64,000 nt of DNA, taken from contig NC_043004.1 in the NCBI RefSeq assembly GCF_006345805.1, forward strand, positions 74,710,001 to 74,774,000. The letters run 5' to 3'. The notes below the pieces were generated by a model. That model was not told the DNA's origin and searched no databases. It saw only the letters and a list, made by a program, of their open reading frames with translations. The stretch is from Octopus sinensis (lineage: Eukaryota). Of the stretch, positions 1-64,000 are shown in pieces (within the stretch, counting starts at the first letter, position 1; each line of letters opens with the position of its first letter). The position numbers and the translations under genes were made by a program.

Positions 1-497
1 TCGATCCTCTCTCAATGATCCAATCACTTATATAATAACTTTCGTTATATAGATTACTAATGTTCCCATGCGATAAATGATGCTATTATTCATATAGTTT
101 ATATAATGCCGCTGACACCGACATTTCAAACCTTTTTCGTCTATAACATAAAACTTAACAAAATATTTTTCTTCGTACAAATATTTTGTTATCTTTCTTT
201 CGTCAGTCATAGATAATTTGTTTAAATTGAGAAAGCATCATCGCACACAGAATTTAATAAAAGACTAAAATAAAATTTGGTGTATTCTAGTTTCTTTTTC
301 GTTTTTCATAAGACAAAGTCTAAATGAATATAAGGACTCCCAATTTATATGAGTTGCAATCAAATTACACTTTGACATCAACATAGATTTGAAACAGTCT
401 CTTCGAGATCCTAAAGTCAACAAAAATTTGCCATTATTGCAAGGTGTATCACATAGTTTTAAATGTACGCATATATATATATATATATGAACACATA

Positions 498-1790
498 CGA
501 GGGGCGTTCAATAAGTAATGCCCCTGACCCACTTCCCATAGCAGTAGAGCAACGAAACTTGGCACAGTTATTAGTCTTTTTCTACATAGGAACCACCCAG
601 AGTTACACATTTCTCCCATCGTTTGATGCAGCTCTGGCGACCGTTTTTTTAGAAGACCCCAGCTTGGTCATCCGACCACGACGTGACTTCAGAAATCAAG
701 GCTGCATCATCTGGGAAACGCTTTTCCTTTCAAAAACAACTTCATGGCTGGGAAGAGGTGAAAATCAGAGGGTGCAAGGTCAGGAGAGTAGGGGGATGGG
801 GAAGGAGTTCATAACCGCACGCCCGTGCTTCTGATCTGGCGACAAGCGAGTTATGGACCGGAGCGTTATCCTGCAGAAGGAGGATACCTTTGCTGATGTT
901 GCCCCGCCTCTTGATTTTTATAGCTTCTCTTAATTTCCTCAAAAGTGAAGCACAATAGGCTCCTGTAATTGTGGTACCCTTTGCCAGGAAATCTGTCATC
1001 ACTACTCCGTCCTGGTCCCTGAAGACTGTGAGCATGACCTTACCAGCGGAGGGCTGCACCCTTGCCTTCTTTGGAGAAGGTGAATCACGGTGCTTCCACT
1101 GCATTGACTGGGCTTTGGTCTCTGGATCATAGTGATGGACCCAGGTTTTATCCTGTGTAATCAGTCTTTTGAAAAATTTTGACTCATCTTCTTGGCACAT
1201 CTCCAAATTCACCCTCGAGCACTCGACGCGTTCTTGCTTCTGGAAAGGTGTGAGCAGCCTGGGAATTCATCTGGCAGACACCTTTTGCATATGCAAATGG
1301 TCATGAATGATAGTTTCCACAGACCCGGTACTAATCTTGACCTCATGGGCTATTTGGCGAATAGTTATGCGTCGATCTTCCAAAATGGCAGCCTCAACCT
1401 GACGGACAGATGCCTCATCGACGGCAGAAGAGGGGCGACCAGATCTGGGAGCTGTTTCCACAGAGTTCCGACCATGTTTCAATTCACGATGCCACCGTTT
1501 TACAAGGTCATATGATGGGGCATCATCACAATAAGTTACTTTCATTTCATCAAAAGTCTCCCATGGTGTGCGTCCTTTCAAATACAAAAACCGAATCACT
1601 GCTCGACACTCAACAGGCTCCATTTCACACTTGACTCAGTTCAAACACCGGTAAATCAGAAACCACAATTAGTTCAAAGATGTTATTTGCTACTTAATCT
1701 ATAGAGATATAAATAATTGCACATGCAAAATTTCAGCTAGATCAAACAACTGCAAGTGGGTCATGGGAATTACTTATTGAACGTCCCTCG
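498..1790 (-). mobile_element. Full-length mariner DNA transposon (1293 bp), transposase inactivated
   Basis: 37-bp TIRs CGAGGG(G/A)CGTTCAATAAGTAAT...GACCCACTT at 498-534 and 1754-1790 (34/37 match). TA target duplications at 496-497 and 1791-1792. Internal mariner transposase on the minus strand. Confidence 0.96.
571..1623 (-). pseudogene. Mariner (DD34D) transposase pseudogene
   Basis: HTH N-terminus (MEPVECRAVIRFLYLKG), ITQDKTWVHHYDPE, LLQDNAP, YSPDLAPSDFHLF. Lesions: TGA at 1267-1269 (W of the WVPH-like motif), 1-bp deletion in the G run at 791-795, TAA at 649-651. Confidence 0.93.
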
Positions 1791-1889
1791 TAAATATGTA
1801 TCTGTGTGTGCATGCGTGCATGTACATGTCTATGTGTTTTTATGCATGTATATATGTGTATGTATATACGTATATATATACATGTATAT

Positions 1890-1935
<46 letters not shown>

Positions 1936-2032
1936 TGTTGTAAGTATGTATATGTATATATGATTGTGCGTGTATTGTGATATGTTGTGTCTGTGTGTGA
2001 ATATGTGTGTGTATGTCTCTCTCTCTCTCTCT

Positions 2033-2106
<74 letters not shown>
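1890..2106. repeat. (CA)n/(CT)n/(TA)n microsatellite cluster
   Basis: Read directly. Source of spurious YI/HT ORFs. Confidence 0.95.
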
Positions 2107-2109
<3 letters not shown>

Positions 2110-2495
2110 ATAGTTGTATATACAACAAACAGGTGTATTAGTTTGATGCTCGGGAAAGTGAGAAAGTCTTTTATGTTTCGAGTCTACGAAACAGAAAGGA
2201 ATAAGAGAAAATAAACAGGATTAAAAAAAAGGCACGCGTGGATTTAGCGATCAAGCACATTATATACATATATTCTCATCTCTTTCAACCCTGTCTTTTT
2301 TTTATCTCCCTTTCTTTCAAGCATTTTTCTACAAGTTTTTTTTGTTGTTCTCTCTCACTTTATTTTCTCTTCTAGTTTTCTGTTGAAGAGCGCAGGCACG
2401 AAATATAAATGACTTTTTTTCATTTTCCTGGGCGTCAAACTAAAATACTTGCTTGCAGTTCACATACCTGCCTTCGTCTTTTCTATAAATTTCAA

Positions 2496-2541
<46 letters not shown>

Positions 2542-2936
2542 GTATATATGTATATGTATACATATATATATATATGTATATATATATATATGTGTGTGTG
2601 TATGCGTGTGTGTGTGTGTATGTGCGTGTGTGGTGTGTGTATGCATGTATATATATTATCGGGATTAGTATAAGTTTAAAGCTTATAGTGATCGCTGTGC
2701 AATGACTAGGGAAAATAGTCGAATAATGGGGCATATAAGAGAAACAGGAAGTAAGAGTGAGAGAAACTTGTGGTGAATGAGTACAGCATTAATATGTTAC
2801 CGTGCAGACTTTTTACTACTTATATCTCGTTCGGAGATTTTATATATATATATATATATATATGTCATACTAATACATCTGTTCGTTTTGTACACCACCT
2901 GTCTTCGTCTTTTGTTTTTTTTTTTTCGTAAACTCT

Positions 2937-3001
<65 letters not shown>

Positions 3002-3357
3002 TTCAGCAAAAATTTAGATTCGAATGAATATGGTACTTAATTAGATGCACCAGAATTTTGAATGGTGTTATCCATAAAAATTTGCGGGTTGATTATAATG
3101 AAAATAAGCAACAAGAATGACTCCGGTAATTTGGTACAATTGTTTCGCACTACATCATTTTTTAAAAGTTGTAAGTATTACAGCAGATGTAAGATGCTGA
3201 GTGCTCATCAGCCATTATATAAGTTTTCCATAAATACAAAAGCTTTCAAATCAAGTAGCAACATTATAGAGAAGGTAGATATACAGACAAAGATGTAGAT
3301 TTAAATTTTAAGAACATAAGAGGTAGTTCCATTAACCTAGTTCCTCTCACCAAATAG

Positions 3358-3459
<102 letters not shown>

Positions 3460-3593
3460 GTAGATATATCCATATATATTCACACACGCACACATAATAC
3501 ATATAATTACATATGTGTGTGTATGTATGTATATGCACATATCAAAATATAGAATACGTACATGCATACATATATATATATATATATGTGTGT

Positions 3594-3656
<63 letters not shown>

Positions 3657-3989
3657 TCATACACACAGACACACACAGACACACACACACACACACTTAT
3701 ATACACATATATCAGTACTGACATGACAGAAGTAAATAGACAGCCTTATAATCATATGCACATTTATAAGTTTCAACTCAAAACCTGTTATGTAACATGA
3801 ATTGTCTTAAGTTCACTTGCATGATGCATAAAGCAGTTTTTCTTTGTTTTTGTGTGAGAAAATTGCCATAACGTTGTCTGATTTGTTACAAGGTCGACTA
3901 TACCTGTTATTCTTCTTGAGGTTCGATAAAATATCATCATCATTTTCCCTGGGGTGAAGAACACATAGGGTAGGTAATACTTTGTCACT

Positions 3990-4260
3990 GGTGTCTATTG
4001 GCTGCGCTTTTCGCTGGTGTTTTTCTCTTTCGTTTTCAGTCCGTTGATTTTGAATGGTATTGTTTTGGTAGCCGGAATTTATGGCTTACTAATTTTAATC
4101 TTCATTCTCTAACGATTTTGCTGTCGTCAATATATAAATGGTCTTGCCAGAACGATCGCAGGATCTTTCTCAAGGATCTTTCATGGAACGCATCTAGTTT
4201 TCTCTTTTCACAATGTTCTTCGATGTCTCGCTGGCATAAAGGCCTGTTGGGAGAACTATT
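3990..4260 (-). mobile_element. RTE-clade LINE ORF2 C-terminal fragment
   Basis: Minus-strand translation VLPTGLYASET...KLDAFHERSLRKILRSFWQDH, frameshifted. Confidence 0.7.
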
Positions 4261-4835
4261 CTATTGTAGATTTGCCGATGGTGGTGGAAGACCAAATAGC
4301 ACAGATTCTCAGGAATACATCTGCAGCTTTACTAATTTCACGGTTGTCGACAGATTCAAGGGTAATTTCAATAAAGAACAAAATATGAATGTTTAGCATT
4401 AACGTAAAAGCGGTGTTATTGTATGGGGCTGGGACATGGCGAACAACAGTTAAGTCAAATAAGCAAATACAATCATTCATCAACAGATGCTTGCGTAGAA
4501 TACTTAAAATTAGATGGCCCAAACACATAAGCAATATGGAGCTATGGCAAAGAACAAATCAAGTTTCGATTAGGGAGCAAATATTTAAGAAAAACTGGAA
4601 GTGGATTGGTAGCACAATTAGAAAAGACACAGCAAATGTAGCGAAAAGTTATTTACAGTGGAATCCGGATGGATATAGAAAGAAAAGTAGGCCTAAGAAC
4701 TCGTGGCGTAGATTAACACAAAAAAACTAGAGAAAGAGGGACTTTCATGGCAGAGTATAAGTACAGAAGCGAAAAAGTATGCGACATGGAATTCAATTAT
4801 GAGTGGCCTATACTCCGTGCTGGAGGGTTAAAGAC
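4260..4835 (+). mobile_element. RTE-clade LINE 3' fragment
   Basis: ORF 4389-4730: NVKAVLLYGAGTW...FINRCLRRILKIRW...ISNMELWQRT...WKWIG...WNPDG...RPKNSWRR. Confidence 0.85.
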
Positions 4836-4849
4836 AGAAAAAAATCTGT

Positions 4850-5600
4850 CGAAGAAGTCTATTTTCCTTGTTTCCATTGGAAAAAGGCATAGCGAATTTG
4901 TGTAAAATTCTTTAAAAGAGATTGACAAGGTATTAAGGAAAGCCATAGTTCCAAGCATTTCTACACAAGGACTCTTTGTAGATACTATAAACTGCCTTTC
5001 TAAAGTCAATAAATTTTAGCTTTTGTGATATTTGATACTCAACATACTGTTCAATTAAATTTCTGAGTGGGAAGATTTGCTCAGGACAGAATAAGTTGTT
5101 GCGAAATTCATCTTGTTCCTCTTGTGTTACAGTATAACTTCTACAGCTTCCCTTGTCTTGTTTAGAAGTACTGCACCAAAAAATTGACCCGACACTAAAA
5201 GCCAGTTACTGTTGATGGACAGATCTCCATTATTTCGCAATTCCACAGTGATTCCCTCTCACCACTTCTATTACACCTTCTGCCCACACCAGCAGTAATT
5301 CACCAGACATAGCAATTAACTCACTACAGTATTTTCTCTATCTATGAGCATTCCTACGGTGATTTCATCGAATTCAGTAGCCTCGTTGTATTTTCACTCT
5401 TTGATTGCTTTCGTTGTCCGCTCCTTATTTGATCTGTATCTACATCTAGGGCTAGCTTATTCTTTTGCTGGCTATTTCTGTACAGTTCGTTAAATATTTC
5501 TTGAAAGTGTTCCAGCCATCGGTAATTTAGTTCTTTTGTCAGCAATGTCGTTACCTGCCAATTCTTCACTGCCGCATTTGAGCTGTTCTTTGTTCGAATT
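4850..5600 (-). mobile_element. Degenerate RTE-clade LINE reverse-transcriptase fragment
   Basis: RWLEHFQEIFN linker and EQIFPLRNLIEQ...FIDFRKA...YGFP RT motifs on the minus strand. Confidence 0.75.
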
Positions 5601-7169
5601 ACATCTCATAGAATATATTGGGTTGTCCAGAAGGTTTATGCGAATTTTTAAAGGAAAGAAAAAGGTCAATAAATACTTGCCATTACATTTTAATCAACCA
5701 AATATGAAACATTTTGTTGCACAATGCGTCTCCATCTTTCCTTTAACTTGAAAATACCCTCTTCCCAGAATTGAGGTGGTTTCATGGCAAAGAATTCATC
5801 AAGGTATCTTTTTACGTCATCCAGGGAATTGAAATTTTTACCATTAAGACTATTCTGCAGAGACCTGAATAAGTGGAAATCCTAAAGAGCAATATCTGGT
5901 GAATATGGAGGGTGGAGTAACACATCTCAGCCGAGTTGCGGCAATTTTTGTCTGGTTCCCAAAGCATCAAGTGCCGAAAAGGAACTTTCTTATCTTCATT
6001 TTAAAGGGTTATAGGAACGTAAACCTTCTTCCACGAAAAGATAGCTTAAACTGTGCTCTAAATGGAAGTGTAGTCAAATCCTATTTTATGGACTCAACCA
6101 TGTTCTAAAATAAGTCGAAAGGTAAGCTACTATAAATCGGCAGGAACTTTCCGGATAACCCAATACTATAAAATTCTTGAATGATTTCGGCAGGCTGCTA
6201 CTTCTGCAGACGCCATTATTTTATTCACAGTTTTTCACAACTTGTCTTTTCTCCTTAGCTGCAGTGCAGGATTCAGCATAGGTCGAGGCAGAGTGCCTGG
6301 CGCCAAGTGTGTCTTCAGGCTTTCATGGCCTTCTGTTAGTAGGGCAATGTAATCGGTGGATGATCCATCATGGCCTTCTATAAAGGCAATTGCGATGATG
6401 TTTTCGGTAAGATTCTCGGAATTTAAAAGAACCAACTATCTGGTCTCTCCAGTAGGACGTCCAGCCTTCCAAAAATCCTTAACCTGGCTATTCTGTTGGA
6501 AGGAGTAGGAGCATTGCCAGTTCAAGGTACAGTCTACAGTTTCGGTAGTGCCGTCTGCTGGGCTTGCCTGAAATATGCACAGAGCAACGCATGCGTTCTG
6601 CATGTAGTTGTACAAAGTCCGAGCATTGCTGGCGTGTGGAATTATATCAAAACAGCTGCTGTGACATGTATAACCGAACTGTTTATAATCCAGGATGATA
6701 CCTTGCCTTCCACCTTTGCCTAGAATGGCAAGAGTTCCTTTAGTGATAAGCTTGTGAGAATGACGGACTTCCGTTAGTGATAATCTGGTGGTGAAATTTC
6801 GCTGACATTTCGAAAGTGTAGCATGAGCGTTACCAATATATTTCAGACAAATCTCTTAGTTTGCAGCGAATATTTTCTCATCCACCAAGCGCAACGTTTC
6901 CTACGTAGTTTTCAGTTTTCATTTTCAGTCCCAGATTGATAGATAGACGTCGAAGTATTGTTCAATTTAATATCTATTTATTAGAAATAGCATCGCGCAC
7001 TTCTTTTGGTTTAATAAAAGCGGTAACTTTAATTTATTTATAAATCAACATATTCCATTGTCCCCTGTTCTCCAATAAAGACCGGCATATAATATCTAAT
7101 AAGATGCAGATTTTTTCTCAAAATAAATATTCTTTAAGTCAAGATCACTCTTTAGCTATTCAGGGCTCA

Positions 7170-8130
7170 ATGAAAATGTACTGGTGGTTACGAGCACGGT
7201 GGCCCATCTAACCTAAACATGTTCTGGGAGGAAGCTATCCCTGAAAGGAAGGGTGGAGGTGGCAAAAGTGTTCATCGCATCTGTCATCATTTACCTGGGT
7301 TCGTTGCAAGCGGAGTGCCGTCAAGCACCTTCTCTTCTCTCCTAGACGGCCAATACGAGCAGTGGGGGTTCCACCTCGTCCTTCTATAGAGGGTTCGTTA
7401 CAAGCACATGTGATGACGTCCTACGGGAGACTCTGGGTTTCGATGACAGTCAACTTGCCGGTCTGTTCCGGCGGACTTTTGGACGACGCCTATCAATAAC
7501 TATCGGAAACCCCTGGCCTGGCAGTGCTACCGAGGAGCATTACACGTTCGAGATAAGCTTTTTAGACACAGTAGTTCTACCATGCCGACATGTCCGAGAT
7601 GCGAGCAGAGACGTGAAACTGTTTTGCACGCGATCGTACAGTGCCCGCGGATATCAGAACTAAGAGTTTATGTCGAATACCTGCCACCACGCATAGCAAG
7701 AGTACAACTATCTACCGAGTTCCTAATCAGATCGATCCACCGCCTTCTCTTAACAAGGAAAGGTTGTTAACTTTCCTTGCATTGTGGCTGTCGCAAAAAG
7801 TGGTCGTATGGTTGACACGCTTGAAAGGAATTGCTACAGGTATCTTTCTCTGCAGCCTTAGTTTGGTAAAGCATTTTAAATACCAACTAAAAAGGAAAAT
7901 AAGGATGGAGAGAAAGTACCTCCCACCGCGGAAGTTAGCAGTAAGATAGAAGAGTGTGGAGCGTTTGATGAGCATGAATGATCTAACTTGAGCGCAAATA
8001 TCTATAGACAAATAGAAAAGTGATCAGTGACGGTACGTGGCTTGTGGCGTCCCCACGACCCCAATTCATTCTTGTTAATCATACGTTATCCACATTTTTC
8101 CATTAATTTCAGTCCCGATATCTAATTAGT
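7170..8130 (+). mobile_element. Tx1/L1-clade LINE ORF2 3' fragment
   Basis: W..RKLSLKGRVEVAKVFIASVII, then the C-terminal CCHC motif CPRC...ETVLHAIVQC. Same family as 39600-41230. Confidence 0.75.
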
Positions 8131-8131
8131 A

Positions 8132-8218
<87 letters not shown>
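8132..8218. repeat. (GATA)n microsatellite
   Basis: Read directly. Confidence 0.97.
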
Positions 8219-9312
8219 TACACATAGATGCACATATACTCTGATAGAGATTGGGTAGCGTTCAACGTTTTATTTTCATTGTTTGTAGAACGGAGGCTTA
8301 TAACAGACGCTAGAAGTGAGCTAGTACATCCTGTAGCAATATTATTCGATTAACGACGCTATGGAGCACAAATGCATGCCGTATCAGACTGAAATATTTG
8401 TTCCAGTAGATAGTAAACGATAAGTCTGTTCTCGGCATCATTGTTGTTAATGTTGTTTTTGCTAATTATTATTTCTTTCCCCTTTCTCGGGAATTCCCTG
8501 GGAAATTTTATACCCAAATTCATAGATAAATGTTTTGGGTTTTTAATTTATCTTTTCATTGTCCTTTTAGTAAAGACAGATTTTCTAGCAACATTTTTCA
8601 GGTTGTCTTTATAAAACAAATTTCTAAGTCTGAGAGTGCCCAATTGGAAAGTTAAAAGACAGGATCCACATTGACAACTACTGGTCTAAAGCACAATTTT
8701 TTTATGCCCCTGAAAAATTTCCCTGAACTCCCAATTTACTATATTGCATCCGTGGACCCCTAAAAAATTTTATATATACACACTAGTTGAAAACTGTTCT
8801 GAGCAGTCTTACATATTATTATCTTAAATATTTGTTTGTAGAACGGGGGCATTTAACTGATGATAAAAGCGAGCTAATACATCCTTTTGCAATATTATTT
8901 GATCGTTCTCTAACGACGCTATTGTACAGAAATCAATAAAGTATCATATTGAAAGATTTGTACCAGTAGATAGTGAACGTTTAAACATGTTTGAATTTGC
9001 ATTTTGATTTCAAAATTTACAAAGTAAGACATTATTCATTTTAAATGTATGGAAAAATTTGTCAAGGCATAATGGTATTGCTATCAGGTGTCACAAAACA
9101 TGATTATTTCAAACGCCACCAATCAAGTTTGCTTTAATGAAAACAATTAATACTTCCACAAACAAAAGCATATGTTTAAAAATAACCTTCAGACATTCGT
9201 ATTTCTGATAATATTTCTCAGTCTTAATTTGCATCTTTTGTTTTCTTAATTATTTTCCTGAGATACTCCCAAGTCACATGTTTCTAAGTTCGATTCAATT
9301 GTTCACCAAACG

Positions 9313-9348
9313 TATAAATATCGACGCTAAAGCCTTCCAGAATCAGTT
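9313..9348 (+). promoter_or_regulatory. Core promoter of the galaxin-like gene: TATA box + initiator
   Basis: TATAAATA at 9313-9320. TCAGTT Inr at 9343-9348 (+1 A at 9345, 32 nt from the TATA start), 34 nt upstream of ATG 9379. Confidence 0.75.
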
Positions 9349-9378
9349 CTTGTCCTGGCAATTGTCCAAAAGACGACC

Positions 9379-18641
<9,263 letters not shown>

Positions 18642-18718
18642 CAACTGATTCTGGAATTGTCTAAGAATGTAAAGTGTCAATTTTCTCGATACTATCCCAA
18701 TGATTCAATGACACATAT

Positions 18719-18763
18719 AATAAAATTCCTTATGTAAATTATTAATTTTAAAAATGTAATAAA
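18719..18763 (+). terminator. Candidate polyadenylation signals of the galaxin-like gene
   Basis: AATAAA at 18719-18724 and 18758-18763, in an AT-rich 3' UTR. Confidence 0.55.
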
Positions 18764-19500
18764 TGAGGCTATTATTAATGTAGGATATATGAAATGCTGC
18801 TGACGCTAACTTTGAAACCGTTTTTAACGTATCACATAAAACGCTGTAAAACATTTAGTTAACTTCCTCTCGTTAATCAAAGATAATTCGTTGAAATTTT
18901 GAAAGAATCATCGTATAGAAAATTTAATAAATGAATATCATGAATCATATTAAATTTTGTTTGTTCTTCTCTATCCTTTATTAAGACAAACTCTAATTGA
19001 CTACAAGACCGATAAGTTATATGTATTGAAATCAAAGCATTATTTCACATCCACATACCTTTGAAACTGTGGTTACCCTTCCCTAAATTCAACACAAAAA
19101 TGAAACATTTTTGCAAAATATATAATACGGTTGTGCATGTACAAATATGCGTGGCACCTTGGGCAAGTGTCTTCTACTATAGCCGTGAGCCTTGTAAGTA
19201 GATTTGGTAGACAAAGCTGAAAGAACGACATATATATATATATAATTGAATAAGGGTAGAAATTGATATTAATCAATTAAAACCAGTGGCCTAGCATATT
19301 TAAAAAAACCAAGATTAAAATATTTTTTTACATACAAAATTTAAAGGACTGACCACTAAAAGTGGACGGTCAATATGCTAGATATAGACGTCAAAATCGC
19401 TATTTTCCACGAAGAATGTGTTCTCAAATAAAAACTCAGCACAAAACCAAAGTGTAAAAAATAAGCACGATAAATGAAAATATACGAAATAAATACGATT

Positions 19501-19579
19501 GACTCTGTACCAATCAGTTTCGCTTGTTAATATTCATGTATAGGTATACGCGAAAATCTGCAAGCTCGTCAGCATAGTC
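19501..19579 (-). ncRNA. Minimal type I hammerhead ribozyme motif (intact core)
   Basis: Minus strand: GACTATG-CTGACGA-GCTTG...CAAGC-GAAA-CTGATTGG-TA-CAGAGTC. Stem I 6/7 bp, stem II 5 bp, 2-bp stem III, GUA cleavage triplet. Confidence 0.7.
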
Positions 19580-19747
19580 TGTCGTATACAAACATAATTT
19601 CCAGAACTAGATACAAAACGTTTGACCGGAGTCCCGCATGCATGGAGTTCAACAAATTATATTTATGTGTATCCTTTAAATTATATTTATGTGTATCCTT
19701 CAAATGCCTTCACTTTGGCGCGCTGGAAATTATGTTTGTATACGACA

Positions 19748-19824
19748 GACTATGCTAATGAGCTTGCAGATTTTCGCGTATACATATACGTGAATATTAA
19801 CAAGCGAAACTGATCGGTACATAG
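19748..19824 (+). ncRNA. Minimal type I hammerhead motif, core mutated (CUAAUGA)
   Basis: GACTATG-CTAATGA-GCTTG...CAAGC-GAAA-CTGATCGG-TA-CATAG. Palindromic GAUC loop III. Confidence 0.6.
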
Positions 19825-20016
19825 GTAATCGTTTTTATTTCGTATATTTTCATTTGTCTTGCTTATTTTTTACACTTTGGTTTTGTGCTGAGTTTTTTCG
19901 TGAAAACACATTCTTCGTGGAAAATAGCGATTTTGACGTCTATATCTAGCATATTGACCGTCCACTTTTAGTGGTCAGTCCTTTAAATTTTATATACATA
20001 TGTATATATATATATA

Positions 20017-20812
20017 CTAGCAGCATAGCCCGGCGTTTCCCGGGTATGTAAGAGCCCCTAGTAGGCAACGACTAATCCCAATCTAGTCTTTTCCCTCTAG
20101 GGAACAAAGGCGCATGTGTAGGTTGCATTGTCTTCTCTTCACTCCCAAATAACTATCAAACAGCTATCGATAATTCAACCCAACCAATTCCTACCAGGAA
20201 GAAATTACATTCGAGACTTTACCCCCAACATCGCCACTTCTGCTAATAGCTGCTGCAGCCGCAACTTATTCGAATACTTTTTTTGTTTACACTTTCTTTA
20301 TAACTACCACCCCAAACGTTTACCTTAAATTTTTGACGTACCCTAAGGGTCCTCGGACGCTACTTGCAAACTCTTGGTTTATTATAAACCGCTTTTGTCG
20401 TGTTGCATCAAAAAACCTTTTCCATTCGTTTGTTCAGTTTGGTCACTTTTGACTTTTTCGTTGTTGTCACTCACATTGCTGCCCGCTTTTTTGCTGTTTT
20501 TGTACATTTTTATACATTTTGGGATACTTACCCCACGTGTTCCGAGAGTTAAAAAGGTCGAGTTGCGTCCCCTAGACAGTCTGTTGCATATAAAAAGCTT
20601 AGATTCTCGACCCATGTCGAATTTATCGATTTTTTTTCAGAACCGGGGGAACTTTTCAAAATTTTCGCTGCGTTAGTTTTGAATTATGACATTGGGCTAT
20701 GTGTGTGTCAAGTTTCATCAGAATCGGTTGAAAGCCGTGGTCAGGGTGAGGGTACAACCTGACAGACACACAAACACACAGACAGACAAACTGCCGTTTA
20801 TATATAGAGAGA
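20017..20812 (-). mobile_element. Non-autonomous Helitron
   Basis: Minus strand starts with TC after A, has an (CTGT)n/(GT)n tract, and ends with the hairpin CCCGG-GAAACG-CCGGG then CTAG|T. Confidence 0.75.
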
Positions 20813-20919
20813 TATAAATGTATGTGCGTATTTGTATATATTAGTGTGTCTTTGTTTATCCGCCTACCATCGCTTGACAACCTATCTTCACGACCCTGTA
20901 TCTTAGCAGATCGGCGAAA

Positions 20920-21190
20920 AGGTTAAATAACTGTAGAACTAGAAATGTAGTTTACAGCAAAAGATGCATAGAAGGTTTTTGTAAAGACATGAACATGACA
21001 TACAAAAGGGAGACATCTAGGAGCATTGCAGAACGACTAAATGAACATTTGAGACAAATGACGACAAAGAAATTGTCCTCCATACTCTACCAACAGGCCA
21101 AGGACCAACATGGAGGCAACCTGGGTCGACTTGACATCCGCATCTTATCCAAGCACCCAAAGGACCCAAGACTCAGACAAAACTTCCCCA
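20920..21190 (+). mobile_element. Penelope-like element GIY-YIG endonuclease remnant
   Basis: NCRTRNVVYSKRC...TYKRETSRSIAERLNEH...SSILYQ...H...DIRIL matches the PLE GIY-YIG pattern. Confidence 0.7.
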
Positions 21191-22908
21191 ATACTAAATA
21201 AAAAATATACATAGTAGATATCATACCCTCATACCTACAGTTTACACAGGTAGAGTAGAATAGTTAGTGGTCTTTTATGGAGATAGATGTATGTATGTGT
21301 GTATGGAGGGATGTATGTATATATGCATATGCACATGTATGTAAGCATATGGATACGAAAATAAAGAGATCAACATACAGACAGATAGGTACATAGTTTA
21401 TATGGACAGACAAGAACACATGCACAAATAAAGACTGAAATATATTACCATATATACACACACACTTTACTCAACACAAGGACACATATGGAGACACACG
21501 TCCACACATATGGAGATGCACATGTATACATACAAACGCGGTACACAGTTGTAAAACACACACACACTCAGACATGCACACACAAGGAGACAGAGGTACA
21601 CACACATATACAAGCACACGCACACACACACACACACACGCACACACACATACACACACACGCACACAGACACGCACATACACATATAAGAAACCACACA
21701 AACATGGACACGCAAACACATGAATAAGCAGAATACATACATACAAATATACATTCATACATACATATATACATATGCACACACACATACATGCATACAC
21801 ACATACACACATGCATACATGCATGCATGTATAGGCACACACACGCACACACACTGACCCACACACATGCGAACAAACAAAAAGGATCAGTGTGAATAGC
21901 GGACGGAGTCAAATCTATTGGAAAGGTTGCAAGACGCAACGAAAATTTTAGAAATATAAAACAATGAAATAAGTGGAAATTTTACCGGTGAGTGTGTTAA
22001 ATTATAAAGCACCAAAGGAGAATGACTCTTCCCAGACACAACAGAATATGCTTCAACACACGAACTCACATAGAGAATCTTGCAAAGCAAGTCCCAAAAC
22101 GAAATATATATATATATACTTTATTTTAAGCAGCAGAAAATTCAACAAAATCTGTTACTCTGAGTTTCTCGTTGCCGTTCATCAGATAGTTTTTGCTAGA
22201 ATGGAACTTATATATTAATTCAATCTATACTCTTACAAATGCTACACCTTTAAAAAGAAATGGACTTGTTTGATTGGCCCTTTAGAAAAAACGGTCAATC
22301 TTCGAGCGATAAACAAAAAGGTAAAAAATATATGTATATATATATAAAAAAACTTATAAAAATTATAAAAATTATAAAATCCGAGGAAAAAACCGAGGAA
22401 AAAACCTATTGCCGTTAATGAAGACAGTACAAATTAATGCATAGAAATTAAACCTGTTATAAATACTGCAATACATATTTATATTAAAATCCACATATAT
22501 ATATCAACATACACAAAAGGATGCGCGTAAACGCCATACATACGTATACAGACGTATGAATATGAATCTAAATTATACACATAAAAGCATGTGTACATAT
22601 ATTCACGCAAACCGTCTCGAACGCAAGCTAAAATTCATCTATGTAGCAATTCTCATATACTGAGCAAGGAGGGGGAACGAAAGAAAGGGAAAGAGAGAAA
22701 AAGGAACGAAGGAGGGGTGGGGAAAAAACTTGTAGCGATGTTATTGGCATCTATAGAGGCCAGTATACATACACAAGTTTGAATTGATACATATACATAC
22801 CGTCGTGTGTATGCGTGCTTAAGCACAAGCATACTTTCACTTACACATACACAGATACGCATGCTTACAAATACATATGCTTTGCTATACATACATATAT
22901 ATATATAC

Positions 22909-22978
<70 letters not shown>

Positions 22979-23045
22979 TATATAGAAGGAGCTTCTATAT
23001 TGAGTACCTTACTTACTGTGGTTAACCCCGGATCAACCCGGGACC

Positions 23046-23112
<67 letters not shown>

Positions 23113-23140
23113 AGAAGGTTGAAAATGAACACACGAGTTG

Positions 23141-23171
<31 letters not shown>

Positions 23172-23401
23172 AGTTTGTGGATGTTGAGTTGTTGGACACG
23201 TTGAAAGCATAGTGAAATTAGTGAAATTTTTTCTATGTTTCTTACATGTTAGTGCTCTCATTTGAAACGATCGTATGCATAGATTAAAATTTTTTTAAAC
23301 TTTTAACATCTTTTCTCTATCTTAATTGTTAGTTGAGTTTATACAATATTATATCCTACAAACGTTCATAAAAACCTTATAAACACCTTCCACGCTGCAA
23401 T

Positions 23402-23457
<56 letters not shown>

Positions 23458-23695
23458 CCATTTAAGAAGCACATAAAAACCGTTAGATACACTGACAGTG
23501 AACAGGTGGTGGTCTCAAAGCGGCGAAAATATTTTTGGCAAATTAAATTTAAATGTTGAAGTAAATCTATCGGTTTTTTGTGTACTTTTAAAGGGCTTAT
23601 AAACACCTTCCACGTTGCAAAATTGTTTTCGTTCCAGCACACAATCTCAGATCAGGTCACATGCTATGCAAGTACATCTCTGTTATATATATATA

Positions 23696-24051
23696 CTAGC
23701 AGTATCGCCCGGCGTTGCTCGGGTTTGTAAGGGAAATAACTATAAAGCATTTTTAGAGAGTTATAGCCAAAAAATGGAAAAAAAATGATGGTAAATATTT
23801 TTTTTAGTTAAAAAGGTCGAGTTGCATCCCCTAGACAGTATGTGGTTTGTGTTTCTAATTCTTGACCCCATGTCGAATTTATCGATTTTTTTCAGAACTG
23901 GGGGAACTTTTCAAAATGTTCGCTGCGTTAGTTTTGAATTATGACATTGGGCTATGTGTGTGTCAAGTTTCATCAGAATCGGTTGAAAGCCGTGGTCAGG
24001 GTGAGGGTACAAGCAAACAGACACACAGAACACACACACAGACAAACTGCC

Positions 24052-24060
<9 letters not shown>
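23696..24060 (-). mobile_element. Non-autonomous Helitron, second copy (shorter)
   Basis: Same hairpin+CTAG end. 23807-24060 closely matches 20550-20805. Confidence 0.75.
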
Positions 24061-24118
<58 letters not shown>

Positions 24119-24460
24119 ATTTTGTTTCTTTTACTGTTTGTTTTGGGTTACATTACTTCCATTACGTCATCCATCATATTTTATATATATTTATTTCTCT
24201 GCATTGAACTCCTTCAAATGTACGAAACACATTAAGCACACAATATACGTTGCTGCTCCGGATTGTTAATTTATTTAATGAAAGGCGACACTTCACCCGG
24301 CTGATACTCCGAACATCACAGTTGGAAAATGCACAGATCTATGCGTTGCAAATTTTCCTGCGTGTCTCTTAATTTGACATCTTCAGATCAGCGAAGATCT
24401 GCTGCTGCTGCTGCTAATACTACTACTACTACTACTGCTACTGCTACTACAACTACTAGC

Positions 24461-24997
24461 GAAAGTGCTACATTGGAAACTGTGCGAAAAGCGGGGGCTA
24501 GAAATAGACAAGATGTGGTATGAGCACAAACCGCAGAGAGTGGCGGAGTCAGAGACTACAAATTCTCTGGGTGTTTCCCAATCCAAACAGATGATGTGCT
24601 ACAGCCTAACAGAACGGACCAAGTGGTGGTGGACAAGGGGCAACACATATGCTATATAGTTGGTGTTGCGTGCTCCTTTGACCCACTAATAGTTAAGAAG
24701 ATTAAGTACGAAATAGCCTGGCTATGGAAAATGAAGAAGGTGAAGATAGTGCCAATTATTGTTGGGTCCTTGGGAACTGTATCAGAAAGCATCAAGGAAA
24801 ATATGGAAATTGGAATAGAGTGCCTAGTAGAACTGTTACAAAAGGTTTGCCTCTTTGGCAAGGCCAGAATAAACAGGACAGGAATGGATGTCATAGTCCA
24901 GTAGGTTGCAGGCAGTAAGTCCGCAATGCATGCGAGACTCCAGGAGCACCAACAAAATCTGTGATAAAATGTAATGATAATAATGATAATAATGATC
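24461..24997 (+). mobile_element. R4/Dong-like non-LTR retrotransposon 3' fragment (restriction-like endonuclease)
   Basis: WYEHKP.RV.E, NRTD.VVVDK...CYIV.VAC.FD, LWKMKKVKIVPIIVGSLGTV; TAATGA/TAA-repeat tail at 24972-24997. Confidence 0.75.
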
Positions 24998-25004
24998 ATT
25001 TCTA

Positions 25005-25378
25005 CTGGAGGTACAATGCCTTAAATTTGGTGGGGGAGGGGAATAGTCGATTACATCGGTACTTAATTCATCGCCCCCGAAATGATGAAAGGCAAAGTCG
25101 ACCTCGGCGGAATTTGAACTCACAACATAAAGACAGGCAAAATACCTATTTCTTTATTACCCTCAAGGGGCTAAACATAGAAAGGACAAACAAGGATAGA
25201 CAAAGGTATTAAATCGATTACATCGACCCCAGTGCGTAACTGGTACTTATTTAATCGACCTCGAAAGGATGAATGGCAAAGTTGGTCTATGCAGAATTTG
25301 AGCTCAGAACGTACTGACGGACGAAATACCACTAAGCATTTTCTCCGGCATGCTAACGCCTCTGCCAGCTCGCAACTT
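25005..25378 (-). mobile_element. SINE family A dimer with two different 3' tails
   Basis: Head unit 25378-25147 with the TAATAAAGAAATAG tail joins GTATTT and a second body ending in the alternative ...AGTAGAAA tail. Confidence 0.75.
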
Positions 25379-25499
25379 GAAGAAGAAGAAGAAGAAGAAG
25401 AAGAAGAAGAAGATTCTCTAGTGACGTCACTTCATCCATACCCCCGTCGGCATTTCGACGAGGAACAGGAATAGTTTTTCTTTATCGAATGAATAAATA

Positions 25500-28310
25500 G
25501 AGAAATAAACAGATTGCGATTCAGAACTACCAACGATGTCCATGGAATCCAGACAAACTGGAAACATTAAATTCCGTTTAAGCAATTCCTTTTAACTTGA
25601 TTTGTTGCTCAGAGACTTTCCCGTTATTATATTATGCAATGTTAAACCTCCATTGATTTGGCAATATTTTTAGAAATATTATAGTTTGATATTAATGAAA
25701 AAATGCAATATTTTTTTATATTACGTAACTGAAGAAACGCTGTGTCTCCTTCAGATTCAATATTTATCAAACTGTCCGAAAGCATATTGGACCAGCTATT
25801 CGTGACTACCAGGATTGCTTTCGTTGAGAATGACGAGTTGAAACGCGTTCGATTTCCTGGCGAGAATCAACGATACCGATTCCATTGGAAATATCCGTCG
25901 GTAACAAGTAATACGGCATTTTTTAAATCTAGATTCTCCCATGCTGTACTGGGGAGGCTTCGAGAGATGCAAGACTTCTGAATTAGTGCTAAAGTAGACG
26001 AAATTCAGGTGGTGGGAGGGCGGTTCCAGACATGCGAGATCTGAGATGATACACACTGAAAACCGTCTACGGTCTACAGTTCTTGGGATCATCCCACTCT
26101 TTTTGTTTTTCCGGTTATGAAAACCAAACATTGCTCAAAGACAAGCAGCTGTTACTAGAGAGATAGAAACCTTGATAATGTACTCAACCGACCATCTTTA
26201 ATCAATGAGGCTAATGTAACTCGCTTTTCACGGGAGAAGTAAACCACAAGCCTGACTTCCCACCTACACTCCCTGAAGCCATGAAGATTATCTCGTTGAT
26301 ATCCAGCGCCAAAATCCCTAATGCTGACGTCATTCCTGATGGTGTATACAAAATAGTTGTGACGTTCGCCCATGCACCGCTGACTGACATCTTCCCCAAT
26401 GGAGCAAAGAGAAATTCTCCAGAACTTCAAACATTCCGACATTGCGCAAGAAAAGGGAAACACCAGCTATGCGACAACTCTCCTGTTCATCGCAGAGTAA
26501 AATCCCGGCCCGTTTCCTGCTCAAGTGTCAACTGAAACACGTACAACAAGATCTCTTTCCACAGAGTCAATGTGTCTTCCGTGCCGATCGTGGGACTGTA
26601 AACAAGATTCTTCGTAGTATATCAACGCCAACAAAAATTCTGACAACAACTCTGCGATCTCTACACGACATTTGTCGACTTGACAAAAGACTCTTGGCAA
26701 ATTCAGCGAGGACGTCTCGTGGAAGATCACAGAGAAGTTTCGCTTCCCCAGCAGATTTGTTACAATAGGCTGACATTTCCATAAGCATGATGGTCAGCAT
26801 ATTTGATGCCGAACAAATATGTGACACCTTCCCAGTAAAATAAAAGGTCCCCATCAAGATAGAATGCCATCGGGGTGCCGTGTGACACCCCGTTCATCTG
26901 CTTCAGGTACCATATTGATGGCAAGTTATGCAAGTTGTCCGACGCCCACTGTCTTCAGTGAGTCTGTTCTCGGGGTCTTCCTCTTCGCCGACAACCATTC
27001 TCTCAAAGCGGATAACGATTAGAAGATAGAGAAGGTGGTGGACCTGTTGTGAACAACCTGCGACAACTTTGACCTCATAATAAACATAAAGATGAAGGTC
27101 ATTCGCCTGGAAACCTATAGCATGGTTGTCAGATTTTGTAAAGGGACAAAAGAAAAAAATACATATTGTTGACAGATTCACGTGTCTCGGTTGCACACTG
27201 TTAAGAGCATTAAATATCGATTGAGAAGAGGTCGGCTGTTAGACCACAAAGTGGAGATATATCGTAGGGGTTTCGGCTGTGCGAGATGCGTGGGGTGTGC
27301 GGATCCCATCGGGGTGGCAACTTGATATGCGTGTGTTTGCTCTAGTCAATGTTATGTTCCATACAAGGAAAGAGAGGACTAAAACACGAATCGATCAAGT
27401 TTACGTATAAATATTCTTTTTATATGTTTGTTTCCTTCTACACAATATTAAAACAACGGCTAAAAATTTTCTGAAGCAGCACCCCAACTAGTTTTATCTA
27501 CGAGTCGCCACTGATTCTGAATAATCAGTAGATATGCAAAGCAACTCAATTATTTCCACACACGGTATTTTGGCGGCGTGTAGGTGCAATGGCCCAATGG
27601 TTAGGGCAGCGAACTCGCGGTCGTAAGATCGCAGTTTCGATTCCCAGACTGGGCGTTGTGAATGGTTTTTTAGTTTTTTGAGCAAAAGCACCTAAAGCTC
27701 TTCAAGGCTCCGAATGGGGGATGGTGGCGATCTCTGCTGTACTTTTTCACCACAACTTCCTCTCACTCTTTCTTCCTGTTTCTGTTGTACTTGTATTTCA
27801 AAGAGGCCAGCCTTGTCACACTCTGTGTCACGCTGAATATCCCCCAAGAACTATGTTATGGTAACACGTGTCTGTGGAGTGCTCAGCCACTTGCGCGTTA
27901 ATTTCGCGAGCAGGCTGTTCCGTTGATCGGATCAACTGGAATGCTCGTCGTCGTAACCAACGGAGTGCCACGTACCTTGGCAGCATCCTGCACTTCCGCC
28001 GGCAGGACAAGATCCCTAACATCTTCATGCTTCAGGAAACCAACATTCTAATCGTGTACTTTTGTTTGCTGATAGTCTGCATGCCAGACCACTGTATTCC
28101 AAAGCAACTTCTCCGTAACGAATTCTGTCTCGGGAACCACGATATTAACAAAGATTCGAGGGCGGCCTAAAATATCCCTTAAAAACTGCCAAAGTGTGAT
28201 TGACGTCTGGGAGATGCATGCCTCAAACCAACTTCACTGGCGGGACCTGATTCACATTGGTACCGAAGACACTGACATGAAAAGAACTACTACTGTTGCT
28301 GCTAAGAAAA
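25500..28310 (+). mobile_element. Highly degenerate RTE/BovB-like LINE interrupted by insertions
   Basis: SSAKIPNADVIP, KG...CDN, PQSQCVFRADRGT, YHIDGKL...LFADN, VDRFTCLG (to about 27240). Resumes near 27970 with QDKIPN...MPDHCIPKQLL...WE..ASN..WRDLI. Confidence 0.75.
27582..27968 (+). mobile_element. tRNA-derived SINE (family D)
   Basis: A-box-like TGGCCCAATGG and B-box-like GTTTCGATTCC, followed by a non-tRNA body. Confidence 0.7.
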
Positions 28311-28323
28311 AACCATACATTCC

Positions 28324-28354
<31 letters not shown>

Positions 28355-28529
28355 GGTGGTGGTGTTTTCGGTCGACTGCATTAAATTCAGTTTGAATAAC
28401 AAACGAAACAGGAAAATGTTTGTATTGGGACTGAAAATATTGTTGCTAAGAGACAATGACGTCATCGCTGATAACGAAAAGTCGAAGTAACTTTGACCTG
28501 CTCAGATTTCTCCGTTAGTGAGGTTATTC

Positions 28530-29680
28530 ATACAAGAGGCAGTCAAAAATTATCTGCACTTTCACCAAAGATTCACTAGATTGGTCGCACTGCTTCCAGC
28601 ACTCGCGTGCTTACTGGTGGCACTCCTGTGGTTACGATTGCTCCAGTTTTCCTTTTTGTGTTACAAAGAAAACACGGTCACACCGTGGGCATAAAAGGAC
28701 CGAGATCAGTGATACAATTTCTCTGCTCTGAAGGTATGTCAAGGGCTGAAATTCATCGCAGGCCTTCGGTGCAATTTGGGGACAGCACTCTACCGCCTAG
28801 GAGTGTGTATGGGTGAACCAAAGAGTTTCGAAATGGCCGGACAAGCATAAAGCACAAAGAAGGAGAAGGATGACCAACTTCCACCATTGACGTGAAGATT
28901 CGACGAGCTCGCGAGATGGTTCTGGCAAACTGACGAGTGACCATCAATGAGATGGCATGTTCTCTGCAAATTAGTCATGGTTCTACAAAGGAAATCAGCC
29001 GCCACAAACTTCGCTTCTGTAAAGCGATGGGTGCGAAGAGCGCTCACCGAAGCGCATGAGCGCAATCGTGTGGAAATCTGTCAATGCTTACTCAACCGCA
29101 ACAAGGGTGAAGGCAAAACTTAGTTTTTGGAGAGAACAGTCACAGGTGATGAAGCATGGGTTTATCACTTTGAGCCAGAATCCAAAATGTAGAATATGGA
29201 ATGGAAACACGGAGTCGCCAGCGAAAAAGAAATTCAAGACTTGACCTTCTGCAGGAAAAGCAATGGCAAACGTGTTTTTTTGTGGGGAAGGGAGGCAAAC
29301 GGGCCTCTACAGGAACATTACCTGGAAAAGGGGTTTACAGTCACCAGTGTAGGTTACAGTGAAATATTGGCCAACAAACTGAAACCAGCAATTTGCACCA
29401 AATGCTGGGCCCTATTGTCAACAATGCACGTGCACTTATGGCCGTCCACACTGTTGAAACAATTAAGAAGTTGGGTTTTGAGTTGCTGAGTCCAGATCTC
29501 CCCACTTTCGACTATCACCTCTTTGGACCTTTACAAGGTCGTCGGTTTGCTACGGACAAAGACGTGCACGAAGTGCTGCATAAATTGCTGCATGTGATGG
29601 AATAAGCAAGGCTGAAGACCTCTGGAAGAACTGCTTCGAAAAGCAAGGTAACTGCAACGAGACTGCATTACATGTCCTGG
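28530..29680 (+). mobile_element. Degenerate mariner transposon
   Basis: RSVIQFLCSEGMSRAEIHRR, TGDEAWVYHFEPES, SPDLPTFDYHLFGPL; multiple frameshifts. Confidence 0.88.
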
Positions 29681-30613
29681 GTGACTACTGAGTTACAGAT
29701 ACCTTCAGCAAGCCCTGCTAACATCTGTATTACGAATCATTAAATATGCTACATAACAAATGGATCCGCAAACAAATTATACTCCAAAATAATGTCAGAT
29801 AGAACTTATTCAAATTTTTACCAGACTAATAACTGTTTTCTTGATATTATCCATGCATTTATCAACGATGATTTATTCCAGGTGACATCACAATAAACTA
29901 CACTCTAGTCTGCAATTGTTGCAGAATGGTTTACTGCATACACACACACACATTCGCTTCTGAACTCCAATTGCCTTCAACCAAATTCACTCTGTTGGAA
30001 ACTCTTGGGACCACAAACCTGGTTTGAGAACAACAAAGATTTTTCTTGACCTGTTTCTCAACCAGGAGGGATGGAAAGGTAAAGCTGACCTGGACGAGAT
30101 TTGAACTCAGAATGTAGAGAGATGGAAACAATGTTGCTAAGCATTTTGACGAAAATGCCAACGATTCTGTCAGCTTTAATCCTTACTTACTTGCTTGTAC
30201 TTGTGATGGTGTTTGCCTGGGGCAGGCTGAGGTTGCTCTGACCAACAAGTTCATACCTCCCTCATGAAGGATGACCACATCCAACAGTCAGCTGCAGTTG
30301 AGGTTCTAATGGATACCCACTTCTAGTTCCAGTGCCAGAAATCATAGAGACAAAGCCCATAAAATTTAGTGTTGAAGTTATGATCTAAGGTGTAAGAGAT
30401 CAAAGGAATATCTATCTTAAAAATTAATACTGGGGTCAATGTGTTCAGCTAAACTCCTCAAGGTGGTGCCCCAGCATGACCACAGTCCAATGACTGAAAC
30501 AAGTGTAACATAATAGATATCTTGATTTTAATTTCCTATTATCGCTTTACTGTGGAGGAAGGGGTTATGCCTTGTGACCTTTGCAAACCCTTTTAGACAG
30601 AGGAACAAAATAT

Positions 30614-30831
30614 TCTTTTCTACTTTAGGCACAAGGCCTGAAATTTTCAGGGGAGGGGGCCATTCGATTAGATCGACCCCAGTACACAACTGGTACTTAA
30701 TTCATCAACCCTAAAAGGATGAAAGGCAAAGTTGACCTCAGCGGAATTTGATCTCAGAATGTAAAGACAGACAAAGTAACGCTAAGCATTTCGCCCAGCA
30801 TGCTAACGATTCTACCAACTCGCAACCTTAG
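30614..30831 (-). mobile_element. SINE family A (alternative tail)
   Basis: 15-bp TSD AGAGGAACAA(A/C)ATAT at 30599-30613 and 30832-30846. Confidence 0.85.
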
Positions 30832-30904
30832 AGAGGAACAACATATCAACAATCCTATTAAACAGTTGAAATATGCAGACGAACATACGTTTTTGTTAAA
30901 CTTG

Positions 30905-30950
30905 TTTATTTCTATTATATGTTAATTTTTTTTATATAAAACCTTTTATT
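30905..30950 (-). terminator. Candidate poly(A) signals of MRPS9
   Basis: Minus-strand AATAAA at 30945-30950 and 30905-30910, downstream of the stop codon. Confidence 0.5.
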
Positions 30951-31026
30951 TTACAGCTACATTCACTCTGAAACCAATAAAACATGGATGTGTTACAATA
31001 TTGATCTGAAGACTTTCATTTCATCT

Positions 31027-31039
31027 TCAACGCTTTTTC
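31027..31039 (-). CDS. MRPS9: MRPS9 exon 14
   Basis: TTTTTTAG|G AAA AAG CGT TGA = (W)KKR*. Confidence 0.9.
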
Positions 31040-34000
31040 CTAAAAAACAAAGAAAAAAGATACAGTAAACAATAAGAATAAAACTCTACACATTCAAAGA
31101 ACAATGAAGTCAATATATTCTTTTCTACTCTAGGCACAAAGACTGAAATTTTGGGGGCAGAGAGGGACCATTCGATTAGATTGACCCCAGTATGCAACTG
31201 GTTCTTAATTTATTGACTCCAAAAGGATGAAAGTGAAAGTCAACCTCAGCAGAATTTGAACTCAGAACGTAAAGACAGACAAAATATCACTAAGCATTTT
31301 GCCAGACATGCTAACAATTCGGCCAACTTGCCACCTTAATGAAGTCAATATATTGCGGCTATGAAGGTGGTGAGCTAACAGAATTGTTACAGCACCAGGA
31401 AAAATGTTTGGCAGCATTTCTGCCTACTTTATGTTGTGAATTCAAATGGTGCTGGGGCCAACTGTGCCTTCCATCTTTTCAGGGTCAATAAAATAAGGAC
31501 CAGTTGAGCACTGCGGTCAATGTAATTGTCTTAACCCCTCCCTCGAATTTACTGACCTTGTACTAAAATCTGAACCCAGGATATCACATCATCATCACCG
31601 TTTAACATCCACTTTCCATGCTGGCATGGGTTGGATGGTTTGACTGAGGATTGGCAAGCCAGGAGGTTGTACCAGGCTCCAATCAGATCTGGCAAAGTTT
31701 CTACAGCTGGATACCCTTCCTAATGCCAACCATTCCAAGAGTGTAGTGAGTGCTTTTTAGTTCCACTGGCACACGAGCCAATCAGGTGGCATTGGCATCA
31801 GCCATGCTCAAATGTTGCTTTTTACGTGCCACCGTAAAAACTCTATCAGTATCAATTGAAGTTTCTGTTTTCTTTTTAATTTCTTTCTCCTGAGCCTATC
31901 CAGACCTCATGATGTATAAGTGACCAAGATCACAACATTGACCACTGAATGGGACACCTGTCTGTTGCAGTGTTCAAGGCCAGCAATTCTGAAGGGAGGG
32001 GACAATTACATCATCCCTGTTCTTGACAGGTCCTTTCTCTTTATCACCCCAGAAAGAGATGAAAGACAAAGCTGACCTCAACAGGATTTGAACTCAGAAT
32101 GTAGAGAGCCAAAAGACATGCCATTAAGTACTTTGCCCAACATGCAAATGATTCTGCTACCTTAACTGACCCTTTTACTCATGTCTTACAACAAGCAGGA
32201 AGGAACATGGGGGACCTATCTAAAACCAACAGATACATTACTTACCAAGTACTCTTCTTCCTAGCTTTTGGTTGACCAGGCTTTTTACGTTCTTTGCGGC
32301 GCAAATCTCTCATCAAAAGTCCAGCTGCAATATAGAAACAGGAAATTACTTTTCTTCTTCTGGTTTTTTCTTTCAGCAACACGGCTAACTAAAGCATTCT
32401 TCAATAAGCTACACTTGTCTGTTTAACCCTTTCATTACTGTATTTATTTTGAAATGCTCTGGGTTTCTTTCAATTACTTTAAATATAACAAAGAATTTAG
32501 TAAAACAATTTCATTGTCATTAAGCTAGTGTTAGGAACATAAATTGTGACTAAGATTTTAATTGTGGAAGATTTTAATTCAAAACTTATGAAAATGAAAC
32601 ATTTGTACTCAGAGCCAGTTTCAGCTGGGTTGGTAGCGAAAGGGTTTAAAAAATGGTTTAAATTACGCTACAGTACACAGACTTATCCCTTATTCTAGTA
32701 GGCAGACATTCAACTAATGTCTTAATAATATTTAATTATAAAAATAGGATTTTTTTAAATATTGAATGACTATGAAGGTCCAGTAGGGTAAAAGAGGAAA
32801 CAGGGTTCCAGAGGAGAAAAATGGTTGAGGAACACAGGTTTGTATGGTTCGACAAGATCCAACTAACCCGAGGGCCATGTGGGTCTCCAATATCTCCCTC
32901 AGCAAGGTTTCTATGGTTGGTTGCTCTTCCTAACACGAACCACTTTACCAGAGTGTACTGGGTGCTTTTTTCATAGCACCAGCACTGGTAGGGTCGCTAA
33001 GTAACATGCAAGTAAACCCCCTTCACAGATTGGGAATGCAGTATTGAGGGTGGGTGGCATCGTACAAGTGTAGAGATGCTTAAGTAGGAAAGAGGAACAG
33101 GAATAGATGTCTTGTTGCAAAGGAGATACATGGGAGCAGACGAGTTTTATTAACTTTATCAGATACACTGAGATGAGAATACTTGAGAGGCAGACACTTT
33201 GATTTTCATTTTCCTGAAATGAAGAAACATAATTTGCTGTTAATGTGACATAATTTGCTGTTAATGACCTTAGTCTGTGGGTGTCTTTCAGGGACACAAG
33301 TTTTTACCATACCAAAATTCTTCATTTTCTGTAGACATGCAAAAGATGTTTGGAATAAAATTCACTTGCTAGAAATAGCCAAATTTTCCCACAAATCACA
33401 CAATACTACAACTTTAAAAGGCACATGGCACAGTGGCACAATGGTTAGAGCGTTGGGCTCACAATTATGGGGTAGTGAACATTTTTTACATTATTTACAT
33501 TTGACGGATATTTGTCCTCATCTTGTTTGTTGTTAACACAAAGTTTCAGCTGATATACCCTTAACCCTTCATCAGGTGTCTTGGGGAAATTTCAAACCTG
33601 GGTTCTCATTCCTAAGGTATTTTTCGATGTTGTTGCTATTATTATTATTATTATTATTCAGGTCACTGCCTGGAATTGAACTCAGAATCTTGGGGTTAGT
33701 AGCCCGTGTTCTTAACCACAACGCCATATGCCCGTGTGTTCAATTCCTGGCTTGTGCTGTTTGTTGTCTTCTTGAGCAAGTCAATTTATTTCATGTTGCT
33801 CCAGTTCATTCAGCTGTAGAAATGAGTTGCAACATCACTGGTGCCAAGCTGTATCGGCCTTTACCTTTCCCTTTGATGACATCGGTGGTATGGAGTCGAG
33901 AGGCTGGTATGCAGGGGTGATTGCTGGTTTTCCATAAACAACTTTGCCTGGATTTGTGCCTTGGAAGGTAACTTTCCAGGTGCAATCCCACAGTCATTCA

Positions 34001-37000
34001 TGACCGAAGGGGGTCATTTACAATTTTAAAAGGAGGACATATTTGATAATGTCGATGATGATGATGATCTTAGATATATTATGCCTGAAAACAAAGATGG
34101 GTAATCATGGCTAGAATGCTTATCCACAGGATCAAAACTGACCTAGGGTTACACAATAACAGCTAGATGAATATAGCAGTGCTCCAGCATGGCCAAGTCA
34201 AATGACTGAGACAAGTAAAAGAATAAAAGAACAGCTGAATTTAAAAGAATATTGGAAACGAAAATCCCTTACCTAATCGCATCTTCTCAACTGTTGCACT
34301 GTCCATAAAAGAAGCCAAGGCCTTTGACAACGCAAATCAAATGGACCCAGCCTGACTGGTGTGGCCACCACCTTCGACAGTAGCTTCCACATCAACTTCT
34401 CCAATTTTCTTCACAAACTGAAGTGGATACAGCAATTGGGCTCTAAATAAATAAAAATAGTTTTTATAGTCAGATACACTGCCAGATCAGACTGGGCCTG
34501 GTGCAGCCTCCTGGCTTCCAGACCCCAGTCGAACCGTCCAACCCATGCTAGCATGGAAAGCAGACGTTAAACGATAATGATGATGATGATAATGATAAGA
34601 GGGTGGATGAAATCCAACAGGGTGTGAATAAAACATCGACTTTAGTGAAGCATTATAAGCAAAGTGATTACAAATAAAAAGTGGAAGAATGGGATGATTG
34701 GGTGCAGCTGTTTGGACACTGGTGATGTGGTACAGCCAACTGGACACTGAGCCTGTTCTGAAGATAGTAGTTTCCGTCTACCAAATCCACTCACAAGGCA
34801 TTGGTCAGCCCGGGGCTATAGCAGAAGACACTTGCCCAAGATGCCACGCAGTGGGATTGAACCCGGAACCATGTGGTTGGTTAGCAAGCTACTTTATTTT
34901 AATAATTTGCCACTAGGGCAGCACACAGAGTAGCTGCGGGCTGGACAAGGACATTAATGGATGATGGTGGTGGTTGATGAAGATGGTGATGGGAGAAGTC
35001 AGAAAGCGCCCGCCGACTTTGCTTCTCTAAAACAATGTTCTTCTTTTTTCAATAATTTACAAAATTTCAAAAATTACAAAAATTCAAAAAATTTTCACAA
35101 AAATTTCAATTTACAATTTACACTTTTAAAAGTCTCTTCAGAGGCAATAAACCTCTGTCACAATGTAACACAATTACAATTTACGTTACCCGACCGATGA
35201 ACTCTCTTGCTTTAATGACGCAATCGTCCATCGTCAGGCTTCCGCATACAGGTATGACTTGCAAGAGATCCTCCGGGAAAGAATTCTCGATCCTGCACAT
35301 ATCATTTTCGAGTAGGACCTCCGCAGCCAGCTGCGAAGGCCACTCGGGATACTCCATGCAGGACCGAAGTCCTTCCCATTGGTTTCTCTTCCTCATCTTA
35401 CCTATTTCGTTTTCTACAGTGCCTCCTTTATGGAAGAGGACTACATAAAATTTCTCCGGCATCACAACCGCCGGAGGACACATGGGAGACGCCGTCTGGG
35501 TGTTACAGTCCGCTGGTGGCGTCCCGTTCCTCTTTTTCTTTTTCTTTTTACGCTGGGCCTCGGGAGGTTGAGGTTCCGGTGCTATACGCACCGGGTCCTC
35601 TTTTTCTTCCGCAGCCTCCGGTTCCTTTGGTGGGTCGCCATTGCTCCCCACTTTTCTTTTTCTTCTTTTGGAGGAGGATTTTTCCCCCTCCTCACTTTGT
35701 TTCTCTCCCTCCATTGGTGGGGCAGGGAGAGGCTCTGATATTAACTTCTCCAGGATCCTACTCTGGTTCCTGGGGCAGTTTTTCTTAATGTGGCCGGTCT
35801 CCGAACACAGGTGACACAGGCGTCCCACAAGCATCACCGGATACTTGGACCCGGCCATCTTCAAGAAGTCCGGCAAAACCAGACTCTTGGCCGACTGGGT
35901 CCACAGAGTCAAAGTAGCCTTTGCCCCTTCCCAGTCAGCCGCAGGCTGCATTCTCACGTTCAAGATCTTGGCGCTACCACCACTCAGACCCCGGCGGATG
36001 GAATCTTCCACCCACTCAGGCTCAAAGCCGGGCGGCAGGCCGCAGACCCATAATCGTATCAATTTTTCCCCCTTATAGCTTGGGAGAAACAGAATCTCTT
36101 CGCCCTCAATGGGCTTACTCGCGAAATCGCAAGCTGCTTTAGGGGAGTCAAACAGCAACCAAATCGTTGCGTATTTGGCTCCCCGTTGAATATGTTTAAC
36201 GGCTGGCATATAGTCTGCCAGCTCGTTCATAATGGTGGCTTTCGGGAAAACCATTATGGTATCGAGCGACCTCGAATATGTCCTCAACACCACGGTTCTG
36301 TCCTCGAGCTCCTTTAAGTACTTTTTGGGAGGTGTCAATTCCCACACAGTGAAATTCCTTGTCATAACGTAAGAAAAACAGTTCAAAATGTTACAAAATA
36401 AATTAGACACAGAAAGGAGAATGAAAAAAGCAACAGAAGGGAAGAAATAAAATTAAAATGGCAGTTCAAAAAAAGTTCTTTTTTTTTACAAATGAATGAT
36501 AGACGGAGAAAGAGAGTTCAAATTCAGACAAAGGAATTAATTTTTCTTTTTTTTTTTGTTCACTTTTTCGGCCAAATACACTGTTGGTAAAACACCTTGG
36601 TAAAATAATCCTTGGTAAATCCCGTGGATAACACAACGACAATTTCAAAAATAATTTTTGCAGACGGACTACGCCGCCTCAAAAACACAATTTTCTTTAC
36701 ACTCGACAACAGGCAGAAAATTTATATCCGGAGCAAAGTGGAGCCTTATTATCTGCTAAAAAAATATTTAATGCTAAAAAACATTAATGCAAGTGATAAA
36801 ACTTCACTTCGCTCGCAAAAATACAAAATGCCTACCTGCAGTCGAGTCGAAAGTTCAACAATTCACGTTGAAACAACGTGGCATCTGGAGCAGCAAAATA
36901 ACACGTCCGAACAGTTCAGAGGTTAGCAAAGCTACTTACCACACAGCCACTCCTGCGCCTATATATATATATATATATATATTTTATATAATATTCTTTA

Positions 37001-37227
37001 TGTTTTTTTCTTTTATCACCTATTAGACTTACTTCCCTTATATTTAACGGATTTTTATAGCTTCTGTTGCCATTAATAGCTGACAAGAATGTACCATAGC
37101 TCTTCACTCCAGCATTCGAAACTCTGAGTACTATAATGACAACCTTTTACTGTTTATTCTAAATTATACCATATATAAACAACCCTCTATTTCTCTAATA
37201 TCTACGTCTCATTCTTTTGTTGTTACA

Positions 37228-37268
<41 letters not shown>

Positions 37269-40200
37269 CTATATGCATGCACACACACATATATGTATGC
37301 ATGTGTACTCTTGTTGAGACATGACATGATGATCGTAAATGAGTGTCACTGTCACACAAGCAGTGTTGTTCACTTCCAATATTCTGCAAAGAAAGGGTTC
37401 GGCCATGGGGAAACATTATCTTTCTTAGAAACCGATGAGGGTTGGCAACAGGGAGGGAGGGGGGTCTGGCTGTAGAAGATCTGCAAGGCTGGATTAGAAT
37501 GGAGAAAGGAACAATTTGAGACAAGGAAAAAAACTATTCTTACCTTGATGATTTCGATCTAAAGTAAAGTAAGTCTTGACCATTGATTGTAAACTTCCCA
37601 CTGCCTTGAATCCACAGTGTAAGAGAAGTCAGACAGGATTTTCTTTTTCCTGGGAAGAAAATAAAATGACCTTACAAAAATGTGAACTCGGAATATATTT
37701 TAACAAAATCATACTCTTTATTGTCATCATCATCATCATCATCATCCTCACCATTATAGTAACATTTGTTTTACCAAGGTGACATGGTTTGGGCTAGGTC
37801 ATCAATACAACCATTCTGTTCATGTGTGTGTTTTGTCACGGCCATTCTGGTGCTACCTAATCGGTACTGCTGAGATGACACTGATTTATTTGGTGTCAGA
37901 CTTTTCAATGTTTCTGTCCTTCTCTCTCTCTCTCTGTTTGTGTATGCGCATTTACTTCGTTTATCATCATCATCATCATTTAATGTCTATTTTCCATGCT
38001 GACAAGCCTGAGGGTTGCACCAGGCACGCTTTCTACGTCTGGATGCCCTTCCTAATGCCAACAACTTTACACAGTGTACAGGGTGCCTTTTATGTGGCGC
38101 CAGCACCCACAGGGTCACCAAGTAGTCTGCAAGAGGAGGACCTCTCAGCTCAGTGAAGGAGAGGAAGTGAGAGAAGTGGCCATGTATCATGCAAGAGGTT
38201 GGTGCATGACAGAGGGACAGGAATAGCTGTCTTACTACAGAGAAAATGCTCGGCAGTCTCTATCTGTTTGTGTATATTTCCAGGCACCAAAAATTACTGT
38301 CACCCAAACATGTTGAATGTCCAGTCAACTGTGCCAAATCTTCAGCACCAAAACAGCCATGCCAAATCATCTCATTCGGTCTCTCTCTTTATATTCTCTT
38401 GTGTCATCTTGTCCATGACAGCCAATGTTCTCAGATCTGAGCATACTACTATTTCTCAGTAGCATATTCATCATCATCATCACCATCATCGTTTAACATC
38501 TGTTTTCCATGCTGGCATGGGTTGGACGGTTTGACTGGGGTCTGGCAAGCCAAGAAGCCACACCAGGCTCCAATCTGATCTGGCAATGTTTCTACAGTGT
38601 AGGGGGTGCTTTTTACGTGCCACTGACACAGGAGCCAGACGAGGCGAGGGGGCTGGCACCGACCATGTTCAGATTGTGCTCTTTACATGCCACCAGCACA
38701 GGAGCCAGTCAGACAGCGCTGGCACTGTCCATGTTCAGATGGTGCTTTTTACGTGTCACTGGCACAGGAGCCAGTTGTGGCAAGTGGGGCTGGTACCGAC
38801 CACGTTCAGATGGTACTTTTGATGTGCCACCAACAGAGCCAGTCAGGTGGCATTGGCAATTACCGAAGCATGAATGGTGCTTATTGCATGCCACCAGCAT
38901 GGGAGCCAGTCAGGCAGCACTGGCATCAGCCACAATTACAATTTCCATTTGATTGTGGTTTGATTTGATTTTGATGTATTGTTCCTACCAGCAATTAATA
39001 CTTATGTACCAGTTGCCAGGAATGTGTTTAATATGTAAAAATTGGTCCATTCAATTAGTGTCACACTGCTAAACTTAGTGGCTATCTTAAGCAATGTGTT
39101 CAGGAATGGTTAATGGATTAGAAGTGAGACTGAAGAAAGAGCAACAACTCCTGAAATATGCATATACTCCCAGTACCTATTCTTCTATCTTCAATCACAT
39201 TGTTTACACAGATGTATTCATATAGATAAAAAAAACATCATAACTTTCAGTGTTGGCTCTAATTTCTACAGAAAATCTGGAGAATATAAATTTAAATGAG
39301 TACTGTTTCTGTTTCCTTCACCCTGCCTCCCTAACATCCCAACATCTGTTCTCTCCATCATTAATTCATCACCCATTTTTATGCATTTTTTGATGGAGTA
39401 TTTATGTATCATTTACCCGGTATTTATATATCATTGTTTACATTACAACTTGTCTCTACCCAAATATTCCTTGCATTAGCCAAAACTTTAAATATCTAAC
39501 CACTTCATCAACTCATCTCTGCTCAGCCTTTCTTAGGACATCTGACACACTTAAAGGACCATAAGAAAATTCCTTAAGAGTTTGTAACGTTTAAAGCGAA
39601 TTCTTTCTTTATTGGCCACAAGGGCTGTGATAACATTTAAGACAATACTAAGACAAAGAACAATGAGGATTTACATGGAAAAATGCAAACAATAAAGCAA
39701 CAATAATTTGCAAAAACATCTTAACAAGCAAAATCCCCAATAGGGAGGAATATGTCACCCAGGGGTAACCAAGGAACCTCACAGATCCCAACCCACCCAA
39801 CTCAGGAAGAGTACGATGGCAAAAGCTCTCCTCTCCTCCATATTCCTCAGCCAATTGGCACTAGCTTAGAGTCAGCTCACTTACTCAAATCCTGCTAACC
39901 AAATTCACCCACCTTCCAACAAATTTACAGGGTAACAACAGCACATTCCTCTCAAACCACACTTTTTTTTTCATTGAAATGAAATTCTAAAAAGTTGATG
40001 AGGCTGAAGAGGAAAATGTCTGTCTTCAGTCTTTTTAGTTTCATCCGCTCAATAACCACTTTTGCCATTAACCACAAAAGACATACTTCCCAACCAAAGG
40101 AAGTTGATGGAGTTGGCCAATAGATGGATTTCTCCACCACCATAACTCCACAAGTTAGCAATTCTCAAATGCTGTACAAGCACATGCAGGGCAGTTTCAT

Positions 40201-43200
40201 CGCTCTGTGCACATCAAGGGCAAATATGGCTGTCAGCACTACAATGCCTGTAGAGCCTATACCGAACTGGCAATGCCCTCAGGAGCACTTTCAGGCCAAG
40301 AATTTCTGGATATTATTCATGGACATCTGACCCAAAAGTCCTTCAGAAAAGAGCAACCAGTTGATCTTCATCAACATCCAGAGTTTCTCCTTGTCACTCT
40401 TGCCCACCACTGATCCTCTACAGAACACCATGGTGGACCATTTACCAACTGCATAGCCTGACTGACAGAGGAATGTGAACGCTTGATGGCACCCAAACTG
40501 CAGCTCAATCGAAGTCTTAGGCTGAGGAAAAGCATGTTGAACAAACACTAACCAGCCCTACTCACTAACAAGGAAACACTGGAGATGCTGTAGCTTCAGT
40601 GTATGTCTGCCCGTTATTAGCCACATGTTCAGTCCTTCATCTATCAGATGCCGACAGCAAGTGGACCATCTGACTAGTAGGACACGTTCCCTCCACAAAA
40701 TGTAAAAGAGCAAATGCTCCTATTTGGTCAGCCATGAAGAAGGGGCACAGCAAGATGGTCAAGTGAGAATAGATGACTAATGCAATGTAAGCATTCGCCA
40801 GCTCTGCCTGGCCCTTCAGGGATAGTTTCTTCTCAGCCCATTTGTGGATGAGACTGGCCACTCTGCACATTACTGTTTCTTGTCCACTTGGAGGGCTAGA
40901 TCAAACCAAACCCAAAGCAGCTTGACCTGTCCATCTGCCCAGTGCAACAACACCATTGAACATTATGGAACTGCATCTCCAGTGCCAAATTGTAGGATCA
41001 ACTCTTGCTTAATTTTTGTACCTGTCACTACTTTGTATTTCCTCAGAGTACTGCCAATGACCTCAATGCCACCTTCAGGACAGCCACCAAGTACTGATGG
41101 TCAACCCTACCAAAAGCTTTTGACTGATCCAAATTGATCAAGGCCCCATCTTTGCCAGGTTCTTTACCACTCCTTCCTTTCTATGATGTGTCTCATGAGG
41201 TGGAGGCCAACATCGATACATCTGTTTAGTATGGCCATAATGTAATTAAACAGTATAATAAAAAAAAAAAACACAAATAAAATACACATCTACATGTGGG
41301 TGAAGAGTCACTCCCTGTTTTTGCTGAAGGTCCTCCACAACTCTAACTGCCTTCCATTTCTATATACACCTCATCCAGGCACTGATGACTGTCAGCCTCA
41401 AAAAGGGCTCATGAGTGAGTGAGTGATCTTCATCATCATCCTTTTAACATTTTCCCCATGCTTGCATGGATCAGATGGAGCTTACTGAGGTAGACTTTCT
41501 AAGGTAGGATGGCCTTCCTGTCACCAACTTTCGCTTTCACAGGAGACTAAAAATGTAGGACACTGCTTGTATGATAGTGACGATCATGTACAATTATCAC
41601 ATGAAGTCAGGACAAGAACACACACACACACACATACAAGCTTCCATACAGTTTCCATCCACTCAAAAAGTTTTAGTCGACCTGGGGCTATAGTAGAAGA
41701 CATTTGCCCAAGCCAAGGTGTCACCCAGTGGAAGTTGAACCCATAACCATGAAGTTGGAAAGGAAGCTTCTTAACCACACAGCCACACCTCTATCTATTA
41801 TGATAAATCAGTGGAAATTATTTCAAATACAGACCAGAACTTAAGTAGAAAAAACAAAATCATTGTTGGACCTTACCTACAGTTTTTACATACTGGCGAC
41901 CATCTTCATCAATAAGAGGCTGAAATAAGAACAAACATATATATTTCTGAGGAGGACCAAAACAAATATTTTCCATCACTGCAAAAGCTTAATTTATTTA
42001 CCTTGAGTTAAGTCATACTGACAATTTCTAAAAGGAATGAAATGGTGCTATACATGTTTACCTATGACCAGTAAGTTTAAGACTTTCCTAATAAGTAAGC
42101 AAAAAGAAAATTACATATGTATGTTCTATGCATCTTCTTCCTTATTCTTCAATACTTATTCTTTAATCTAATGAAGAAACGATTATCTCCCTTGTACTAA
42201 TTATCCACGAGGAGAATCCTCATGTTTGGTTTAATCAACAACTGGTGAAACAAACGACTGCATTTTAATGGCAGATAAAATTAATTTTAATCCTATTTAA
42301 ACATATTTTTCTTTCAATCACTGTCATATTTTAAAACAGTTCAAAAATGGTAAGAATTGATTTGCCGTAAAGAATATAAAAATTTAAATATTTTGAATAG
42401 TAACCGTCTTTACAGAAGTTTTGCATAAAATTAATTTTAATGATAACATTGAACACATTGTAATTAAAAAAAAAACGAAGGAGAAAACTTTTCAAATATA
42501 AATAAAGTGGAAGCATACAAAAATAAACATTATTCTCCATCTTTCTGTGAATTTTGTTTCATTTTGAAAAATAAAAAAATTATTTTATGGTTTATTATTG
42601 TTTACATTTTGAACCATTTATGTATACTTGAGGGCACCAAAACCTTTTAAGTGCTTAGGGCCTCTATGGGACTTAATCTGGCTCTGTTTTTACCTATCAA
42701 AGGAGCTACAAGCACTTCACATGATGGAACTTCCATCTACCAAATCCGCTCACAAGGTTTTGGTCAGCTGAGGCAATAGTAGAAGACACTTGCCCGAGGT
42801 GCCATGTGTGGGATTGAACTGGGAACCATGCGATTGGGAGGCAAGCTTCTTACATAGATCATAAGTGTAATGTTTAAATGGAACATACAGTTTCAATTTG
42901 AATTTGTGAAAGCTGGTTTTCATATTTCTTTCTGTATTTTAAAATGAATTCCTCTTCTGTGGCGCTAAATTGCTGAGACACCAGACGTTCCATTAGATTA
43001 ATGAAGTTGTTATGCTGCAATGACAAGAATAAGACTCAAGACAATTCCTCTACAAAACAAAAATAACAGGAAGAACAATGAACCTTGTGTGTGTGTGAGT
43101 GTGTGTGTATGTACGTATATATATAAAGAAAATGAGATGACAAAGGAATAAATAATGAAATAATTATCTAATGAACTTCATTAGCTTACAGTTGTTTCTG

Positions 43201-44034
43201 CTCTAAGATGCAATGGACTCATAGTTGGGGTCCTGAGTAACACCTTATAACTTCATCAGAGCTACATATATATATATATGTATATATATGTCCATTTTTT
43301 TTTCCATCCTTGTTTTTGTATATATTCGCTGTTTCTTCCAAGGAATCTAATGCTCTTAGCTTAGTTTTTCCTTGGGGCTGGCCAAATTGGAGCAATCTCA
43401 AGTATAATCAGCCAAAATTGCAAAGATAATCTGGTACTTGACTGAGGAAAGAAAACTTTGAATGACCTGTCAGAAAGCTTTAGCAGAAGACTGTTGCCCA
43501 CAGTGGCACTGAGCCTGAAGCCATGGGGCTGGGAAGCTAACTTCTTAACCACACAGCTACACCTGCACCCACACACACATGTATGGAACATAGACATGAA
43601 ATGATGATGACAAACAAAGACTTAGAAACTTACATGCATACATATGTATGTGTGTGTTTATAAATGTATGATGAATTCCAGCATTACATAATCACACTTT
43701 GAAGTAATACTTTGGTGAACTTATCACATCATCATCATCATCATCTACGTTTTTCTTATTTAAGTAGAAAATATTAAAAAATTTCAAATAGGCCAGGTTT
43801 CACTGATCAAAACACCTTTGATTTAGAACTCAAAACTCAAGCTAGAGCAACCATTTATTCAACCAATGAACTGAAAAGGTGGGCATTAGATAGGCGTAGG
43901 AATGGCTGTGTGGTAAATAGCTTGCTTACCAACCACATGGTTCTGAGTTCAGTCCCACTGCATGGCACCTTGGGCAAGTGTCTTCTACTAAAGCCTCAAG
44001 CCGACCAAAGCCTTGTGAGTGGATTTGGTAGACG

Positions 44035-44073
<39 letters not shown>

Positions 44074-47000
44074 TGTGTGTATATGTTTGTGTGTCTGTGT
44101 TTGTCACCCCAACATCGCATGACAACTGATGCTGGTGTGTTTACGTACCCGTAACTTAGCGGTTTGGCAAAAGAGATCGATAGAATAAGTACTAGGCTTA
44201 CAAAGAATAAGTCCTGCAGTCGATTTGCTCAACTAAAGGTGGTGTTCCAGCAAGCTCACAGTCAAATGATTGAAACAAGTTAAAGAGAGATTAGATGATC
44301 CCTCATTTTTGAACATAAAATGCAGAATATGAAATGTGTGTATCTTTACATTGACACTGCACGAAGGACCCTTTTCTGTTCACCAGATTTAGCACCTGTG
44401 GACTTCTGTCTCTTCCTCCAAGATGAAAATGCAGCTCAAAAATTGTTGTTTTAACATCGCTGTTGAGATGCAAAACGAATCACAGAAAGTCCTCAACTCG
44501 CTAACAGAAAACGACTTCCAGGTCACATTTTCAAAGTGGCTGGATCCCTGGGACTTGGGTATTGCTGAGCTAGGGGACTATTTCAAAAGAGACGATGTTA
44601 AAAATTGGGGAGATAAGTTATTTGTTATCAAACATAACTAGTCCTGGAATTTTTTGATACTATCTCATGTTCAAGTCCCCCATAAACAAAAATGTGCTGC
44701 TGTGCGGTAAGTAGCTTGCTTACCAACCACATGGTTCTGTGTTCAGTCCCAATGCATGGCACCTTGGTAAGTGTCTTCTACTATAGCCTCGGGCCAACCA
44801 AAGCATTGTGAGTGGATCTGGTAGACGGAAACTGAAAGAAGCCCGTCGTATATATATATATATATATGTATATTTGAACAAATCACAAGAAGTTTTTTTC
44901 TGTGACGTACGTATGACCATGTCAACACTCCTGCTTGGCGTTGTTTATCGTCCCCCAAATTATCATCAGGACACACAGCTTTGCAATATCCTCCGAGCTG
45001 CTGCCAGGAAAACAGCCAGTTATGTTTTTATTGCAGGCGATTTCAATCATCCTGAGATCAATTGGGAAACCTTCCATTGGCCACAGAGTGCAAACGATTT
45101 TGTTGAGCTTGTACTGGACTCAAACTGGTCACAAGTAGTCACCTCTCCAACAACAGGCGACAACACCTTGGACCTGCTCTTCACCACAACTCCTGAAGCG
45201 GTTATCAATTGCACTACGGAGGAACCTCTAGGTGACTCTGATCATGCTATGATCATCGCCAATCTGGCTCTTGTGGGCAACAAAAACCTGAACCATCTCC
45301 AATCTGCTTCCTTCGATTGGAAGAGAGCAGATTGGAACCTGTACCACACTGAACTACAGCACCCAAACTGGCGTGAATTCTACAACTCTGGAGATGTGAA
45401 TACTATACTCCAGAGTATCCTGGACTCAATATGGGCAGCATGTGCAGCATCAGTGCCACGTAAACAGAAAAAGAAGAACCGCCCCAAAAGGGCAATTTGG
45501 AAAACTTCAGCGGTCCGACTTGCCAGGAAGGAACGTCGGACTGAACGGGAATACAAGTTGCATAAATCAGACACCAACAGGAAGAAGCGGAATAAATCTT
45601 CCAACCATCTCAAGCAAGTGACAAAAAAAGCAGTGCTTGAATTTGAACAGTGCATAGCAGTCAATCCTGACAGCAAGGTTTTCTGGAAATATGTGCATTC
45701 AAAGAAGAGACATCACTCTCCAGTGGGCCCTCTTCGCAACCCTCACACAAACCAGATCACTGACGACCCCAAGGAATGCGCAGAACTCATTGCCGAGTGC
45801 TATGCAAACATATTCACTGTTGAAAGTCAAATGTACCATCTTCACCATCACTAACAGCAAATTCCATAACAACTATGGAATTTACACCTGCAATGCTGCG
45901 ACGTCACCTTCAAAATAAGCGCAACTATGCCTCCCCTGGTCTCGATGGAGTTACATACCTGCTTCTCAAACGTGGCAGGTACTTCCTTTTACACCAGCTT
46001 TCTATTTTCTTCCAGTACTGTCTCAACAATGGTGCTACTCCGGAGCAGTGGAAAACTGCCAGTGTCATTCCTCTGTTCAAAAAGGGCGACCGCACATCAG
46101 CTGTCAACTATCGCCCAGTCAGTCTCACTAGCTGTATTGCAAAACTGATGGAATCGTGTGTCAGAGAAACACTCTGGAACTTCTGGAGCTCTCACAGTCT
46201 CATCCGACCCTCACAATATGGATTTGTCCCTAACTCCAGCTGCAGTGATCAGCTTGTCGAGTTCCTTGAGGACATTACTCAGATCACTGACAGTGGCTCA
46301 TGGGTGGATGTTGTCTACCTTGACTTTGCTAAGGCTTTCAACTCTGTGCCACACAAAAGGCTTATGGTGAAACTCTCTGCAATGGGTGTGAGGGATGACC
46401 TTTTTAACTGGTTGAAATCCTTCATTCTCAGCCGAAAGGAGATAGTCACAGTTCTAGGACAGCATTCTACACCATATGATATGTCATCGGGTGTACCACA
46501 GGGATCTGTCCTTGGTCCCCTCTTGTTTGTGGCATACATTAATGACATAGATGCCAATTTAAAGAATGCCACAGTATTGAAATATGCAGACAACATCAAG
46601 CTGTACCTTGAAATCAAGAGGACAGATCCTGATGTCTACAACTCTTTCCTGCAATCAGACCTAGACACAATGCAGCAATGGATCACAGACTGGCAACTAA
46701 AACTGGCTGTGGACAAGTGAACCACTATGCATTTTGGGAGAAAAAACCCTGCGTCCACATACTCCCTCCACAACACTGATATCAAGAAATCCTCTTGCAA
46801 GCGTGACCTAGGCATCACTGTCAGCAGTGATTTGCGTTGGACAAAGCATATCTCTAAAATTGTCAAGAAGGCCAAGGGTGTCTTGGCATCACTCAGCAAG
46901 ACTTTTGTTAGCCGCTCTCCAGTCATCTATTTAAAACTGTATACAGCTATGGTACGACCACACTTGGAATTCGCATCATCAGTTTGGAACCCCTATCTTG

Positions 47001-49004
47001 CTCAGAACATTGACCTCGTGGAATCTGTCCAGAGACGTGCAACCAAACGCATACCCTCCATCAGACACCTACCATATTCTGAGCGCCTTGTTTCCCTGGG
47101 CATGGATTCACTGAAGCTCCGGTGTCTGGCAACGGACTTGGTAAACACCCACAAAGTTATCAACCACCTCACCAACAACAACACTGAACACCTTTTTGAT
47201 CTCCATGTGTCTAACACACGTGGACATGCCTACAAAGTCAGAAAACAACACAGCTCCCATGACTTTCGGAAACATTTTTTCACGCTCAGAGTTGCTGAAG
47301 CATGGAATAAACTGCCTGCGTCAGTTGTTGACTGCCATGACACTGCATCCTTTAAGGCCCTCATGCTTTCCAAAATCCACCGAAACTACACCTGATTATA
47401 TATACACTTTAGATGAGTTGTAGTGCACCTGAGCACTGTACACAATTATTATTATATTATTATTATTATACACACACACACACAGGGTGTTCATAAAGTC
47501 TCACTGCAGTGAATTTTTTTCCTCCTGCGCATCACCATGGCATTACTTCAAGAGTCTTTTGGTGAACAGATTATTTCAAAGGGACTTTGGCCACCAAGAT
47601 CACCTGATTTAACACCACCAGACTTTTTTTTTCAGGGGAGCAAGTAAAGGATCAGTGTACAAGAATCGCCCGAAAACCATTAAATACTTACTGCAGAGAG
47701 CCCTTTTCAACACCCTGTGTATATATATGTGTGTGTGTGTGTCTGTGTCTGTTCCCCACAACATTGCTTGACAACTGATGTTGGTGTGTTCACGTCCCTG
47801 TAACTTAGCAGTTCAGCAAAAGAGACCAATAGAATAAGTACTAGGCTTACAAAGAATAAGTCATGGGATCGATTTGTTAGACTAAAGGTGGTGCTCCAGC
47901 ATGGCCGCAGTCAAATGACTGAAACAAATACAAGAATACAAGAATATGAAGACCATTAGAATTGAATACCTTAACTAAAAACATCGCAGTGTTGGCACCA
48001 GGGCAGGGTTCCATCCAGGCAGTAGTGTTAGAAGACGCTTTGCCCAACCAATATCCCCATGGCAAAAACAGGTACGAAAATAAAATGAAGCTAAAACATA
48101 TACTTACATCTTCTTCAGTGATTTTTTCTAAAACTATTTGCTTCAAACGATCCAAGTCGATCCATTCGCTACTTTTTAAATTTCTAGATGAAAATGTGAA
48201 TTTAAAAGAATATAAAATTCAACGTTAGATTTTAGTAAAACTTTCACTGAAACACTTAGCCCTTTCGTTACCAATCCGGCTGAAACCGGCTCTGGCTCTG
48301 AGTACAAATGTCTTGTTTCCATAAGTTTTGAATTAAAATCTTCCATCAAACCTTAGTCACAATTTATGTTCCTAACACTAGCTGAATGATAATAACCAAA
48401 TTATTTTACTAAATTCTTTGTTATATTTAAAGTAATTGAAAGAAACACAGAGCATCTCAAAATAAATACAGTAACGGAAGGGTTAAGCCAATGCTAAACA
48501 AGAGAAAACTCATTTCACATTACAAACTGCTTATTTTGTATATAAAACAAAAATCATTAATTACAAGGAGATAAAGTTTTTGGATCATTAGATAAGGTGT
48601 TTGGAATAGATGCACACAGTGGCAGTGCTAAAGAAGTTCACTTTGCAACTAAAATAGAAATAACAGCTTCCAGAGAGCAGCAAAGGAAAACAAACAGATT
48701 ATAGGATTAACCATCATAATTGTTGTTGTTGCTGTTGTTGTTGTCATAATAAAATTTATACACGGGAAATGTTGCACAGGTGGTAGAGAATCTCCTTGGG
48801 CTGATATTCTTTTATTTGTTTCAGTCATTTGACTGCGGCCATGCTGGAGCACTGCCTTTAGTCGAGCAAATCAATCCCAGGACTTATTCTTTGTAAGCCT
48901 ATTAATTATTCTATCGGGCTTTTTTGCCAAACTGCTAAGTTACAGGGACGTAAACACACCAGCATTGGTTGTCAAGTTATGTTGTGGGGGACAAACACAG
49001 ACAT

Positions 49005-49065
<61 letters not shown>

Positions 49066-50008
49066 TATATACAACAGGCTTCTTCCATCTACCAAATCCA
49101 CTCACAAGGCTTTGGTTGGTCTGAGGCTATAGAAGACACTTGCATAAGGTGCCACACAATGAGATTGAACCCAGAACCATGTGGTTGGTAAGCAAGCTTC
49201 TTACCACACAGCCACTCCTGTGCCTATAATCATCCTTATTTAGCATCCACTGTTCCATGCTTCCATGAGTCAGGCTGAATTTATTGAAGCAAATTTTCCA
49301 GTTGGATGCCCTTTCTTTAATCAACCCTAACCCATTTCCCAGTAAAGTAATATTTCCCCATGGCTGAACATATTTTCAAGAAAGACTAGCAATAAACAAC
49401 CCCACTAGTAAGACAGTGATGCTCATTTACAACCAACAGGCATGATGTCAAGACACAGAAACACACACACACACACAAATACTGTAATAAAAACTGGTGA
49501 ATGGATTATCTGGTATTACTACAATTGCTTCATTAGGAGTTTTAATGAAACGATTATAGTAACACTATATAATCCATTTGTCTGTTTTTATTATGCTTTT
49601 ATAGCACACTTAAGGTTCCATTCCTAGTTGGATGCTTTCATATCCAACTGGAATTGCAGAATACCCAACAACAGTGACCTTCCTTCCTCAATGCCTTCCA
49701 TAATGTATTACTTAACAGGGATTCTGAGCATCCTTCACTTTGATATGCCTTAATTCTTAGTGGGTTTCTTGTAATCAAATCTATATGTATGGGGTGGTGG
49801 TGAAAAGTTCCTGGCTTTAAGGGTATCATGAAAGGCCTGGTTGGAGGCGCAACCTTCCGAGTTTTTTTTACAGGGCTTAGAAAAACTGAAGGACTGCTGC
49901 CAATAAGTTGTAGATCTGAGAGGGGAACATGTTGAATAAAATCATAATTAACTGTTCTGCCTGTATTTTCTTTTACCCAAAACAGGAAACTTTTCAACAC
50001 CCACTCAC

Positions 50009-50066
<58 letters not shown>

Positions 50067-50693
50067 GGCGCATGGCTCAGTGGTTAGAGCGTCAAGCTTA
50101 CGATCGTGAGGTTGTGAGCTCGAATCCCGGACCGGGCTGCGTGTTGTGTTCTTGAGCAAGGCACTTTATTTCACGTTGCTCCAGTTCACTCAGCTGTAGA
50201 AATGAGTTGCGACGTCACTGGTGCCAAGCTGTATCGACCTTTGTCTTTCCCTTGGATAACACTGGTGGCGTGGAGAGGGGAGGCCGGTATGCATGGGCGA
50301 CTGCTGGTCTTCCATAAACAACCTTGCCCGGACTTGTGTCTAGGAGGGTAACTTTCTAGGTGCAATCCCATGGTCATTCATGACCGAAGGGGGTCTTTAT
50401 ATATATATATCAACAATTGAGGGTAAAATTAATTAGTTATTAATCAATTTCACCAAGTATTCAGTATGTAAAAGGACCATTTAAGGCGAATTCAAAATAT
50501 TACATTATATAATTAGGGCTTAGTAAAATAAATTACTTTGCCACATACTGAACTTGCTAGAAATAGCAGCCAAAAAAAGATTTTTTGCCATTTCCACTAC
50601 TTAAGTAGTGGAAATGGCAAAAAAACTTTTTTTGGCTGCTATTTCTAGCAAGTTCAGTATGTGGCAAAGTAATTTATTTTACTAAGCCCTAAT

Positions 50694-50724
<31 letters not shown>

Positions 50725-52660
50725 CATACATAAATACGACAGGCTTCTTTCAGCTTCCGTCTACCAAATCCACAAGGGTTTGATCAGCCCAAAGTTACAG
50801 TAGAAAGCACCTGCCCAAGGTGCCACACACTGGGACTGATCCTAAAACTAAATAGTTGGGAATCAAGCTTCTGAACCCCACAGCTATGTCCATTATTTTT
50901 TTTTTATTTCATGAAGTCAAACTCTATGAAATTTGAAGTGAGAAAGCAAAGAGACATTCTTCAATACAGCAGAACATTTAGTGAAGAAAGCAAGCATTCT
51001 ACTGCATCCACCTGTTTCACCAATAACAATCTTTGCAAAAGTTGACTTACATTTCTTTTGGTTTCGTAAATAATGTTGTCTGTGCGTACGATTCATCTTC
51101 TTTTTTCTTCAAAGCCTCGATTTTCCACACAATGTCCTGAAATGGAATTTTAAAGACTCTATTTAAATTCTCTATTTAAATTCTCTATTTAAATACATTT
51201 CACGCATACAATGTGTTGGTGTGATACTAAATTGGTCAGTACAGCCTGATGGTTTTTGCGGCCATGCTAGAGCACCACCTCAAAGTGACTTCAGTACTAA
51301 TTTTTCTTTTGTTAAGCCTGGTAATTATTCTTTCGGTCTCTACTGCCAAACCACTCAGTTACAGGGACATAAACATACCAACACCAACTACCAAGTGGTA
51401 GTGGAGGACAAACAGACACAAAGACACCACCCCATGGACGAAGTGGTGAGAAAGGATCTAAAGACGTTGGGACTTACAGAGGGGATAACACGGGACCGAG
51501 ACACATAGCGATTTGTTGTGCTTGAAAAGACATCAAGCTATGTAAAAGTGTGGTTGCCCTTACGTACAGGGTCATCTCATGCAACCCTCTCCAGCTGAGG
51601 ATCCTTAATACAGGCTCATGGGTGCTGGTGCTACATAAAAGCAGTCCAGTAGAGTCTGTAAAGTGGTTGGCATTAGGAAGGGCATCCAGCCATAGACCCC
51701 ATGCCAAAACAGATACGGAGCCTGAACAGCAATTCAGCTGGTCAGAACCTGTCAAAACGTCCAACCCATGCCAGCATGGAAAATAGATCTCAAATGATGA
51801 TATATATATATATATATACATACACACACACACACACAGGTTTCTTTCAGTTTGTGTCTACTGAATCCATTGTCCACTCAAAAGGCTTTTGTCAGCCAAA
51901 GGTTATAATAGAAATCACTTGCCCATAGTGCCACACAGTGGGACTGAACCCATAACCATGTGGTTAGGAAGCAGGCTTCTTAGCACACAGCCATGTATGT
52001 GCCTATGGTGTGTGGGCTTTATAGGATAGAAGGGTGGTTTGCAAATTAAAATGAGATACAGACTGGCTTTACTTGTAAACTGGGAACATTGCAGGTTGTG
52101 CAGAATCTTCTTTGGCTGATCCCATCACCATCATCATTTTAACAGCCATCTTCCTGAGCTTGCATGGGTTGGGCAGATTCAACTGAGGCAGGTTTTTCTA
52201 TAGCCTGGTGCCCTTCCTGTCACCAACCCTCACCTGTTTCCAAGGAAAGGCAATATTTGCCCATCACCAGACGTGTTTTTGCAAGACATTAGAAATGAAG
52301 GAATGACATGACCGCTTGTATAACAGGGAAACTCATTTACAACTCACGCAATGTGAAGACAATGAGACAAACACTCACCCCCTCCCCCTACCAGCATGGA
52401 AAATGGACAGTAAAGGATGATGATGATGATGAAGCTACATGTGAATTGCTGGTGATTTTTTTCCTCCATCTTCCTTTTCTCTTAGACTTTCCTCTATCTC
52501 CTGTTTCTGAAGAAGAGCTTTGTTCAAAACATAAAAACCCCTTTCTTTCCTTCCCAGAGCATCTTTTAATACTTTGCATGTACCACAGCCCCACGTTGTT
52601 GCTTTTTTGTTCATTTTTTTTTAATGAATTATATATATATATATATATACACATACACAC

Positions 52661-52691
<31 letters not shown>

Positions 52692-55600
52692 TACACATAT
52701 ATATATACATATACATGTATACATGCGATGGGCTTCTTTCAATTTCTGCCTATCAAATCCATTCACAAGACTTTGGTTGGCCCAAGGTTATAATAGAAGA
52801 TACACGCCCAAGGTGTCACGCAGTGGGACTGAACCTGGAACCAGGTGATTGGGAAGCAAACTTTTTTAACCACACAGCTACGCTTGTGCCTGATATGGAG
52901 GATGAAAATATGGTGCAAGGGAAGAAGCCAAAATAACCAAATCTGAATAAAGTACTTACATACATTAAGTTGTAATAGTTGGGCTTTGCCGTATAAAATA
53001 ACCAGTGAAAAGGGCGTCCATCCATTCCAAACTGAGCACCTGTTGTAAAATGATAAAAAACAATAAAAACATTGTTATTCATTATCATAGGTTTTATGTC
53101 TGTTTCTTCTATGCTGGCATGGGTTGGACAAGACTTCTCAAGGCTGAATGTTCTTCCAGGTGCCAACTGTTGGGCCTCACAAAGGCAATGCCGAAAGACC
53201 AAGACCTTTGGAGATATACTGTGATTGAAAAGACCTGGCCAGTAAAGTGACATCACAGCCATAGCCTACACCAGTGTCGCATAGCCAGCCCATTTAAAAA
53301 GTACCTTTGAATTGTTGGACGACACTCCGTCCTTGAGGAGACCTTGAGTCAAGTAAAATAAAAATAAAAATCGAATGGAAATTGTAGTTGTAGCTGATGC
53401 CAGTGCCGCCTGACTGGCTCCCGTGCTGGTGGCATGCAATAAGCACCATACATGCAGGGGTCATTGCCAGTGCAGCCTAACTGGCTCCCTGTGAAAAGCA
53501 CCATCTGAACGTGCTCAATGCCAGCCAGCCCCCCCCCCCTCCTGGCTGCACCAGGCTCCATTCTGGTCTGGCAAGGTTCCTACAGCTGAATGCCCTTCCT
53601 AATGCCAACCACTCCGACGTGAGTGCAGTGGGAGCTTTTTATGTGCCACCAGCACAGGAGCCAGTCAGGCGGGCCTGGCAATGATCACGTTCAGATGGTG
53701 CTTATTACATGCCACCAGCACAGGAGCCAGTTGGGGGTACCAGCATCAGTCACGACTGGTTGGTGCCTTTTATGTGCCACTAGCACAGGAGCCAGTCAGG
53801 CAGACCTGGCATCAATCACATTCGGATGGTGCTTTTTATGTGCCACTGGCACGAGAGCCAGTCAGGGATACCGGCCCCCAAACTGACTTATGATGAAAGC
53901 TGTTCCAGCCATGATCTTCACATCTTTTCTTTGTTAGATGATGATGATGATGATGATGACTGTATCTAGAACTGCATGACTACCATGTCTTCATGTTTAC
54001 TTCTTAAGATGGTAGGGTGATATTTGAGGGTTCTTTGGCTGGCTCTGACAGATCGAGGAACCATAAAGAAGTACCTTTGTTGGTTCATACCAAAAGTTTC
54101 CCTTCAAACTGTAAAAAGTGATTCAGAAAACAACAGTATTTGACCTGATGATGATGACGGTGGTGGTGAACATCATCATCATCACCATTATTTAACATCT
54201 GGCATGGGTTGGCTGGTTTGACAGGAACCGGTGAGCCAGAGAACCGTGCCAAGTTCTACTGCTGTCTGTTTTGGCAGGGTTTCTACAGCAGGATGCCCTC
54301 CTCACGCCAATCGCTTTACAGATCGTACTGGATGTCTTTTTGGAATAGAACCAACACCAGTGAAGTCACCAAGAAACTCACTAGACAAGAACCCTCGAAT
54401 GAGGGTTTGTAATATTAAGGGCAGTGGCTTTACACCAGGGGATGAGAGATTAGAGTACGAAGTATAAAGATGGTAAGTAGAAATATTGTAATATCTGAAG
54501 ACTTACTTTTCTGTGGTGGGAAAATTTCATAAGGATGCTGAAGAATAAAACAAAAAACTAATGAGGAAAGTCAAAATTTTAATTTAAACAAGTTTAAAAC
54601 ATCAAAAGAATACACAAAATGTTTGTTCTTTTCTACTCTAGGCATGAAACCCGAAATTTTGGGAGGAGGGGGTTAGTCGATTAAATCAACCCCAGTACGC
54701 AATTGGTACTTAATTTATCGATGACAGGCAAAGTCGACCTCGGCGGAATTTGAACTCAGAACATAAAGACAGACAAAATACTGCTAAACATTTCACCCGG
54801 TGTGCTAACGTTTCTGCCAGCTCTCCAACTTACACAAAATGTTTATTGAAGGAAAGCAATTGACTATCATCACTGCTGTTACTACTTCTGTTTGTCTTTC
54901 ATCATTTTCATCAATATCAGCATCATCACCACAGCCACTGCTTAAGTAGTCATTAAATCTCATAAACAAGGTACAGTAATCCCTCGACTATCGCAGGTGT
55001 CACATTCCAAAAAACCCTGCGATAGGTGAAAAATCCACAAAGTAGAAACAGTATTGTAGTGTATATATATTTTTTAAATTTTCATAATCTGTATGTATTT
55101 ATTTTATTATAAATGCAAAACAACGCCACACAGGAATCAATGTAAGCTTAAATAATAAACTGCAATGTGGCAAGGAATTACTGTATTTCGTTAAAGAAAT
55201 TTGCTTTGTGGTCATGTGGATCAAGATTCTATTCCACAACACTGCACCTTCAGTACAAAGTTAAACCCAAGTGCTCAGAGTGAAATTTGATACAAAGAAA
55301 CCACACAGAAGTCTAATCAATTCACCTGTACCTGAGTAATCTAATTCAACACCTATTTTAACACTCACTTCTAGTCAGCAGGTACTTTCGAACAAGGTCC
55401 ACTCTGTTGCAGGCACTGGTCCCTGATCTCTGATTTTCAGAAAACCCATAACTGATAGTTTTTTCCTCCCTTCCACCTCCTTCAAAACCCTCGAAAGGGG
55501 TTATCATGTTGCTATTTCTTCCTATGAAACAAAAAGATGCGGATCAATGATGTAAGTGGAGGGATTATAGGTAACAAGCTCCACTGCTTGCAGTACTAAA

Positions 55601-58600
55601 CTGAAAATATTTTTAAGGGCTGAGAGGCAGACCCTATATCATCCCCTGCAGTCTTCAGTAAGGACCTGATAACCCAATGAATCACAGGACACATGTATGT
55701 TAGACACCCATAGCAAACCGACTCACCTTCATCAATGGCCTGGCTTTTTTGGTGTATAAACCTGATGGCAGCAGATATTCAATAGCTTTCTGGGAAAATG
55801 ATACAATAAAACAAAAGCATTTTAGTAAACTGTTTCAAACCATAAGTCATCATTCATATTACTCATAACAATATTAAATAAGCCCTTCTAGTTTTAGCAC
55901 AAGGCCAGCAATTTTGAGGGAGGGTGAAGTTGATTGCATCAACCCACCCAGTGCTCAACTGGGGTTCTTCTTTAAATGACTCCAAAAGGATGAAAGACAA
56001 AATTAACCTTGGTGGAGTTTGAACTCAGAGCATAAATGGCCAGAAGAAATGCCGTTAAGCATTGTGTTTGGTGCGGTAACAGTTCTGCCAAGTTGCCATC
56101 GTAACAAAATTAAAAAATAAGAACAAGTTCTTCTGTGTGTCGTACAAATAGAAAGATAAATAGAGACAACTGCTTTGCTTTTCCTACTTCGAGGTTCCTA
56201 TCACCAAATGATCAGCATTATAGATCTCATTGATGAGGTCAAAGAATAGGAGGTGTTTCACCAAGGCTGACTCTAAGCAGACATTAACAGAATAAATGAA
56301 TTAAATCTGGGTTGCAAACTCAGTTTTCCCGAGAATTTAGAATCTACACTACAACCGTTTCCAAGAATATCTGTTATTTAGAAATCTTTTAGCTACAATT
56401 TCTGTTGTCAACACATTAAAGTGAACAGAATGATATGAATTTTACTTTAAAAGATCAAAATAGTTTTATCCAAGTGATTTCCAATCAATTTGGCTATTGA
56501 TCCGGTGTTGTGCACTGGCAAGCTGTTTAGACTTGGAAATACTGAAACAAAATCTGACAAACTGTTGTATATAGAAGAAACATTAAAACTGGAGATTAGA
56601 TTAATGTGACTAGGATGTGAAAGTGCTGAGCCACTAACCACATGATCCCCAGTTCGATCTTAACTGCAGCCACTGATTTTTATCTCTGTGCAAAACACTT
56701 AACAACTCTTGATTGCCTCAGTTTGCTTGTGTGTGTGTGTTTACATATGCAATCATTTGTATGAGAGCGCAGCAAGCAGTGATCTATCAGTCTCTCCTGT
56801 CAACAAATTGTCTTGGCAGCTTCGAAATTATATGGAATAAGTGATCCTTCACATGAAAATCAGGTAAGGAATGGTATCAGGAAGGACAGCTGGCTATAGA
56901 AATGACTGTGAATGACATTCTTTCAATCCATATAAGCATGGAAAAACAGGCACAAAATGAACAAATAAACCAACCATCTCCAATGCACTATAATCTACAA
57001 GATCGTTATATGCAGCCTTACTGTCGGGTTATAAAACTACATCATTGGCGTTTAACGTCCGCTTTCCATGATGGCATGGGTTGGACGGTTTGACTGAGGG
57101 CTGGCGAACCAGATGGCTGCACCAGGCTCCAATCTGATCTGGCAAAGTGTCTACAGCTGGATGCCCTTCCTAACACCAACCACACTGAGAGTGTAGTGGG
57201 TGCTTTTATGTGCCACCGCATGAGGGCCAGTCAGGTGGTTCTCGCAACGATGATGCTCAAAAGGTGTTTTTTACATGCTACTTGCATGGGAACCAGTCCA
57301 GTGGCACTGGCAACAACCACACTGGAATGGTGCTTTTCACGTGCCACCAGCACATGTTCTGGTAAGGCAACGTTGGCAATGATGACACTCGAATGTTGCT
57401 TTTTACGTGCCACCAGCATGGGAGCCAATCCGTGGCCCTGGCAATTGATTATCTAAATCTGAATTCCAGAAGACTATTTTTGCAAACTGTCAAAGATAAA
57501 AGAGAAAACCCCTTACGTCTATGTCTTCTTGAGTGAAAGTCTCTGCATTTTTACCCATTATGTTGGCCAAATGTCTTTTACCAATTTCATACTGTGCAAT
57601 TTCTTCTTTCATCTGTGCATCTGTCAAGAAAGAAAATTTGAAGAATATTTGTCATCTTAACATGTGGGGTTAGAATGCCATAGGAAAGGGTCACAAGACA
57701 AATTCTTCAAGCCAAGCTAACCAGCAGGAGACCTAGGGGTAGACCAAGAATGAGATGGGTGGAAAATGGTCATGCTTGGGAATCCAGCTGGAAAGTGTAC
57801 TGGCTGTTGGTTCCAAGAGAAACTCTATAGAGGTGGTGTTTGAGGACTCTAACCCCATAATTCTCCCAGGGACAGTGGATGGAGGAAATGGATGGATGGA
57901 ATGGTAATTACTTTAAAACAAATCCATAAAATTTACACATTTATGTGGATGAATACGAGAGGGGTGAAATGTAGAATACAAAGGAGAAGACATCGTTGCA
58001 ATGTGGTGCATATGACGGATGACTGTTGGGGTAAAGGACTGAGTAAGCCAAGAGGATGGAGCCTCCAGAAGCGGAAGACTGAGGGTAGAAGTGGAGAAAT
58101 CCGGCAGAAACGTTAACACACCAGGTGAAATGCTTAGTGGTATTTCGTTCTGAGTTCAAATTCCGCCAAGGTCGACTTTGCCTTTCATCCTTTCAGGGTC
58201 GATAAATAAAGTACCAGTTACGCACTGGGGGTCGATGCAATCGATTTAATCCCTTTGTCTGTCCTTGTTTGTCCCCTGTATGTTTAGCCCCTTGTGGGCA
58301 ATAAAGAAATAAGAAGTGGAGAAATCTGATAGGGTGGATGTGATGAAGGGAAGTGACAAGAAATTACAATGAGTGACTGAACCAGACAATGCAGCAAGAC
58401 AAAATGGACGGAAAAGGAAGCAGAGAGAGGGAAAAGGGAGGAAGAGGGGAAGACAGGAAGGGCAGGAGGAATGAGAGGAGGAGGAGGAGGTGGGGGAGAA
58501 AGAGGAGGGTGGTAGCAGCAGTGATAATGATCATAATATTGATGATGTAATTTATTCCTCATCCCAATTTCAAAATTTACCAACATGTTTGCTAATTTCT

Positions 58601-61600
58601 TTGTTCCAATGTCCAGAGACATTAAAATTACAGTAATACCTCGACTATTGCAGGTGTTATGTTCTAAAACCCACATGAAGGGTGAAAATCCATGGAGCAG
58701 AAAACAGTAGTGTATTTTTATAATTATTTTATAATTTGTATACATTTATTTTATTATACATATATACAATGGGCTTCTTTCAGTTTCCATCTACCAAATT
58801 CACTCGCAAGGCTTTGGCTATAGTAGAAGACACTTGCTAAAGGTACCACGCAGTTGGAATGAACCCGGAACTATGTGGTTGGTAAGCAAGTTACTTACCA
58901 CACAGCCACTCCTGCGCATCCACTTTCCATGCATGAATGAGTCAGACAGAATTTGTTGGGATCAATTCTCAAAAAATGGAATCCCTTCCTGTTGCCAAAC
59001 CTCACCGGTTTTGAAATAAAGTAATATTTTCCCCAAGGCCTGACACGTTTTTCAAAGAAGACTGAAAATGAACAACATCACTTGTATGATGGTGATGTTT
59101 GTTTATAACCATCACAGGAAATCAAGGCAAGGGTATGGTGCCACACAAAGAAACCACCTGTGCTGGTGCCACGTATAAAGCACTGGTGCAGGTGACATAT
59201 AAATAGCACCTGGTACACACTGGAAAGTGGTTGGCATTAGGAAGGCATTCAAACATAGAAAACCACATCAAAACAGACCAAGGGCACCTGGTGCATCTCT
59301 CTGGCTGGCCAGTCTGGGTCAAACCGTCCAACCCATGCCAGCATGGAAAACAAACAAATGACAGTGATGATGATAATATATATGTGAAATAGGCTTCTTT
59401 AAGTTTCCATGTATCAAATCAATTCCCAAGGCTTTGGTCAACCTGGGGTTATGGTAGAAGACACTTGCCCAAGGTGCTACACTAAGATTGAACCTGACAC
59501 CATACGGTAAGGAAGCAAGTTTCTTTACCACACAGCCATGCTTTCATGAGCCCCAAGATTAATGGAAGTGTAGTTAACTCTGGCAGGATTTGAACTCAAA
59601 ATAAAATACTTGAGTGTATATTGTCCAAAACTCTACCATCTGTGTCAGCCATCACCACTCCACACACACACACTTTTTTCCCAGCTTAACACAATCAAAA
59701 AACTTGTCATGATTCAATTATTGGGTTACTGCATAATTATTGCGGCTTTTTTTCAACAAATTTTATACAACAAAAACAATAACAATATTTAACAAAAACA
59801 TCTTTAAATGATGGTCTGACCATCTGCCAAGCAAATGGGAAGCAGTAATTGAAGTAGATGGTGAATATGCTCTGGAATAATCATTTAAAGATGTCTCCAC
59901 TAGATGTTGTTATTATTTTTGTTGAATAAAATTTGTTGGAAAAAGCCACAATAATTATTCCCCAACCCAAATAGTATTTGGTTATAAAGAGAAAGCGAGA
60001 GATACCATGTGCTTTTGCTCGTTCGATATAGGCAAGCATGGCTTGGCTAATCTTCTCTGCTTTTTTTATTGGTCTCCTCTGTCTATGCTCTGAAAGCTTT
60101 ATCAAAGATGAAGTCACTTCAGGAGATATAAACCGCAACTGAAAATATAAAAAATAAAAGAAGAAAACAAAAAAGAAATAAGAATTAGAAGTTACACTAG
60201 CTTACATCTCATTAACCATCAACATAATTAGTATGTGTTATGGTAATAATTTACTAATTATAATTATTATGTAATTATCATTTCATATACCCATTACACT
60301 CTTGGAATGGTTGGCATTAGAGAGGACAACCAGCCATAGAAACCATGCCAAATCAGACTGAAGTCTTGTGCAGCCTTTCAGCTTACCAGCCCTGGTCAAA
60401 CTGTCCAACCCATGCCAGCATGGACAATGGATGTAAAAAGATGATGATGATGATGATGATGACAATGGAACAAATTTGTAGAAGAGAGAGATGTAATAAA
60501 TTATATTAACCCTTAGAGATGATGGATACATTTTATCGACCCCAGGAGGTTGACCATGCGGGGATTTTAACCTAGAATTTGGAAAGATGAAATTAACTAC
60601 ACTAAGAAATTTACCCTGATGCACAACTGCTTTTGGTAATCATCATCATCGTTTAACATCCATTTTCGATGCTGGCATGGGTTGGACGGTTTGACTGGAG
60701 ACTGGCGAGCCAGGAGGCCACACCAGGCTTCAATCTGATCTGGCAATGTTCCTACAGCTGGATGATAAGGGTACACCAGGTACATGCCTCACAACCATAT
60801 GTGTGCAATATGGTGACCTCATATCAAGATGAAAAGTACATGACCTTGCAGGTGGGGCCCAGTTAGAATTTTGTTCAAGCTGAGTAGCCCATCCTGCTCA
60901 AAAGGTTCCTGAATAAAGATTGGTTAAGGATGATGCACCCATGTTTCCAAAAGTGAATTATTCAAAACTCCAAAGAATTCCTCTCAACACATGGCTTTGA
61001 TGCTCCCCCACTATTCCTGCTCCTGCCTGACTGTCTCCCCATGTCAGTGACACATAGACAGCACCATCCGAATGTGGTCAATGTCAGCCCCCCCTACCCC
61101 AACTGGCTTCCGTGCAGGTGGCACATAAAAAGCACCCACTACACTCTCACAGTGGTTGGCTTTAGGAAGGGTATCCAGCTGTAGAAACATTGCCAGATCA
61201 GACTGGCACCTGGTGCAGCGTCAGTCCCCAATCAAACCGTCCAACCCATGCCAGCATGGAAAACAGACATTAAACGATGATGATGATGATGATCAGAGAT
61301 GCACATATTGTCAGCCAGTAAGAGACATGGTCAACTGGTTAAGGTCCAACAACCGACAAGCAAATCTGTGGTATGAGCAGAATATTGTTGTAGCCCATCT
61401 TTTATACCAAGATATAAACAATGTATATGACAACACTTCTGATCACTCAAGATCAGAAACCATGAGAGCCACTGCCTGCTGCTTCATCAGGGCATTTATA
61501 ATTATTATTATTATTATTATATTATATAGAATTGCGAGGGTTCGAGAGAATGTCTATTAATAACCAAACGATCCGTCAGCAATGCATGTTCAATACTTTC

Positions 61601-62295
61601 ATCATTTGATCTAACCGTCCCTCTAATCAGCGATTCTGTATTCACCTCGACAGGGATAATCCACGCAAAACTGATTGGCTTCAGTGATGTTTCAATGATC
61701 CATCAGAGAAGACATGGGCAATGTTTTTAAAGAAGCGGGTCGCACAACTAAGAAAAATTCAAGGTGATATTTTGTTAACTGTGCCAATCAGAAAATCTCG
61801 CGGGCCGAAAGGTTAACCATTAGCGTTTAAAGGAAACTGAATTCGGTCAAACTAAAGCGTTTGACCCGGTCATAAAAAAAAAAAAAAAAAGTGTAATAGG
61901 TGAAAAACAACTTGCTCTAAACGAATATGACAAAAAAAGATGCGCGCTCGCGAAAGAGGGTGGAGGAGAGGACTCGGAAAATTCACATTGCGAATTTCTG
62001 AAAGCGTCTGACTCGGGCACAAAAATAAACAAAAAAAATAGTGTAAATAGTGGCTAAACCACAACATGGAAAGATCAATGTAGTCCATAGCCAAAAACCT
62101 CTCTTCTTTTTGTTAGGGAGATTTTAAACACAAGGGTAACTGCTTGGGGAGGTCTTATTTCTTTACTGTTATGGATATCGCATTTTTTTTTTCTGCTGAC
62201 TTGTATTATATAGTCTTTGACTCAATTCAGTAGTGCCAAACCAAAAGTATAGGGTGTAACTTCGGTGTAAGTACCGGATACATTTCAAGAAAGTG

Positions 62296-62364
<69 letters not shown>

Positions 62365-63128
62365 GGGGGTAGGATTAGGGGTGGGAGAAAAGTGTTTCTG
62401 TTATCTTCAGAAATGTAAACAAAGTCACGTGTGTACTTATACCGAAGGATCGTATAGAAACTATTATTTCACTTCAATGGTGTTGGGTAATGTATTGGTA
62501 TTGATATTAATAACTTCACCACACACACACATTCAACTCCATAATAATAATAACAACAACATATTAAAGATGGTGCTATGGCCTTTTCTTTGATAATATC
62601 TTTCTTGCTTATTTAAATTCAGTTCAATGCACACTTGCCTTGAACCAACCATTTCTCTTTGTGTGTGTGTTTAGAACAAGTAGTTTTTTTAGTTTTTTCC
62701 GGCCCGGGTCAAAACACTATAGTTTAGAGGCCATGGACTGAAAATGCGAGTTTAACCTTCTGGATTGGGACAGAGGAGAGAGAATGAATCTTCGTATATT
62801 CACAGACATGCGGCATGGAATTATAGATGTGAAGGTGTGACGTTCATACATTTCTCAGTGCCATCAACGGCTTAATTAATGTTAATGCTAATTAACTACA
62901 ATCGAGCATCGAAGCAAAGTCGCCTAATTATGATCTCCAAGACCTTAGTCGGGGAACTAAAACTGTAAATAGCATCGCTGTCAGAAATATGTAAAACATA
63001 AATTGATTCGGGATCATACAGTAAAAAGCATTAAAGAAATATACCTTTACGGAATGAAGGGTCCATCGTTGACTGGTGGGTGTGAAGAGACGGCGACATA
63101 AAATATTTACACCACAAACCATCGGCAT
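31027..63128 (-). CDS. MRPS9: Mitochondrial small-subunit ribosomal protein S9 (uS9m), 14 coding exons, 397 codons, in-frame TGA at codon 346
   Basis: complement(join(31027..31039,32246..32324,34273..34442,37544..37649,41877..41919,42889..43014,48108..48183,51051..51136,52960..53039,54507..54537,55727..55789,57517..57620,60006..60138,63045..63128)). All introns are GT-AG with matching phases, 1194 nt in total. Motifs: [72 protein letters not shown]. Confidence 0.97.
31120..31337 (-). mobile_element. SINE family A in MRPS9 intron 13
   Basis: 17-bp TSD AATGAAGTCAATATATT at 31103-31119 and 31338-31354. Confidence 0.88.
32246..32324 (-). CDS. MRPS9: MRPS9 exon 13
   Basis: (A)[25 protein letters not shown](W); CAG acceptor, GTAAGT donor. 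Confidence 0.96.
32423..32649. mobile_element. piggyBac-type MITE
   Basis: TTAA-CCCTTTC...GAAAGGG(T)-TTAA ends. Inverted second copy at 48256-48486. Confidence 0.75.
33735..34015 (+). mobile_element. SINE family C, 5'-truncated
   Basis: Matches the body of 50064-50398. Confidence 0.75.
34273..34442 (-). CDS. MRPS9: MRPS9 exon 12 (contains TGA at 34337-34339)
   Basis: (R)[55 protein letters not shown]; TAG acceptor, GTAAGG donor. Confidence 0.95.
34893..36920 (-). mobile_element. ORF1-only non-LTR retroelement (Tx1/L1-like), 2028 bp, TSD-flanked
   Basis: TSD GGTTAGCAA(A)GCTAC at 34879-34892 and 36921-36935. Splits a family-B SINE (body 34789-34878, head 36936-36960). 3' end ...ATTAAAATAAA; no RT or endonuclease sequence. 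Confidence 0.85.
35181..36365 (-). CDS. Intact retroelement ORF1/Gag-like protein (394 aa from first ATG), RRM-like region + CCHC zinc knuckle
   Basis: Uninterrupted ORF with [14 protein letters not shown] (CX2CX4HX4C), basic KRRKRK/RKKKKKR tracts and a C-terminal domain of about 90 aa. The ORF-track start at 36410 is a GTG. Confidence 0.85.
   Translation of the reverse strand: MTRNFTVWELTPPKKYLKELEDRTVVLRTYSRSLDTIMVFPKATIMNELADYMPAVKHIQRGAKYATIWLLFDSPKAACDFASKPIEGEEILFLPSYKGEKLIRLWVCGLPPGFEPEWVEDSIRRGLSGGSAKILNVRMQPAADWEGAKATLTLWTQSAKSLVLPDFLKMAGSKYPVMLVGRLCHLCSETGHIKKNCPRNQSRILEKLISEPLPAPPMEGEKQSEEGEKSSSKRRKRKVGSNGDPPKEPEAAEEKEDPVRIAPEPQPPEAQRKKKKKKRNGTPPADCNTQTASPMCPPAVVMPEKFYVVLFHKGGTVENEIGKMRKRNQWEGLRSCMEYPEWPSQLAAEVLLENDMCRIENSFPEDLLQVIPVCGSLTMDDCVIKAREFIGRVT
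37076..37134 (+). ncRNA. Degenerate minimal hammerhead motif
   Basis: ATAG-CTGACAA-GAATG...CATTC-GAAA-CTCTGAG-TA-CTAT; core G8 changed to A. Confidence 0.5.
37544..37649 (-). CDS. MRPS9: MRPS9 exon 11
   Basis: (G)[34 protein letters not shown](R). Confidence 0.96.
38480..38945. repeat. Abundant (CAT)n-tailed interspersed repeat with internal tandem units of about 66 bp
   Basis: 5 units starting GGTGCTTTT.. at 38605, 38676, 38741, 38812, 38876. Related copies near 31590, 34490, 51640, 53350-53880, 54180, 57040-57440, 59130, 60300, 60650, 61080. Confidence 0.75.
39600..41230 (-). mobile_element. Tx1/L1-clade LINE ORF2 remnant (intron 10)
   Basis: [19 protein letters not shown] (RT motif), [17 protein letters not shown]; C-terminus homologous to 7582-7950. 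Confidence 0.8.
41877..41919 (-). CDS. MRPS9: MRPS9 exon 10
   Basis: [14 protein letters not shown](G). Confidence 0.93.
42889..43014 (-). CDS. MRPS9: MRPS9 exon 9
   Basis: [42 protein letters not shown]. Confidence 0.93.
43892..44288 (+). mobile_element. tRNA-derived SINE family B, full length with central (TA)n(TG)n
   Basis: Head AGGCGTAGGAATGGCTGTGTGG...GAGTTCAGTCCC; tail ...TGAAACAAGTTAAAGA. Confidence 0.88.
44360..44670 (+). mobile_element. Mariner 3' remnant
   Basis: [28 protein letters not shown]...GDYF, then a TIR-like end. Confidence 0.75.
44695..44870 (+). mobile_element. SINE family B 5' half (3' half at 47718-47945)
   Basis: Colinear with 43892-44288; interrupted in its central microsatellite. 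Confidence 0.8.
44875..47470 (+). mobile_element. 5'-truncated CR1-clade LINE (endonuclease + RT), inactivated, in MRPS9 intron 8
   Basis: EN: [28 protein letters not shown]: [40 protein letters not shown]-terminus: [19 protein letters not shown]. Frameshift near 45850, TGA at 46718-46720, (ATT)n tail. Confidence 0.96.
47483..47717 (+). mobile_element. Internally deleted Tc1-like element
   Basis: CAGGGTGTT...AACACCCTG TIRs; internal [14 protein letters not shown] motif. Confidence 0.82.
48108..48183 (-). CDS. MRPS9: MRPS9 exon 8
   Basis: (I)[25 protein letters not shown]. Confidence 0.93.
48256..48486. mobile_element. piggyBac-type MITE, second copy
   Basis: Reverse-complement homologue of 32423-32649; GGG-TTAA right end. 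Confidence 0.72.
48807..49225 (-). mobile_element. SINE family B, full length
   Basis: Reverse complement of the 43892-type element. Confidence 0.85.
49788..50008. mobile_element. Mariner-derived MITE
   Basis: Imperfect TIRs GTGGTGAAAAGTTCCTG / CAGGAAACTTTTCAACACCC. Confidence 0.6.
50064..50398 (+). mobile_element. tRNA-derived SINE family C, full length
   Basis: A box TGGCTCAGTGG and B box GCTCGAATCC, then a non-tRNA body; inserted in (TA)n. Confidence 0.85.
50504..50701. repeat. 198-bp spacer-less palindrome
   Basis: Centre TT|AA at 50602/50603; 99-bp arms with one mismatch (50580/50625). Confidence 0.95.
51051..51136 (-). CDS. MRPS9: MRPS9 exon 7
   Basis: [28 protein letters not shown](I). 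Confidence 0.9.
52960..53039 (-). CDS. MRPS9: MRPS9 exon 6
   Basis: (S)[26 protein letters not shown]. Confidence 0.96.
54507..54537 (-). CDS. MRPS9: MRPS9 exon 5
   Basis: [10 protein letters not shown] + A (31 nt). Confidence 0.93.
54625..54830 (-). mobile_element. SINE family A
   Basis: 14-bp TSD TACACAAAATGTTT at 54611-54624 and 54831-54844. Confidence 0.87.
54973..55110. mobile_element. Tigger/pogo-like terminal fragment (second copy near 58630-58750)
   Basis: TA-CAGTAAT(C/A)CCTCGACTAT.GCAGGTGT end present in two copies. Confidence 0.55.
55727..55789 (-). CDS. MRPS9: MRPS9 exon 4
   Basis: [21 protein letters not shown]. Confidence 0.96.
57517..57620 (-). CDS. MRPS9: MRPS9 exon 3
   Basis: (D)[34 protein letters not shown]. 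Confidence 0.97.
58102..58311 (+). mobile_element. SINE family A
   Basis: 15-bp TSD AGAAGTGGAGAAATC at 58087-58101 and 58312-58326. Confidence 0.87.
60006..60138 (-). CDS. MRPS9: MRPS9 exon 2
   Basis: [44 protein letters not shown](D). Confidence 0.93.
63045..63128 (-). CDS. MRPS9: MRPS9 exon 1 (mitochondrial presequence)
   Basis: [28 protein letters not shown]: Arg-rich, no acidic residues, ACCATG context, phase-0 donor AAG|GTATAT matching exon 2. Confidence 0.8.
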
Positions 63129-63284
63129 GGTTGTTGACAGGCATAACCGGTGTTTACTAAAGAACAGTCCCCCTTGTAATAAAACTCCTAATTAAATATA
63201 AGCGTACGACATGTAATTCTGTGGTGGGAGGGGTTAGTCGCCTGCATCGAACCCAGTGCTCAACTAGTACTTAGGGATCATATA

Positions 63285-63882
63285 AGGCGGCAAGCTGGCA
63301 GAATCGTTAGCACGCCGGGTAAAATGCATAGCAGTATTTCGTCTGCTGTTACGTTCTGAGTTGAAATTCTGCCAAGGTCGACTTTGCTTTTCATCCTTTC
63401 GGAGTCGATTAAATAAGTACCAGTTACGCACTGGAGTCGATATAATCGACTTAATCCGTTTGCCTGTCCTTGTTTGTCCCCTCTGTGTTTAGCCCTTTGT
63501 GAGTAGTAAAGAAATAGGTATTTCGTCTGTCTTTACGTTCTGACTTCAAATTCCGCCGAGGTCGACTTTGCCTTTCATCCTTTCGGAGTCGATTAAATAA
63601 GTACCAGTTACGCACTGGAGTCGATATAATCGACTTAATCCGTTTGCCTGTCCTTGTTTGTCCCCTCTGTGTTTAGCCCTTTGTGAGTAGTAAAGAAATA
63701 GGTATTCGTCTGTCTTTACGTTCTGACTTCAAATTCCGCCGAGGTCGACTTTGCCTTTCATCCTTTCGGAGTCAATTAAATAAGTACCAGTTACGCACTG
63801 GAGTCGATATAATCGACTTAATCCGTTTGTTTGTCCTTGTTTGTCCCCTCTGTGTTTAGCCCTTTGTGGGTAATAAAGAAAA
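63285..63882 (+). mobile_element. SINE family A trimer (head + 3 x 184-bp bodies)
   Basis: Units start at 63334, 63518, 63702. One TSD AGTACTTA(G/T)GGATC at 63266-63279 and 63883-63896 flanks the whole array. Confidence 0.88.
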
Positions 63883-64000
63883 AGTACTTATGGATCTTGC
63901 TAAAATTTTTCCAACGACTTGAAGTAATTCAAATCTCACCAAATTATTTTCAAACAAATGTAGTTTTTGAATGCTAGTGACGAAAATCAGGTACTTATTT

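Follow-up and report, generated by a model that had tools for sequence, protein, structure and literature searches.

A TGA codon at a conserved arginine in one of three MRPS9 copies of Octopus sinensis, probably a recent null in a redundant paralogue

Mitoribosomal proteins are normally encoded by single-copy genes, and uS9m, the product of MRPS9, is represented by a chain in solved mammalian mitoribosomes (3J9M, 3JD5). An intact octopus MRPS9, called copy C below, aligns with the mammalian chain over residues 81-403 (E = 3e-94), and the alignment includes the QAG(A/S)IR motif and the ...KKPGQ..ARKK.TWKKR tail. The copy that is the subject of this report, copy A, encodes a protein of 397 amino acids (aa) if it is conceptually read through an in-frame TGA, but as it stands it stops inside the S9 domain (70 of 121 profile positions) and cannot supply the C-terminal tail.

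Several other described systems are close to this situation. Unprocessed duplicated pseudogenes and segregating null alleles keep their introns while an intact parent is found elsewhere, and the same holds here, with copy C as the parent; likewise, a disabling CGA to TGA change is found in copy A and an independent null in its sister, copy B. The locus differs from typical unprocessed pseudogenes, however, in that A and B carry one lesion each and retain a signature of purifying selection (about 0.1-0.2). Restorative ('harm-permitting') A-to-I recoding in coleoids (Jiang and Zhang 2019, PMC6881472) also concerns damaging substitutions at conserved sites, but it requires a G>A substitution that is reverted by editing, and the change in copy A is C>T, for which editing leads to Trp only. 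False duplications, that is, uncollapsed haplotypes in long-read assemblies, resemble the A/B pair in showing collinear blocks of >100 kb with patchy divergence and kilobase-scale identical runs, and by the figures available for the two assemblies duplicated BUSCOs are 10 times as frequent in the O. sinensis one as in that of the sister species; much the same picture would result from a tandem-like young segmental duplication with gene conversion. From the comparisons described below, R346* is very probably a recent null in the redundant A/B paralogue of MRPS9, with the intact ancestral copy C serving the mitoribosome.

The TGA codon and the gene that contains it

The window analysed is a 64-kb stretch of O. 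sinensis DNA (C8:74,710,001-74,774,000), to which all coordinates without a prefix refer, and copy A is the MRPS9 gene within it. On the minus strand it reads CAG GCT GGG TCC ATT TGA TTT GCG (QAGSI*FA), with the TGA at 34339-34337. The gene model was obtained by threading the RefSeq product (XP_029640307.1, 345 aa, ending at the TGA and assigned by cluster look-up) and the downstream tail exactly onto the window DNA. The resulting CDS spans 31027-63128 on the minus strand and consists of 14 exons, running from 63128 to 31027 with GT-AG introns throughout, which together make 1194 nucleotides (nt), or 397 codons and a stop.

Exon 1 (63045-63128) begins with the ATG at 63128-63126. This is the same ATG as the annotated start in O. 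bimaculoides, which rules out the loss of the start codon in copy A; the MTSPTT extension of copy C and O. vulgaris is due to an insertion of 2 nt, by which an upstream ATG comes into frame. Exon 2 (60006-60138) contains a replacement private to copy A, R60Q (CGA>CAA, 60045-60043), and also codon 68 (60021-60019), which is CGA in copy A and TGA in copy B. It is followed by exon 3 (57517-57620), exon 4 (55727-55789), with the private replacement A120T at 55753-55751, and exons 5 (54507-54537), 6 (52960-53039), 7 (51051-51136), 8 (48108-48183), 9 (42889-43014) and 10 (41877-41919). The Ribosomal_S9 domain starts in exon 11 (37544-37649) according to the profile match, and exon 12 (34273-34442) holds the premature stop at 34337-34339, which is codon 346 of 397 and leaves 64 nt of the exon before the donor. 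Exon 13 (32246-32324) is untranslated after the stop, and exon 14 (31027-31039) ends with the normal stop codon at 31029-31027. Downstream of the TGA the C-terminal tail is still encoded (...[19 protein letters not shown]).

Position 346 is Arg in the aligned proteins of O. vulgaris, O. bimaculoides, Argonauta hians and Gigantopelta aegis, and also in the mammalian uS9m chain (QAGAIR), so that in copy A the TGA takes the place of the conserved Arg of GQAG(A/S)IR. Codon 346 is CGA in all four octopus comparators (copy B, copy C, O. vulgaris and O. bimaculoides); therefore, the change in copy A is C>T at a CpG, and TGA346 is very probably a real germline transition of the Arg codon. Elsewhere in exon 12, codon 315 (34432-34430) is CTG (Leu), the ancestral state, in A, B and O. 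bimaculoides and ATG in C and O. vulgaris; silent differences at codons 312, 313, 333, 343, 350 and 390 also distinguish the A/B type from C. At the peptide level, the A/B type reads [11 protein letters not shown] versus AQLMYPLQFVK in the C type.

Intron 11 of copy A carries an inserted retroelement of about 2 kb (34895-36959, minus strand), which is absent from copy B and has at least 40 copies elsewhere in the genome at 80-98% identity. It has a 423-aa open reading frame (36452-35184) with a weak, below-cut-off match to a CCHC zinc knuckle, and a target-site duplication of about 15 bp.

These results largely bear out the initial annotation, which had been made from the sequence of the window and had described an in-frame TGA at the conserved Arg of uS9, a single CpG transition from CGA, at codon 346 of 397 and 64 nt before an exon junction, in a gene whose 14 exons, splice sites, phases and downstream tail were intact. 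The comparison with other species that it had proposed gave CGA and Arg in both O. vulgaris and O. bimaculoides. Its phrase 'otherwise perfect' holds for the exons, splice sites and tail, but not for the private R60Q and A120T, for four replacements within the N-terminal 36 codons that are common to copy B, or for the insertion in intron 11.

The product ending at the TGA matches the PF00380 Ribosomal_S9 profile at positions 1-70 of 121 (50.7 bits), whereas intact copy C matches positions 1-121 (117.6 bits). The 345-aa product of copy A would thus be without S9 positions 71-121, including the basic C-terminal tail. Since two exon junctions lie downstream of the TGA, the copy A mRNA is a predicted target of nonsense-mediated decay (NMD); the expected loss of function and NMD both follow from what is generally known of uS9 and of NMD, and the initial annotation was reasonable in predicting NMD and the loss of the tail. 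RefSeq presents copy A as a protein-coding gene of 345 aa and not as a pseudogene.

Three MRPS9 copies and their descent

The genome was searched at the DNA level with exon 12 and at the protein level with O. vulgaris MRPS9, and both searches led to the same number of intron-containing MRPS9 loci, three, all on C8. The TGA at codon 346 is found in the window copy only. Copy C (C8:601006-630950, on the strand opposite to copy A) is intact, as the 403-aa RefSeq protein XP_029640125.2 threads exactly onto it in 14 GT-AG exons. Copy B, at about 74.27-74.35 Mb of C8 and on the same strand as copy A, keeps CGA at codon 346 and is interrupted instead by a separate CGA>TGA change at codon 68 (R68*, C8:74,334,502-74,334,500), and consequently RefSeq starts its 322-aa product, XP_029640055.1, in exon 3. 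The three RefSeq proteins share one 90% cluster, which comprises five annotated proteins. All five octopus MRPS9 sequences have 14 exons of identical lengths and phases, and the best database matches are molluscan MRPS9 proteins; copy A is thus homologous to animal MRPS9 over its whole length and with the same exon structure. When a collection of 5.8 billion proteins was searched for octopus fragment proteins, derived from transcripts or reads, corresponding to exons 11-14, only insect, bacterial and other distant S9 proteins were found.

The flanks of the three copies point to C as the ancestral locus. PARG lies immediately upstream of MRPS9 in O. vulgaris and O. bimaculoides, and copy C is also beside PARG. 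Over its entire 50.7 kb, PARG flank included, the O. vulgaris locus can be aligned with the C region, at 96.4% identity, whereas its alignment with A and B is limited to a gene-bearing segment of approximately 42 kb, at about 92.5%. Similarly, the O. bimaculoides flanks on both sides match copy C only. By this synteny and these flank matches, copy C is the ancestral MRPS9 locus. The duplicated segment occupies 24079-64000 of the window, where it is inverted relative to C8:593823-640536 with 89-95% identity, and extends beyond the window end, covering C8:74,734,079-74,775,627 with PARG excluded. Positions 1-24078 are outside this segment and inside a larger block common to copy B; a search of positions 1-31000 for a host gene that would anchor the A/B site in O. 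vulgaris returned transposon fragments and microsatellites only.

A tree was built on a concatenation of all the exons together with some 400 bp of adjoining intron (8467 ungapped columns), and its topology was ((A,B)100,(C,O. vulgaris)100,O. bimaculoides). The distances were 1.7% for A-B, 1.4% for C-O. vulgaris, 4.5-5.1% between A/B and C/O. vulgaris, and 7.9-8.5% to O. bimaculoides. The splits have been dated to 34 My for O. bimaculoides and 2.5 My for O. sinensis and O. vulgaris (PMC10700109). On a rough clock with the 34-My O. bimaculoides calibration, we infer that the duplication took place about 18 My ago, before the split between O. sinensis and O. vulgaris. The tree predicts an A/B-type paralogue in O. 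vulgaris, although none was found among its annotated proteins; this copy may have been lost or left unannotated. Copy C itself lies at 0.6 Mb in O. sinensis, whereas in O. vulgaris the orthologous gene is found at 77.8 Mb of the homologous chromosome, and because of this mismatch one of the two assemblies may place the locus wrongly. Gene conversion from C was also considered as the source of the clean exons of copy A and was rejected, as A-C silent divergence (0.096) is not lower than intron divergence (0.048).

Taken together, the likely course of events is that a segment of about 42 kb, with the whole of MRPS9 and without PARG, was copied from the ancestral locus, now at C8:0.60 Mb, and that this copying predated the separation of O. 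sinensis and O. vulgaris. The A/B copy would then have been retained under purifying selection for most of that time, and recently the loss-of-function changes R346* in A and, independently, R68* in B would have arisen, with copy C supplying uS9m to the mitoribosome.

Selection, mutation pattern and the reading of the TGA

All five CDS (A, B, C, O. vulgaris and O. bimaculoides) are 1194 nt long without indels, and the splice sites are intact in all of them. The changes private to copy A in the replacement class are R60Q, A120T and R346*, and those private to copy B are K197R, I243T and R68*. On the A+B stem, parsimony assigned 4 replacement and 10 silent changes (P = 6e-5 against neutrality), and all four replacements are within the first 36 codons. 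On the A+B tips, with the two stops excluded, there were 4 replacement and 7 silent changes (P = 0.002-0.015, depending on the assumed neutral fraction), a ratio that was indistinguishable from the 5:6 of the C/O. vulgaris lineage. The low replacement/silent ratio on both stem and tips indicates that purifying selection acted on the A/B paralogue, presumably then a functional gene, during the greater part of its history, and that the stops are recent. Relaxed constraint, in the form of a ratio near 1, indels or splice-site loss, is not seen in A or B, and the claim that they are pseudogenes rests on one stop per copy together with redundancy. Given this absence of indels, the intact splice sites and the low ratio, inactivation of A and B appears to be very recent or not fixed.

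Both stops also fall in a narrow mutational class. The ancestral CDS has four CGA codons only, and CpG transitions account for 3 of the 205 possible nonsense changes in it, yet both observed stops belong to them. Judged from the codon contexts, CpG transitions make up four of the seven A-branch changes. A spectrum so rich in CpG transitions is what is expected for real germline mutation and not for consensus error, and the two stops are best regarded as young CpG-transition nulls in a redundant paralogue.

This bears directly on the possibility that the true base is C, that codon 346 is CGA, and that copy A is intact apart from a consensus or polishing error. According to PMC10700109, the reference is an older build made from long reads and scaffolded with Hi-C; it has 20,491 contigs and excess duplication, and near-identical copies can confuse polishing. 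However, the change is a CpG transition, the commonest real mutation, and of the same class as most of the changes private to copy A; moreover, the sister copy B has an independent CGA>TGA change at another codon, and random errors are very unlikely to hit two of the only three CpG-type nonsense changes among 205. We therefore consider such an error, which was among the options of the initial annotation, very improbable. A bypass of the stop that yields full-length protein, whether UGA is edited to UGG (A-to-I) or read through by a near-cognate tRNA, seems a shade less probable still. At a low level, a near-cognate tRNA can decode UGA as Arg, Trp or Cys, and the defect in A and in B is one UGA each in a sequence with a low replacement/silent ratio. 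Against this, the sequence around the stop in A is identical to that in the intact copies, which means that nothing has evolved there to promote bypass. A leaky UGA is one followed by C, but copy A has U after its UGA and copy B has G. As for editing, coleoids edit their mRNA heavily (PMC6881472), but restorative editing is described there for G>A substitutions only. Editing cannot undo the C>T change in copy A and, as the initial annotation correctly stated, would not restore Arg: it would place Trp at a position that is Arg in every uS9m sequence compared. In addition, exon 12 and its flanks are no more stably folded than shuffled sequences (z = -0.45), which gives no support for a local duplex of the editing type, and with an intact ancestral copy present no rescue of A is required. 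A related and equally improbable idea is that A and B are still working, with their UGAs decoded by near-cognate Arg, stimulated readthrough or editing; it is in accordance with the origin of both UGAs from CGA Arg codons and with sequences that otherwise look selectively maintained, and, if true, would mean that the octopus tolerates or uses UGA-interrupted mitoribosomal protein genes.

Even less credence can be given to the view that the window gene is the sole, essential MRPS9 and that the assembly captured a heterozygous null allele of it. A diploid assembly can in principle contain a null allele, and the TGA would be heterozygous if A and B are haplotypes of one locus, as discussed below. 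Nevertheless, an intact, full-length and syntenic copy is present at C8:601006-630950, and B, which would be the other haplotype, is interrupted by a separate stop at codon 68, so that in that case the sequenced animal would have no intact allele of the A/B locus. Thus, the framing of the window gene as the animal's MRPS9 was mistaken, and the search for a second locus that the initial annotation had suggested uncovered two, B and C; a captured null allele, another of its options, can apply to the A/B locus at most. That the UGA encodes selenocysteine is suggested by codon identity only and can practically be dismissed: neither a SECIS element nor any other Rfam family was found at the gathering score in the whole 64-kb window, and all relatives have Arg, the ancestral residue, at this position, and neither Cys nor Sec. 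Of the options listed in the initial annotation, a recently dead duplicate is the one that agrees with the intact ancestral C and with the different stop in its sister B, and we infer that a recent null in the redundant A/B paralogue is the correct reading. The TGA is then not evidence of recoding, of rescue by editing or of the loss of an essential gene. Rather, for perhaps 15 My the common-octopus lineage would have kept, under selection, a second gene for uS9m; this is unusual for a mitoribosomal protein, and CpG-driven nonsense changes are now removing that gene.

Copies A and B as haplotypes or as two loci

The region around copy A (C8:74,690,001-74,794,000) is collinear with that around copy B (C8:74,221,271-74,366,499) over more than 104 kb, and both ends of the block are open; when the last 3 kb of the A region were used as query, the block continued at 99% identity. 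The two blocks have the same orientation and are 0.43-0.47 Mb apart; insertions, one of them of 36 kb in intron 3 of B, reduce the offset from 469 to 427 kb. Substitution divergence between A and B averages 1.30% and varies from 0 to 4.4% per 4-kb window (dispersion index 23), with one run of 3.3 kb without substitution. In the old pairs A-C and B-C divergence is nearly uniform (dispersion 2.3-2.5), whereas the interspecific pair of C and O. vulgaris is as patchy as A-B.

In O. vulgaris, heterozygosity is 1.22%, and the assembly was collapsed with purge_dups (PMC10700109). Duplicated BUSCOs amount to 5.2% in the O. sinensis assembly versus 0.5% in that of O. vulgaris, according to the figures available from the same source. 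Long collinear blocks with patchy divergence close to the heterozygosity of the sister species are what two haplotypes would give, and, because of the mean divergence and the excess of duplicated BUSCOs, we lean towards A and B being two uncollapsed haplotypes of one paralogous locus that were put in tandem by scaffolding. A young segmental duplication with gene conversion is a serious alternative, if a somewhat less probable one. Either status of A and B, haplotypes or two loci, leaves the conclusion on the TGA unchanged. If they are haplotypes, the sequenced animal has two different null alleles of a spare gene, and the A/B region would be a candidate haplotype duplication in the O. sinensis reference, of a kind that would raise gene counts artificially and give rise to apparent paralogues.

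5′ end of the MRPS9 copies

The region upstream of the start codon was compared among copy A (the MRPS9 paralogue in the window), its sister sequence copy B, the intact ancestral copy C, which lies beside PARG, and the orthologues of two other octopuses. Within the stretch examined (window 63129-63150 in copy A and the equivalent site in the other copies), an upstream ATG located 16 nt 5′ of the start codon is out of frame in A, B and O. bimaculoides, giving a short overlapping uORF. A 2-nt insertion shared by copy C and O. vulgaris brings this ATG in frame, resulting in the N-terminal extension MTSPTT. Beyond about -75, the upstream sequences of A and B resemble that of O. bimaculoides, and those of copy C and O. 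vulgaris are different.

Position of the ancestral block and the adjacent insertion

The ancestral PARG-MRPS9 block is located at 0.6 Mb of C8, right at the beginning of this O. sinensis scaffold, and its O. vulgaris orthologue is found at OX597821.1:77.76-77.81 Mb, 65% along the homologous chromosome, a relative position near that of A and B (69%). Because the genomes of O. sinensis and O. vulgaris are described as largely collinear (PMC10700109), this mismatch reflects a rearrangement or, alternatively, a difference in how the assemblies were scaffolded.

A 4.5-kb insertion was observed approximately 400 bp upstream of the copy C ATG (C8:596097-600602), and locus comparison revealed that it is missing at the orthologous O. 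vulgaris locus. It carries terminal direct repeats of 204 bp with 99% identity between them and a target duplicated over 5 bp, and its gag/integrase-like ORFs are encoded by the opposite strand. The insertion is a young LTR retrotransposon in the promoter-proximal region of the sole intact MRPS9.

Insertions and repeats around copies A and B

Intron 11 of copy A contains a retroelement piece of ~2 kb on the minus strand (window 34895-36959), which is flanked by a target-site duplication of ~15 bp and is absent from B. An open ORF of 423 aa was found within it, whose match to a CCHC zinc knuckle was weak and below the cut-off. The genome search yielded 1428 first-look candidates, and at least 40 scored copies showed 80-98% identity, which argues that the family was recently active.

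Intron 3 measures 1.7 kb in the window copy; by comparison, that of copy B contains an insertion of ~36 kb (C8:74295517-74331825). A second insertion in B relative to A, of ~7 kb, lies in the exon 1-exon 2 interval (C8:74337184-74344368).

Positions 1-31000 of the window are filled with short-repeat arrays and mariner-like and reverse-transcriptase fragments, and no host gene was seen there. Long arrays (14175-15385, 16454-18211, 21389-21981 and elsewhere) are recognizable by ORFs whose translations are highly repetitive, such as ...HTYIHTYI... across >1 kb, and GC skew swings strongly over them.

Other MRPS9-like stretches in the genome

Searching the genome with the O. vulgaris MRPS9 protein detected an intronless uS9m-like stretch on an unplaced scaffold (C8223:41392-41872), with stops and 35-54% identity to residues 258-400, which could represent an ancient retrocopy or DNA of foreign origin. 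The same search detected an exon 9-like fragment on a different chromosome (C4:159952949-159953095), with 86% identity and stops.
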